Position numbers and translations under genes: made by a program
The notes under the pieces: model-generated
Told to the model about the DNA's origin: nothing
The model's input: only the letters and a program-made list of their open reading frames with translations
The model's database searches: none
Shown: one piece after another, positions 1 through 64,000 of the stretch
Layout of the letters: every line of letters begins with the position of its first letter
Numbering within the stretch: the stretch's first letter is position 1
Assembly: GCA_002269645.1 (NCBI GenBank)
Contig: NIVC01001659.1
Coordinates: 124,001-188,000 of the forward strand
Origin: Macrostomum lignano
Taxonomy: Eukaryota
Reading direction: 5' to 3'
Length of the DNA: 64,000 nucleotides

Positions 1-233
1 ACTCACTGAAGTATGCTTTATACCCGAACACAGTATTTTAACTGTTATCCATTCGGGAAACGCAGTCATTTTTAGTGGCTAATAACTGCATTAGATCTGA
101 GCCAGAACTTTTGACTTAGTAGATGTAGCAGAATATACATTTTCTACATGATGGTGCACACTAGACTGTAGACTGCGTGTTCTTTAGAACTTTGTATCGG
201 GAGTTTAATTATCATATTGTCAATTTGTAGCAG

Positions 234-2708
234 ATTTGTCACATGAACGGGAGATTCGTGCTGATAATTTCACCCAAAGGTTTCAAACCGGACATGAAGA
301 CCGGCTTCAGCGTCCCCTACGGCTACAAGACCACGGCCCAGATGAGAGTGCAGTTGGAGACGAAAGTCAACCGGGAAGCCGCGCCGTGCAGCGATGAACT
401 GCCAAACGCCACCTACATCGCAAACTTCTCGATGCCAGGTCACTTGGAGAACCAGACCTTCTTTGGCACCTACCAGGACTGTGTCATGAGGATCATGCAG
501 GAGGAGTTTAGAGACACCTGCGGCTGCCTGGGATCTCATTTGGCGCTGCCCAGTGACCTCATGAAGCGCACCGAGGTGTGCCACCTGCTGCCTGAGGAGG
601 TGAGGCCAATTTAATTCACTAACCAGCTCGCCAATTCGAATTGGGAAATAAAAATAAAAGAAACTTAAAAAGCTAGAAATCTTTTGGAGAGCTTCAGGTA
701 AACAAAACGTCTTGCATGGTCACTAATTTATACATAGAATCATTAAACGATGAAGCTTATGCATCTGGGCTGAGAATGACAAGCTCAACAATGAAGACAA
801 AGAATTTCTGTTTGACTTGCCATGATGCAGACAGGCGAATCATTTTTCCAATTCCAGGTGTTTTTTCTGGACATAAACCACCGGCAGAACAGGTTCAACA
901 TGACGGAGTACACTATCATGAATCGGAGCTTGGCATACATCACCCTGTCTGAGTACCTGCAGCAGAACTGGGACGTGTACAAAGACGTTGCTCAGCGGGT
1001 CAAATGCTTCCATCGGGTTCTTCAACGCCAGAAGTCGCAGGGCGTGTGGGCCAAGCAGTGCCCGGTCCGCTGCAGCAACACCCGCAACAGTGTCACCACC
1101 CGCCTGGCCTCTTGGCCCCGGGACTCTTGGCTTGCGGAGGTGGCTCTGAAAGACTATGCGACAGAGCTGATCAGTACAGCTGCCGCCCGGAATCTGTCCA
1201 CCTATCGGCCGCAAACTCTTTACAAGCATGCGTCATTCATGATAAGAGAAAAGTTCATCAGCGTCCTCGATCTGCATCCAAAGTCTATCAAAGTCAGCGT
1301 CTTTAATGAGTCATTCGCCTACGAGCTGCGGAACTTGTTTTCCGATTTGGGCGGAATCCTTGGTGAGTTTCAAAGCTGTTGGTGATTCGCGGCTCTTACT
1401 TTAAGCCCAGAAACCGAAATTTTCTAGACTGCATTTGCCGCAACTTCAGGTCTCTGGGTTGGAGTGTCGACCATCACCCTGCTGGAAATGGTGGAGCTCC
1501 TGTTCCATCTCTGCTACCTGTCTGTACTGAAGCTGGGGCTGCTCAGTCTGGGAAAAAAGTCGGCTGGCGATCCCAATGCGCAGGCCACTCCGCACAGAGG
1601 AAACGATTTTCTAGCAGCGAATCCGCATGCGAGTTACCTAGCCTCCGCCTCGAATCAAAGCTTTGAGGACCCGCGAGTCCCCAGCTCAGCGTCCCCAGCT
1701 CTGCTGCAGTCGGCCTCGAACTCTCACTCTCCACCTGTGCCACCTACTGACGGGACTAGTAATGTGCCGTGTCCACCTGCGCCACCTACTGACGAGACTG
1801 GTAATGTGCCGTGTCCACCTGTGCCACCTACTGACGGGACTGGTAATGTGCCATGTCCACCTGTGCCGCCTACTGACGGGACTGGTAATGTGTCATGTCC
1901 ACCTGTGCCACCTACTGACGAGACTGGTAATGTGTCATGTCCACCTGTGCCACCTACTGACGAGACTGGTAATGTGCCGTGTCCACCTGTGCCACCTACT
2001 GACGGGACTGGTAATGTGCCATGTCCACCTGTGCTACCTACTGACGGGACTGGTAATGTGTCATGTCCACCTGTGCCACCTACTGACGGGACTGGTAATG
2101 TGCCATGTCCACCTGTGCCGCCTACTGACGGGACTGGTAATGTGCCGTGTCCACCTGTGCCACCTACTGACGAGACTGGTAATGTGTCATGTCCACCTGT
2201 GCCACCTACTGACGAGACTGGTAATGTGCCGTGTCCACCTGTGCCACCTACTGACGGGACTGGTAATGTGCCATGTCCACCTGTGCTACCTACTGACGGG
2301 ACTGGTAATGTGTCATGTCCACCTGCGCCACCTACTGACGGGACTGGTAATGTGTCATGTCCACCTGTGCTACCTACTGACGGGATTGGTAATGTGTCAT
2401 GTCCACCTGTGCCGCCTACTGACGAGACTGGTAATGTGTCATGTCCACCTGTGCCACCTACTGACGAGACTGGTAATGTGCCATGTCCACCTGCGCCACC
2501 TACTTACGGGACTGGTAATGTGCCGTGTCCATCTGCGCCACCTACTGACGAGACTGGTAATGTGTCATGTCCACCTGTGCCACCTACTGACGAGACTGGT
2601 AATGTGCCATGTCCACCTGCGCCACCTACTTACGGGACTGGTAATGTGCCATGTCCACCTGTGCCACCTACTGACGAGACTGATAATCCATCTCATCAGT
2701 CGGCTTGA
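234..2708 (+). CDS. DEG/ENaC (amiloride-sensitive, FaNaC-like) sodium channel, 3' part; exons ~234-599, 858-1362, 1450-2708
   Basis: Cys-rich ectodomain (CSDE...YQDC...CGC, CPVRC). ESFAYELRNLFSDLGGILG|LWVGVSTITLLE is the pre-TM2/TM2 segment with a GxS filter, split by a GT-AG intron at 1363-1449. Intron 600-857 is phase 0. Upstream exons were not identified. Confidence 0.9.
1731..2681 (+). repeat. 42-bp coding minisatellite (~22-23 copies) encoding PPVPPTD(G/E)TGNV(P/S)C in the channel C-terminal tail
   Basis: Unit ccacctgtgccacctactgacgggactggtaatgtgccatgt, in frame in the last exon, before the stop at 2706-2708. Confidence 0.95.
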
Positions 2709-3368
2709 CATCTTATGTACTTTGAAGTTCGAAAACTTTCGGGCAGTACTGACATAAAAAATGCGTATCGATTGGGAAAGAAAAGCTCATGATCAGCCGG
2801 AAAAACAGCGCACTCTTATTCTGTTTGAATTGAAGCCGAACTTTTCGTCACAGATTTTGATTCTCCTATTTCTAGTTTTCTCGGGTTTCTATTTGAAATT
2901 CTACATGTCCTGAGTTTGCAGTAATCCTTCATGCTTTATTTTGTTTATTCTTTAAACTATCTATATCGCATCTGCTTATAACTTTGTATGCTTATCGCCA
3001 GCCTGTCTGTCAACACGTCACGCCAGTTGAGCCAGTTTTTGCTGAAAGCTCTCCTCGCGCGCTGGTTGGCTGTTTAGCTGATACTGAAGTATTTACACTG
3101 GTCACTGCCCACGCAACTGTTTATGGCAACTTTCATATTTTTGAGATTTCATCTCTCCGGAATTTCATGCCTCCGAAAGCATCCCTTCATATTTCCGGTA
3201 CTTCAAATGTCCGGCACTTCATTTCTCTGAACTTCATATCTCTGACACTTAATGCATCTGATAAGTTTAACTTAAGCCCAACCCCTAACGGAGATATGGA
3301 GCTTCCGAGGGAGTTTTCAAAAGAGAAAGAATTTTTGTGAAAGAGGCTGCTAAACTGAAGTTTCGGAG

Positions 3369-3630
3369 ACATGAAGTGTCGGAGATATGAAGTGTCGGAG
3401 ATATGAAGTTTCGGAGATATGAAGTGTCGGAGATATGAAGTGTCGGAGATATGAAGTGTCGGAGATATGAAGTGTCGGTAATATGAAGTGTCGGAGATAT
3501 GAAGTGTCGGAGATATGAAGTGTCGGAGATATGAAGTGTCGGTAATATGAAGTGTCGGAGATATGAAGTGTCGGAGATATGAAGTGTCGGAGATATGAAG
3601 TGTCGGTAATATGAAGTGTCGGAGATATGA
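3369..3630. repeat. 16-bp tandem repeat (atgaagtgtcggagat), ~16 copies
   Basis: Directly visible; explains the 16-aa-periodic ORFs here. Confidence 0.95.
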
Positions 3631-3825
3631 CCCCCCCTCATGAAAAGCAGTGCGCCTTTTCAGCCGATGCACCCTGTTAAAAGTGTTTTTCTCCACGCTC
3701 ATCTCCTTTTGTCAGCTCGATTTGCTTAGATGTGACATGCAATGCCTCTGTGCCAGCTGTTTACTGTGTGCCGTAGCTCACCTCTTTCCCTTCCGTTCAA
3801 GGGCCAAAAAAGAGTCTTTTAACTA

Positions 3826-4313
3826 CCGAGGGGTGTCCCAAAAGTTCCCGGAATGTTTGCCTTAGCTCCTCAGTACGTTGACCAATTTTTATGTTTTATG
3901 TGTCAGACTAAAGAGATTTTTCAACGAAAAACTTGTAATTTGAATTTCCTTTCTATCTGGTTTTGGTTAAGAGTCACACCAGGAACTGTGAAGGAAGGTC
4001 AGTACTAGTGTTGCGCAACCTCGAATGTCTGTTGTATCCTTTTTCCATCATTGACTCCGCTGACTCTCAAGGCTATGGAGAGAACTAATCTTTAGCGAAA
4101 AGCAAGCACTTGGTATGGAATAAGCAAGCGCTGGCACCGCAAGATCTGATCAGCAAGTTTTATGGTTTCATCCATAGACGCTTCTGCATCTTTCTGACGA
4201 ATTCTGCATCTTTCGTTGAAAAATCATCTTTAGTCTGACACATGAAACATAAAAAATTGGCCAAGGTACTGAGGAGCTAGGGCAAACATTCCGGGAACTT
4301 TTGGGTCACCGGT
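3826..4313. mobile_element. Tc1/mariner-like MITE (irritans/Hsmar2-type terminus)
   Basis: ~110-bp imperfect TIRs: cgaggggtgtcccaaaagttcccggaatg...ttttcaacgaaaa at ~3827-3931, reverse complement at ~4211-4312. TA at the left flank. No ORF. Confidence 0.8.
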
Positions 4314-4575
4314 TAATGAAGCTCGTAGACAGTCAGATTATCAGGACCAATTATTTACACCAGCCAGGTTGCCGTTGCCTCATCTTTTAGACAAATGTAT
4401 GTAAATTAGCTTTAATTTTTATTAAAAATGGTTACTGCCAAATTCATATTCTTTAATTTGTCTTACATAGTGTTATTTAGTTACTTAAAAATTCTAGTGT
4501 TTAATTATAAGATTTGAAAAAACCCTTCTATGACACTATAATAGAAGAATAACTGCGTCGGCAGCATCTATCTAT

Positions 4576-4800
4576 CGGGTGCTCGGACCGAAGTCTGCCA
4601 AGTGTCGGACTCAAGACTTGAAGGTCGGGGGTTCGATTCCCGATCACTGGAACAATTTCTGACCTTGAGCAAGACACTTAACTCTGCATTGCTTCAGTTC
4701 AACCAGCTGTAAAATGGGTGCCAGCATTAGCTGGGTAATTCAGGGTGTGTGTGGCGACCCCCTTGCAGTCCTTGCACGGACTGAATAGCTGCGGCTGAGC
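4576..4800 (+). mobile_element. tRNA-derived SINE with CORE-like domain
   Basis: B-box GGTTCGATTCC at 4630-4640, followed by tgaccttgagcaagacacttaac...cagctgtaaaatggg, which resembles the MIR/CORE consensus tgaccttgggcaagttacttaac...catctgtaaaatggg. Boundaries approximate. Confidence 0.7.
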
Positions 4801-4869
4801 TGTCGGTTGCCAGTGGAATTACGCTTTCTATACACAGTGGACTGACTATTTCGCTGCTTGTTTCCACAT

Positions 4870-5065
4870 TAATGCCAAGAAAGAGGAGCTTTCTGTCTCC
4901 GACGGTGAATTCGATGCTCGCATGAGAGGAGTTGATGGCTTTTAAAAAACTCATCCTTACAAGTTCCGTCCTCATAGACAGCGAACGTATCGTCAACGTA
5001 ACTTTTGTAAATGCTCTTGGGAGCGCAAGGGAGAGCCGTCCAGTTCTTTTTTCCCAACGGGTCAT
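4870..5065 (-). pseudogene. Penelope-like reverse transcriptase fragment, frameshifted
   Basis: YKSYVDDTFAVY in one frame and FLKAINSSHASIEFT...LLFLGINV in another; this is the typical PLE RT motif order (YVDD, NSxHxxIxFT, LxFLD/G). Confidence 0.7.
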
Positions 5066-5304
5066 GCAAAGATTAGCTAAGGCACAGCCATCAACCTGTC
5101 TGTAATACTTGTCATGTTACCCTGTGACCCAGTTTGCGGGGTGAGGTGACTGGCTTGACTGGGCGGGTGTGTGCGGGATTGTGTATTCGGGGGGGGGATT
5201 TACTCTTTTCTCCGCTTGTACGCCTGCCTATACGTTCTCGTTTGCTCAGATTTTTATTCTCAGTCACAATCGATAAGACCACCGCAAGTCAACTGCAATC
5301 AGTC

Positions 5305-5700
5305 ACTGATCTGAGTGTGCCTCAACTATAAATTAAGACAGCATTGCAGGCGCGCAAACTGCCAACAAAAGGTAGCAAGGCCACTCTACGTTCTCGTCTG
5401 TGCGACGCGATTCTCAACGAGCGTCTAGCTGCTGATGCTGCGAGCAGGACTTCCAACAGAGAGCCACTGGGGGATTCTGACGACTCATCCGATGAAGGGA
5501 GCAGCCTGCGGTCCAAGGGGGGGGGGGGGCGGAACCTCTTCGGGTGGCGCGGCACTGGATGCGGAGATCGATCTCACCCGACGGCGCATTGAACTGCTAA
5601 GGCTGCAGAAAGGAGGCTGCGACGGTCGGTGGACAAGGCACCAGATCCCAGCACACACACCCGCCCCAGCCAAGCCAGCCACCTTTCCCGCGGTTTAACG
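5305..5700 (+). pseudogene. Degenerate DIRS/Ngaro-like ORF1 (gag) fragment with SAP motif
   Basis: LSVPQL / IKTALQARKLPTKGSKATLRSRL (frameshifted SAP motif) and EIDLTRRRIELLRLQK parallel ORF1 of the intact Ngaro at 8838 (LTVKQLKSELGSRGLSTAGNKSALQARL ... EIRRAQKRLQLLELQ). Confidence 0.6.
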
Positions 5701-6089
5701 GAAAAGAACAACGCCCGGGGTGCAAAACCGAGCATCATTCATTCAGCAAATTCTCCTGGCCTCGTGTCGAGTACAACAGCCGCTGGCACATCAGAGCGCC
5801 GCGCTAGCACTAGGCTACAACCCCTGAACTGTATTCGAAATGCGCATCAGATAACTGGAAACCATTTTTCAAGAAATAACTGTTTAACAGGGGCTGCAAG
5901 CGAGTGGATTTTACTTTAAAAAAGCATTTTAAAGCTTAATTTAAGCATTTTGGCCCATAGAGCAGTCCGGAACTGAAAACCATCGCATCGGGTAACTCGT
6001 AAAATGATGTTATTGTCTGATATATCGTCATGCGAGTTAGTTTCCGTTAAAATATTCAATATAGCCGGCTCATTTCCTCCGTGTATTCT

Positions 6090-7292
6090 TCATCCATATC
6101 GGCAGTCCGAATTCTCGGTTTCCGAAGCTGCTGTGCTCGGAGTCGCAGTCTGGGTGACAGTGCAGTCGCAAGCGCGGTCGCGCGTCCTCTGCTTCTTCCT
6201 GCCCCAATTGTAGCCACAATCGCTTTTATCCCAGCTGGACCAGCTGCTCCAGGGGCTCCACGGGCACCAGCCAATAAATCTGGTCTGCTGCTGCGAAGAC
6301 TGGGCCAGCGGGCTCGGCACCGGTTCGATGAGGCAGCTGCAGTCTCTCTTCCTGCTGCGCTGCTGGTTCCTATTGCACCCTGTGAAGTTGCGGTGTACGG
6401 ATATGCAAAACTTTTAAACGGAAAATGTTACTATAGAAATATCTATAATATCGCGTCCCACCCGAGCTCCACGAGCTCCAGCCTTTCCAGGCGCACCAGC
6501 CGAGGAACAGTTCATTCACCGATGGGCCGTCGCATTTCGCTGCCGCCGCCTGCGGCTCCGGGCACTGGCACTGGCGGGTGCGCCGTTTCGATCTGACGTG
6601 ACAGGCAGGCGTCCAGGCAGACCAGCCGCTCCAGGAGCACCAGCCGCCGCTTACTGGCAAGAATTTTGAGGGAGATAAAATCTTAGAGCTTCAAGACATT
6701 GAGGCTGGATTCGTCGAGGAACTGCTAAGGTCTCTAAACATCAAAATGGACAAAGACTCACTCCTGCTGAGGAATCCGCTGGGGTCTGTGGCATCAAAAT
6801 GGACAAAGACTCACTCCGACTGAGGAATCCGCTGGGGTCTGTGGCATCAAAATGGACAAAGACTCACTCCGACTGAGGAATCCGCTGGGGTCTGTGGCAT
6901 CAAAATGGACAAAGACTCACTCCGACTGAGGAATCCGCTGGGGTCTGTGGCATCAAAATGGACAAAGACTCACTCCGGCGCCGGCTGGTCAGGGCCAAGA
7001 CTCGACAGCCAGCTGGCAGAGCAGACGGAGCTCCTGCGGTGTCGCCCAGCAGCCGGCATTGGTCAGGCGAGCACCAGACAACGCCGAAGCAGGCCGAGCT
7101 CATCGCCTCGCACATGGCAGCGCATTCGACTTCGGAGCGGGCGTCAAGGATGGCAGAGGAGGAAGATGTTTCTGAAGCTGCTCCGTCACTTCCCCAGGCA
7201 GCCTGATCCGGGGTGTACATGTACTGGTCGGCGGCAAGCAACAGAGGCGTCAGCAGCAGCAGGACCCAGGCAGTCAGAGTAGCGAGGTGCAT
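6090..7292 (-). CDS. Secreted PAN/Apple-like + 3 thrombospondin type-1 repeat protein (~266 aa); exons 7292-6974, 6653-6462, 6379-6090
   Basis: Signal peptide MHLATLTAWVLLLLTPLLLA; PAN-like SEVECAAMCEAMSSACFGVVW; three WxxWxxW...RxRxCxC units. Both introns are GT-AG, phase 1, and join in frame. TGA at 6092-6090. Confidence 0.8.
6739..6976. repeat. 53-bp tandem repeat (~4.5 copies) containing the intron-1 splice donor of the PAN-TSP1 gene
   Basis: Unit catcaaaatggacaaagactcactccgactgaggaatccgctggggtctgtgg starting at 6739, 6792, 6845, 6898, 6951. Confidence 0.95.
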
Positions 7293-7493
7293 AACTTGGC
7301 TTCTACTGCTTCTTATTCTAGCTAATGTGCCCTGCAGCCCGCGCTCCCTGTGGATTTTGTTCCTTAATTTATACACATTATGCTTGAAAAAACACTCTGG
7401 AATTGCCATGGAAACAAGGAAATGTGAAGATGAGTGAGCAAAGTAAAGCGATGAGTTGAGAAGACAGACAGTATGAAGCATTTTGTCTTTGTC

Positions 7494-7831
7494 AAAGTCA
7501 GCCTACGAGCAATCTATCTCATCCAAAGCACAAACAGACATGCTCTGTCATTTATCTTTTCTTTCTCCATGGCTCAGTTTGTGCAGACATTCAATGACCA
7601 TCTGTTTTTGCTTGGGTGGACGGCCAACCTTTGAGCACAGCATCGCGCATTCTAGGAATAAAATTCACTGCGATCGTCCGGCACACAGCAGGGTAGATTG
7701 CGTTGTTCAATGTTCCTTTTACTTACATTCAATCAGTTTCCTTAGGTAAACTTAGCACATTAGCGTGGCTTGAAGTCCGTGGCACTGAAATAGACCATTT
7801 GGATGAGATAGATTGCTCGTAGGCTGACTTT
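7494..7831. mobile_element. Putative MITE with 34-bp perfect inverted repeats
   Basis: aaagtcagcctacgagcaatctatctcatccaaa at 7494-7527, exact reverse complement at 7798-7831. No clear TSD. Confidence 0.6.
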
Positions 7832-8562
7832 AATTGTAAAAAGAGAGCATTGTCTATGGTCAAAACCCTGCTCCGGCTAGCACTGTGTGCTATGGTCTTG
7901 CTGAGATTGGTTGCTCGTTAGCTGAGTTGGAATGAGAAACCAATACTGTTTATCTAGCAAATACGAACTGCAGTTAGAAAATGACACTTGTTGAAATACG
8001 GGATGCGAGTCGCTTCAAGATTTCTTCAAAATATTCCTCCAAGAGATAAACTCGCGAGGCTGGTAAACTCGGCCCATCCCATGTAGTCGGCAAGAAATGT
8101 AATCAATCGATACGCTACAAAACTCAAATAGGGGGGTGGAAACTGGCAGTGTTTTCCTACAGCTTGTCTCTCAAATCCGCTCAAGCAGACCAGGCTCCGG
8201 TATGTTTGCCTTCATCAGTCAGTCATGGCTCGCAGTCCGCCACACCTGTGCCCCACCTCCGCCCCACAACGTTCTGATTTTATCCTCTCCTCTTCTTGTG
8301 GAAAAATTTACTGATCTGAAATTGACTATTCAAGATGGAAAAAATGGAGTGTTTCAGTGTTATGCTTTGCAATCTCCGTGCGTTTGCAGTCTCCGGCCGG
8401 AGATCGCAAGACAAATGTGACTCTCCTTTGCGATCTGCAGTCCCGGACAAACACAAGACATTGCACAAGTTGTGCCTTGCGTTTTCCTTGATTTGAGATC
8501 TCAGGGGGTAAAAATGTACATGGGCGGTGTACAGACACTGGGCTGCAACTCTGCATGCCAAA

Positions 8563-8811
8563 TAAGGTTGCGATTTCAGGGGCCGGTTTTAACCGGCTCT
8601 GTAATCGTGTTTAGCCGACGGGGCCGCCCCCTCCGCCCGTCTGTGCGTGCGGCCCGCGCGTGTGCATCCCTGCCGCAAGGTGGGGTGCTGGGTGCCGGCC
8701 GGCAGGCGGGGGTGTTGGGTTGGGGGTGGGCGGCGTCGGCCCCCTTTTATTTGTGCGCTCACGCTCTCTCGTGCGCGCTGCGGGAGCGCTTTGGCTCGTA
8801 AAATTTTTTTT
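8563..8811 (+). repeat. Ngaro split direct repeat A1 (249 bp)
   Basis: Identical by eye to 17295-17543. Confidence 0.95.
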
Positions 8812-8837
8812 TTTGCGACTATCTGGCTCTGGCTATC

Positions 8838-11800
8838 ATGCATCGTGTGGACCGACTAACAGTCAAACAACTCAAGAGTGAGCTGGGTAGCCGAGGCCTC
8901 TCAACCGCAGGCAATAAGTCGGCCTTGCAAGCCAGACTGAGACAACACGAGGGGCAGTCACAGCTTCAAGACGGCGGGACATCGGCATTGACATCGGCAT
9001 CGGCATCGCCCTGTGCGCAGGAGGAGCTCCAAGACCAAGGCCGGGACCCACGGGAGGCGGACCTGGACGGCGAGATTCGGCGGGCGCAGAAACGGCTGCA
9101 GCTCCTAGAGCTTCAAACACGCGAGCGAGAGCTTCGTGAACGCGCCGTCGTGACTGCTCGTACAGAATCAGGTGAGCAGCAGAATCTTTTCGCTGAACTT
9201 ATCAACCCAACAGGCCCCGTCAGCGCTAGAGCCAACCCCCGGCCGGTCGGGCAGCCGTGTCTACTCGTCAGAGACTTTGTCGATGATCTGTCAGGCCAGG
9301 CTGACGAGCTGCTCACCAGGGGCAGCTCTGGCGGCCTCGTGCTCAAGAAGTCGACGACCAAGCTGGACGGCTTGACAATTGGGCAGTGGTTCGCTGGCAG
9401 TATGAAGGTCCTGCTTCAGATACTTGAAGACACAGCGCCGCAGGTGACCAGCAAGGGCCAAGTGTACAGCACAACTGAGCAAGTCAAAGATTACGCCCAG
9501 TACAATGTCCAGGTGGCCGAGCTATTCGACAGATTCCCAGCGCACCGGGTGATCAGATTCGACCATGACTACCGCCAGCACCGCGCAGCCAACAGCCTTC
9601 GCTGGGGCAAAGACTGCGCCCAGATGTCGATCAGGCACCTGCTCAGCATTAAGACGGACCAGTACAATCAGACAGCCAAGCGAAACCAGCCTAGCAACAA
9701 GAGCCGCGTCATGGGTCCGCGGACATCCTCAGGCCGCGAGCTGTGCTTGTCCTTCAACAGCACCTGTCAAGTCGCGCCCAGTAAACGATGACAAGGCCGC
9801 CCGTGGGCTTGGTTTGAGTCAAGTACGAAGTTGTGTATTTGAGATGAGCGAATTATTGCAATGATTGTGAGATACGAGGTGGTAGGTGGCGAGACCAATA
9901 TATAGGCTTAAAAGACAACAAGTAAGTGGGCTTAAAACTCAGAATCGATCACTACTGAATATTATCATGTCAAGGGGGAGAGAGAGAAAAAGTACGCAGA
10001 GCAGCGTACACCGGAGTAGGCCGGTTTGGTTAGTTAGGCTGGCTGGCTAGTTAGAGTTACTCATAATTGGACTCAGGTGAGTCAGGTGCAGTGCAGTACA
10101 TCAAAACACGCCCGGCACCTCATCTCCCCCCTTCGAATCGCAACGGGGGCACGCCTCGATTCGCTCGGAGGTTGTAGCTCGGTCTCTGAGCCGTAGTCGC
10201 CTTGTCAGTTCCGGCTCTGCTCTCCGCTAAGCGGTTGTGGCCACCGGACTCGGGAGTACTCGGGACTGAGCTCGCCGCCGGCTGGTTCTCCACCTGCTCT
10301 GACGTGGCCGAGACCGGAGGTCCGTCGCTGCCGGGCGTCACTGTTGGCAGGTCGGCGGGCTTCGCCGCCCCCTCGGAGCGGAGGTTGCCGTTCAGGTCGG
10401 TTGTCGCAGTCGCGCCGCCCTCATTGTTGTCAGGCTCGTGTCGCCGAAGTTGGTCAAGGTGGGCGAGTGTGACTCTGTTGCCTTGTCGCACGATCAGCGC
10501 CGTGTTGGATCCCTTCTGCGCTAGGAATTCTGCCTTCTCCGGGATCGCGCCTCTCCTTGGGGCGTACCACACCTCGGACCGGATTGCTGTTCTCATGGTG
10601 ATGGGGTTCCGCAGCTGCCTGCCCATCAGCTGCGCTGGACTGAACTCTCTTCCGGCATGCGGCACGCATCGGTAGTTTAGCAGAATCCGCGCGAGGAACG
10701 CGTCGTACGACTCCTGCTGGTCCCAGCCCGCCGAGGCCACCTTGATCGTCTGCACCATGCGCTCAGCCAGGCCGTTCGACTGGGGGTGGTATGGCGGAGT
10801 TTTCACAGCGCGGCAGCCAATTCTGCTCAGCCAACTCACCAACCCTTCATCATGAAATTCAGCAGCATTGTCACTCACCAGGGTTCGTGGAACTCCATTG
10901 CGGGCGAAGACCTCCTGGAGGACCTTCCTGACGGTCGCGGCGCTCTTGTCCGGCACTCGGACGGCCTCCGGCCAGGCGGACATGGCGTCGACCAGGACCA
11001 GCAGGAGCCCGACCTTTGGGACGTGAGCGTGGTCCATGTGGACGCGTCCCCAGGGTTCAGAGTCGGCCGGCCATTGATGGACGCTGCTGTGGCCGCTTTG
11101 GCGTTGCTTGGCGCAGGTGTGGCAGGCACGGACGAATCCTTCCACGTCGCCGCAGTAGCCTGGCCACCAGACGGAGTTGCGGACCAGCGCTCGTGTGCTC
11201 GAGGCACCGGGGTGCGCCCCGCTGTGTACCAACTCCAGGACGCGGCTTCGCAAAGACGAGGGAATGACTGGCCGGTCTCCGTAGCACACTACCGAGTCGT
11301 CTATTGTAAGCGCGTGACGAATTGCCTTGAAGGGCCGCTCTGCAGGGGAGCAGCCCGACCAGCGATTTCCGGCTATCCTGCGCATGACATCTGCTAGCAG
11401 CCTGTCACGTTTTGTCTCCTCTGCTAGCTCATTCCAACCAATGATGCTTTCACCAGCCCAATGCACCAGGTGGTGGTGGTGAGTCGCAGCTTCAGCCTGG
11501 TCGTCCGGAACGTCGGCAAAGTCGAGCCGGGAGAGCGCATCGGCGTGCGGAATTTGGGTTCCTCGGACGTACTCAATTGCGAAGTCGAACCCCATGAGGC
11601 GGATGGCCCAGCGAAGCAGTCGAGCGTTGGCGACCTTGGGGAGTTGTTGTCTTGTTCCAAACAGGAACTCTAGAGGGCGGTGGTCCGTTCGCAGTGTGAA
11701 ACGCTTGCCTAGAAGGAATTGTCGAGCCCTCTCCATCGCCCAAACAATCGCCAGAGCCTCCCGCTCGATGTTGGAGTAGCGCGCCTCCGCCTGTGTCAAT

Positions 11801-14492
11801 CGCCGGCTGAAGTAGATGACGGGGTGCCCTTCCTGCGTGAGCACGGCGGCCACCGCCTTTTCACTGGCGTCTGTCGTCAGCGTTGTCTCTTTGGCTCGGT
11901 CATAAGGCTGGATGATCGGGCCGGAGCTCAGCAGCTTCTTCAGCTGGTGGAAGGCCGCTTCTTGCGCAGCTCCCCACACAAACTCCGCTCCCTTCTTGCG
12001 CAGCTGGTTCAAAGGCTCGACAACGTGCGCATAGTTGTTGACAAACCTTCCGAAGAAATTGCAGAGACCAAGGAACGACTCTAACTGGCGACGGTCGCGT
12101 GGCGCGGAGATCTCCATGATTTTGCTGACCAGGCCGGGGTCTGGCGAGATTCCGTCTGCGCTGATTCTGTAGCCCAGGAACTTGACTGTCTTGGCCCCCA
12201 GGTTGGATTTGGCGAGATTTATATTCATGCCGGCCGCCTGTAGGGTCTTGATTACTTCATCAACTTTGGCCTTGATACCCTCGGCAGATTGACCTCCGAT
12301 AAGGATGTCGTCTTGATAAATGACCTTGCCGCTTACGTCCTCGAGGGTGGTCTCCATTGCCTTTTGAAAGATGGCGGATGCTGACTTGAGGCCAGGCACT
12401 AGTCGGGTGTAGCGGAACAGCCCTAAAGGAGTTGCAATCGTGGTGACCTCCCTGCTCTTCTCCTCGAGCTCGATCTGTAAGTAGGCGTCAGATAGGTCGA
12501 GAGTGGCAAAGTCAGTCATTCCGGCAACGTCCGAGAAGATCGTTTCGACGGTTGGCATGGGGTAGGTGTCCCCGCACACCTGATGGTTGACCCCCGCTTT
12601 GTAGTCGGCGCAAATTCTGACATTGCCATTAGGTTTTAGGACGCAGACGATCGGGGACGCCCATTCGCTGCCGCCCTCCGTCACTGGCTCGATGATGCCC
12701 TCAGTCACGAGACGCTTTAGCTCCTGATTGACGCGGTCACGCAGGTGCAGCGGCACTGCTCTGGCTGCGCAGTAGAAAGGCTTGGCACCCTCAATCAGCT
12801 TGATCCTGGCCTGGAAGCCTTTCAGACAATCGAGATGTTGAACTACGGAATCCTGAGCACTGGCTGCCTGGCCTTCGGGTTCCAATCCAGATTGTCAAGA
12901 CCCAGCAGTCCATGTGACTTGCGCGCTGCTGTGACCACCAAGTCGACTGTGCGGAACTTTTCTTGGTCATCCCACGTGGCAGTGAACTCTCCCAGGGTTC
13001 TTATGATCGATCCGTCGAACTGTCTCAGAATTCGTCTGGATTTCCTCAGTGCTGGGCATCCAAGTGTCTCCCAGTGGCCCCGTGGAATGAGACTCACATC
13101 AGCGCCCGTGTCTACCTGCATTTGCAGCTCCTTGCCGTTGATTTTGACCTGCCGGAAGATGCCGTTCCGCACTCTGCGCTCCGGTCTGATGACGAAGACG
13201 TTGGCGGTATCTCGCTCCATCTCGGCGCCTTCGTTCTCCTCCCAGGTCTCTAGATGCACGGTGCGGGACCTGCATACGGCAGCGAAGTGGTTTTTCTTGT
13301 TGCAGGCGGTGCACCGCTTGCCGAACGCAGGGCATGCGCCTTGCTGGTGCAAACCGCCGCAATATTGGCACTTCGTCTTGCTGATGTTCCTCGGTGGTCT
13401 GGTGTCCGGCGCTGGCTGTGGGGGCGTGCCGCGCCGCCCTGCATAGGCGATGCTGGCCTCGGTGTTGGCAGCGGCCCCGGTGCTGGTGTTGTAGCAGCGG
13501 ATTTGCTCAAGTTGCTCAAGTGTTTGCAGCACCTCGTTCAGCAGCATGTCGGTAGCTTGCATTCTCTCCAACAGTCTATGTTTGTGGTCCACAGAGGCGA
13601 GTCCGTCCACGAGCCGCATGGTGATGAGCTCGTCCTCGCTTGACTGTTTCGTCCCGAGCTTCTCAAAGCTACACGTAGCCGCTGCTGCACGGAGTCGGCG
13701 GTAGTAGGAGGCGACACTTTCGCTTGGGTCCTGCCTGAGGGCGAGGAATTTTGCTCGTTCGGCAATATCGAGGCGCTTCTTGGGCCGGATTGTCTCCTTG
13801 ATGATGTCTCGAATTTGTTCAAATGTTTTTTCCTCCAGGCTGGTCGGGGCAGCCATGAGGGACAGCGTTCTCAGTGCCTTGAGACCTGCCCTGGCGAGGA
13901 ATAGATCGGTGATCTGCCGATCTTCTTCTGTGTCCGTCAGTTTCTTGGTTCGTGCGGCAGCCGCAAAGCTGAGCAGCCAGGCTTCGGCTGTGTCTGGGTC
14001 ATCCAAGTTTAGTTCGGAGTTGTTTGCTTGCGACGCCATTGTCAAGTCGCGCCCAGTAAACGATGACAAGGCCGCCCGTGGGCTTGGTTTGAGTCAAGTA
14101 CGAAGTTGTGTATTTGAGATGAGCGAATTATTGCAATGATTGTGAGATACGAGGTGGTAGGTGGCGAGACCAATATATAGGCTTAAAAGACAACAAGTAA
14201 GTGGGCTTAAAACTCAGAATCGATCACTACTGAATATTATCATGTCAAGGGGGAGAGAGAGAAAAAGTACGCAGAGCAGCGTACACCGGAGTAGGCCGGT
14301 TTGGTTAGTTAGGCTGGCTGGCTAGTTAGAGTTACTCATAATTGGACTCAGGTGAGTCAGGTGCAGTGCAGTACATCAAAACACGCCCGGCACCTCAGCA
14401 CCAACGGCTGCATGAGGAGCAACTGCCGATTCCTCCATGCCTGCCGAATCTGTGAGGGCAGCCACTCCGAGCAAAATCACGCAAAAAACTGA
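8838..14492 (+). CDS. Ngaro ORF1 (gag-like; N-terminal SAP, C-terminal CCCH/CCH zinc finger), split by Gypsy: 8838-9764 + 14403-14492
   Basis: Removing the Gypsy and one TSD copy restores ELCLSFNST|NGCMRSNCRFLHACRICEGSHSEQNHAKN* in frame. Confidence 0.9.
9765..10122 (-). repeat. Gypsy 3' LTR
   Basis: Identical to 14040-14397. Confidence 0.97.
10120..12885 (-). CDS. Gypsy pol (RT-RNase H-integrase)
   Basis: VRICADYK, YQDDILI, TDASEKAVAAVL, integrase HSGAHPG...CHTC, RVHMD, LVSDNA, SNGLAERMVQTIK. Confidence 0.95.
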   Translation of the reverse strand: MEPEGQAASAQDSVVQHLDCLKGFQARIKLIEGAKPFYCAARAVPLHLRDRVNQELKRLVTEGIIEPVTEGGSEWASPIVCVLKPNGNVRICADYKAGVNHQVCGDTYPMPTVETIFSDVAGMTDFATLDLSDAYLQIELEEKSREVTTIATPLGLFRYTRLVPGLKSASAIFQKAMETTLEDVSGKVIYQDDILIGGQSAEGIKAKVDEVIKTLQAAGMNINLAKSNLGAKTVKFLGYRISADGISPDPGLVSKIMEISAPRDRRQLESFLGLCNFFGRFVNNYAHVVEPLNQLRKKGAEFVWGAAQEAAFHQLKKLLSSGPIIQPYDRAKETTLTTDASEKAVAAVLTQEGHPVIYFSRRLTQAEARYSNIEREALAIVWAMERARQFLLGKRFTLRTDHRPLEFLFGTRQQLPKVANARLLRWAIRLMGFDFAIEYVRGTQIPHADALSRLDFADVPDDQAEAATHHHHLVHWAGESIIGWNELAEETKRDRLLADVMRRIAGNRWSGCSPAERPFKAIRHALTIDDSVVCYGDRPVIPSSLRSRVLELVHSGAHPGASSTRALVRNSVWWPGYCGDVEGFVRACHTCAKQRQSGHSSVHQWPADSEPWGRVHMDHAHVPKVGLLLVLVDAMSAWPEAVRVPDKSAATVRKVLQEVFARNGVPRTLVSDNAAEFHDEGLVSWLSRIGCRAVKTPPYHPQSNGLAERMVQTIKVASAGWDQQESYDAFLARILLNYRCVPHAGREFSPAQLMGRQLRNPITMRTAIRSEVWYAPRRGAIPEKAEFLAQKGSNTALIVRQGNRVTLAHLDQLRRHEPDNNEGGATATTDLNGNLRSEGAAKPADLPTVTPGSDGPPVSATSEQVENQPAASSVPSTPESGGHNRLAESRAGTDKATTAQRPSYNLRANRGVPPLRFEGGR
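12843..14039 (-). CDS. Gypsy gag-protease
   Basis: ATG at 14039 (MASQANN); CQYCGGLHQQGAC and CTACNKKNHFAAVC knuckles; aspartic protease QVDTGADVSLI. Confidence 0.95.
   Translation of the reverse strand: MASQANNSELNLDDPDTAEAWLLSFAAAARTKKLTDTEEDRQITDLFLARAGLKALRTLSLMAAPTSLEEKTFEQIRDIIKETIRPKKRLDIAERAKFLALRQDPSESVASYYRRLRAAAATCSFEKLGTKQSSEDELITMRLVDGLASVDHKHRLLERMQATDMLLNEVLQTLEQLEQIRCYNTSTGAAANTEASIAYAGRRGTPPQPAPDTRPPRNISKTKCQYCGGLHQQGACPAFGKRCTACNKKNHFAAVCRSRTVHLETWEENEGAEMERDTANVFVIRPERRVRNGIFRQVKINGKELQMQVDTGADVSLIPRGHWETLGCPALRKSRRILRQFDGSIIRTLGEFTATWDDQEKFRTVDLVVTAARKSHGLLGLDNLDWNPKARQPVLRIP
14040..14397 (-). repeat. Gypsy 5' LTR
   Basis: Identical to 9765-10122. Confidence 0.97.
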
Positions 14493-17128
14493 GCAAGCGC
14501 GCCGACACGGCGCGCGAAACCGATTTTACCCCTCCTGCTTTTAACTGCCTTGCTCAGCCCGCTCCCGTGCCCTGCATCGTCAAGCCTCCAGTGCGGATGT
14601 CCGATCTGACGCAGCCAGTGGGCGATCTCTGCATCGACGCCTGGCGCTCCGAGCTTGTGGGCGACCCCGACGCTGATTTTATTCTCGACGGCATCGAGAG
14701 CGGCTTCTCCATTGTCGATGATTTCGACTTTACGCCGTGTCTCTGCAGCAACTACCAGTCCGCCAACCGGAATCGCGACCAAGTCCAAGCTGTTATCGGT
14801 GAAGAAATCCGGCTCGGGAGGTACGTCCCAGTCGTGGACAAGCCTGCGATGGTCTGTCCGCTGGGAGCCATTCCGAAAGACAGCTCCGGCATCCGGCTAA
14901 TCCATGATTGCTCCGTCCCTCGCGGCTGCAGCCTGAACGATCACTATGCCCAACAACGGCGTCTCCGCTTCACCTCCGTCGACGAGGCCGTCAGGATGAT
15001 GCAGCCCGGCTGGTTTATGGCAAAGGTGGACATCGCGTCAGCCTACCGCAGCGTGCCAATTTCTCCGCAGTGCTACCAAGCCACCGGCATCCACTGGGAC
15101 TTCGGCAATGGCTGCTCAACCTTCCTGGTGGATACGCGGTTACCATTCGGCAGCAGAGCCTCCGTCAGCATTTTCCATCGCCTCACGCAAGCGGCCCGGC
15201 GAATGATGTGTCGCAAGGGGTTCCTGGCAACCGTCGTTTTCATCGATGACTTCCTCGTCATGGCCAGGACGAAAGCCGAGTGTGACAGGGCCTACCACGA
15301 GCTGCGCAACCTGCTCACCAGGCTTGGCTTCACCATCAACGAGAAAAAGTCGGTGCCGCCGACGACAAAGCTGCGATTCCTCGGCATTGACATCGACACC
15401 GTGCAAGCCAGTCTTTCCTTCCCAGCCGACAAAGCCGAAAAGCTTCAGCTTCTCCTTGACACCTGCCTCTCGCGGAGGAGCCTGTGCAAGGCGGAACTGC
15501 AGAAGCTGCTCGGGCACCTCAGCCACTTGTGCACTGCCGCCCAGCACGGGCGAACTTTCCTGCGGCCGCTGATCGAGCTGGTCAACAGCCTGGCGCATCC
15601 GTCCGACAGGGTCGGCGTCACGGAGGAGCTCCAGTCGCAGCTGAGGTGGTGGATGAACGCGTTGAGCACGCTGCCGCCTAGAGCTGCCTGGCCCTCGCGT
15701 CGGCCGGCTGGAGCGATTGAGTCTGACGCCTGTGACATTGGAGGCGGTGCTGTGCTGCATTTCGTCGACAGAGAACCGGTTTGGCTCTACATCGACTGGC
15801 AGTCCGACTGTGATGGCGCGTTCAAGGAGCTGCACATCAACCTCAAGGAGTGCGCCGCCCCGCTGGTTGCGATTCTGCAGCACCAAGAAGCCTTCAGCGG
15901 CTGCTCGGTTGCAGTCTACACTGACAGCACCGCCGCCTGCGGCATCATTAACTCGGGTTCCGCCAAGCACCAAGGTATTGCCGACCTGCAGAAGCGCGTC
16001 GCCCTGACCTGCATTCAACGCGACATCATCGTCCGCGCGCACCATGTGCCTGGCCGCTTCCAGCTGCTCGCAGACCCGCTGTCCAGAGCGCATGACCCCA
16101 GCCAGCTTGCCAACTTTCTGTTTCGCTTCTATGGCACCTGCTATGTGCCAACCAGCTTGCTTGCCTCCGCTTGCTTGAGCTCTGCCGCTGCCTCCCACCT
16201 TCTGTTTCAGGTCCGCCTCCTGTGGTCCCGGTTCCCGGCCTCTCCGCACCGGCACGTCGACTGCTCAGCCAAGGCTTCGCCAGCTCAACTCGCTCCGCCT
16301 ACGCCAGCCAGTGCGCGTCCTGGATGCGATTCTGCGCCGCCCACAGACTTCAACCGCTGTCAGCGCAGCCCGCCGACGTGTGCAACTACCTGGCGGAGCT
16401 GGCGAACAACCGGCTGTTCTCAGTCAGCAGCCTATCCTGCCACCTCGCCGCCGTGTCCTGGCTCTACAAATCAAACAGCGTGGCTGACCCGACGAGGCAG
16501 CCACTGGTTCAGCTTGCCCTGCGCGGCGCCCGCCGGCTCCTCGGCGCCGCCCCAAGGAGCAAACGAGCGTTGCGGCCGGCCGACCTGCAGCGGCTGCACG
16601 GCGTGCTGCGACCTGAAGAGCCCAGGGACTGCGCATTCTGGTGCGCCTGCATCGTGGGCTGGTGGGCCATGCTGCGGCGAGCCAACCTGTGCGTATCCGG
16701 CCGGTTCGATCCGCAGCGAGACCTCAGTGCGAGCTGCATCCGGCCGTCAAGGGCGGGCGTCATCCTCGTCATTCCGAGGTCGAAGACCAACCAGTTCGGG
16801 GCGCGCCAGCACCGAGTTTTCTTGCCGCAGCTCCCAGACGGACATCCACTCTGCCCGGTCACCGCGCTCCAGAAGCAGCTGCGCATTAACCGACCGCAGG
16901 ACGTCCAGCATCACTTGTTCAGTACCCGAACCAGACGGTCCACCGCACCGCTCACCGCGCGCACCTTCGCGAGGCGCCTGTCCGCAGCACTTCGACAGGC
17001 CGGGTTCGCCGAGCCAGCCAGGTTCTCTGGGCACTCGTTGCGTCGAGGTGGCGCTACATCCGCGGCGGAGGCCGGCATCCCCATCGATTCAATCATGCGA
17101 GTCGGTGACTGGGCAAGCAGCGCTGTAG
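14456..17128 (+). CDS. Ngaro RT/RNase H ORF (no ATG start)
   Basis: LGAIPKDSSGIRLIHDCS, KVDIASAYR, LPFGSRAS, VFIDDFL, FLGIDID; RNase H ESDAC, HINLKE, YTDS, HVPGRFQLLADPLSR. Confidence 0.92.
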   Translation, partial: GQPLRAKSRKKLSKRADTARETDFTPPAFNCLAQPAPVPCIVKPPVRMSDLTQPVGDLCIDAWRSELVGDPDADFILDGIESGFSIVDDFDFTPCLCSNYQSANRNRDQVQAVIGEEIRLGRYVPVVDKPAMVCPLGAIPKDSSGIRLIHDCSVPRGCSLNDHYAQQRRLRFTSVDEAVRMMQPGWFMAKVDIASAYRSVPISPQCYQATGIHWDFGNGCSTFLVDTRLPFGSRASVSIFHRLTQAARRMMCRKGFLATVVFIDDFLVMARTKAECDRAYHELRNLLTRLGFTINEKKSVPPTTKLRFLGIDIDTVQASLSFPADKAEKLQLLLDTCLSRRSLCKAELQKLLGHLSHLCTAAQHGRTFLRPLIELVNSLAHPSDRVGVTEELQSQLRWWMNALSTLPPRAAWPSRRPAGAIESDACDIGGGAVLHFVDREPVWLYIDWQSDCDGAFKELHINLKECAAPLVAILQHQEAFSGCSVAVYTDSTAACGIINSGSAKHQGIADLQKRVALTCIQRDIIVRAHHVPGRFQLLADPLSRAHDPSQLANFLFRFYGTCYVPTSLLASACLSSAAASHLLFQVRLLWSRFPASPHRHVDCSAKASPAQLAPPTPASARPGCDSAPPTDFNRCQRSPPTCATTWRSWRTTGCSQSAAYPATSPPCPGSTNQTAWLTRRGSHWFSLPCAAPAGSSAPPQGANERCGRPTCSGCTACCDLKSPGTAHSGAPASWAGGPCCGEPTCAYPAGSIRSETSVRAASGRQGRASSSSFRGRRPTSSGRASTEFSCRSSQTDIHSARSPRSRSSCALTDRRTSSITCSVPEPDGPPHRSPRAPSRGACPQHFDRPGSPSQPGSLGTRCVEVALHPRRRPASPSIQSCESVTGQAAL
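14483..14515 (+). promoter_or_regulatory. Predicted -1 ribosomal frameshift signal (A AAA AAC + GC hairpin) linking Ngaro ORF1 to RT
   Basis: Heptamer at 14483-14489 immediately before the ORF1 TGA; 7-nt spacer; stem GCGCGCC/GGCGCGC at 14497-14515. The RT frame is -1 and open from 14456. Confidence 0.75.
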
Positions 17129-17199
17129 AGCGGTACCTACCGCCTTCGGTTGAGCGCGGTGCGCCGCTGCGCCTGGCTTCACTCCTCCCCTCAACGTGA
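16171..17199 (+). CDS. Ngaro tyrosine recombinase
   Basis: STRSAY...WMRFC N-terminal domain; catalytic residues R (MLRRANL), K (RSKTNQ), HSLRRGG, GDW and Y (VERYL). Confidence 0.93.
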   Translation: MLELCRCLPPSVSGPPPVVPVPGLSAPARRLLSQGFASSTRSAYASQCASWMRFCAAHRLQPLSAQPADVCNYLAELANNRLFSVSSLSCHLAAVSWLYKSNSVADPTRQPLVQLALRGARRLLGAAPRSKRALRPADLQRLHGVLRPEEPRDCAFWCACIVGWWAMLRRANLCVSGRFDPQRDLSASCIRPSRAGVILVIPRSKTNQFGARQHRVFLPQLPDGHPLCPVTALQKQLRINRPQDVQHHLFSTRTRRSTAPLTARTFARRLSAALRQAGFAEPARFSGHSLRRGGATSAAEAGIPIDSIMRVGDWASSAVERYLPPSVERGAPLRLASLLPST

Positions 17200-17223
17200 C
17201 CTCCTCCCTGGTTTGGGATTTTT

Positions 17224-17700
17224 GGACTCGTTTCGTCCGCTGCCTTTGTCGCCACGCCTGTGCCTTCCCTCTTGCTGCTTTTGGCCCTGTTGGCTAAGGT
17301 TGCGATTTCAGGGGCCGGTTTTAACCGGCTCTGTAATCGTGTTTAGCCGACGGGGCCGCCCCCTCCGCCCGTCTGTGCGTGCGGCCCGCGCGTGTGCATC
17401 CCTGCCGCAAGGTGGGGTGCTGGGTGCCGGCCGGCAGGCGGGGGTGTTGGGTTGGGGGTGGGCGGCGTCGGCCCCCTTTTATTTGTGCGCTCACGCTCTC
17501 TCGTGCGCGCTGCGGGAGCGCTTTGGCTCGTAAAATTTTTTTTATTAATTTTCTTCTAATGCTTTTATTCCGTTGCTTCGTGACTTCCCTTTTAATCGCC
17601 TCAAATCCTAAAATATATTCGCTATCGCAGGACTCGTTTCGTCCGCTGCCTTTGTCGCCACGCCTGTGCCTTCCCTCTTGCTGCTTTTGGCCCTGTTGGC
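17224..17700 (+). repeat. Ngaro 3' repeats B1 (17224-17294), A2 (17295-17543), 86-bp spacer, B2 (17630-17700)
   Basis: 71-bp B copies identical; A2 identical to A1. Confidence 0.95.
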
Positions 17701-17850
17701 TAATGATCGGTTGCATGTGCAGGGACTCACACGGCCTTATATGCAAACAGCAAATATGCGTACTTAGCAGGGCGAGCTCTGGATGAATTGTCTTTGTAAT
17801 TGCGCAATGCATACAGTGCTTCATTCTCTCTGGTGCTCAGTGTATTTTAA

Positions 17851-18170
17851 CAGTCGAACTACCAAGAGGTCGGGAAAAATTCCCCCCCCCCTTTGACAAA
17901 TTTTTTTGCTGCGCCAGAACGGAGCAACGCAGGCACACGAAATTCAAGAACACGGGCTAATCTTTGTTGCGCACCTTCTAAAACAAGAATCAAGTCTCCA
18001 GCCCTCCGGACCGTCGAGATATTCGACGATTCTGCCAGAAGGTCAGAGCTGATGCAGACACGTGATTGACGTGTTGATGAAACTTGGAGGCTTGGCAAGG
18101 CTGCACTGAGGGGCAGGGCTGATTGGCGCCCAGGGGTGTACTGAATGCACTTGCGCTTATGGAAAAAAAT
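17851..18170. mobile_element. Partial copy of the TTAA-flanked foldback family (see 48621-49702)
   Basis: TTAA|cagtcgaactaccaagagg...gcaacgcaggcacacgaaattcaa matches the left end of 48621-49702. Confidence 0.75.
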
Positions 18171-18174
18171 TGTC

Positions 18175-18410
18175 AGAGCGGCGAGAATTCCTACTTGGTA
18201 GGAGAAAAGTAAAGCCTTGCCTTCCAAGACGGTCAATTTTTCTACAAAGTGAGAAACCGAAACTGCAGCAAGAAAAGCCGCCCAGAACAGCCGCGGCGTG
18301 TGCTCTTTACAGAGCATGAAGTCAGGGAAAAGATCAAAACACGGCATGTGGAGTCATGTCACATAGGAATGAAGTGCACCATTGGCCTCTTTACCGCGCG
18401 ATTTTACAGA
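18175..18410 (+). pseudogene. Ginger/GIN- or gypsy-type integrase N-terminal (zinc-binding) fragment
   Basis: LAFQDGQFFYK...PRRVLFTEHEVREKIKTRHVESCHIGMKCTIGLFTARFY resembles the FxxxDGxLYY...RxV...H...HxGxxxT...RYY pattern; disrupted. Confidence 0.4.
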
Positions 18411-18723
18411 GAAGAGTCGCTTAGAGCCACTCATGGGAATACATGGGCATGGGGAATGGGGTTTTAGGGTGGGGAGATTCTGCATGGGGATTTATTTTTT
18501 ACACCTAAACTTCGATAGAGGCATGGGGGTCTATCGAAGATTCGGTATATAAAATTTTTGAGGGGGGGGGGGGTCGAAGGGGGGTGACCAACCAAAGGAC
18601 AATGACCAATAAATACGAGCTTAGCAGGGCATTCATTCACCACATTAGTATTTAGAAACATTTAAAATTATTCCTAACTCATCAATAGAAAGCTTATTAT
18701 CAACATTTGAATATGATTGCAAT

Positions 18724-18781
18724 TTCTAATAACTTCAACGCGTTTCGCACGCCATGGTGCATCGTCAGGATTTTATTAGAA
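18724..18781 (-). ncRNA. Type I minimal hammerhead ribozyme (Penelope type)
   Basis: Minus strand: ttctaataaaatc CUGACGA U GCAC caugGC GUGC GAAA CGCG UU gaagttattagaa. Stem I 11/13 paired, 4-bp stem II, palindromic stem III. Confidence 0.8.
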
Positions 18782-18928
18782 CGATTTGAGAAAGTGAGAT
18801 TGATTGATCGTAACTCATCATTTTGCATCCTTGAAACACTCACTTAATCTTTTTGCTTCATAAAATCATTTTTAATACATTATTGTTCTTTGACCCGGAC
18901 GTCACAATCCGGATATCGCAAAGCTTCA

Positions 18929-19277
18929 GAGCTTGTGTTTCAGAGCTTGTGTTTCGGAGCTTGTGTTTCGGAGCTTGTGTTTCAGAGCTTGTGTTTCGGA
19001 GCTTGTGTTTCGGAGCTTGTGTTTCGGAGCTTGTGTTTCGGAGCTTGTGTTTCGGAGCTTGTGTTTCAGAGCTTGTGTTTCGGAGCTTGTGTTTCAGAGC
19101 TTGTGTTTCAGAGCTTGTGTTTCGGAGCTTGTGTTTCGGAGCTTGTGTTTCGGAGCTTGTGTTTCGGAGCTTGTGTTTCGGAGCTTGTGTTTCGGAGCTT
19201 GTGTTTCAGAGCTTGTGTCTCGGAGCTTGTGTTTCGGAGCTTGTGTTTCGGAGCTTGTGTTTCGGAGCTTGTGTTTC
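18929..19277. repeat. 14-bp tandem repeat (gagcttgtgtttc[g/a]), ~25 copies
   Basis: Directly visible. Confidence 0.95.
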
Positions 19278-19380
19278 TTTGATAGGATTATTTGCTTTTT
19301 TCTGTTTCAACTATCCGTAAAAGCAAAGGTAGTTCTTTCTCCCAGTTTGACGTGCGTTTTAGCGACACAAGCGCGCTTAT

Positions 19381-19560
19381 GCACTTCTGCCAATGCATGC
19401 TTATGCCAGCATGGAGCTCTGCGCACTTCTGCCAATGCATGCTTATGCCAGCATGGAGCTCTGCGCACTTCTGCCAATGCATGCTTATGCCAGCATGGAG
19501 CTCTGCGCACTTCTGCCAATGCATGCTTATGCCAGCATGGAGCTCTGCGCACTTCTGCCA
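19381..19560. repeat. 42-bp tandem repeat, ~4.3 copies
   Basis: Unit gcacttctgccaatgcatgcttatgccagcatggagctctgc. Confidence 0.95.
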
Positions 19561-20136
19561 CTTCAGTTGCCTGCAGTCAATACGCGCCAATGTGCATGGC
19601 GCTAATTCAGTCTTCCCCAGCCACAGTGAGGCGCAAGTCCAAAATGCTGGCTGGGCGCTCGCTGTCGGTGAGACGGCGTGAGCTAATCGAAAAAATTTTT
19701 CCAATTCGCATTGATGCTGACTATAAAGCTGAGAGGGCTTGTGCTAACTCTCAGATGCTGGCAGAAATGAATTTCTTATTGGCATTCCAGCTCTGATTGG
19801 TCATTGGGCTGACAGCGACCTCATGCTCGCGTGTAAAAAGTTCGACTTCTCAAGTCTTCAATACCGGTCATAAAACAGAAATGCACCGTGCTACTTGATG
19901 ACAGCAACTCACCGACCTGCCCGAATGGCGTCCAGAAATCGACAAATCCAAGCAGAAAAAGCGACAGCAGCAGCTGTACTCACTCAATAACTAACTCCGC
20001 CAAAAACTTATCCTGTCATTCGCTGAGAACATCTTAAATAACCAGCGAAGTTTTCCGTCAAATCCCTCTGCCAGTTTCAGAAACGTATTTTCCCTTTCAA
20101 GTCTTGCCCGTCCAATCTGCGTGGCGATGTAAAAAA

Positions 20137-20825
20137 CCTGCCAGTCCTACCATAGAGTGCTGCTTCTCCCTGCCAGTCCTAACATAGAGTGCCGCTACTC
20201 CCTGCCAGTCCTACTACAGAGTGCCGCTACTCCCTGCCAGTCCTACCACAGAGTGCTGCTTCTCCCTGCCAGTCCTACCACAGAGTGCCGCTACTCCCTG
20301 CCAGTCCTACCACAGAGTGCCGCTACTCCCTGCCAGTCCTACCACAGAGTGCCGCTACTCCCTGCCAGTCCTACCACAGAGTGCCGCTACTCCCTGCCAG
20401 TCCTACCACAGAGTACCGCTACTCCCTGCCAGTCCTACCACAGAGTGCCGCTACTCCCTTCCAGTCCTACATGTACCATAGAGTACCGCTACTCCCTGCC
20501 AGTCCTACCACAGAGTGCCGCTACTCCCTTCCAGTCCTACATGTACCATAGAGTACCGCTACTCCCTGCCAGTCCTACATGTACCATAGAGTGCTGCTAC
20601 TCCCTTCCAGTCCTACCACAGAGTGCCGCTACTCCCTTCCAGTCCTACCACAGAGTGCCGCTACTCCCTGCCAGTCCTACCATAGAGTGCCGCTACTCCC
20701 TGCCAGTCCTACCACAGAGTGCCGCTACTCCCTGCCAGTCCTACCATAGAGAGTACCGCTACTCCCTGCCAGTCCTAGCATAGAGTACCGCTACTCCCTG
20801 CCAGTCCTACCACAGAGTGCCGCTA
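20137..20825. repeat. 32-bp minisatellite, ~21 copies
   Basis: Unit cctgccagtcctaccacagagtgccgctactc. Confidence 0.95.
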
Positions 20826-22272
20826 ATAAAGTTTTGGAAACCAGTCTCTGCACCAGTCACAATTTTGTACGATAAATCTTTTCGTAGCAAATAGAAAGGA
20901 TTAAGTTGATTGATTAAGTTGATAGAAAGGACTCAATTGCTTTTTAAAGTATTTTTCATAATATCTTCTACGAGCATTACAGGTGGATCTCGCCATGTGG
21001 ATACTCTAACTGGAGGGTTGGACAACAATTAATATATATATATAGAGATTTGAACATGCGGTTCAGCTATAATTTGAACTGCGTGACCTTGGCGCCTCCC
21101 TGAACAGCCCTGGGACATCAGCAGTGCGAGCCTTGCTCTCTCACTGTCTAAAAAAGTAATGACGACAGCCCCCCATCAGCTGTGGCCTGTAGATAGCCAG
21201 TGCCAGAGTTTTTATTTTGATTTAAAGGTCAAGAGGATTTGTTTTGTTATTTCTGGAGATGCAATCTCTCTGCATGCTGAGTAACTCGGCGCGTCCGTGC
21301 AAACCATTCTGCTGCAGGGTGACCATTTTGCCTTTTCTAAGCCTTTTGAAGCAATGCTTGCTCGTGTGAGCCACGTTTTATCTTATCTTATTACCCTGCT
21401 ATCGGCTCCTTTTGATACAAAGAAGTCCGCATCCGGCAAGTTTTCGCTGTAATGACTGTCGCCTAAATAGAAATAATGTGTGCTTTTTTATACATATGAG
21501 GTAAAAAACAGTTAAACAAAAACAAAGACGCGTATTAACCACTAAACTCACTGAAACTGCAATTGTGAACCAAGACTACATGTAACTAATATATTCTAAC
21601 AATATCAGTCCATACTAATGGTAGTAATAAGGGTCAAGCAAAGAAAATCTTTATTTTTAATCTGAAGTAGAAATTCCTCCCTAAACACTGCTTAGCAAAC
21701 TTTCTGATCTCAGTCATTTTATCTAATCATTTTATTTGTACTTTTACACAGAATGTGCCAATAACTCAGTCGATTCTACAGTACTATTGCTCATTTTCTT
21801 TTCGTTCTACGAGTGTATAAGTTAAAAGATTGCTTCAATTGGATTCCCACTTGAATTCCAATCGTATTCTTAGTCCAGTAATTTCAGAGTCCATCCATGC
21901 ACCGCCACTGAGAGGATGCGCTGGTGAGGCAAGCCAGCAGCTGAGAGCGCGACTGCACCAGCATGACAAGTGCATGCGCCGGGTCGGGGCTGGCAGAATG
22001 AGCACGCTGGCTAATGGGTACTCTGGGCTGAAAGCCTCACAACTGAGCGGCTCTTCTGCTTCTGCAGCAGCTTATATAAATTTATACAACTATTGGATAT
22101 TAAAACGGGATTAAAAAATTATATGTGTATATTTGACGCTGGCTGATTGGCCAGTTATGAAAACTATTGCTCAGTCTTCTGGCCTTGTGGGACGCTAAAT
22201 GCAGCAGCACGAGTCCGCTGCGTGATCCCCCCCCCCCCTGTTTGCTGTGGCTTCTGGCCCTCCTCTGCCCAG

Positions 22273-23392
22273 CAATGGTAGATTGTGTGTCTGGTTTTGG
22301 AGGCAGACAATGGTAGATTGTGTGTATGGTTTTGGAGGCAGACAATGGTAGATTGTGTGTATGGTTTTGGAGGCAGACAATGGTAGATTGTGTGTCTGGT
22401 TTTGGAGGCAGACAATGGTAGATTGTGTGTATGGTTTTGGAGGCAGACAATGGTAGATTGTGTGTATGGTTTTGGAGGCAGATAATGGTAGATTGTGTGT
22501 ATGGTTTAGGAGGCAGACAATGGTAGATTGTGTGTATGGTTTTGGAGGCAGACAATGGTAGATTGTGTGTCTGGTTTTGGAGGCAGACAATGGTAGATTG
22601 TGTGTATGGTTTAGGAGGCAGACAATGGTAGATTGTGTGTATGGTTTTGGAGGCAGACAATGGTAGATTGTGTGTATGGTTTTGGAGGCAGACAATGGTA
22701 GATTGTGTGTCTGGTTTTGGAGGCAGACAATGGTAGATTGTGTGTATGGTTTAGGAGGCAGACAATGGTAGATTGTGTGTATGGTTTTGGAGGCAGACAA
22801 TGGTAGATTATGTGTATGGTTTAGGAGGCAGACAATGGTAGATTGTGTGTATGGTTTTGGAGGCAGACAATGGTAGATTGTGTGTATGGTTTTGGAGGCA
22901 GACAATGGTAGATTGTGTGTCTGGTTTTGGAGGCAGACAATGGTAGATTGTGTGTATGGTTTAGGAGGCAGACAATGGTAGATTGTGTGTATGGTTTTGG
23001 AGGCAGACAATGGTAGATTGTGTGTATGGTTTTGGAGGCAGACAATGGTAGATTGTGTGTATGGTTTTGGAGGCAGACAATGGTAGATTGTGTGTATGGT
23101 TTAGGAGGCAGACAATGGTAGATTGTGTGTATGGTTTTGGAGGCAGACAATGGTAGATTGTGTGTATGGTTTTGGAGGCAGACAATGGTAGATTATGTGT
23201 ATGGTTTAGGAGGCAGACAATGGTAGATTGTGTGTATGGTTTTGGAGGCAGACAATGGTAGATTGTGTGTCTGGTTTTGGAGGCAGACAATGGTAGATTG
23301 TGTGTATGGTTTAGGAGGCAGACAATGGTAGATTGTGTGTATGGTTTTGGAGGCAGACAATGGTAGATTGTGTGTCTGATTTTGGAGTCAGA
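22273..23392. repeat. 35-bp minisatellite, ~32 copies
   Basis: Unit caatggtagattgtgtgtatggttttggaggcaga. Confidence 0.97.
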
Positions 23393-23852
23393 AAATTTTC
23401 AAGCTGAATCAAATTTGCGTCTTCATTCTGTTTAACCGACTCCTGGCTGCCTCAGACACGAACATATTTAAGGCCACATTTTTTTGGTCCTAAGACCGCA
23501 ATGCTTCGTACTCATAAATATGTCAACTCATGTTTGCCAAGAGACAACATGATGAAGCAACAAACTCTTGACCCTAGCATTCAAGAACTCACTCAGCTCA
23601 GGTCCAATGCCAATTGCACCATCAATTAGTAGGTCAGTCAAATGCAAATTTGTGCTTGGACATGAGTAGCGGGAAGCTGAAATGCAAACATTCGATATCC
23701 ATACCATACCACAGCACCTGCATCACTGAGAACACAGTATAAGGTAGAAAGGCAGTCAGTGCATTCAGACTGATTTAAAGTATAAATCATGCCTCCATAC
23801 GCTCCATACCAGCTTCGTTCGCAACCATCTGCTTAATCTGCAGGTCAACCCT

Positions 23853-24259
23853 GTGCTAGGCTCTCAGGCTCCTGCCATCCATCGTTCCGAAAGCTGCTGT
23901 CGACGAGACGATTGTCCACCTTTTCACTGCCCTGCTCTGCCGACCAACCCGACCCCTCAGGCTCTCTGGACCCAGCCTCAGGAGATCACCACGTTTCTCG
24001 AGACCACTTCCCGGGCGCCGGCCCCGGCCCACCGACGGGCCTGGGCTACAACAACAACAACCATCCGAGGTTGCGGCGATCGGAGAGGACCACAAGGGCA
24101 CCGGATAGACTGACCTACGAGTGCAATTGAACTTTCAGTAAACCTTAATTGTTTTTGGTGGTGATTCTTTTATGTTGAAATCTTTTTTCTTTGCGTGGGG
24201 GATTTGGTAACTTGGTACCTTGCGCTGGGTTGGGTTGCAACGCTATGGTTCCCTCCCTC

Positions 24260-24340
<81 letters not shown>

Positions 24341-24450
24341 TACTTGTTAGCTAGCTGCAGGTAAGGGTGAGTCAAAGCAATTGACAAAACATGGTTTCCG
24401 GCTTGCATATTTGTTGTACTTTTTTGTATCAATAAAGTTTTTACATAACA
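23853..24450 (+). mobile_element. Truncated LTR retroelement 3' end: integrase tail, PPT-like tract and candidate LTR (~24205-24450) containing a (CT)n microsatellite
   Basis: PRLRRSERTTRAPDRLTY is a typical Gypsy integrase C-terminus; gtgggggat precedes TG; AATAAA at 24431 and a CA end at 24450. Confidence 0.5.
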
Positions 24451-24646
24451 TTATTCCACTACCTACTACCGAGTAGCGAGAGAAGAATATAAAACGAATC
24501 TCTCTATAGTTTTTAATTAGATAAAAAACGGTAGGTCATTTAACGTTGCTCGCAAAAATGAACAGATTGAATGTGCTTTCTAGCAGACCCAGATGCGTGC
24601 TGCATATTATATTGATTGTGTGATCGTGCGTGGCTGGTAAAGTGTA

Positions 24647-25268
24647 CGAGGGGTGTCCGGAAAGTTCTGAACTTTTAATCCCAGAACAAAAGCAGTAGCA
24701 GCTGCAAGCACAAGTTTGGTGTCATTTTAAAGCGGCACATCTTTTCTTTCCAATGAATTCAGTCGCGTGTGTTTCGGTCATTTTATTCAAAAGTTACACG
24801 CGAAAAACCATTGCAATCCCACTGAGAGACTTACAGTAAAAGGTGAAGCACATAACTTAGCCAGTTTTTTATGGATCTTGTTTGCTCTTGTCAACTACTC
24901 AACAGGTAATTTACAGTGCATCCCTCTCTTACCGTCCACCGCTTCCGTGTTGAGTATTTTATACACTCCGTCACTTGTAAGCAAATCTCATTGTTTTGAA
25001 CCTTGCGAAATTTTGCTTAGTCAAGTGTTTTGATTTTTGTGATTATTGGCACCATCATGAGTGTGCAATTGAAATAAGGCCAAAGGCACGGAATGGGAAA
25101 AGTGTGTTGCTACAGGTGGAGACTATGTTGAGAACACTCAAAATACACGCGACTGAATTCATTGGAAAGAAGAGATGTGCCGCTTTAAAAGACACCAAAC
25201 TTGTGCTTACAGCTACGACTGCTTTTGTTCTGGGATTAAAAGTGTCAGAACTTTCCGGACACCCCTTG
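24647..25268. mobile_element. Mariner-like MITE (irritans-type terminus) with TA TSD
   Basis: TA|cgaggggtgtccggaaagttc...gaactttccggacaccccttg|TA; ~120-bp TIRs. Confidence 0.88.
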
Positions 25269-25756
25269 TAAAATAAAAAGCAGCCATACTTCGTCTATAA
25301 CCATTAGAACCAAGCCAGTGGGGACTTCTCTGCTAATCCATACGCACATCTATACCCAAAGTGGAATGCTTTCATTCTAACTTCTAAATTTACTTTAAAA
25401 TGATTTGGGGCCAGGGGCAGCAGCGCTCCAAATCATAATTTATATCATGAAGGCTGGTTCACCTGTATCTGGCCATGGACAGGCCATGTCAAGTATTTGA
25501 GTAGTCCTGTTTCGGCCCTCTGGACACTCTAAAACTGACAGCAGCCACAGAGCGTGTGGGGACCGATTGCCCGAATGTTCGCTCGAGTCTGCCAGCTCCA
25601 GTCCTGCAGCATCCTGAAGCATCATGTCGACCGAATTCGAACAGCCTCAGGGCAGCGGGGGACTCGGGACTGAAAGTGGCAGGGCGCAGAGCCGAATCTT
25701 CGGGTCGTCTGGCAACGGCCTTGCGGTCACGATTGATTAGTCAGTTCAGGTGACAC

Positions 25757-27336
25757 TACATGTATCACAGTGGCTTATCTCGGGTGGTAATACATGTATC
25801 ACAGTGGCTTATCTCGGGTGATCCTAGATGTATATCACAGTGGCTTATCTCGGGTGATACTACATGTATATCACAGTGGCTTATCTCGGGTGATCCTACA
25901 TGTATATCACAGTGGCTTATCTCGGGTGATCCTACATGTATATCACAGTGGCTTATCTCGGGTGATCCTAGATGTATATCACAGTGGCTTATCTCGGGTG
26001 CTACTACATGTATATCACAGTGGCTTATCTCGGGTGATCCTACATGTATATCACAGTGGCTTATCTCGGGTGCTACTACATGTATATCACAGTGGCTTAT
26101 CTCGGGTGATCCTACATGTATATCACAGTGGCTTATCTCGGGTGATCCTACATGTATATCACAGTGGCTTATCTCGGGTGATCCTACATGTATATCACAG
26201 TGGCTTATCTCGGGTGCTACTACATGTATATCACAGTGGCTTATCTCGGGTGATCCTACATGTATATCACAGTGGCTTATCTCGGGTGATCCTACATGTA
26301 TATCACAGTGGCTTATCTCGGGTGATCCTACATGTATATCACAGTGGCTTATCTCGGGTGATCCTACATGTATATCACAGTGGCTTATCTCGGGTGATAC
26401 TACATGTATATCACAGTGGCTTATCTCGGGTGATCCTACATGTATATCACAGTGGCTTATCTCGGGTGATCCTACATGTATATCACAGTGGCTTATCTCG
26501 GGTGATCCTAGATGTATATCACAGTGGCTTATCTCGGGTGATCCTACATGTATATCACAGTGGCTTATCTCGGGTGCTACTACATGTATATCACAGTGGC
26601 TTATCTCGGGTGATCCTACATGTATATCACAGTGGCTTATCTCGGGTGCTACTACATGTATATCACAGTGGCTTATCTCGGGTGATCCTACATGTATATC
26701 ACAGTGGCTTATCTCGGGTGATCCTACATGTATATCACAGTGGCTTATCTCGGGTGATCCTACATGTATATCACAGTGGCTTATCTCGGGTGCTACTACA
26801 TGTATATCACAGTGGCTTATCTCGGGTGATCCTACATGTATATCACAGTGGCTTATCTCGGGTGCTACTACATGTATATCACAGTGGCTTATCTCGGGTG
26901 ATCCTACATGTATATCACAGTGGCTTATCTCGGGTGATCCTACATGTATATCACAGTGGCTTATCTCGGGTGATCCTACATGTATATCACAGTGGCTTAT
27001 CTCGGGTGCTACTACATGTATATCACAGTGGCTTATCTCGGGTGATCCTACATGTATATCACAGTGGCTTATCTCGGGTGCTACTACATGTATATCACAG
27101 TGGCTTATCTCGGGTGCTACTACATGTATATCACAGTGGCTTATCTCGGGTGCTACTACATGTATATCACAGTGGCTTATCTCGGGTGCTACTACATGTA
27201 TATCACAGTGGCTTATCTCGGGTGCTACTACATGTATATCACAGTGGCTTATCTCGGGTGCTACTACATGTATATCACAGTGGCTTATCTCGGGTGCTAC
27301 TACATGTATATCACAGTGGCTTATCTCGGGTGCTAC
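25757..27336. repeat. 33-bp minisatellite, ~48 copies
   Basis: Unit tacatgtatatcacagtggcttatctcgggt(gatcc/gctac); explains the four long periodic ORFs. Confidence 0.97.
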
Positions 27337-27989
27337 TTTCATGGTTCCTGATGTATTAAGTGGTCAATAATTAAGGAAAACCGGTTTGCGCAGATGACTA
27401 GAGCTAAAGAGGATGTGAACTGAAGCGCATGTGGAAAGCGAAATTTCGGACTAATCAGATTGCACTACTGAACTGACAGTGATCGAAAACTGCATCCCTC
27501 TATCATTTGGTCCCCATGTTTTCCCATTTATCCCACTAATTGATGGAATGGTGAGGCTTTTGATGATTCTTCTCTCATTGTTAGTTCTCCGGCCACCGCT
27601 TCCATTGGAGAGCCTCAGATTCTCATGAAATCCCATTCTACACATTTAGCCGCAACCCCGCTGCTAAACTGCTAAAACTGCTTTTTCTTTGTTTTTTCCT
27701 GTTGTTTTATGCAGCTTTGATTTCTGAGCAACAAAAGTTGATGAGGAACCTGCAGGCCTGTCATCACACGACACCAGACACCAGAGCTCAACCCGACAGC
27801 AAATTTTGCCGCCCCGGAGACAACCAAATTCAAGCCGAGCTGCCCAAATCTCAATCCCAATACTCGCGAGGCCAGTTTTCTATCCAGAGACCCCGCTTCT
27901 CCAGAGGCTTTTGATCTGGATTAGCTGAATTCGAGTTTCTTGAAAGTGTTTTTTGAGAACAACAAACGCTAACCCCAGATTCATAAACC

Positions 27990-28207
27990 CACTGATAACT
28001 TCTCACCAGGAAGAATGCCCGATTAATAACTCCTCACCAGGAATAATTCCCCACTAATAACTCCTCAACAGGAATAATTCCTCACTAATAACTCCTCACC
28101 AGGAATAATTCCCCACTAATAACTCCTCACCAGGAATAATTCCCCACTAATAACTCCTCACCAGGAAGAATTCCCCACTAATAACTCCTCACCAGGAAGA
28201 ATTCCCC
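27990..28207. repeat. 31-bp tandem repeat, ~7 copies
   Basis: Unit actaataactcctcaccaggaataattcccc. Confidence 0.9.
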
Positions 28208-29294
28208 TACGATATTTCACTATAGTTCCCAACCGGGATTCATGTGTTGAATTAGCAGTTCGGCATACGTTAACCTGATGAAGCTGTTGTCACTGCCTCA
28301 TCCCCGAACGCTGCAACGGGAATAGCAGGTACAGGATAAGTCAGCACGGAGACTGACGCAGCAACTACTACCATAGCAGGCAAGGGATAAGTCAGCACGG
28401 AGACTGACGCAGCAAAGGTTGCCGAAGAGTACGCACAACCGTCTGTTCCATGCCGATACCGTCACCTTCTGGTCCAGCGTCTGTATGATCTTCTAAACTC
28501 ACACCAATCCTCACAAAATTAGGCTTTTTTTTCAGTTTGATTCACCTTCACTTTATCCGTAGCACTCGTATATCTGCATGCTGTTGGAGATCACCTATAA
28601 TATAAGAGTTCTTACAGGTGTACAAACACACTTGCCTGTTAAGCATATCGCAGTTCGGAAGATACCATAAATTCAGAGGAATCAAAGCACACTAATGGGA
28701 ATTGGCCATAGAACAGTGCATTCAAAAGGGGTCTCTTAGGACTTTTTCGCTCCCAAGATTTTTTGGCTCGTTTTGCGCCCCAGTGGTCCCAGTTGTCCCT
28801 GCTTGGACCAAGACTGCCATGTAGTGAGCAGAGAGTCAAGGAAAAATAATCACAGCTAATCAATTGACTTACATGTTTTCACTCTTAACAAGAAGTTCAA
28901 TTTATATTGGCTACAGTGACATTCGAGGCCGACTGCGAAGCCAACAAACAAGCCTATGAGCGTAAAATAGAATAAAGGTGATGAACTTTACCTTGAAGGT
29001 CACTTAAGAAGCTTCTGCTGATGTCTATTTTAGAATTTCTTTGTGTGGATCAGTGGATGCGGGTGCGGGTGATTCTCTCATTAAACTCGTCGTTTTAATT
29101 GAATATTTTCCCACCCTTTGCTAGCAGCTCTCAGCTTTAAAGCCGGAGCTCTTCTCGAGTCAAAGCGCGGCCTTTGAGCCAAGAATTGCATTTGTCGCAG
29201 AAATTCTCCAGTTTGTAGGGGTGCAGACCAAAATGACAGAAATCAGTTTTGCCTCAAATAAAAAAGGAGCGGTGGCTTAAATATTCATATGTAT

Positions 29295-29570
29295 GGCTGG
29301 CTGGCCCAGCAACTGAGGATCTGGGAGGCTGGGAGGCTGGATCAGCTACTGAGTATCTGGGAGGCTGGATCAGCTACTGAGGATCTGGGAGCTGGCTCAG
29401 CAACTGAAGATCTGGGAGGCTGGGAGGCTGGGAGGCTGGCCCAGCAACTGAAGATTTGGGAGGCTGGGAGGCTGGCCCAGCAACTGAAGATCTGGGAGGC
29501 TGGGAGGCTGGCCCAGCTACTGAGGATCTGGGAGACTGGCCCAGCTACTGAGGATCTCGGAGACTGGCGG
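29295..29570. repeat. Composite tandem repeat (ctgggagg / ctggcccagcaactgaggat modules)
   Basis: Directly visible, 28-36 bp period. Confidence 0.85.
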
Positions 29571-29910
29571 TAGACAAGCAAACGAGGATTTGGGGGGGGG
29601 TTCAAGAACCGAGCGCACAGCGACACACTGAAAGCAGTACATAACGCATCAACTCGTTTGCAAATTTCGCTTTTTCGTTTTTACCAGTAGCAATCAAAGT
29701 TTCCATAGAAACTGTTATGTATAAATATATATTCGCATGTACTTGTTAGGAAAACCAGAAACACAAACAGAAGCAGCTTAGCGCATTTCAGCAGGCATTA
29801 AAACATGGTGCCTCTATAATACGTAGCGATACGTGGGCTGAGTCGTAAGCTGAGTCTCGGCAGCTCAGGTGGAGTTTAGGCGGCAGCTCAGGTGGGGTTT
29901 AGGCGGCAGC

Positions 29911-31984
29911 TCAGGCCCGCTGCATGTAGAAAGTCTTGCCCTCCGCCTCCAGCTCCTTGGCGTAGGCGGCCCGCTCCCGCTCCAGCAGCAGCCGCAGCGC
30001 CTCCTTGCGGACCTTGCGAGCAGAGGGGTGGAGTGGGAGTCATGAGCAACACGGGAGTCATGAGCAACACGGGAGTCATGAGCAACACGGGAGTCATGAG
30101 CAACACGGGAGTCATGAGCAACACGGGAGTCATGAGCAACACGGGAGTCATGAGCAACACGGGAGTCATGAGCAACACGGGAGTCATGAGCAACACGGGA
30201 GTCATGAGCAACACGGGAGTCATGAGCAACACGGGAGTCATGAGCAACACGGGAGTCATGAGCAACACGGGAGTCATGAGCAACACGGGAGTCATGAGCA
30301 ACACGGGAGTCATGAGCAACACGGGAGTCATGAGCAACACGGGAGTCATGAGCAACACGGGAGTCATGAGCAACACGGGAGTCATGAGCAACACGGGAGT
30401 CATGAGCAACACGGGAGTCATGAGCAACACGGGAGTCATGAGCAACACGGGAGTCATGAGCAACACGGGAGTCATGAGCAACACGGGAGTCATGAGCAAC
30501 ACGGGAGTCATGAGCAACACGGGAGTCATGAGCAACACGGGAGTCATGAGCAACACGGGAGTCATGAGCAACACGGGAGTCATGAGCAACACGGGAGTCA
30601 CGGGAGTCATGAGCAACACGGGAGTCATGAGCAACACGGGAGTCATGAGCAACACGGGAGTCACGGGAGTCATGAGCAACACGGGAGTCACGGGAGTCAT
30701 GAGCAACACGGGAGTCACGGGAGTCATGAGCAACACGGAGTCACGGGAGTCATGAGCAACACGGGAGTCACGGGATTCATGGGAGTCACGGGATTCATGG
30801 GAGTCACGGGAGTCACTGGATTCATGGGAGTCACAGAGGCTATGGGAGTCATAGGAGTCATAAGAGTCACGAGAGTCATTAGGAGTCACGGGAGTTCATT
30901 TACAGAAATTCCACACTTGGTATAGAAATCCACACTTGGGTATAGAAATCCCACACTGGGTACAGAAATCCCACACTGGGTACAGAAATCCCACACTGGG
31001 TACAGAAATCCCACACTGGGTACAGAAATCCCACACTGGGTACAGAAATCCCACACTGGGTACAGAAATCCCACACTGGGTACAGAAATCCCACACTGGG
31101 TACAGAAATCCCACACTGGGTACAGAAATCCCACACTGGGTACAGAAATCCCACACTGGGAACAGAAACCAAATAAATCCCACGCTGAAAATCCCAGAGA
31201 GCAGCTGCGCCCACCTCGACAAGCACAGCCTTCGTGCACTTCAACTCTCCGTCGAGCTGCTTCTGCGCCGCCTTGGCCGCGTTGACCCGATGGCGCGCCT
31301 GGCAGCGGGCCTCCCAGTCCGACTTCATGTTCACCTTCCACTCCCTGCGGGCGGGGAGGTGCTGTGTTAGGGGACTGCGAGGAAATAGTATTGACAACTC
31401 TGGGGTGTGAATGACCTTGGTGCCAGTGAATTTGGTGCCAGTGAATTTGGTGCCAGTGAATTTGGTGCCAGTGAATTTGGTGCCAGTGAATTTGGTGCCA
31501 GTGAATTTGGTGCCAGTGAATTTGGTGCCAGTGAATTTGGTGCCAGTGAATTTGGTGCCAGTGAATTTGGTGCCAGTGAATTTGGTGCCAGTGAATTTGG
31601 TGCCAGTGAATTTGGTGCCAGTGAATTTGGTGCCAGTGAATTTGGTGCCAGTGAATTTGGTGCCAGTGAATTTGGTGCCAGTGAATTTGGTGCCAGTGAA
31701 TTTGGTGCCAGTGAATTTGGTGCCAGTGAATTTGGTGCCAGTGAATTTGGTGCCAGTGAATTTGGTGCCAGTGAATTTGGTGCCAGTGAATTTGGTGCCA
31801 GTGAATTTGGTGCCAGTGAATTTGGTGCCAGTGAATTTGGTGCCAGTGAATTTGGTGCCAGTGAATTTGGTGCCAGTGAATTTGGTGCCAGTGAATTTGG
31901 TGCCAGTGAATTTGTCACCCAAACAGCTCCGGTCTTCACTCACTCGTTCAGAGTTGCCTGGTGCTTCTCCACTGCCTCGTCCGC
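29911..31984 (-). CDS. CFAP141: CFAP141 / C1orf189-like ciliary protein; exons 31984-31944, 31344-31215, 30012-29911; first exon unresolved
   Basis: Spliced product ADEAVEKHQATLNEEWKVNMKSDWEARCQARHRVNAAKAAQKQLDGELKCTKAVLVE|VRKEALRLLLERERAAYAKELEAEGKTFYMQRA* matches the recalled C1orf189 C-terminus ([32 protein letters not shown]). Intron phases 2 and 0 are consistent. Confidence 0.75.
30035..30895. repeat. 18-bp minisatellite (gggagtcatgagcaacac) decaying into 9-bp units
   Basis: Intronic in CFAP141. Confidence 0.95.
30900..31165. repeat. 20-bp tandem repeat (tacagaaatcccacactggg)
   Basis: Intronic in CFAP141. Confidence 0.95.
31417..31913. repeat. 15-bp perfect tandem repeat (ttggtgccagtgaat), ~33 copies
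   Basis: Intronic in CFAP141. Confidence 0.97.
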
Positions 31985-32279
31985 CTGAAATGAACATCGG
32001 ATATTGAAGAGAAATTTTCGAAATTGCCATCCTATCGATTAGAAAGCTTGCTTTATTGCGCTACTCAAAATGAAGCCAATTTATCTCGTTGCCAAGGCTA
32101 CTGCTTACAGAGGTCTTCCCTACGTTTAGTTGAAGCGCAGGAGAATTTGTTAAATATATGCCGCTGAGGTCCCAGAATGGAAACCCGACATTAAGTTTGA
32201 ATGGAGTGTGAGTGTGAATGGAAATGCAGGAGAACACTCGTGTCGCCCGCAGATGAGGCTTGATGGAGAAGGGGTACAA

Positions 32280-32596
32280 TATAGGTGATTTGAGTACATC
32301 CATCATCCTGCGCCGGCGGCGACTTCAACTGGCGGGCCACGTGATCCGGGCCAAGGGCTACTGCCCCCAACCTGTTCAGGACGTCCTGCTGCTCACCTTG
32401 CATGGCGCTGCTCACCTTGCATGGCCCGTTCAGGGCGGGGTCAGGCCCAAACCCGTTGATACGTGGACTGCCTGCTACGCGACGCCGGGGCGCCCGACAC
32501 TGCCAACGGGGCGGACTTCGTCCGCTCTCAGGCTTTGCGGCGTGCCATCTGACGCACCCTGCTCTAACTGTGACCTTGCATGCGGGGCCGCGTACT

Positions 32597-32634
<38 letters not shown>

Positions 32635-32642
32635 GCTGCTGC

Positions 32643-32707
<65 letters not shown>

Positions 32708-32717
32708 TTGTTGTTGC

Positions 32718-32778
<61 letters not shown>
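32280..32778 (+). mobile_element. 5'-truncated RTE-like LINE 3' fragment with (GTT)n tail
   Basis: ILRRRRLQLAGHVIR...QPVQDVLL resembles the RTE RT C-terminal RRLxxAGHxxR motif; followed directly by ~60 GTT/GCT triplets (32597-32778). Confidence 0.6.
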
Positions 32779-32779
<1 letters not shown>

Positions 32780-32812
32780 TTGTTGATCTTGAGTGCAACA
32801 CTCGTATAATAT

Positions 32813-32962
32813 AGACTTGAGTACAATATAAATGACTTGAGTGCAATATAGATGACTTGAGTGCAATATAGATGACTTGAGTGCAATATAGATGACTTGA
32901 GTGCAATATAGATGACTTGAGTACAATATAGGTGACTTGAGTACAATATAGATTACTTGAGT
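32813..32962. repeat. 20-bp tandem repeat (gacttgagtgcaatatagat)
   Basis: Directly visible, ~7 copies. Confidence 0.9.
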
Positions 32963-33325
32963 ACACCTCCATCTGCAATTCTTGTGCCTCGAACTTTTCG
33001 AGGTGAAATTTCCTATCCTTTCGCGAATTGGAGTTCGCGGCAGGGAACGCAGAGCTGCAGTGCAAGGTTCTCAGAATTGTCAGTCGTCTTTACGCACGAA
33101 TGCAGCACCTTCACGTGAAGCTGAGGCGACTCTCCCTGAGAATGGGATGCATGCAGCAGCCGCGGTCTTGTAGGCTTGGGCTGCCGTGAGCTCAGAAGCC
33201 ATTGGACAGCTCCCGGAACCGGTTAATTGGCGGCTCTGGCGATCGCGAGCCGAGCGGGAGGGTTAAAATCTTGAGAAGGTGGCGCCAGGAGAGGCCATCG
33301 CAGTCCCTCCCCCCCCTGCTCAGCC

Positions 33326-34625
33326 ATGCAGAGCGCCAACGTCAGCCGCGCGATCAGCCAGCCTGAGTTTCTGACCTTTGGTCTGACCCTGAGCTTGAGC
33401 AGCATTGCTGGTTTGCTCAACTGCGCTGTGCTCGCCATCCTCATCAGCAAGCGAAACCGGGAGCGCGAGAGCGGCCTGCTCACCCTCAGCAGCCTGGAGA
33501 TTCTGTCCAATGCGGCCATGGCGGCCTACCTGGCCTGTCAGCTGGCTCGGCAGGGACCCGGTCCCTGGCAGGTGGGTTCGTTTGCTCCTGATCCGCCTTT
33601 ATCTCTTGTGCGGTCTGTGCCTTGAGGGTCGGCCCTTGTGAGTGGGGTATCGCATGAAAAGTCCGAGATCAGTGACCAGGGCTGTAAGGGACTGAAGCAG
33701 TGCTGGTGGCCTGAAGGCTCTCACTGTCACCCCCCCCCCCCTCTTGCAGATGGGAGTCGCCACGCACTGCCTGCAGATGCTGCGCAACAACTGGCTGCTG
33801 GGCATCTCGCTGTACCGCCTGGCGCTCACCGTGCGGCCGGACCTGACCGCCCGGCCTCGCCTGCAGACGCCGATGCGTCGTCAGGCCGCCCTGCTGTCCG
33901 GCGTGGCGCTGCTCAGCGCGTGCGAGGTGCTCCTGACCAGCGCCCTGGGCGAGCTGCTGCAGCGGCGAGACACCGCCTGGACCGCCAGCAACGCCTCCAA
34001 CGGCTCGAGCAGCTCATACGAGGACTTCGGGGCGGCCTCGGCCCCGATGCTGAAGTTCCTGAGCTACGCAGTGCTGGGCGTCATCATACCGGGCTGCAGC
34101 ATCCTCATCGTGTCGGCCAAGATCGCCCACAGCCTCCGGGTCCGGTTCACGCAGCACTCGTCCAGCATGCGCGCCAGCAAGATCATCCTGCTGCTGGCCG
34201 CGAGCTTCGTGCTCTGCCAGTTCCCCTTCGCTGTGGCTTGCGTGGCCACCCTGGCCGACCTGCTGGGCTCGGGGCTTCGCCAGGTGGGTGAGGCGCAGCT
34301 TGAGCGGCTGCACCGATTCGAGACCGCGGCCAACTGGGCTGGCGTGTTCCAGCCGGTGGACTCCTGCCTGAACTTCTTCATCCTGCTGGCCTTCAGCCCG
34401 TCCTTCCAGCGCGTTCTCAGATGCAGCGCCTGGTGCGGCGTCGCCAGGCGGCGGCGAACGCGCGGCGGACGGGGCCGGCCGGCCATCGTCTACCAGCTGC
34501 AGCGGCCGCAGCGCTGCCGCCGCTACCAGCAGCCCGCGGTGCTGCAGACTCGCCAGTTGCGGCAGCGGCAGCGGCAGCTCATTCAGCTCGCCAAGTTCGA
34601 TAGGCCGGAGGACCGCTACGGATGA
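33326..34625 (+). CDS. Rhodopsin-like (class A) GPCR, probably peptide-receptor-like; exons 33326-33571 and 33750-34625 (~373 aa)
   Basis: Seven hydrophobic segments; TM1 GLLN; TM3 end ISLYRL; TM5 IIPGCSILIVS; TM6 FVLCQFP; TM7 DSCLNFFI...SPSFQ. Phase-0 GT-AG intron. Confidence 0.85.
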
Positions 34626-35074
34626 AATCTGAGCTGGACTTGACACCCGAGCATTCACCTGAGCATTAACTCGAACACCTGAGCATTAACTCGATCACCT
34701 GAGCATTAACTCCAATAACTATCTAAATAATACTTTTAGTAACACATCTGCATGTTACTCTGCTGTGGATTACGTTTCTGTCGATATTTACAGTTGCGAA
34801 ATTTATCACTGCAGAGACAAGCCCCAATATTTCAAGACTGAAAATGTTGCCCTAAAACATTGTGCATAGCAACGCCATACGCATCCTCAAACTAACAGCA
34901 CCGAGTGATTGCACTGAATGCATGTGCTGTGATTAGCAATTGCATAGTGCCAAAAGAACTATGGGAAAAATGGCAAATGCTACAAATCATAGCTGCAGTT
35001 TTAGCGCATTTTTCGAGCCTTCTTTTAATTCTTAAAAATGGGCAAGTACTGTAAAAAACTAGTGGAAACTTTCA

Positions 35075-35395
35075 GGGGTAGAGGTGTAGCTTCAGGCCTA
35101 TGAGAGAGGGGGTAGAGGTGTAGCTCCAGGCCTATGAGAGAGGGGGTAGAGGTGTAGCTCCAGGCCTATGAGAGAGAGGGGGTAGAGGTGTAGCTTTAAG
35201 CCTATGAGAGAGGGGGTAGAGGTGTAACTTCAGGCCTATGAGAGAGGGGGTAGAGGTGCAGCTTCAGGCCCGTGAGGGGGGTAGAGATGTAGCTTTAAGC
35301 CTATGAGAGAGGGGGTAGAGGTGTAGCTTTAAGCCTATGAGAGAGGGGGTAGAGGTGCAGCTTCAGGCCCGTGAGGGAGGGGAAGAGGTGCAGCC
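35075..35395. repeat. ~31-33 bp tandem repeat (gagagggggtagaggtgtagcttcaggcctat)
   Basis: Directly visible, ~10 copies. Confidence 0.9.
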
Positions 35396-36189
35396 TTAGT
35401 TCTCCAGCAAGTCAAGAGAAGACTGCAGCCCAGTTTATATAGGCATAAAGTTTGACTTCGCAGGTGAAAGAGAAGAAAGGAAATTCTGATAAGCAGGCAG
35501 AAAATTCTTCCAAAGGTTTAAATCCGCCATAAAAAATAATTGGGCAAGCAGACCCCGCAGTTATCTTCTAAAAAGGGTCACTTTAAGGCATGGCGGCTTC
35601 TCTGCTCATGCGGATTCCGGACTGCTGGAAATTAATTGACAAAATGATGGCGATCAAGGAGAGTTGCCACACCTGCCGGCTATCCAATGATTGCTCTGTG
35701 TGGATTTTTTTATTAATTCCCAAGCGTTTGGGGCAGATTTCTTCGGCGACCCGAAATCCGCCATACTAGCGTTTCCGGGTGAAACGGAAGCTGGACTAGG
35801 CAAGTAATGATGAGTTTTTCATCTCAGTGGCCTGCGGAAGAAACAGAGGCCCTGAGCGTCTTCAAGCAGACAGAGGAAATTTGTTCTGCCCGGCAGAAAA
35901 TCTTTAATCACCTCGGCACCTGATCAACGCCTTAGTTGATTTCCGCCTACCTGATGAGGCATTTCCATATTTGGGAAATTGAAAGCCAGCGCGGAGGAGG
36001 CTGCGAGACTCCACCTAGATCCTGTTCGGGCCCGGCCGGCCCCGCCTTCGCGCAGCTGCAGCTGAGAGCGAAAGCCGGAATTTGTCAGCGCAATTGGCCG
36101 AGGTGTCGAACCGCTGCCTGGCGTGGGCTTCGCTAACAGCAGGAATTTCAAACCATTTTCCACCCGTCCAACTACCGAGTCTCCTTGAA

Positions 36190-36790
36190 CGTCGGCACCT
36201 TCAGCAGATGACACAGGGTGACCAGGACACCCAAGAGAGATATTAAAAAATTTCATACTTTGCGCTAATTTTCCTTTGCTTTTGTTGTACTAGCATTGTG
36301 TACGCTTGGTGTCATCTGTTGAAGGTGCCGACGGCGTCGGGTGATGACGGAACGCCTGAGAGACCAGCTGAAGATGTCCAGCAGTTGAGGTTTGGCCACT
36401 GTCAAGGCTTGATCAGAAACATCAGAGAAATTTGCAACAGGGTGTTCATAGTCACCTGGTGTCACCCGTTGAAGAACCAGAAGTTCCGCCTGGGTGAAAG
36501 GCCAGTGAGCAAAGAAGTCAGAGCTGGTGCAGACACACGTAGTCGACGTGTTGATGAAATTTGGAGGTGCGGCAAGGTTGCACTGAGACGCAGTGCTGAT
36601 TGGCGCACAGGGGTGCGCTGAATACACTGGCGCTTATGGAAAAAAATCCGACCTTCTGGCAGAATCGTTGAATATCTCGACAGTCCGGAGGGCTGGCGAC
36701 TTGATTCTTGTTTGAGAAGGTGAGCAACAAAAAGTGAGCCCGCGTGTGTTCTGGAATCTCGCAGCCTACTACTTCGTGTATTCAACTAAA
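36190..36790. mobile_element. Degenerate copy of the TTAA foldback family
   Basis: Shares the ctgttgaaggtgccgacggcgtcgggtgatgac module and the gttgatgaaatttggagg...cagtccggagggctggcgacttgattcttgttt segment with 48621-49702. Confidence 0.7.
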
Positions 36791-38508
36791 ATCTAATCTG
36801 CCTCACCAGCCCCGCACTTCAAGCCAGTTCCAGGTCACAAAAATCAGCGGTCGCCACTCAAACTAGCAAGTTCGCCTGCCGCAAACAGACGGGAATGCGG
36901 AGATCGAATCTCAACGAGTCCGAGACTCCCAAGCCGCTTTTCTGATCCTCTCTCAGGCAAACAGAATATGATAAGAATAGAAGCCGAGGCCAGCAAAGGA
37001 GGCTTAATGAAATCCTTTGCACGGGTTCGCGGAATTATCCATCCTGGGGAGGTGTTTCGACCCTAAATAAATAAAGCATAACGTAACTAACAGCACTGCT
37101 TACAGTAGGCTCTATAGGAAATTTTCTGCGAAAAAATTACCGTAGCGGTCACCGCTCTAGTAAAAGGGACAAATATCAGGAAATTCCTGTCGAAAAGATA
37201 GCTCAGGAATTGTATACGCCGATTAAGATGCTCAGGAAGAGAAAATAGTCGGGAGGGTGTAAAGGATTCACGCCCCATTTAAATTTTATCTGAATTATGA
37301 AAAATGGAATGCTCCATAACTAAGAGCTCTCTTCTATTGCATAGCAATTGGACATTGACAGCTCAATACTAAATAGCCTAGAGACTCTTTTAACTCTGAA
37401 ACTTTGACCGGTGTCCAAAATCGGGAAATGCATTACTAAGTTTATCAACGTGAGCACTAATAATAGTTACATGTTCATGTGATGTGACCTGCACTATATA
37501 TTATTCTGCTAGGCTAGTTACTAATAAAAAATTTTGACTGGGGCTTAGGACAACATTTTGAGTACCAAAAAAACAACAGCAAAGTCCATTACTTCGATAT
37601 AAAATATTTTTTTGATATACAGCCATCAACACTATACGTGGCATATGTGATAACTGATAAGGGATGAATGGACATGTCTCACAGGACAATTAAAACTAAT
37701 CAGTGTGTATGGACTTTTTCCAAATTTTCTGCAATCAAATCATCTTTTTTAATTCCGAGATTTTAAGTGGAGCCCTTTTCTCAGAACAGAATGATCAGAA
37801 AAGGAAGACAATAGAGCAATACAATATTAGCAATATTAGAACTCTCAACTAACTCACTGAAGACCAAGCGCGCATCCAGAAAATTTTGAACGGAAGGCGC
37901 AGATTACTATACTCAGGTATCTTTGCTTTGATTATTTATTCATTTAAAAATTTCAAATAATCGTATAGAAAAAAAATTTAATTTGAAAAGGGGTGCGCCT
38001 TTGTACTAAATCCGCTCCTAATGTTGACAAAGAAGAAAACTTACCGCCAATCTATCTTTCTGGGCTTTTGCGCTTGGATCTTCTTTTGTACCAATAACCT
38101 CATATCGAATATGTCGGTTGAGTTCATAGTCTCGTGGCATCTTTAATTGTAATATTTATCTGTCAGAGTCAATACAATATTAACCTTTAAATAGTTTTAT
38201 TATTTTGCTTATTCAGCAGACTGTACCGTCCTGTACGACTGGTCACGACTCACAATCCAAAAATTGGAATCGTAGTTTTGAATCAAATTCATTTAGCAAC
38301 AGTATAAACTGTGAATTTTATAGCAGTTAAACAAACCAATCCTAGTTTTATTAATAAATAGGAAACACAGTATTAGCTGCTTATCCAAAACATTTTTAAA
38401 TTATAATTTTTTCCGCCACCAAGTATTATTATAAATGAAAAACAATATCACCGTTTTATTTCCGTTACGGGAAGAAATGCCAAGCCAAACCGGGCCACTT
38501 ACCCAACT

Positions 38509-39791
38509 GGCAATGGCTAGAGTTCCGTCACGGGAACCTGTTTTCTAACGTCTATGGATCCGGCAGTGCATTATAATATAGACAGAACATAATATTTTTC
38601 TTTCTACAGGTGGCTGATATTTAGATTTTGTTCTATATAAGATTCAATACGATCTGATAATATTCGAAACAAGATGCTTCTAATGTTCAGACTTCTTAAG
38701 GTATCCACGCTTCTCGGTGCCTGTGCTTTTCGGTGCCAGGCATTTCGGTGCCCCAGTTTGCTTTTCGGTGCCTCATTTTGCTTTTCGGTCCCAGCTTAAC
38801 AAATACATGGAATGAAGCTAAAAGTCAATCATGTTATTCTAGATTCAATCGAAGGCAATTACGAATAGCTGAACAACGAACAAGCTTATTTTTTGTCTTC
38901 CAAATTAATTTTTTTCAATGAATTTGCTTTAAAGAACAAATCGAGGATTGATTCGAAAAACACGTATAACGATCACAAAGAAGGATGATTTAAGTCGAAT
39001 AACATATCGTCCAACTAATCGATATCGTAACAAACATATCGTAATGATAAAATTAAGTCATAAAATTCCTAAAAGAACTGCTAAAATCGTTGCTGATCGA
39101 ATGAAATTGTCGTATTGGTTAATATCTCACAAAGCGACTGCAGATAGCTAAAAGCTGGGTAGGTGTGATTAACTTGTCGTCTAGCTGACCCCAAGCGTTG
39201 TGAATATTTAGCTTGGCATGTCCGGTAGCCTCTAAAATGAATATCACATGTACAGTTGCATGTTGGAACATCCAATTCAATTAAATAATTTCCAAACTTA
39301 CCTTGACGACACAATCAAATTTCCACTTGATTGTGTCCCTTGTAAAAGCTTTCATCGGCATCGGCAGCTTCATCGGCATCAGCAGCATCAGTGATTTCAC
39401 CAGCACCTTTATCAGCAGCTTCATCGGCAGCTTCATCGGCATCGGCAGCTTCATCGGCATCGGCAGCTTCATCGGCATCGGCAGCTTCATCAGCATCAGC
39501 AGCATCGTGTTGTGCTATTTCAGTGTTGTGCTATTTCAGATTTCAGAGAAAATAATACCTTATATCTTAATATAACTTATCAATTACTGATTTGGCGTCA
39601 TATTTAAGTTTGGCACCGAAAAGCAAACTGGGGCACCGAAATGCCTGGCACCGAAAAGCATGGGCACCGAAATGCATGGAAACCCTTCTTAAGATATGTT
39701 CTTAGTAGTATTTTTGTATGCTTTTATACGGCACTGCCGGATCCATAGCTGTTAGAAAACGGGTTCCGGTGCCGGAACTCTAGCCATTACC
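38509..39791. mobile_element. MULE-like MITE with 9-bp TSD (TACCCAACT), ~290 bp after removing a nested element
   Basis: TSD at 38500-38508 and 39792-39800; ~70-bp TIRs ggcaatggctagagttcc.../...ggaactctagccattacc. Confidence 0.82.
38700..39684. mobile_element. Nested MITE with GG...CC termini, subterminal tttcggtgcc repeats and 8-bp TSD (CTTCTTAA)
   Basis: TSD at 38692-38699 and 39685-39692; internal 12-bp repeat catcggcagctt at ~39350-39506. Confidence 0.8.
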
Positions 39792-40194
39792 TACCCAACT
39801 ATCCTATATTAATTATGACTAGCTTACGACCTTGTCCTTGACATTGTCCTTGGCTTAGCCATCTAAAAAATATGTAAATCCAAATCAATTGCAGTTTAAG
39901 TCATTTTAAAGAAGAGACTTGCCACTTCTTAAATGACACCAAACTTGTCATTGTCAATGCAACTTACCTTATTTTAATATTTACCTACCAAGTCTTTTGA
40001 AGGTTCATGCAATAGGCCTAAATTGAGTCTTTGTAGTAAGAGACCTTGAGCCTCTTCACGGGAATCGGTTCTAGAACCAGAATAAATTCGAGTTCTAGAA
40101 CCAGAACCAGTGTGAAATGAGGAGCTTTGAACCTATTCTATGTTTGACAGTCTTTACAATTTAATTTTGTCGTTCTTTGACTTTGTTTCCTCTT

Positions 40195-40348
40195 CACCCG
40201 TATATACAGTTTTGCTGGAATATATCACGAATAAGTGCAGCAAAAAGGCTCAGATATCATGATACGGTGATATTATATCATGATATTCTTAGCCAAAATG
40301 CTGCAACAATGTAGTCTATTTGGGATTGTTTATGGCGTCGTTTTAAAA
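40195..40348 (+). repeat. Left TIR of the KDZ element
   Basis: Exact reverse complement of 56622-56775. Confidence 0.95.
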
Positions 40349-40781
40349 GTCTAAATGAAGCATAATTCCCCCAGCTAGCATTGCATTAGCTTAGTAAGTT
40401 CCATTGTAGCACATGGCCATGCGAATTATATGCTTATCTCGGATCCTTGCTTAAGCGAAATGCCAAAATGAGCATTATTGTATAAAATGGTGTTGCTTAA
40501 CTGCATCACTTGTAGCTAGGCCCCCTACAAGGCGCAGATTGATATAAATTTATGGACTTTGATTAGTGTCCCTAACTAAATGAGCGCATTGCTGTGCTTT
40601 GTATTGTATGCATATCACACTTATCATGGTTATGTAGTTGTAGTTTTACCCGATTTAGTGCTTTTTTAGTCTAGGTGCCAGACCTTATTTAAGTTGATAC
40701 TTAAACCAGGCATTAGTCTGATTGAAAAATTAAATTGTAAATCAATTAACAATTACTCCCAATTTGCCATTTATAATAATA

Positions 40782-41453
40782 CAAGCTGTTGAAACCCGCG
40801 GATTTTGAACCCGGGGAATTCCAATACCCGGAACTACTTTTGCATGTATTCTGAAATCTAAGGCCATACACAAACAAAAACTTGTTAATAGTTAGTAGGA
40901 TAGAGGTAGACATAAAATGGAGCACATTCGTGTAAAATTAGGGTTTGAGACATTGTTGGCTGGGGTACTGCGCAGAATGTCAGGCAATGTCTGTCTGACT
41001 CTAAAACATATATTGCTAAACTCTGGTCTCTCCCTGTCTCTCCCTACATCCCTTGGATCCTTTAAAATTTCTATCGTCTCTTTGTTTCCTCTCATCTCTC
41101 TCGTCCCTCGTCTCTCCTCTCTCGTCTCTCCTCTCTCCCCTCTTCTTTCGTATCTTCCCTCATCTCTCTTCTCTTTCATTTCTCTTATCTTATCTCTTGT
41201 CTCTTCTTTTCTCTCTCCTCTCTACTTTTTCGTTTTCTCTCTTCTCTCTCCCCTCTCCTCTCTCCTCTCACCCCCTCTTCTCTCTTATCTTCCTTCTCCT
41301 TTCTATTTCTTTTCTCTCTTCTCTTAACTCTCTCATCTCTCCCCTCTTCTCTCGTCTCTTCCCGCACCTCTTTTCTCTCTCGTCTTTGCTCTCTCATCTT
41401 TCCTTTCTCTTCTTTTATCTTTTCTCTCTTATCTCTTCTCATTTCTCTCTGCT

Positions 41454-41548
<95 letters not shown>

Positions 41549-43483
41549 TCTCTGTCTTTCTCTCTTATCTCTCCTCCTCTCTCTACTCTCTCCCCTCTCC
41601 ATTCTCCTCTTTCCTTTCCTCTCTTCTCACTCACTTCTCTACCTTTGTCTCTCCTCTCTCCTCTCGTCTCTGTAACCTCTCCTCTGTTCTCTCTACTCTC
41701 CCGTCTTTTATCTGTTCACTCTCGTCTCTGCTCTCTCATCCCCCTCTTTAATCTGGCATCTCTGTCTTATATGTTCTCTCACCTCTCTCCTCTGTACTCT
41801 TTTCTTTCCCCTCTTTTGACTCCTCACTTTCCTTTCTCCTTTCTTCTTTTCTCTTCTCTTCCCTTTTCTATACTCTGTCTCCCTCTCTTCTCTCACTCCA
41901 CTCTCCTCTCTCCGTTATCTCTCATCTCTCATTTCTTATCTCTCCTTCAACCTCTCTCATCTCTAGAACCTTAGAGATGTAGAGATGTATCTTTATCTCT
42001 TCTCTCTTCCCTTTACTCTCTCATCTCTTCTTTCACCTGTTTCCTCTCTGCTCTCCTCTCTGCTCTCTGCTCTCTCCTCTCATCTGCAGCTCTCTGCTCT
42101 CTCATCTCTACTCTCTCCTCTCGCTTTTCCTCTCTCCCCTCTTCTCCCCTCTCTCTCATCGTCCTCACCCCCTCATCTCTCCTATTATCTTTTATCTTTT
42201 CTTTTATCCCCTCTGTCGCCTCTCCTCTCTTCGAATCGTCTATTCCTTCTTCTTTCCACTTTCATCTGCCCCTCAGCTATGAGCTGGATTCTTTATCTGG
42301 CCTTTGAGGTAAAAGTCTGCCCATCCCTGCTTGGAAAGCCAGTTTGTGGGACGTAGTACTCTCATGGCTGTTCTCATGCTTTGATCACGTCATCTTTCTT
42401 GCCAATTTGCAGCCCTGAAAGGAATTTGTGTATCTTCAGCTCCACTGCAGTCTGCATCAGTCTAACAACCAAGGAAATACGCATTTCTTAGGAGGCCATT
42501 TAATATTTATACAGTACCTTTAAAAGAAACCTAAAATTTCCATGGTGTGCCCAATTTAGTAGGGTTGTATTGCATTGCATCGCATCGCCTTTTCATAAAT
42601 CTTTCGCTTTTACAAACCATGCTGGATTCCCTCGATTTGCCAATTGCCAATTGCCATCCACTGTTAAACTGCTGCAGACTTGTGTCTATACAGAGGACAG
42701 TGGTTTGAATCTCTCGCTAAACTGTCTCTCCTCTCTACGCCTCTCCACTCGCGGGGTGCAGAGAAGGCTATAAATAAAGTTATTCCAAAACACTGTACAT
42801 TTGCTATGTACATTCAGTCCCATCGCCTGACCCTTCGTCTGGCTCTGGGGCAATGAGTGAGTGGCACAAACAACAGAAAAAGCAGACAAACTTCACATGC
42901 TTACAGTTTCTTTTTCGGTTGAGTTACAGAGTTGAAACTTTACATTTAGATAGAGAATGAGTCAATGAAGAATTGTGTCAAGTTTGAAGTCAATCGCTTT
43001 ACGTGGAGCAAACTTATGGCAGCTGAAAGTTAGTCAATTTTGAAACCTATTCACACCCTTTGCCCAGATCGGGAAAGAGAGGCAGGCGGGTGGAGGTTGG
43101 GGTGGCTGTCTCGCTGAAAAAAACAGCCAAACTTTAAAAGTGCACAGCGCCGTTCAGGATTAACTTTGAGACTCGAAATTTTACACGATTGTGTCAAAAT
43201 AGTTGAAAATTGCCTGTGTCAAATTTGAAGAGAATCGGTAGAAGTGGAGCGGCGCTATGGAGGATTAAGTGAAAAAATCGCGCATTTTGAGCAGTTTTTT
43301 GTACTTTTAGGTAGGAAGACTTGAGTCTAGGAAATTAAAAGGTAGCCTAAGACATTCTCCGTAGTAAGTTTAGGGTGGGTGTAAAGTTTGGTGTAATTTG
43401 GTTGAGCGGTTTGGGAGTCCATAGCGATCAAAATTGTCCACACACAGACAGACACACAGAGTTTTGATTTTTATAGTTAGAGA
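40782..43483 (-). mobile_element. Lep1-like non-autonomous Helitron inserted in the left arm of the KDZ element
   Basis: Minus strand 5' A|TCTCTAACTATAAAA followed by a (TGTC/TG) microsatellite; 3' hairpin cccggg...ccgcggg then CTTG|T; AT target site; sequence absent from the homologous right arm. Contains a CT-rich tract at ~41025-42270. Confidence 0.65.
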
Positions 43484-44084
43484 TTAAAAAATAATGTTGT
43501 TAATATCATTATATATAGTATTAGATATTAGAGATTTAGTATATCTAGTGGATAAGCATAGTTATATAGATTTGTATCAGTCATATTATACAATGAATAT
43601 CCAATGATGATTTTTTTTAATTTTTTAATTTTTGCTTGGTTATTGTTTCTCTCAGAATGAAATAGGCTTTGGGTCTAGCTTAGATATTTTAAATTAAAAT
43701 ATATAATAATAAGGAAAATAAAATCAAAATTACTATACTCTGGTCAGGCTTAACTTCTAAAAGCTAAATAAAAATAGACTAGATGTTTAAAAATAAGATA
43801 ACAATTTATATTAATATTTATAAAAATAAGCATTGACAAGGCTTATGCATAAACAGTTTCTTTGATTTAATAAGCTAATAAGCTAAAATGTCTCTGTTAA
43901 GTTTTTGCATGCCTTTTTAATTAGAAAAGAAAAGTAATAGCAATATAAACAATTAGGTTGATTTAGCCCTATTTTATTTGTACATTACTTTTCTATACCT
44001 ATTTCTTTCTTATTTGCATTTGCTCTCTCTTTGCTAGTTTGCTTTCTGTTTTACCCTTTTGCTATCTATTCTACATTGTTCCCT

Positions 44085-47000
44085 TGCTTTGCCTCTTGCT
44101 CTGCCACCTTGCTATATCCCCTGCTCTATCCCTTGTTCTCCCTCCTTGCTTTGCCACCCTGCTCTACCCCCTGTTCTATGCCTTGTTCTATGCCTTGCTC
44201 TGCCACCTTGCTTTGCCCCCTGCTCTGCCACCTTGCTTTGCCCCCTGCTCTGCCACCTTGCTTTGCCCCCTGCTCTGCCACCTTGCTTTGCCCCCTGCTC
44301 TGCCAGCTTGCTTTGCCCCCTGCTCTGCCAGCTTGCTTTGCCCCCTGCTCTGCCACCTTGCTCTCTTTCCCTGCTCTGCCACCCTGCTCTACCCTCTGCC
44401 CTCCATCCCTGCTTTGCCACCTAGCTCTGCCACCCTGCTCTGCTGCTCTGCTCTGCCGCCCTGCTCTCTATCCCTACCCTGCCACTCTGATCTCTATCTG
44501 TGCTCTGCCACCCTGCTTTCCCCTGCTCTGCCATCCTATTCTGCCACCTTGCTCTCCCACCTTCCTTTACCACCCTGCTTTCCCTTGCTCTTCCCCGCTG
44601 CTCTGCCCCCTGCTCTGCCCCCCTGCTCTGCCTCCCTGCTCTGCCCCCTGCTCTGCCCCCTGCTCTGCCACCTTTCTCTGCCATCCTGCTCTGCCTGTCT
44701 GCCACCTCTGCCACCCTGCTTTCCCCTGCTCTGCCTCCCTGCTCTGCACCCCTGCTCTGCCACCCTGCTTTCCCCTGCTCTGCCATCCTGCTCTGCCATC
44801 CTGTTCTGCCACCTTGCTCTCCCACCTTCCTCTGCCACCCTGCTTTCCCTTGCTCTGCCACCCTGCTTTCCCCTGCTCTGCCTCCCTGCTCTGCACCCCT
44901 GCTCTGCCCCCTGCTCTGCCCCCTGCTCTGCCACCTCGCTCTGCGCTCTGCCTCCCTGCTCTGCCCCCTGCTCCATCCCCTGCTCTCCATCCCTGCTCTG
45001 CCCCCTGCTCTGCCACCTCGCTCTGCCTCCCTGCTCTGCCCCCTGCTCCATCCCCTGCTCTCCATCCCTGCTCTGCCACCCTGCCCTGCCATCCTGCTCT
45101 CCCACCTTCCTCTGCCACCCTGCTGAGCCTGCTCTGCCATCCTGCTCTGCCACCTCTGCCACCCTGCTTTCCCCTGCTCTGCCACCTCTGCCACCCTGCT
45201 TTCCCCTGCTCTGCCTCCCTGCTCTGCACCCCTGCTCTGCCCCCTGCTCTGCACCCCTGCTCTGCCCCCTGCTCTGCCACCTCGCTCTGCCTCCCTGCTC
45301 TGCCCCCTGCTCCATCCCCTGCTCTCCATCCCTGCTCTGCCACCCTGCCCTGTCATCCTGCTCTCCCACCTTCCTCTGCCACCCTGTTTTCTCCTGCTCT
45401 GCCATCCTGCTCTGCCACCTTTCTCTGCCACCCTGCTGAGCCTGCTCTGCCATCCTGCTCTCCCACCTTCCTCTGCCACCCTGTTTTCTCCTGCTCTGCC
45501 ATCCTGCTCTGCCACCTTTCTCTGCCACCCTGCTTTCCCCTGCTCTGCCTCCCTGCTCTGCACCCCTGCTCTGCCCCCTGCTCTGCCCCCTGCTCTGCCA
45601 CCTCGCTCTGCGCTCTGCCTCCCTGCTCTGCCCCCTGCTCCATCCCCTGCTCTCCATCCCTGCTCTGCCCCCTGCTCTGCCACCTCGCTCTGCCTCCCTG
45701 CTCTGCCCCCTGCTCCATCCCCTGCTCTCCATCCCTGCTCTGCCACCCTGCCCTGCCATCCTGCTCTCCCACCTTCCTCTGCCACCCTGCTGAGCCTGCT
45801 CTGCCATCCTGCTCTGCCACCTCTGCCACCCTGCTTTCCCCTGCTCTGCCACCTCTGCCACCCTGCTTTCCCCTGCTCTGCCTCCCTGCTCTGCACCCCT
45901 GCTCTGCCCCCTGCTCTGCACCCCTGCTCTGCCCCCTGCTCTGCCACCTCGCTCTGCCTCCCTGCTCTGCCCCTGCTCCATCCCCTGCTCTCCATCCCTG
46001 CTCTGCCACCCTGCCCTGTCATCCTGCTCTCCCACCTTCCTCTGCCACCCTGTTTTCTCCTGCTCTGCCATCCTGCTCTGCCACCTTTCTCTGCCACCCT
46101 GCTGAGCCTGCTCTGCCATCCTGCTCTCCCACCTTCCTCTGCCACCCTGTTTTCTCCTGCTCTGCCATCCTGCTCTGCCACCTTTCTCTGCCACCCTGCT
46201 GAGCCTGCTCTGCCATCCTGCTCTCCCACCTTCCTCTGCCACCCTGCTGAGCCTGCTCTGCCATCCTGCTCTGCCACCTCTGCCACCCTGCTTTCCCCTG
46301 CTTTCCCTCCCTGCTCTGCACCCCTGCTCTGCCACCCTGCTCTCCCACCTTCCTCTGCCACCCTGCTCTGCCCCCTGCTCTGCCACCCTGCTTTCCCCTG
46401 CTCTGCCACCCTGCTTTCCCCTGCTCTGCCTCCCTGCTCTGCCCCCTGCTCTGCCACCTCGCTCTGCCTCCCTGCTCTGCCCCCTGCTCCATCCCCTGCT
46501 CTCCATTCCTGCTCTGCCATCCTGCTCTCCCACCTTCCTCTGCCACCCTGCTGAGCCTGCTCTGCCACCCTGCTCTCCCACCTTCCTCTGCCACCCTGCT
46601 CTGCCCCCTGCTCTGCCACCCTGCTTTCCCCTGCTCTGCCTCCCTGCTCTGCACCCCTGCTCTGCCACCCTGCTCTCCCACCTTCCTCTACCACCCTGCT
46701 CTGCTCCCTGCTCTGCCACCCTGCTTTCCCCTGCTCTGCCTCCCTGCTCTGCCCCCTGCTCCATCCCCTGCTCTCCATCCCTTCTCTGCCACCCTTCCCT
46801 GCCATCCTGCTCTCCCCCCTGCTCTGCCACCGTGCTCTGCCTCTTGCTCTGCCATCCGCTCTGCCCCCTGCTCTCCCTTCCTGCTCTTCCTGCGCTCCCT
46901 CCCTGCACTCCCTTCTGCTCTCCCCCTGCTCTGCCACCGTGCTCCGCCTCTTGCTCTGCCACGCTGCTATGCCTGCCCCTGCTCTCCCTTCCTGTTCTTC

Positions 47001-47260
47001 CTGCGCTCCCTCCCTGCACTCCCTTCTGCTCTACCCCCTGCTCTGCCACTCTGTACTGCACCTTTCCGTCCCTGCACTCCCTTCTGCTTTGCCCTCTGCT
47101 CTCCCTCCCTGCTCTTCCTGCTCTCCCTCCCTGCACTCCCTTCTGCTCTACCCCCTGCTCTACCCCTGCACTCCCCTGCACTCGCTGCTATGCCATCCTG
47201 CTCTGCCCTTGCTGCCTGCCCTAATCCTGCTCCTTTGCCGCCTGCTCCAACCATGCTTTA
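44085..47260. repeat. Pyrimidine-rich (ccctgctctgcc) array in the left arm of the KDZ element
   Basis: Low-complexity array with block duplications; source of the many Pro/Cys and Arg/Gly ORFs. Confidence 0.92.
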
Positions 47261-47502
47261 CCGTAGCTTCTATGCTTTTTTGTATTCTTCCCCAACGGCC
47301 CCTGTCTCTAGCCAATAGGCAATTTTATCCTGTGTTTGTTAATTTAGCTTGGTAACTGAATTCAGTGTTGTGTTTATTATCTCGACAAACTGCAACCTGA
47401 AGGCCTAAAAGTTGCTTCAGTATGAGTATAAATTGCTCTCTACGTTCATTGTATATAAGATTACGACAAAATGTTGCAATTTTTTCTTGCAGTCACAACC
47501 CA

Positions 47503-48589
47503 ATGTCCCGCCGCTTAAGTGCTTGGAATGAACATGTTAGGAGAAATTGCAACCGGAAGGAAAAGCTTGCAGGTATGGCAATATTTATTAAGAATATCGT
47601 TTTACTATGTTGAAAATTTCATCATCAAAATCTGAAAGGAGCAAGAAGCGAAACCACCGCTCAACCGTCTAGTGGAGGACACCTATAATTCTTGTATTTA
47701 ATCAATTCGTCGATTGCTGCACATCACAGAACACTGTATTCCTCAGTCACATGTGAATACTTCGCAACTATTGCTTGGTCACATATGCTCGTATTCCAGT
47801 GAAATCTAAGGAGTCCATAGACCTACACACCTACAGCATCTGTTTATCCAGAACATTACAGGAGCTCTGCTCAGCACCACTTATTGCAACATTCCTCAAC
47901 GTACATTTCATGTATCGCATTTTGTTTAGTATCATCCATAAAGCGCTCTTAATGTGAATTATAACATTGTGCACCTTTTTATATTATTATATAAGATTAA
48001 GCATGGGTTTTTTATTGTTTTTTTCAGACCAAGCACAATGGTCTGCCACCCTAAGTCATACGCTGATTTAGATCCAACAAGCCGGCAAAACTTAATTAGT
48101 TCGGCTGCAGCTCCAAGTCTTGCTGAACGTCAGAAGAAACTGAAAAAGTCGGTGTACAAGCTCGTAAGTCTGTTTGTCATTTCCAGAAATTTTCAGCAGT
48201 TTCTCTTCATTAACTTGTCAAAACTAGTGTTTACGGTTTTTTAACCAATTCTGCTTTCACAGTTGGAATTGGCCGAGGATTCTGAAATGCACGCCGTTGT
48301 GCTGCTCCACCCAAAAAATGGAGGCACAACGAGTGTCTACGAAACAACAGAAGTTGCAGGATTTTCTGAGGGAGCCAATATTCCTTTGGTATGTAATAAA
48401 TAATAGTTTATTTTAGAATTATTTGCTTACGTACAGCCGGCGCTGGAAGGGTGTTGAGTAATTTATGACGATTATCAATTGGCACAAAATTTTAGGCTTT
48501 CCAATCTGCAGTGCTCAACGGGTCAAATGAGCCTACTACTGCTGCAAGCCTACGCCAAGCAGTTGCCTCGCTTCTTCAGACAAAATACA
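47503..48589 (+). CDS. Uncharacterised second gene inside the KDZ element; exons 47503-47572, 47837-47900, 48028-48163, 48263-48388, 48496-48589+ (3' end unresolved)
   Basis: Four GT-AG introns with compatible phases (1, 2, 0, 0) give MSRRLSAWNEHVRRN...SLAERQKKLKKSVYKL|LELAEDSEMHAVVLLHPKNGG...NIPL|AFQSAVL...SLRQAVASLLQTKY. Exon 2 has a weak donor. Confidence 0.55.
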
Positions 48590-48620
48590 GTAAAACAATA
48601 GCTCATTTTTGTACAATTAA

Positions 48621-49702
48621 CAGTAGGAATACCAAGCCGTTTTTCCGCCCGTCGAACTACCAAGAGGGGGGAATTCCCCCCTGACAATTCTCCCGCTGCG
48701 CCGGAACGGAGCAACGCAGGCACACGAAATTCAAAAACACGGGCCAACTTTCTGTTGCGCACCTTCTCAAACAAGAATCAAGTCGCCAGCCCTCCGGACC
48801 GTTGAGATATTCGACGGTTCTGCCAGAAGGTCGGATTTTTCCCATAAGCGTTAGTGTATTCAGTGCACCCCTGTGCGCCAATCAGCACTGCGCCTTAGCG
48901 CAGCCTTGCAATGCCTCCAAATTTCATCAGCACGTCGACCACATGTGTCTGCATCAGCTCTGACTTCGTTGGTCACTAGTGTTCACCCAGGCGGAGCTTC
49001 TGGACCTTCAACAGGTGGCACCAAGTGACTATGGACACCCTGATAGGAATTTCTCAAGTTTCGCTGATCAAGCCTCGACAGTGGGCAAACCTCAACTTCT
49101 GGACACCCTCAGCTAGTCTCTCAAGCGTTTGGTCATCACCCGAACGCCGTCGGCACCATCAACAGGTGGCATCAATAATAACAAATTACCTCATCATATT
49201 TACATAATTAAGTCGGGTGATTAAAAACTGTTTGGGATTCCTGCTGAGAATAACCAGGAGTTACAGATTGCCCATTATTGAAGCTTGATAAGAAAAACCT
49301 AACATAGGTGCAAAAGGAACCTAACATATGTCCATAGTCATCTGATGCCACCTGTTGAAGATGCCGACAGCGTCCGGGTGATGACCGAATGCTTGAGAGA
49401 CTAGCTGAGGCTGTCCCGCGTTTGAGGCTTGCCCATTGTCAAGGCTTGATCAGTGAAACTCGAGAAATTCCTATCAGGCTGCTCATAGTCACCTGGTGCC
49501 ACCTGTTGAAGGTGCCGACGGCGTCGGGGTGATGATGGAAGGCTTGAGAGACTAGCTGAGGGTGTCCAGAAGTTGAGAAGGTGCGCAACAAAAAGTTAGC
49601 CCGTGTTCTTGAATTTCGTGTGCCTGCGTTGCTCCGTTCCGGCGCAGCAAAAAAATTGTCAAGGGGGGGGGGGAAATTCCCCCCCTCTTGGTAGTTCTAT
49701 TG
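48621..49702. mobile_element. Non-autonomous foldback-like DNA transposon with TTAA TSD (possibly piggyBac-related)
   Basis: TTAA at 48617-48620 and 49703-49706; termini cagtaggaataccaag / cttggtagttctattg; ~130-bp subterminal IRs; internal inverted modules. Confidence 0.8.
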
Positions 49703-49802
49703 TTAATATCATTTAGGACTAGGCATTTTTTAGGTAGACATAGGTAGACATTTTTTATTCTTTGTTTCAAATGAAATACTGGTATTCTTAAGTCTAGTGG
49801 TA

Positions 49803-50193
49803 GGGTCTACGAACTTTGCCACCCGGAGAAAGTTGCCAGCCATAAAGTTTCCGGGCGAGAATCTTGTTAGCCAGAAAGTTGCTAGCGGAGAAAATTTGCA
49901 GCAAGGTATTAACCAGCTCAGAATTTCAACATCTGTCTAATTTTACAGTTATGAATCAATTACAAAACCTAATACATGCATTTCTTTTTTAAATACAGGT
50001 TCTTAATGCAGCTAATATACCATAAATGTATTATAGATAGATATACAAAAGATCTTACAATTTACAATTGATGCATAACTGCAAAATTAGTCAGATGTTG
50101 AAATTCTGAGCTGGTTAATACCTCGCTGCAAATTTTCTCCGCCAGCAACCCTCCGGCTAGCAAAATTCTCGGCTGGCAAAGTTCGTGCTATCC
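49803..50193. mobile_element. MITE with ~150-bp TIRs
   Basis: acgaactttgcc...gcaaggtattaaccagctcagaatttcaacatctg and its reverse complement at ~50085-50190; TSD degenerate. Confidence 0.75.
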
Positions 50194-50481
50194 TAATGGA
50201 CACTTGTCCTGAGGTTTGCAATCAAAGATAAATATTAATGATTATAAATCGTAAAAATGATGAAATCCCAGGATAAGCAAATTGACAAGGCCTTCAAAAA
50301 CTTGCATTAATTAGCAACAAGAAACGGATATTTACTGGCAAAAGAATTATTCAAACGGTACCCAAAAAGTTCATAGCTCGTAGTTACAGAAATTCAAGTG
50401 TCAAAACAGCAATCAGTTATCTAGATACAGTCTTCGTCGGTATCTGATGATATTGTTGTTGCCTGAGAGCTCTCACTGTCC

Positions 50482-53400
50482 TTACTGAAGTCCGAAAGGG
50501 GCACTAGAAAAAAGTGTTTTGAGTTTTACGTATAATGTAAAAACAGAATCGGAATTTGCAAGACTGGCTAATAAATGCAAATACTCACTTGATTCAATAA
50601 TTTCACTGTCGCATCTGGTATTAGCTGCTTCATGGAGAATCGGGAACTCGGACGGAAAGGCTGACAGATGAGATCTTACTAAACGACAAATGCCATTTTC
50701 ACGCATGTGAAGCATTGTTGAAATCGGTAATCCTCTGGCCTTTTGAATCTGCGAGCGGGTTACTTGTAGCGCATCAACGAAAAAAAATGATGCTCGCCTC
50801 ACTTCGGCTGCTACTCGTTGTGACTCCTCTTTACAGCGGAAGTACAAGTCTCGCAGCTTAACAGCTCGAGCTTTCTGTGCGATATCCCCATTAATGTGCA
50901 GCAGCTGCTGAAATCCTTCAGAATTCGGGGAAATGAAATCTTGATAGTCAAGTTGGTCACTCTGGTGCAGACCGTTAAATTTCGCTACAATGCTCCTGGT
51001 CTTTTTCAGAAGCTTTTGTATCGTTACAGTCAGCAGTCGGTTCATTCGCTGGCCACGCTCAGTTGCAGCATGGTCAATTAGGTACTGGCGCTCGCATGCA
51101 ACACGATACAAGCTGCGGATGGCTTCAGCTTTCCTTGAGGTTGCTGCTGTGGGTTTAGCCTTCAAGGAAGACAAAACTGTCTCCCGCGACTCTCCTGCCT
51201 TCTGTAGGAATTCGTCAACAGTTACTGAAAACGAAAAGTGCAGCTCCTGCTTAAAAAGGTGGATGGAAACGCGCTCTCAAATCTAATAAGTAAAAAAAAC
51301 TACTTCGATTTTTTTCACTGCAACCTCGTTTAATGTTTCAAAAGTGCTGTCTAGTATTGAATTTTTTTGTACAGTATTAGCGTCTACATTTTTTTCATAA
51401 AAACTCACGAGTGCTTTTGCTTTCTTAAAATAACTTTGCGAACTCTGTCTCAAAGCGCAAGAATGCTATCTCTTCAACCTTTCGGCGACTTTGCAACCAA
51501 GCAGCTGAAAATGGATAGATGGAAATGAATTTTTCATTCAGATTGATAATATACAAAAAAATAATAAATATGAACACAGTATATCACAACGACATACGAA
51601 TTAATTCACACAAATAAAATACTAACTAATCGACATGATGCGTGCAAAGTTCATAGTGTCAGCGACGTAATTCAAAAAATTGCGACGATTATCATGTGCC
51701 ATCTCCTTTACTTGAGGTCCAAATCTGCGGAATGGCGGCCAAATGCGCTCAACGCTCTCGCCATCTATCAGGCCCACAGACTCGGTGGCACGAATGCCGA
51801 ACAACAACTGACAACGAAGAACGTGACCATAAACGTGCAATGCCGGCAAGACAAAAGTTAATCTTGGATCGCAGAATCGACCAGCCAATTTGCAACTTAT
51901 ATCGTAAGATACGATTATTGGAACGTGGGGAGGAATATCGCGCAGCATCTGCTGAACCATGCACTCGCTGTAGTTGAGGCTGTAAAAAAGCAAAATAACT
52001 GGCGTTCAAAAATCAGAAAGGAAAACCAGTACTCGCAGCAAAGCACTGAAAGGAATTACCGCTCGCCAGGAGTAGTCACATCTTCCATGTACCTGATGAA
52101 CGAGTGTGGGCATGAGCCACAAAATAAACCGTACACATCCAATTTGTTGCGATCAGCTCCGCTCCGCTGGTAAGACCCTGGCCTCGACCGCCGGCGCTCC
52201 AGTTGGCGCAGTGCCCCTCAGAAGGCTGAACACCATTGCTGTGGTCTACGTCGATAAAGAAGCCAGAAGCGGGTGGCATAGTAGCTTTACCGGCGTTCCT
52301 GCGATGGCGGATGCCAAAGCACGCATCCATCATAAGAAACACTGGTGACGGATTATCGGATGTTTCATTTTTCTACAAATAGAGTGGGGCACTGCCATCA
52401 ACTAACTGTGTGTTGCTATGGTAAAGACTGTAATTAGTAGTTTTACAGAACCATAAAGTAGATTCGGCTTTACAAATGCTGTACTGATTACTATTTCTAC
52501 GACAATGACGGAAAATCAAGACACGAAGCAAAATGAAGGAGCACAGAGTTAGTATTAGACAATCCGTACCACATGACACGCCGGACAGGACGCGTTCTGT
52601 CCCCGTCGTAAGCTCTGAAGAACGCTCCGAAAAGCACGAAATGATCCATTGACGTTGAGTGTTCGGAAAAGGTCAACCTGAATTCAAAAGTGGGGCTCTT
52701 CAGACAAGAAAATAAAAGTTCATGACATGACCCAAACAATAGCCACAAAACATACCGTCAAGGTTGTGGGTATCCACATTGAATTCCGAAAGTGCCTCAG
52801 TGCAGCACACAGTGAGGAGAGTGAGGCTGTACATTGGGAGTTGAGACAGTCAATAAGAAGAAGCAAACCAATGGCCACGGCCGTCAACAGCCTTGCGTTT
52901 TCAGGCCTTGCTTGGATTGGCCAGAAACCGTGGGTCAGCAGTGCTTCACGGTAGGTAGTGCAGGAGCAAACCTCCACTTTAATAGGAATCTCGTTGACTG
53001 GAAAGAAGAAACAATTAGCCATACTTAACACTATAATTCAATTTGTAAAGGTTGTAAATGAGTCAATTACATTTGTGATAAGCTTTCGCGTAAAAATTTA
53101 AGGGAAGTAGCCTGGCGGTAGATGCGAAATATACAATAAAAACTATAGTTATATAATAAGGGTACTACCCCCATTCAATTATTACTAATTAGCTCCAAAA
53201 TTTCCAGAAGGATAGAGGTACTAGACAACAACAAATATGTTTACAGTATAACATAGATTACGAACAGCATCTCCCTCGCCGGCTGAGATCTTTTATGGTC
53301 TTATAAAGCAGTTTATTTATGCATTCGCAAGCCAACACATACCTTCCTCGGTGATAACAGTTACCGGAAATATACTAGATATGCCGGTACACCCACACTG

Positions 53401-54253
53401 ACGCAAAAGGCACACCTCTGTCGGGACAACTTCATAAAAATTTCCCTGAAAAATTGAGTAAATGATAAAATTTTTCTCAGACTCGCACTTAAGAGTGTTA
53501 GTGAATCAAATATGCGTGCTACTATTCTCTTTAATAGTAAGTGAACAGGCATAAATTTGTACAGTAGCCGCATACATCCAAGTCATTTTAAAACGTAAAA
53601 AACCGACTTAGACGTTATTTTTAATATATGCATCCTTACTGCAATTCTAAAATTAACAAAGGGAAGGTGACTTATGCTCGTATATGGAATTTAAGTTGCA
53701 TTTCTTACATTCCACAGCTGGACAGCATGCGGAGGTCGGTGCGAGTGGCGCGCTTCGAGACACTCGAGACAGACCGAAAGTAGGTGACACTTCTCGCACC
53801 GATACAATCCATCTGCAGAGCCACATACGACACATTTTTTCAGAGAATAGTGTTTTGCCACACCATCAGCAAGAGTTCCTGTGGAAAGTAGCTCATCCCA
53901 GCGGTCGCTTTCGGCCTCACAAAACTCTTTGAAACGACTCCGCTCAGCTTGATTATTATCATCTTCGTCGTCTTCAACATCGTCCAAGGGCTCAACGGCA
54001 CCCTCGTGCTCCAAATCGGATTCGGGGTCTGGACAGCGTGACGAACTACTGCAAATGAAAAGAAAATAGAAAAAATCTTTTTTCTCTCAACTGAAAAAGT
54101 AATCCAAACGAAAAGCAGCTTGCAAATATTAATAACTTACGCGGAACTCTGCTTTGAGGTAACAATGATACGAATAACTTTCGCTCGACTTCGGGCAGAA
54201 CCACGATAGAACTTGGCGGAAGTCTTTGCCACATTAATTTTTCGTCGTCCCAT
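50482..54253 (-). pseudogene. CxC-KDZ transposase, ~9 exons: 54253-54141, 54048-53709, 53445-53343, 52997-52756, 52677-52570, 52372-52060, 51979-51627, ~51504-51435, ~51230-50482; one 5-bp frameshift
   Basis: CxxC...YRCxxC...CxxC...H...PxH...WNG; VEVCSC...LLTHGFWP; CPAC; MMDACF; GLFCGSCPH; PGERLNY; YDISCKL; PALHVYGHVLRCQ; DGESVERIW. Splice phases are consistent through exon 7; the last two junctions are unresolved. Confidence 0.88.
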
Positions 54254-54369
54254 GACTCTGAATTTAAGAACGCGTTATCATATATTTAAAGCTGAGCTGT
54301 TTAACGAGTAGCTCCTAGAAAGCTGGAAACTCAAATATACTGTAAGCAGACGCATAACAAGGAGCAGAG

Positions 54370-55440
54370 AAGCCGGGTAGAGCCCGGATAGAGCAGAGGG
54401 CAGAAGAGCAGACAGTAGGGGCAGAGAACCAGGGATGGAATAGGCAGCAGGAAGCAGGACCAGAGCAGAGGGCAGAGCAGGAGGGCAGAGCAGGGGGAAG
54501 AGCAGCAAGCAGAAGAGCAGGGGCAGAGCAGGAGCGCAGAGCAGGAAGGCAAAGTAGGGGGCAGAGTGGGGGGCAGAGCAGGAAGACAAAGTAGGGGGCA
54601 GAGTGGGGGGCAGAGCAGGAGGGCAGAGCAGGAGGGAAGAGCAGGGACGCAGAGCGGGAAGACAAAGTAGGGGGCAGAGTGGGGGCAGAGTGGGGGGCAG
54701 AGCAGGAAGGCAAAGTAGGGGGCAGAGTGGGGGGAAGAGCAGGAGGGAAGAGCAGGGACTCGGAACAGGAAGACAAAGTAGGGGGCAGAGTGAGGGGCAG
54801 AGCAGGAGGGAAGAGCAGGGACGCAGAGCAGGAAGACAAAGTAGGGGGCAGAGCAGGAAGGCAAAGTAGGGGGCAGAGCAGGAAGGCAAATTAGGGGGCA
54901 GAGCAGCGAGCAGAAGAGCAGGGACAAAGCAGGGAGCAGAATGGTGGGCAGACCAGGAGGCCAGAGCAAGGAGGCAGAGTAAGAGTGAAGAGCAGAAGCT
55001 GGAAGAGCACGAGGGAAGAACATGGGCAGAGTGGGGGGCAGAGCAGGAGGGAAAAGCAGCAAGCAGAAGAGCAGGGGCAGAACAGGAAGGCAAAGCAGGG
55101 GGCAGAGCAGGAGGGCAGAGCAAAAGGTCAGAGCAGCAAAGAAGAGCAGGAGGGAAGAGCAGCGAGCAAAAGAGTAGGGGACAAAGTGGGGGGGAGGGGG
55201 CAAAGCAGCAAGCAGAGCAATAGGCAGAGCAGGGAGGCAGAACAGGAGGGCAGAGCAGGGAGGCAGACTGGCAGAGCAGGGGCAAGGCAGGGCAGAACAG
55301 CAAGCAGAGCAGGAGGGCATGGGCATAGCAGGGAGGCAGAGCAAAGGGTAGAGCAAGGAACAGAGTAGGACACAAGAAGGTAGGGCCAAAGGGCAGAATA
55401 AGGAACAGAGCAAATGGTAGAGTAGGGAGATAGAGCTGGA
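54370..55440. repeat. Purine-rich (ggcagagcagg) array in the right arm, mirror of 44085-47260
   Basis: Reverse-complement-like composition of the left array. Confidence 0.9.
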
Positions 55441-56621
55441 TGCAAATAGGGGTCAAAATAAAGAGACAAACAGATGGGGCAAAGTAAGGAATAGAACAAT
55501 ATGGCAAAAGAACATATAAAGTAGACAGCTATAGAGTAGAATAAAAGGAAAAAGAATAAAGCAAAAACAAACAGGAAAAGTATAAGTATAAAGAAGTACC
55601 AAATAAATAGCAAAAGGTTTAAATCGATCAAACAATTATTGACTTTTATTCTTATTAATAAGGCCCCTAAACATTTTAACAACTTAATATATAATATAAT
55701 AGCAAGCTAATAGCAATTCATTAGCCTATTATATCAAAGAAATTTTAGACTTGCTAGGCCTATTTTTATAAATATATATATAATATATAATATATTATTA
55801 TTTTATATTAAATAATATAGCTTTTTCTTTATTATCATTTCATGACTTAGTTCTTAAATTAAAGCCTAGTTTCCTAGGCCTACCATAAAAATACATAAAA
55901 TAGGCTTTATGTCTTTCTGAGTCAACTAACAGGCCAAATTCCCTTTGGCTTTATTATCTTTAGATATTTATTTTAAAACTTTAAGTTCTGCTTTTGCTCA
56001 GTTTAGGCCTAATCTAACATATTAAAATGCTATTTTTAATATTTGAGAAGCCATATAACCACCAAATAATCATTAAAAAACTTAATAAAATCAATATTGT
56101 ATTGACTTGATAAAGACGAATAATATGATCAATATAAGTTTAGATAAGGTTATAAATATAGGATACTACAGTGTATTAATATTACAGTAGATCATGGATG
56201 ATTGATAGGCATTATAATTTATTTTACTAATTAGGACTAATGCCTTAATGGTTGAAATGGGTGTACAAACTGAAAAAAGGTCTAGCACCTAGACTAAAAA
56301 GAACTAGGCTACATTGGGTAAAGCAAAGCTACTAACTACATAACCATGATAAACTGTGTGATGCAATGCATTTTCATGCCTATTTTTCATGCCTATTTCA
56401 GCCTATTCAATAATCAAAATCAATAAATTTAGATTCATCTGCGCCCTATATACCGTAGATGATATACAGTTAAGCAACCCTAACCCTATCCAATGTTCAT
56501 TTTGCTAAAAGAAGCATACAAGCATAATTTACATGGCCACGTGCTACAGCCCAGGATACAGCAAAGCTTCCTATGCTACATGTATAATGCTTAGAGAAAA
56601 CAAAATATACTTGATTTAGAA

Positions 56622-56775
56622 TTTTAAAACGACGCCATAAACAATCCCAAATAGACTACATTGTTGCAGCATTTTGGCTAAGAATATCATGATATAATAT
56701 CACCGTATCATGATATCTGAGCCTTTTTGCTGCACTTATTCGTGATATATTCCAGCAAAACTGTATATACGGGTG
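56622..56775 (-). repeat. Right TIR of the KDZ element
   Basis: Exact reverse complement of 40195-40348. Confidence 0.95.
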
Positions 56776-57348
56776 TTCCTCTTGGATATGACAAAAAACG
56801 GAATAATTATATAACAATAATAAAAAATTGACGATTTCAAACATTTTTTACTGTTAAAGTGTAAATATGACAACGGTTCGAGAAAATTTATCGAACCATA
56901 ATCCAGAACCAGAACCATGTTCCGGAACTGATTCTGTTTTTCGAACCATCGATATGAAGAGCGTCGAACCGGTTCGGAACTGGTTCCGTTTTTCGAACCG
57001 GCGATATGAAGAGGCTCCTTATTTTTTCGGCTATTAGCCAAACAAACAAAAGCCAATAAGCACATTCTCCTTGGAGAGACAGATAATTTTACACTTAAAC
57101 AAAAAAAACAAAATTTCTCTAAATAAATGGGGTGGGTGCTATTGAATATATTAGAAAAAGGACTGCGGCTGAAATGTACATGTATAGGCCTAGGCCTATA
57201 CACGATTTAATGAAATGAAAAGTATGTGTAGGCTTGACTTACTTGACTTAGCTGCAGGGGGCGTCCGGCGGATGCAGCGAGGAGGCGGAGGAGACCGCCC
57301 ATTCCGCTAGCCCCTGGCGACCAACGACTTCCGTTGAAGTGGTGTCGC

Positions 57349-60300
57349 TCAGGGGGACCCGTCGGTCTCGCCTGCAGCGCGGTCCTCCTCACCGACGGTG
57401 GGGAAGAAATCAGCTCGTCCGGTGTCCCTGAGGTACCGGGCGAGCAGTGGGATGCTCTCGGGCCTGCAAACGTCGGAGAGAACCGGGTTTGGCCCGAGGT
57501 GAGTAAGCCTGGCCCTGGTGAAAACCGGGCAGTGGCAGATAAAATGCTCGGCGTTTTCACTGCCTGAGCGGCAGAAGGGGCACCGCTCCTCGGGTACTTG
57601 GCCCTGAAGGAAGCGGTGGCGAGAGAAGCAGCCATGCCCGGAGAGGGCCATGCTAACTGCTCTGAGGTCTCTGCGGTTGAGCCTGAGGAGGGCTCTACGC
57701 AGGAGAGGAGAGGGACAGGGGACGGCAGCACGGGATTGCCTACAATTCCGGGTGTCGTGCCACCTGCGGAGATGCTCGGAGTCAGCCCAGCGCTTAACGC
57801 GGGAATTGATCACCGAGGCGGGGATGGGGGCACCCGGGCCCGGCCCCAATAGCGCGCCGGCGGAGCCAGCCTTGGCCAGCAGGTCAGCGCGCTCGTTGCC
57901 GAGGAAGCCGGCGTGGCCCGGGATCCATCTGAGCTCCACCTGGTTGCCTAGCGCAAGCCCGTTGAGCTGGGTGTTGCAGTCCAGGACGGACCTGGAGCTG
58001 GCGGTGCTGCGGCAGAGGGCCCGAAGGGCTGCTTGGCTGTCAGAGTGAAAAATAAATTTCCGGCCGCTAAGCTGCCTTCGGCGCAGCTCTGCCGCGCAGG
58101 AGCTGATGGCAAGCACCTCGCTCTGAAAAACACTGGAGTTGAGCCCAGTGTGCTGGGAGTAGCTCCACACCACTTCTCCCTTGAAGAAGACGCAAGCTCC
58201 GAAGCCTGAAAGACCATGCCTCATAGAGCCGTCAGTGTAACAGTGGACTTCAGAGTCGCTCCAGCTGTCACTCGCCTCGTGTCGAGGCTGAATGGTGACC
58301 TTATACCTTTGGCTCAGGAGAAGGGTGGCTGGGATCGAGTCCGTGAGGATGTTGAGCCCGCCACACTCCTCGAGAGCCTTGAGGCAGAGGTCAGAGTGCG
58401 GGATAAGCGACCGCTTCTTAAAGGCCCGCACTTTCTTGAAGGCCACCCCAGCATCCAGAAGACGCCGGGTGCTCTTCGCCGCCTCTCCTTTGATATAAAT
58501 ATCCAAAGGAGGGGCGCAGAGGAAGGCATTCATGCCTTCAAAAGGAGTAGAGGGTGGAGCGCCCATAGTCATGCGGCAGGCTCTGCCCTGGATTTTGTAG
58601 AGAGCGTCGAGGTTGCTCTTGACGCTCAGGCCGCTAGCCCACACGAGGCTGGCGTAACTGATCGAGGGGCGGATGATGGCAGTGTAAATCCACCACAGCT
58701 TCCTGGGGGTGAGCCCCCAGGTGGTGCCCACGGCGCGCCTGATCTGAGCCAGTACAGCCAGGGCTTTTTTGGCTTTAGTTTGAATGTGCGGAGTCCAGTT
58801 AAGCCTGTGGTCCAGAGTGAGGCCCAGGCAGCGGACCTGCTTCTCCATGGAAATATTCTTTCCATAGAGGGTGAGGGGCTTAATGGTCCAGAGCAGTTTG
58901 TTGGTAAACATGACTGCTGTGGTTTTCGACTCTGAGAGTCTAAGGCCACATTGGTCTGCCCAACGCTCCGCTCGTCCCAGAAAGCCCTGCAGAAGGTCTC
59001 TGATGGTATCAACCGAGGGGCCCGCGCATATCGCGGTCACATCATCGGCATAGCCCACCTTGAGAATGGGGTCGTGGAGATCACTGCAAAGCAACTCATC
59101 CATGACCATGTTCCAGAGAACGGGGGTGAGAACGCCGCCCTGGGGGCCCCCTTTCAGGACAGGCACCGAAAGAGAGCTGCCGCTCAGGTGGGCCACAACA
59201 GTGCGGTTTCGGATCATGAACATGATCCACCGGACAAGGTGAGGGTGCGTGGCCCTGGATTCCAGGGCTCTGCAAAAGGCCTCGAAGATGACGTTGTCGA
59301 AGGCCCCCTCAATGTCCAGGAAAAGCGAGAGGGCAAAGCCGCTGCCAAGAACGGCCCTCTCCAGGAAGTCAACAATGACATGGAGAGCACTCTCGGTTGA
59401 CCTGCCCGCGCGGAAGGCGTGCTGGTTCTGCGAGAGTGGGAAGCGCTTCAGCTCGAACGAAAGTAGGCGCCAAAGCACCAGTCTCTCGAGGAGCTTGAGG
59501 CAGAAAGAAGTGAGGCTGATAGGCCTGAAGGCCTTCACCGATTGGTAGTCGCTCTTTCCAGGCTTGGGGATAAAGACCACCCGGGCCTCTCTCCATGCAA
59601 CTGGTACATAGCCCAGCTCCACACAAGCTCGAAGGAGACGACAGAGCAGGTCCAGGAAGCGGTGGTTTTTCACCGCCTCGTGCAAGAACGCTGGGTAGAT
59701 GCCGTCGGGCCCAGGCGCCTTGAACGGGTTAAAGGACCTTGCCGCTCTAATAATGCGGTCTTTGGTGATCATAGACTTTGCTAGGCCTTGCCCTCCCACT
59801 GTGTGGTCGGGCGGGCCCTGCTGAGTCGGAGATTTAGGGAAAAAACTGTGAGCATGAGCTCTAGAGTCTCTTCCGAACTCTCTGTGACCGAGCCGTCAGG
59901 TCTCTTCACAACAGAGAGTTTAGAAAAACGGTCATTAGTGAGTGCCTTAACCACGCGGGCTACGGGGCGAGAGCCCTCAAGCCCTTCGCAATATTGGCGC
60001 CACTTGGCCGTCTTGGCCCTTCTGACTTGGCCCTTAAACTCGTGGATCGCACGGGTATAGGCCTCTCTGTCAGATGGGTCTTTGGTTTTGAGCGCTCGCC
60101 TTTGGAGGGTCCTGGCTCGGCGCCGAAGGGCCCCGAGCTCTGGGTTCCACCAGGGAGCAGATTTCTTGCCTTTATAGGCCTTTAGGGGGCAGGCTGCTTC
60201 AAAGGCAGTGGTGATCGCCCCGCCCAGGGAGGAGGCGAGATCGTCCACCACCTGGCAGTCAGAGAGGTCACTGGGGGGTCAAGATCCCGAAGGCCGCGGC

Positions 60301-61051
60301 TCAGCTTCGAGCCAAAGGCGGCCCAATCGGTGTTTCTGACGTTCCGACTCCAAGTGACCTTAGGCTTTTGCTTGGTCGGCCCAATGCAAAAGCGGATAAA
60401 GCGGTGGTCCGAGAGCGAGTCCTCGTCCCACACTCGCCAGCCCGTAACTGCGGAAAGCAGTCCGGGTGAGGCGATGGTGGTGTCGATGACTTCGGCCCAC
60501 CGCCCATTATTGAACGTTGGTGCATTGCCCACGTTACAGAAGTTGAGGTTAGTGCTGCTGACATAGGCCAGCAGCTCCTCGCCTCTGCTATTGATGTTCT
60601 TGCTGCCCCAATGCAGGTGGTGTGCGTTCACATCCCCTGCAATGAGCAGCTCGAACCGATGGGACGCAGCATAGTCAGTAAGGTTGACTAACGCGTCGCA
60701 GACAACTGGGGCATCGCCCGGGAAATAGGCAGAAGCTACCAGCACAGGTTTATTGGGAATGAGGTTATTGATTTGAACAACACAGATGTCCCCAGTCGAG
60801 AGATCAGGTCTCATCCATGCCTCAAAAGCTTTTGCAGCAAAGACCAGAGATCTTGGGCGAGGCTGAGAGCCCGCCATGCAAAAACAGTGGTAGCCAGATG
60901 GCACATTATTTGGCTTACCTTTAGTCATCCAGGGCTCCTGTACGAAGACCAGGCCCGGAAGCTGTTGCTCTGCCGTGCGCATCAGGTTGACCGACGCCGC
61001 CACGCAGTGCTGGGTGTTGATCTGCAGACACCAGGTAGTCGTTGGCATCAT
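57349..61051 (-). CDS. LINE ORF2 (APE endonuclease, RT, RNase H), broken by two frameshifts near 60275 and 59842
   Basis: LQINTQH, VFVQEPW, GDVNAHH, SDHRFI; KAPGPDGI, FRPISLTS, GGPQGGVLTP, GYADD; RNase H YTDGS, FQSEVLAI, SDSQAAL, WIPGH, GNERAD. Confidence 0.92.
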
Positions 61052-62568
61052 TGCAGATCGGATGTTGCAGCCGCCAGGAGTTCCTCCTCCTCCTCGGCGC
61101 TCACCGGCTTCGGGTCGGGGTCGCCGGTGTCCATGGGCTCTTCTTCAGCAAAAGGCCCCCGATTGGCCGGAAGGCAGTAGGCAGCGTTCGCCGCCCTTTG
61201 CCCACCATCCATGGGGTCCTCCGCCTCAGATTGGCCCAATGCCCTGGAGCAGCCAGCCGCCTGGGCAGGCGGGTCCGTCTCCAGTCGGCCCTGCCCCGAG
61301 GGGTTGGGCCCAGCTGGGACGTCCCCACCCTCCCTGGACGAACTGGTGCGCCTAGGCGTCCCGGCGACCTCTCGCCTCAGCTGGGAGATTTTGGCGGTAC
61401 GGACTGCCTCAGCTGCACGCTGGTACAGGCCGCGCCGCTTGGTGCTACGCGCCGGGCGTCGGTCGCCTCCGCCCTCAGCAGCGCGCTCAGCTTTGCCCGC
61501 GCGGCCGTGCTGCCGGGCAGGGCGGTTTGCTTTGGCAGTCTGAGCAGAGGCTTGCGCCTCGGCCCCGGCCGCCTCCGCATCCCGCCCGCCCTGCTCACTG
61601 CCACGGGGAGGGTCGGCCTCGTAGGAGCGGATGCGCAGCTTCCAAAGGCCGACGTTGATGAAGCTGCCGTGTGGATAACGCCTCATCCAGGCGTCCGACA
61701 GCCCCAGGATGGCTGTGAAGCCAGTGCCGTCGGTGCGCTTAAGGGTGTCATGCACCACTAGGCCCGCGGCGGGAAGCTCCCGGTTGACTGCTAGCAGTCC
61801 TTTCCGGAGCTCGTCAGCAGAGGTAACAACGCTCCTGGCCGGGACCCAGATTCGATGCCTCTTGGTCCGGGGGCGCTCGTCCTCTCTGCAGAAGGCTAGG
61901 TTGAGGTCCCAGCTCTGCTCGGGCAGCAGCTCAAGGAGCCGCCGACCCGAGTCAGCATCACTGGGCCAAATGAGAAGGCACGAGTCCCTCGTCGCATTCG
62001 AATGAATGTTCAGAGGCGTGCCCTTCAGAGTTTGCTTCCACAGGAGGCCATCAACGGCACTTCTCACCTGCTTCAGCTGATCGGGAGACAGGCGCGCGTC
62101 CTTTCCCAGGATGACAACCGCCGGTTGCCTCTTTGCCGCATCAGCGTAGGAGGCCCGGGGGTCAGTGGAGCTTTCTTCAGGTGGGCTGTCCACCCTCCCG
62201 GCTGCATCGGCCTCCCTATCCTGGGCAGGGGCTTCCGTGGGCTCGAGGCCCTCTTCCGCCACCGCCCCAGACTGGGAAGCTTCCGCTGCCGCGGGCCGTT
62301 GGCCCCTGGCACCGGTTTGGCTTCCGCCCTCCTTGGCCCGCCTCGCCTTGTTAAGTCGACGGCGGGCAGCTCCAGAGGTGGTGCTGCGTTTCTTAGCAGC
62401 TGGAGTAGCAGGTGTCTTCTCGGAGGCACCGCTCAGAGTTGGCTCCACGGGTCTCGCCGAGGCGTCCCCGATGGTAGCAGGTGGTATGGCCGAGGAGTTC
62501 ACGGCCCCAGCCGAGGCCGGAGGCACTGTGTCATCCACAGCCGGTTTGTTACTTCGGTTAGAAGCCAT
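61048..62568 (-). CDS. LINE ORF1 (~506 aa from ATG 62568)
   Basis: Long open frame directly upstream of ORF2. The central region (RIWVP...VNRELP...INVGLWKLRIR) resembles DUF4780-type ORF1 of LOA/R1 elements (inference). Confidence 0.8.
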   Translation of the reverse strand: MASNRSNKPAVDDTVPPASAGAVNSSAIPPATIGDASARPVEPTLSGASEKTPATPAAKKRSTTSGAARRRLNKARRAKEGGSQTGARGQRPAAAEASQSGAVAEEGLEPTEAPAQDREADAAGRVDSPPEESSTDPRASYADAAKRQPAVVILGKDARLSPDQLKQVRSAVDGLLWKQTLKGTPLNIHSNATRDSCLLIWPSDADSGRRLLELLPEQSWDLNLAFCREDERPRTKRHRIWVPARSVVTSADELRKGLLAVNRELPAAGLVVHDTLKRTDGTGFTAILGLSDAWMRRYPHGSFINVGLWKLRIRSYEADPPRGSEQGGRDAEAAGAEAQASAQTAKANRPARQHGRAGKAERAAEGGGDRRPARSTKRRGLYQRAAEAVRTAKISQLRREVAGTPRRTSSSREGGDVPAGPNPSGQGRLETDPPAQAAGCSRALGQSEAEDPMDGGQRAANAAYCLPANRGPFAEEEPMDTGDPDPKPVSAEEEEELLAAATSDLQ

Positions 62569-64000
62569 TGGCTGGAAGTAAAAAGGGTGGGACTTCCTGC
62601 AGAACACAGGCAAAGAGCCGCAAGGCCGCAACCCCAAACCAAGCGGCAGGCCCCCAAAAAGCAAAATACCACCCTGCGGGGGGACCCAAAAGCGCAAGGG
62701 GAACCGTTAGCGACCAGACTACTCCCTGGCCAAGCGTCCATCAGCACGGAGTTACACTGGGACATTAGAGGGTGCGTTTATGGTCACACCAGGACCCGGC
62801 GCCAACGAATCAGCTCGGCAGGGCCCAAGGGGGCCTGCCTTAACACCCACGGGACGAGTACCCTTCGAAGTGCGCCTTGCAAGGTGAAAATCAGGAGACA
62901 GAGTCTCTTGAGCTATCAGCCCGCCAGGGGAGGCAGGTGTGAGCATCGCTGGCTGGGATAAAGGCCATACCAGTCTCATACTGCACAGATAGTTCACCAC
63001 GCCATTACGTGCAGGACCCGGGGTCCTGGGGGCAACAGCCCCGGCAGTATGTGTAGGTGAATCATTACAAATACATGTAAATAAAGCCCTCTCCTAAATA
63101 CCAAGTGTCCACAAAAAGTACACTAGGCCTATTTTCTATATAGGCCTTATGCCCCTACCCCTTGTTCTTGTAACAATGTAATTGTAACCTTTGCCTTGAT
63201 AGCTTCAATTCTTAAGCAACACAATACTACTGTCTACTAACCCTAATTAAATCCAAAAAGGTTTTGAGCTTCTTTTAGGTAGGCCTATTAGTATGACAGT
63301 TAGGCCTATATTTATTCAATAATGCTTTTTATATGTCTTATATAAATTATATGTCTTATATATATCTTAGGGCCTACCTAGGCATATTATATTAGAAGAT
63401 ATTTTTAAATATGGCTAAGATGCATAGATATTTTAGCCATGGCATGTTGTATCACTTCTTAGTCTTTTTTAGGAATATTTGCTTGGCTTTTGTGTTTATT
63501 GATAGGCCTATTTATTTTTTATATTTTATATATACTTAACTTAGTTATTCTAGGAGCTAAGGCCTATCTAAGTCTTTATTATAAGCCTTGAAAGCTATAA
63601 CTTATTTCACTATTTCTTTTATATAACAATAACAACATATAATATGTGCAACCCCCTTGATTTATACTGGCCATGTGATTTATTTTTTGACCAAGAATAT
63701 AATTTACCTATGAAAGAAACCTTAAAACAAATATTAATTATGCAAGTTTAGGTAAATGAAAAAAGTAACTATAATCTATATTGTCTTATTAGGCCTAAGG
63801 CTCAATGCCTTATCATCTAATTAGTAGGCCTACTACATCTATATTTTTAAGTGGGCATTTTTGCAACTTATCCCTGGTATAGGCCTACTATAATTTAAAG
63901 TGGCCAGGTCAGCCAAATCGGCTAATAATTGTGCATTTATGATAAAAACAATAAAATACTTTACCCTCTAGCCATGCAATAGCTAAAAAGGAGAACAGAA

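Follow-up and report, generated by a model that had tools for sequence, protein, structure and literature searches.

Probable -1 frameshifting into pol and a spliced recombinase exon in a Ngaro-like retrotransposon of Macrostomum lignano

The window analysed here, a stretch of 64,000 nt of Macrostomum lignano DNA (contig NIVC01001659.1), carries a Ngaro-like element in which gag, reverse transcriptase/RNase H (RT/RH) and tyrosine recombinase (YR) frames are enclosed by split repeats. The RT/RH frame (pol) overlaps the end of gag, and YR in turn overlaps pol, raising the question of how the second and third of these proteins are made. An earlier note on this DNA had proposed that pol is reached from gag through a canonical signal for -1 programmed ribosomal frameshifting (PRF).

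Organisation of the element and its gag/pol junction

The element comprises the following parts:

8563–8814, plus strand: split direct repeat A1, 100% identical to 17295–17546
8838–9764, plus strand: 5' part of gag (ORF1), ATG at 8838, Pfam SAP match (E=1.5e-12)
9765–14397, minus strand: young Gypsy LTR element inside gag, LTRs at 9765–10122 and 14040–14397
14403–14492, plus strand: 3' end of gag with the second half of a Cys/His zinc-finger-like motif, ending K-N-stop
14456–17128, plus strand: pol frame (-1 to gag) from ORFs and Pfam, with a linker, RT at about 14972–15391 and RNase H at about 15716–15961
16211–17199, plus strand: YR exon (within ORF 16096–17199), no ATG ahead of the N-terminal domain, Pfam Phage_integrase and Phage_int_SAM
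17224–17703, plus strand: 3' repeats B1 (17224–17297), A2 (17295–17546) and B2 (17630–17703)

The repeats follow the order A1...B1 A2 B2, with two A copies of 252 nt and two B copies of 74 nt, each pair 100% identical, and the whole organisation agrees with the Ngaro layout in the available part of PMC8547959. In gag, the SAP domain is followed by a region judged by eye to be coiled-coil-like. Pfam matches in the Ngaro frames include RVT_1 and Phage_integrase, while RT_RNaseH fell below the cut-off (E=4e-4); the three Ngaro frames gave no match to a methyltransferase, protease or DDE integrase at E<=0.01. The pol frame remains open across YR, which overlaps it in the -1 frame.

The interruption of ORF1 by the Gypsy element had been overlooked in the earlier note. 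The insert is 4633 bp long, its two LTRs (358 bp each) are identical, and it is flanked by a 5-bp target duplication (9760–9764 and 14398–14402). Twelve other copies of the Ngaro element, 97–99% identical, have no Gypsy at this point and an uninterrupted gag 3' end. Since the insertion splits ORF1, the window copy itself could not make full Gag or Gag-Pol.

The features at the junction are as follows:

14483–14489, plus strand: slippery heptamer A AAA AAC, in register
14490–14496, plus strand: 7-nt spacer containing the gag stop codon (14490–14492)
14497–14515, plus strand: GC stem-loop of 8 bp with a 3-nt loop (ViennaRNA), candidate stimulator
14597–14599, plus strand: in-frame ATG ahead of RT, not kept in the sister subfamily

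ORF1 ends GCA AAA AAC TGA at 14481–14492, as described earlier. When the Gypsy is discounted by position, the codons from 14400 continue the frame of the gag ATG at 8838, which places the heptamer in register, directly before the stop. Reading frames likewise bear out that RT/RH lies at -1 and is open from 14456. The junction therefore has the canonical arrangement for -1 PRF, an in-register X XXY YYZ with an open downstream ORF in -1, and its 7-nt spacer is within the canonical range of about 5–9 nt. Counting both strands, the window contains 416 heptamers, only one of which is combined with a stop and a perfect stem of at least 7 bp; the combination did not arise in any of 300 shuffles of the element. 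The hairpin had been drawn with 7 bp and a 5-nt loop; its spacing was right, and ViennaRNA pairs 8 bp around a 3-nt loop. The fold of 14490–14530 has an energy of -16.7 kcal/mol (z -3.15), and none of 200 shuffles was as stable. Thus, heptamer, frame and spacer stand as first described, and the stem size is corrected. The claim that the RT frame has no ATG start does not hold, because an in-frame ATG is present at 14597, upstream of the RT match.

Conservation of the junction in the genome and in outside relatives

The own-genome sample consisted of 90 loci, 30 from the first search and 60 hand-picked from 116 matches beyond the first 31 so as to spread over families. Before counting, 24 loci with no zinc-finger match (short, rearranged or divergent) were dropped. 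A gag end could be recognised in 66 copies. In 59 of them A AAA AAY stands in register, either at the stop or one codon earlier, and these 59 span 12 lineages whose RT is 40–53% identical to that of the window element. Of the seven exceptions, one is a point mutant and three have gained an A; the other three belong to cluster 16, a lineage with an in-frame UGA, where pol lies in the gag frame behind CAC UGA CUC (3 of 4 distinct copies).

The nucleotides of the heptamer are fixed beyond what the protein requires. Its first A is a synonymous third position, where the background frequency of A is 9–19%, and its Lys codon is AAA, which makes up 17–54% of Lys codons in the background. A naive probability product for the fixed synonymous letters over 15 clusters is 1e-21, a value that overstates independence. 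Adjacent third positions in gag are free to vary, with 14–17 changes per 40 codons.

The earlier note had looked to conservation of heptamer plus stem across Ngaro families; this proved true of the heptamer, while the stem is kept in some lineages only. Judged by eye, a strong stem begins 4–8 nt past the heptamer in own-genome clusters 1–4, 6, 8, 9, 10 and 14 (9 of the 15 -1 clusters), is weak in cluster 12, and is missing in clusters 5, 7, 11, 13 and 17. No compensatory changes in the stem were detected among seven related sequences.

Relatives outside the genome were collected by a profile scan of metagenome contigs, which returned 80 loci; 21 without a zinc-finger match (short, rearranged or divergent) were dropped, leaving 59 with a scorable gag end in 54 clusters. 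No relatives of the element were found in the viral contigs scanned. The pol frame lies at -1 to gag in 31 clusters, at +1 in 8, and in the gag frame behind a stop codon in 15. Taking related clusters as independent, an in-register heptamer is associated with the -1 class (25 of 31 versus 1 of 23 of the rest; Fisher p=9e-9), UUU_CG with the +1 class (6 of 8 versus 0 of 46; p=1e-6), and avoidance of UAA with the in-frame class (0 of 15 versus 20 of 39 elsewhere; p=3e-4). Heptamers in the two other registers occur in only 1 and 2 of the 31 clusters of the -1 class. Besides the A-rich heptamer, G GGA AAC, G GGU UUU and U UUA AAC are found at this register in outside -1 elements, whose heptamers sit 7–37 nt ahead of the gag stop. 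In the +1 class the context of UUU_CG is always CCN CGU UUU CGU. Members of the in-frame class have a single UAG or UGA (UAG-G in 8, UGA-C in 3, UAG-C in 2, other in 2), and no downstream structure shared by this class was found. The exceptions are 6 of 31 clusters of the -1 class that lack a strict heptamer and 2 of 8 of the +1 class that lack UUU_CG.

A quick RT tree, which contained no named reference Ngaro sequences, united the +1 class in one group (support 82). The -1 and stop classes interleave on it, with 12 changes in all, at least four of which are forced by well-supported branches.

Nothing argues more strongly for recoding, with pol produced as a Gag fusion, than the fact that each pol frame is accompanied by the known signal appropriate to it. 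In the outside -1 class no excess of folding was seen (mean z of -0.17; 3 of 25 under -2). Together with the patchy presence of the stem and the lack of covariation, this speaks against the stem as a universal stimulator; the hairpin could at most be a lineage-specific one.

One could also suppose that the conserved gag end reflects a Lys-Asn C-terminus required by Gag, as K-N-stop is almost universal in the own genome. The fixation of synonymous positions largely refutes this, and the outside data are equally unfavourable, since the heptamers there precede the stop by several codons and the in-frame and +1 classes do without them. This explanation is hardly tenable.

Alternatively, the heptamer could be incidental and pol translated independently from the ATG at 14597, through reinitiation, internal entry or the use of a shorter RNA. 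Of 11 copies in the window element's subfamily, 10 have this ATG, a Met of some kind lies at the RT match or ahead of it in 9 of 15 own-genome clusters, and the linker preceding the ATG has no third-position bias (10/9/11), which leaves the codon-position test uninformative. However, the location of the Met varies by lineage. The ATG was found in none of 6 scorable sister-subfamily copies, and it is missing from 21 of the 52 copies whose -1 frame is open. No Met lies between heptamer and RT in 6 of 15 own-genome clusters, or between gag stop and RT in 29 of 35 outside -1 loci. An uninterrupted, Met-free -1 frame of 731–815 nt is seen in cluster 12, with length differences that are multiples of 3. 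Moreover, an independent start leaves the conserved synonymous A's unexplained, and we consider it very unlikely.

Splicing to the recombinase

Contigs of 8 of 24 listed runs were aligned to an intact sister copy, L109. Six runs were classed as RNA-like (X1, X2, X3, X5, X7 and X14) and two as DNA-like (X15 and X19); these types are the tool's guesses, and no run is on record as RNA. The alignments revealed one GT..AG joint, from 5' gag to YR, which in the window is equivalent to 9171 -> 16211 and uses the following sites:

9168–9177, plus strand: 5' splice donor, exon end 9171, intron start 9172, phase 1 after 111 gag codons (contig joint on L109)
16190–16210, plus strand: pyrimidine tract and 3' splice acceptor, intron end 16210, phase 1 (contig joint and acceptor scan)

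The joint was present in three of the six RNA-like runs (X1, X2 and X3, from two studies), with only 24 letters on its shorter side, and was not seen in RNA-like X5, X7 and X14 or in DNA-like X15 and X19. The flank control is weak, as the flanks of L109 are repeats, and only 395–788 separates X15, where it is covered, from X19, X3 and X14.

The sites are also recognisable in other families. In a leave-one-out scan, a phase-1 YR acceptor (pyrimidine tract plus YAG) scoring 10–26 bits was picked in 13 of 14 families; in family 9 the automatic pick was a different AG with a score of -20, and a phase-fitting site is visible there, unscored. A phase-1 G/GTRAG donor occurs in the 5' gag of most intact copies, the search pattern having no match in some families.

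Altogether, these observations point to YR being joined to 5' gag by splicing, against the published frameshift proposal. According to the available part of PMC13003380, which quotes Poulter and Butler 2015, frameshifting was proposed for the RT/RH-to-YR junction of Ngaro. At that junction we found an acceptor and a GT..AG joint to gag instead of a route from the pol frame. Our results thus point to frameshifting one junction earlier than in the printed proposal, between gag and pol, with splicing serving YR.

An element that demonstrably splices in RNA-like contigs might reach pol in the same way, and T-rich runs with a CAG at 14557 do lie beyond the stem. That CAG is in phase 0, however, whereas the donor in use is in phase 1, and no AG ahead of RT scored above 5.4 bits in any of the 15 families, nothing comparable to the YR acceptor. 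None of the six RNA-like runs has a joint into pol; contigs drop rare forms, so that a minor pol splice is possible. The gag/pol junction is crossed by unbroken, unspliced contigs in five of these runs (X1, X2, X3, X5 and X7), and the contigs of X14 are fragmentary, with no bridge over it. Splicing into pol is therefore unsupported by contig joints, phase or acceptor scores, and we regard it as highly improbable. Its absence where the YR splice is seen in turn supports the -1 shift.

The same contigs bear on polymerase slippage, by which an A added to the A6 run during transcription would yield an in-frame Gag-Pol mRNA with no ribosomal shift. Runs of A7 occur in 4 of 77 genomic copies with the run, and A5 in none. 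The A7 copies may be assembly or RT errors, however, and no RNA-like contig has an indel in the run, rare forms being dropped from contigs. In addition, the G GGA AAC, G GGU UUU and U UUA AAC heptamers of outside relatives fit tRNA re-pairing and not a homopolymer. We give slippage very little credence.

Proposed expression and comparison with known systems

In-register conservation, the match of motif to frame outside the genome, and the lack of a pol splice all support the frameshift proposed in the earlier note. On this comparative sequence evidence we assign a probability of about 0.86 to -1 frameshifting at A AAA AAC yielding a Gag-RT-RNase H fusion. On unspliced RNA, most ribosomes would stop after Lys-Asn and release Gag (338 aa in the intact copy L109), while a minority would shift by -1 on the Lys/Asn tRNA pair and enter RT/RH through the variable linker; in the window element's family the GC stem 7 nt further on may assist this shift. 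Splicing from donor 9171 to acceptor 16210, each in phase 1, would remove the remainder of gag together with the shift site and pol, leaving an RNA that would encode a protein of Gag residues 1–111, including the SAP domain, fused to YR.

The expression of start-less, overlapping ORFs in the order DIRS has been largely untested, and an exact shift site and splice can now be supplied, with Gag-RT-RH and SAP-domain-YR as the predicted proteins. ORF1 influences the insertion preference of Ngaro, according to the available part of PMC8547959, and a SAP-YR fusion could account for this effect. Our data also indicate that nature offers a large collection of recoding cassettes, UUU_CGU +1 sites in retrotransposons among them.

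The element shares with the Ngaro superfamily of the order DIRS the A1-gag-RT/RH-YR-B1A2B2 layout and overlapping ORFs, as given in the available parts of PMC8547959, PMC3783388 and PMC9210276. It differs in that YR is spliced to 5' gag, whereas the proposal in print, as far as available, obtains YR by a frameshift in the RT/RH-YR overlap. No gag-pol mechanism is given in the available parts of PMC8547959, PMC3783388, PMC6681497, PMC3266345, PMC9210276, PMC7192593, PMC4157794, PMC12477816 and bioRxiv 2022.06.16.496473, and the available part of PMC5009743 mentions neither DIRS nor Ngaro. The literature searched, available in part, yielded no Ngaro gag-pol shift site or YR splice; a mention of gag-pol frameshifting may well exist in Goodwin and Poulter 2004 and in Poulter and Butler 2015. 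The type of mechanism is familiar; what this literature, as far as it was available, did not show is its occurrence in Ngaro, the changes between three modes of recoding, and a recombinase obtained by splicing.

The +1 class has its counterpart in influenza A PA-X, whose +1 cassette is UCC_UUU_CGU (PMC5009743 and PMC8310308, available parts). In one group of outside Ngaro elements pol likewise lies in +1 and the gag frame carries UUU_CGU, in the differing context CCN CGU UUU CGU; the motif is present in relatives and not in the window. As for the -1 class, the available part of PMC5009743 ranks A_AAA_AAC among those heptamers on which mammalian ribosomes shift most readily.

With retroviral gag-pol -1 PRF the window element shares the in-register X XXY YYZ, the 7-nt spacer, the GC stem and pol in -1. 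The A_AAA_AAC heptamer itself is used at gag-pro by MMTV and HTLV. Gammaretroviruses represent a different type, in which the gag-pol stop codon is read through; a single in-frame UAG or UGA is likewise found in one own-genome lineage and 15 outside clusters, but the stop contexts in Ngaro vary and no common downstream structure was found. Retroviruses also express a third gene from a singly spliced RNA, as the window element appears to do. Unlike retroviruses, the element lacks a protease, a DDE integrase and env, its spliced product would be a Gag(SAP)-recombinase fusion, and the stem is optional across lineages. On balance, we favour the view that Ngaro elements follow the full plan of a simple retrovirus, with Gag, a recoded Gag-Pol and a spliced Gag(SAP)-recombinase, and that their gag-pol junction has repeatedly changed mode, between slippage by -1, readthrough of UAG/UGA and a +1 shift of the influenza type on UUU_CGU, often with no stimulatory RNA structure.

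Splicing of gag to the tyrosine recombinase

In RNA-like contigs from two studies, the types of these runs being guesses, the 5′ part of the Ngaro gag, which encodes the SAP domain, is spliced onto the tyrosine recombinase (YR), and the YR splice acceptor is kept in 13 of the 14 families. The intron removed in the window contains a young Gypsy element, which also lies inside the Ngaro gag.

9171/9172 and 16210/16211 (1410-3812 in L109, the intact sister copy): gag-YR splice joint in RNA-like contigs
9765-14397: young Gypsy insertion, its two LTRs identical, within both the Ngaro gag and the intron removed by splicing
18855-19361: minisatellite array, 14 bp
19339-19590: minisatellite array, 42 bp
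20084-20815: minisatellite array, 32 bp
22133-23450: minisatellite array, 35 bp

The gag-protease frame of the Gypsy copy is offset from its RT-integrase frame. This offset is a break in the individual copy and not a signal, since most of its close sisters have one base more over the stretch tested.

One contig of X2, a run guessed to be RNA, leaves the 3′ repeat and jumps back to the 5′ end of the element (L109 4896 to 807), with 148 letters fitting both sides of the join; it may reflect only the shared A repeat, or a circular or tandem form.

The slippery run and the gag-pol linker

Four copies (L034, L071, L073, and L088) carry seven A's in the slippery run, which may be due to either assembly error or reverse-transcription error. 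Between the heptamer and RT, TTTTA runs recur in 15 of 16 clusters of related copies (14524-14545 in the window), stem-less lineages included, and 23 of 31 are in phase to encode Phe in pol; they could reflect a motif of the protein or else an element of the RNA. Linker length varies with the frame preserved (L035, L036, L041, L047, and L055-L058): cluster 6 has a tandem repeat of 11 residues, and cluster 12 varies by 12-36 nt at a step. Further downstream, the pol frame of the window's family is open through almost the whole YR gene (16130-17128); in several other families it closes soon after RNase H.

Other types of gag-pol junction

In cluster 16 (L075-L077), an own-genome lineage nested among -1 lineages, gag ends with a single UGA followed by C and pol continues in the same frame, a readthrough-like arrangement. 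In an outside group of Ngaro elements (L114, L124, L126, L132, L145, and L152), pol lies in +1, and a short way ahead of the gag stop stands CCN CGU UUU CGU, which resembles the shift site of influenza PA-X.

What the first reader, a model, noticed from the sequence alone, without database searches (positions are those of the whole stretch)
40187..56783. Complete 16.6-kb two-gene KDZ/Zisupton-type transposon with long TIRs and kb-scale mirrored arms
Seen: 8-bp TSD TTCCTCTT, 154-bp perfect TIRs (CACCCG...CGGGTG), degenerate inverted homology continuing kilobases inward, a 9-exon CxC-KDZ transposase with its D/D/H/E catalytic motifs present, and a second spliced gene facing it. Established: Zisupton elements make 8-bp TSDs and have spliced transposases; fish Zisupton proteins carry SWIM, SAP and often Ulp1 domains, none of which I see here, whereas CxC1/CxC2-type clusters are typical of Kyakuja/Dileera KDZ elements. 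Inference: an undescribed animal KDZ lineage with a bipartite, convergent two-gene architecture.
Basis: partly seen in the sequence, partly recalled or inferred. Interest (0 to 1): 0.85.

Follow-up and report, generated by a model that had tools for sequence, protein, structure and literature searches.

The report
Defective KDZ transposon in a flatworm
This is one 16.6-kb insertion of a cut-and-paste "KDZ" DNA transposon in the flatworm Macrostomum lignano; its ends are textbook, but its transposase gene is broken and I found no second gene, so it is a well-preserved but ordinary member of a known transposon group.

Summary
The structural observation holds. An 8-bp target-site duplication (TTCCTCTT) flanks 154-bp perfect inverted repeats (173 nt at 98%) that start CACCCG, enclosing 16,581 bp. 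The "kb-scale mirrored arms" are partly real. They consist of about 0.55 kb of degenerate subterminal inverted homology, a short mirrored AT-rich block, and a 13-bp minisatellite in opposite orientation on the two arms.

On the minus strand lies a spliced gene for a zinc-finger + CxC-like + KDZ (PF18758) transposase. As assembled it is not intact. A 5-bp tandem duplication frameshifts the catalytic exon, a conserved downstream exon ends in a stop, and an otherwise invariant Arg is Pro.

The "second gene facing it" is not supported. There is no Pfam domain and no homologue among 5.8 billion proteins. The long ORFs are artefacts of a stop-free satellite, and part of the interval is a nested foldback repeat.

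The host is Macrostomum lignano. Relatives with the same architecture occur in several M. lignano paralogue families and in lancelets, molluscs, echinoderms, a nemertean, a priapulid and fish.

The hallmarks (8-bp TSD, long TIRs, CxC1-type cluster, no SWIM or Ulp1) resemble Dileera-type KDZ elements such as Cryptococcus KDZ1 more than canonical fish Zisupton.

Verdict: new member of a known kind, low to moderate interest.

The parts
40187..40194 (.). Left copy of the 8-bp target-site duplication TTCCTCTT
40195..40367 (+). Left terminal inverted repeat. It is perfect over 40195-40348, starts CACCCGTATATAC, and contains the palindrome ATATCATGATA(T) twice (40254-40264 and 40275-40286).
40368..40740 (+). 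Left subterminal region with degenerate inverted homology to 56602-56212 (73.6% over the whole 595-column HSP, which includes the TIR)
41087..42157 (.). CT-rich microsatellite / low-complexity tract, present on the left arm only
   Evidence: composition
42185..42410 (.). Non-coding patch about 80% identical to a segment just upstream of the KDZ gene in another M. lignano KDZ family (L004-L007, 9440-9655). There are stops in all frames.
43806..44081 (+). AT-rich block before the satellite, mirrored at 55783-55480
44082..47053 (+). Array of about 3 kb of a 13-bp minisatellite (TGCTCTGCCACCC) in + orientation. It is open in all six frames, which explains the 466-881 aa pseudo-ORFs.
48650..49700 (.). 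Nested foldback/MITE-like repeat unrelated to the element. Other copies lie at 36306-36761 and 17844-18168.
49848..50179 (.). 332-bp palindrome (77% self-complementary), probably another small nested repeat
50421..54253 (-). KDZ transposase gene, disrupted.
- Exons: 54253-54141, 54048-53709, 53445-53343, 52997-52756, 52677-52570, 52372-52060, 51979-51627, (7b: 51504-51325), 51246/51224-50803 (the ORF reads on to 50485), and 50462-50421.
- Encoded domains: basic N-terminus, C4HC2H B-box/HIT-like zinc finger, CxC1-like cluster, KDZ catalytic domain, helical C-terminal region.
52156..52165 (-). 5-bp tandem duplication GGAGC GGAGC. It frameshifts exon 6 between the first catalytic block (MMDACFG) and the second (LDVYG..C-P-H..GER), with a stop 28 codons later.
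   Evidence: the intact reading is seen in P0002 and P0003
51424..51436 (-). AAGTTATTTTAAG: the family-conserved exon 7b runs into TAA here. Removing one T restores a frame with a GT donor and an AG acceptor, so this is a probable second lesion.
54453..55343 (-). Array of about 0.9 kb of the same minisatellite, in inverted orientation
56212..56602 (-). Right subterminal region, degenerate mirror of 40368-40740
56603..56775 (-). Right terminal inverted repeat (perfect over 56622-56775, ending ...ACGGGTG)
56776..56783 (.). Right copy of the 8-bp target-site duplication TTCCTCTT

Best explanation
The interval is a single insertion of a class II (cut-and-paste) DNA transposon of the KDZ (Kyakuja-Dileera-Zisupton) superfamily in the genome of the flatworm Macrostomum lignano. 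It sits in a repeat-dense region, next to the 3' end of a LINE.

Inferred mechanism, by analogy with KDZ elements that have been shown to move:
- The element-encoded transposase has an N-terminal zinc finger, a CxC cysteine cluster and a KDZ catalytic core. The core carries the conserved D...D/C-x-H...GER...YD...H-x3-H-x3-CQ...DGE-x2-ER motifs.
- It recognises the long CACCCG... terminal inverted repeats, excises the element, and reinserts it at a staggered 8-bp cut. Repair of that cut produces the TTCCTCTT duplication.

This particular copy cannot supply the enzyme. Its gene carries a 5-bp duplication frameshift, a probable second frameshift, and an Arg-to-Pro change at an invariant position. 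Because its ends are intact, it could move only if a functional transposase were supplied in trans by another copy.

The rest of the 16.6 kb is non-coding: mirrored minisatellite arrays, a CT microsatellite and nested small repeats. There is no second gene.

Shown: the termini, the TSD, the domain content, the lesions, the host species and the relatives. Inferred: the catalytic mechanism, binding of the TIRs by the transposase, and mobilisation in trans.
For: - TSD and TIR.
- KDZ domain at 96.7 bits against a cut-off of 26.6, over the full length of the model.
- Exon model with canonical splice sites.
- Homologues: M. lignano A0A1I8GH28 is 98% identical and A0A1I8GP41 is 50% identical over 98% of the query. 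There are 1952 relatives at E<=1e-3.
- Conserved catalytic motifs across 13 relatives, including a fungal one.
- A second M. lignano KDZ family (L003) forms a 9.9-kb single-gene element with 259-bp TIRs that start with the same CACCCGT.
- The frameshift is also present in the independent gene model A0A1I8HMS9. That model reads GAELIATNW and then skips the rest of exon 6.
- No coding signal outside the transposase.
- Literature: 8-bp TSDs for Zisupton and Dileera (PMC12730594); experimentally observed transposition of Cryptococcus KDZ1 with an 8-bp TSD and 236-bp TIRs (bioRxiv 10.1101/2024.08.15.608186).
Against: - No other copy of this exact family could be retrieved as DNA. Copy number, empty sites and the generality of the 8-bp TSD are therefore untested.
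- In the one related element with both ends (L003), the flanks match over 6 bp, or 8 bp only if a 2-bp slip is allowed.
- The frameshifts could in principle be assembly errors.
- Short exons of an orphan second gene would escape my searches.
- The structure prediction was too poor (pLDDT 44.8) to test the fold.
Confidence: 0.8

Rival explanations
1. The element is an intact, autonomous single-gene KDZ transposon, and the frameshifts are sequencing or assembly errors.
For: The TIRs are perfect over 154 bp and the TSD is perfect, which suggests a young insertion. The second lesion lies in a T-run, a typical site for long-read errors. A 98%-identical protein model (P0002) reads through the first site.
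Against: A 5-bp tandem duplication is not a typical homopolymer error. The same shifted reading appears in a separate gene model (P0001) that differs from the window at three residues. The family also carries Pro in place of an Arg that is invariant in 13 relatives.
Confidence: 0.15
2. One reading: a bipartite two-gene transposon in which a second, spliced + strand gene converges on the transposase.
For: Multi-gene KDZ elements exist in fungi (PMC12730594; bioRxiv 10.1101/2024.08.15.608186). About 8 kb of the element is neither transposase gene nor obvious repeat. In another M. lignano KDZ family, a SET-domain gene is called next to the transposase in one of the four loci shown (L005).
Against: Outside the satellite, the longest stop-free stretch on the + strand between 47100 and 50500 is 100 aa and looks non-coding. 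There is no Pfam hit on either strand. No homologue exists for any + strand segment of 40 aa or more in 42160-44050 and 47200-50480, although the database holds the M. lignano proteomes. tblastx against eight related loci finds only repeats. The 466-881 aa ORFs at 44-47 kb are open in all six frames because of the 13-bp satellite. The interval 48650-49700 is a nested repeat with copies outside the element.
Confidence: 0.05
3. It is a domesticated (host) KDZ-derived gene that happens to lie between inverted repeats, not a transposon insertion.
For: KDZ-domain proteins without TIRs or TSDs exist (bioRxiv 10.1101/2024.08.15.608186). RefSeq annotates the animal homologues as ordinary "uncharacterized proteins".
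Against: The perfect 8-bp duplication directly abuts 154-bp perfect inverted repeats. The ORF is disrupted. Several paralogous families exist in the genome. The surrounding region is TE-rich.
Confidence: 0.02

Closest known systems
Dileera-type KDZ transposons: Cryptococcus neoformans KDZ1-KDZ3 (bioRxiv 10.1101/2024.08.15.608186) and Zisupton-1_PGr of Puccinia graminis (PMC12730594)
   Same: 8-bp TSD; long TIRs (236 bp in KDZ1, 154-173 bp here); large size (9-11 kb there, 16.6 kb here); transposase built from a CxC1-type cluster plus a KDZ domain, with no SWIM; much non-transposase DNA inside the element. In the word-indexed search the best hit outside Macrostomum was a Puccinia CxC1+KDZ protein.
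   Different: The host is an animal. The gene has 9-10 exons. There is an extra N-terminal B-box/HIT-like zinc finger, shared with other animal relatives. The CxC1 match is below Pfam's threshold. No accessory ORFs or TET/JBP gene are present. Placement in the Dileera clade was not tested against labelled reference sequences.
Zisupton sensu stricto (the fish Xiphophorus element of Bohne et al. 2012, recalled from memory and not read here; canonical architecture KDZ + CxC4 + SWIM as stated in bioRxiv 10.1101/2024.08.15.608186)
   Same: 8-bp TSD, TIRs, multi-exon transposase, animal host, KDZ catalytic domain.
   Different: No SWIM, CxC4, SAP or Ulp1 domain at E<0.1. The protein is about 680-840 aa rather than about 1200 aa.
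Kyakuja (Kyakuja-1_LB and related elements, PMC12730594)
   Same: KDZ catalytic domain; 5'-CA...TG-3' termini.
   Different: Kyakuja makes 7-bp TSDs and has no TIRs. This element has an 8-bp TSD and 154-bp perfect TIRs.
CACTA/EnSpm elements
   Same: Termini of the CAC...GTG type, large size, repeat arrays in inverted orientation on the two arms.
   Different: CACTA elements make 2-3-bp TSDs and encode an unrelated transposase family. Here the TSD is 8 bp and the transposase is KDZ.
Other M. lignano KDZ families (GCA_002269645.1: PAA89046.1 locus L003; PAA87534.1 loci L001/L002; PAA68009.1 family L004-L007; PAA67003.1 locus L008)
   Same: Same protein architecture, and all fall in one clade in a rough NJ tree. 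L003 has the same CACCCGT terminus and long TIRs. All left ends that could be defined start with 5'-CA. Large inverted tandem arrays lie next to the gene in L001/L002 and L004.
   Different: Only 25-50% protein identity. The terminal sequences differ beyond CA (CATCAGTG..., CAGTTTATGG...). L003 has no minisatellite arms. The P0161 family has almost no introns.

Membership tests
KDZ superfamily (Kyakuja-Dileera-Zisupton) | KDZ transposase domain (Pfam PF18758) above the gathering threshold | tested here: met
   67.4 bits on exon 51993-51622 as it stands. 96.7 bits over model positions 3-217 of 217 after removing the 5-bp duplication. The cut-off is 26.6.
KDZ superfamily (Kyakuja-Dileera-Zisupton) | N-terminal CxC-type zinc-chelating cluster upstream of the KDZ domain | tested here: inconclusive
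   CxC1 scores 22.4 and 19.5 bits, below the cut-off of 26.9. The cysteines align with relatives that do pass (CxC1 up to 45.9 bits and CxC2 up to 44.2 bits in Branchiostoma, Pecten and Astyanax).
KDZ superfamily (Kyakuja-Dileera-Zisupton) | Conserved catalytic-core residues present | tested here: inconclusive
   All motifs are encoded, but they are split by a frameshift. In this family the invariant C-R-H motif is C-P-H.
KDZ superfamily (Kyakuja-Dileera-Zisupton) | Transposon structure: defined termini flanked by a TSD | tested here: met
   154-bp perfect TIRs and a perfect 8-bp TSD.
Zisupton (sensu stricto) | 8-bp TSD | tested here: met
   TTCCTCTT on both sides. The 8-bp rule is taken from PMC12730594.
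Zisupton (sensu stricto) | Canonical domain set: SWIM zinc finger plus CxC4 (and often Ulp1/SAP) together with KDZ | tested here: not met
   A Pfam scan at E<=0.1 finds only KDZ, weak CxC1 and weak zf-HIT. The closest animal relatives likewise lack SWIM.
Zisupton (sensu stricto) | Phylogenetic placement of the transposase inside the Zisupton clade | not testable with these tools
   No labelled Zisupton, Dileera or Kyakuja reference sequences could be obtained, and the third homologue search returned only 5 hits.
Dileera | 8-bp TSD with TIRs | tested here: met
   Compared with Zisupton-1_PGr (PMC12730594) and Cryptococcus KDZ1 (bioRxiv 10.1101/2024.08.15.608186).
Dileera | Phylogenetic placement with Dileera reference transposases | not tested
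   The evidence is only indirect. The best non-flatworm hit in the word-indexed search is a Puccinia CxC1+KDZ protein at E=1e-6.
Kyakuja | 7-bp TSD and no TIRs (PMC12730594) | tested here: not met
   8-bp TSD and 154-173-bp TIRs.
CACTA/EnSpm | 2-3-bp TSD and a CACTA-type transposase | tested here: not met
   The TSD is 8 bp and the transposase is KDZ.

The most novel reading that the evidence does not exclude
Macrostomum KDZ elements may form a flatworm-specific clade whose long mirrored arms are functional parts of the transposon rather than passive expansions. The arms would be the TIR, the subterminal block and the inverted minisatellite arrays, and they could act as arrays of transposase-binding sites or as hairpin-forming ends. 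On this reading the clade would be the first structurally defined CxC1-type (Dileera-like) KDZ transposons in animals.
Probability: 0.15. Interest if true: 0.45.

Novelty: new member of a known kind. Interest (0 to 1): 0.3.

Why it matters
KDZ elements are among the least characterised eukaryotic DNA transposon superfamilies. Movement has been shown directly only in Cryptococcus. In the papers I could read, complete element structures are described for fungi, and for animals only through citation of the fish Zisupton paper.

A flatworm copy with perfect ends gives exact termini (5'-CACCCGT...), the TSD length and a gene model for an animal CxC1-type lineage. Proteins of this lineage are annotated only as "uncharacterized" in many phyla.

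The practical uses are modest: better repeat annotation of the very repeat-rich M. lignano genome, correction of chimeric gene models, and a starting point for finding an intact copy. It does not open a new question.

Tried and rejected
1. Retrieving other copies of this family as DNA failed. The look-up of encoding contigs found nothing for P0001, P0002 or P0003, so TSD consistency, copy number and empty sites could not be checked. No paralogous empty site exists in the window.

2. The second-gene search was negative throughout: six-frame inspection, Pfam on all stop-free segments of 40 aa or more on both strands, a 5.8-billion-protein search with the + strand segments, and tblastx against eight related loci.

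3. The third homologue search, using a 13-sequence profile, returned only 5 proteins because of the candidate cap. Labelled Kyakuja, Dileera and Zisupton references were therefore not obtained, and clade assignment stays open.

4. AlphaFold2 on P0003 with a 7-sequence alignment gave pLDDT 44.8 and pTM 0.28. I did not run a fold search, because matches to such a model would be meaningless. The PDB sequence search found nothing relevant.

5. Rfam found no RNA family in the window.

The ends in L008 are ambiguous, since similarity extends beyond CACCCG.

7. I considered reading the 5-bp duplication as a micro-intron and rejected it. There is no GT-AG, and 5 bp is too short for an intron.

8. The original Zisupton paper is not held in the library. 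Statements about it are from memory or from papers that cite it.
Full report
**Observation.** The coordinates are exact.
- TTCCTCTT occurs at 40187-40194 and again at 56776-56783, in both cases touching the inverted repeats.
- The repeat finder gives arms 40195-40367 and 56603-56775, 173 nt at 98%. A direct alignment shows the outer 154 nt to be identical, starting CACCCGTATATAC.
- A 41-nt probe from the terminus matches only these two sites in 64 kb, with none expected by chance.
- The element is therefore 16,581 bp between the duplications. An 8-bp match next to perfect 154-bp inverted repeats is not a chance arrangement.

**The "mirrored arms".** BLASTN of the left half against the reverse complement of the right half gives two kinds of signal.
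- The terminal homology continues in degenerate form (73.6%) to about 40740 on the left and 56212 on the right.
- Much further in, 43806-47050 matches 55783-54420. Most of this is a 13-bp minisatellite, TGCTCTGCCACCC. It forms about 3 kb on the left arm in + orientation and about 0.9 kb on the right arm in - orientation, and it occurs nowhere else in the window.
- A short AT-rich block just outside each array is also mirrored.
- The arms are thus collinear mirror images, but the left arm has about 2.6 kb of extra material. That includes a 1-kb CT-rich microsatellite.

**The transposase gene.** Stop-free segments on the minus strand between 54253 and 50421 carry the KDZ domain (PF18758, E=1.9e-18 on one exon as it stands) and a weak CxC1 match.
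- The closest database proteins are from Macrostomum lignano: A0A1I8GH28 (98% identity), A0A1I8HMS9 (85% over the aligned part) and A0A1I8GP41 (50% identity over 98% of the query). This identifies the host.
- Mapping these proteins back and reading the junctions gives a 9-exon model with canonical GT-AG at every intron.
- The concatenated exons are out of frame. Exon 6 contains GGAGC GGAGC (52165-52156), whereas the intact homologues read ...TSGADRNKLD... The extra 5 bp shifts the frame, and a stop follows after 28 codons.
- Removing one GGAGC gives 676 aa with a full-length KDZ match of 96.7 bits.
- The model A0A1I8HMS9 differs from the window at three residues and shares the same LINE flank. 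It carries the same shifted reading (GAELIATNW), so the lesion is probably real and present at an allelic or homeologous locus.
- A further exon, 7b (51504-51325), encodes AWLQSRRKVEEIAFLRFETEFAKLF. It aligns with all family members but runs into TAA within a T-run. Deleting one T restores an 836-aa frame with proper splice sites, so this is a probable second lesion.
- Homologues also show that the C-terminus reads through the predicted last donor.
- An alignment of 13 relatives, including a fungal one, has these invariant positions: F281, C317, C-R-H 347-349, G-E 362-363, Y-D 389-390, H412, H416, C-Q 420-421, D-G-E 436-438 and E-R 441-442. The window family has all of them except the Arg, which is Pro.
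The gene as assembled, however, cannot make a transposase.

**The second gene.** I could not find one.
- Outside the satellite, the longest stop-free + strand stretch between 47100 and 50500 is 100 aa, and nothing looks like protein.
- Pfam finds nothing on either strand in the non-transposase, non-satellite parts.
- A search of 5.8 billion proteins with every + strand segment of 40 aa or more in 42160-44050 and 47200-50480 found nothing at E<=0.01. That database contains the M. lignano proteomes and readily returned the transposase models.
- tblastx against eight loci of related M. lignano KDZ elements finds only the nested repeat, the satellites and one non-coding patch.
- The impressive ORFs at 44-47 kb (up to 881 aa) are open in all six frames at once, because the 13-bp unit has no stop in any phase.
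- The interval 48650-49700 is a foldback repeat with copies at 36306-36761 and 17844-18168, outside the element. The interval 49848-50179 is a small palindrome.
- An orphan gene made of short exons cannot be excluded without transcript data.

**Relatives.**
- A full HMMER scan with the 703-aa paralogue finds 1952 proteins at E<=1e-3.
- The nearest are further M. lignano families. After them come proteins from Branchiostoma, Pecten, Mytilus, Littorina, Priapulus, Tubulanus, Lytechinus and Astyanax, all named "uncharacterized".
- They share a B-box-like zinc finger, a CxC1/CxC2 cluster (significant in them) and KDZ. More distant members add Ulp1. None shows SWIM.
- In a rough NJ tree the Macrostomum sequences form one clade.
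- I fetched DNA for four paralogous families from GCA_002269645.1. L003 holds a 9.9-kb element with one called gene, bounded by 259-bp TIRs (98.5%) that begin CACCCGTGT, the same seven bases as here. Its flanks are TTCTCATT and CTCATTCA, which gives 6 matching bp, or 8 if a CA slip is allowed.
- Two other families have left ends CATCAGTG... and CAGTTTATGG.... Their right ends were out of reach.
- Large inverted tandem arrays lie beside the gene in L001/L002 and L004.

**Mechanism.** The best reading is an ordinary cut-and-paste insertion. A KDZ transposase binds the long TIRs, which contain the palindrome ATATCATGATA(T) twice. It excises the element and integrates it at an 8-bp staggered cut. 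This is inferred from Cryptococcus KDZ1, for which new insertions with 8-bp TSDs and 236-bp TIRs were observed directly (bioRxiv 10.1101/2024.08.15.608186). This copy is defective and could move only in trans. Whether the mirrored satellite arms matter is unknown.

**Comparison with known families.**
- According to PMC12730594, Zisupton and Dileera (Zisupton-1_PGr) make 8-bp TSDs, whereas Kyakuja makes 7-bp TSDs and lacks TIRs.
- According to the Cryptococcus paper, canonical Zisupton proteins combine KDZ, CxC4 and SWIM, whereas the Dileera-clade KDZ1-3 combine CxC1 and KDZ.
- By these hallmarks the window element resembles Dileera-type elements and fails the Zisupton domain test and the Kyakuja structural test.
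- True clade membership needs a tree with labelled references, which I could not build.
- Metazoan KDZ homologues are already reported (PMC9297572). I found no paper on them in flatworms.

**Verdict.** This is a real, neatly bounded KDZ transposon insertion with a disrupted gene, and there is no evidence for a second gene. It is a new member of a known kind, and interest is about 0.3.

Noticed in passing
window 57349-62697 (minus strand): A non-LTR retrotransposon (LINE) lies immediately to the right of the element. It has an ORF1-like protein (62697-61048), an endonuclease (61051-60182), and an RT/RNase H ORF with a C-terminal zinc knuckle (59799-57349). The UniProt model A0A1I8HMS9 fuses the last 83 aa of this LINE ORF (57603-57355) to KDZ exons, so it is a chimeric gene prediction.
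   Followed up: partly
window 48650-49700, 36306-36761, 17844-18168: A foldback/MITE-like repeat family is present in at least three places in the window, one of them nested inside the KDZ element. It also occurs inside the KDZ loci L001/L002 (around 16180-17110).
   Followed up: partly
window 42185-42410; L004-L007 9440-9655: A non-coding patch of about 230 bp is roughly 80% identical between this element and a KDZ family whose transposase is only about 25-30% identical. There it sits just upstream of the KDZ gene. It could be a shared regulatory module, a recombined segment or an unrelated small repeat.
   Followed up: partly
window about 52109-52107 (minus strand): The C-R-H motif, invariant in 13 KDZ relatives including a fungal one, is C-P-H in this family. 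P0002 carries the same change.
   Followed up: partly
L005 13238-14236: A 300-aa SET-domain gene is called directly downstream of the KDZ gene in one of the four loci shown for the P0161 family. It lies in a segment of about 1.8 kb that is absent from the L004 copy. It may be cargo, or an annotation or duplication artefact.
   Followed up: no
L001 21552-28258; L002 21211-27844; L004 15291-22480: Multi-kb near-perfect palindromes built from tandem arrays (97-99% identity) lie beside the KDZ genes of two other M. lignano families. This echoes the mirrored satellite arms seen here.
   Followed up: no
window 10120-14069 (minus strand) and 14567-17199 (plus strand): Two retroelements are apparent from their translations alone. 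One is a gag plus pol with RT (YQDD), RNase H and integrase, typical of an LTR retrotransposon. The other is an RT/RNase H ORF followed by an ORF ending in a tyrosine-recombinase-like motif, which looks DIRS-like.
   Followed up: no
window 1464-2757, 18933-19796, 22195-23010, 25760-27370, 29888-32030: Several long tandem-repeat arrays give long ORFs on both strands or in more than one frame. The whole window is repeat-dense.
   Followed up: no
window 33744-34625 (plus strand): This ORF has hydrophobic segments that resemble the C-terminal half of a seven-transmembrane receptor. It may be the only ordinary host gene fragment near the element.
   Followed up: no
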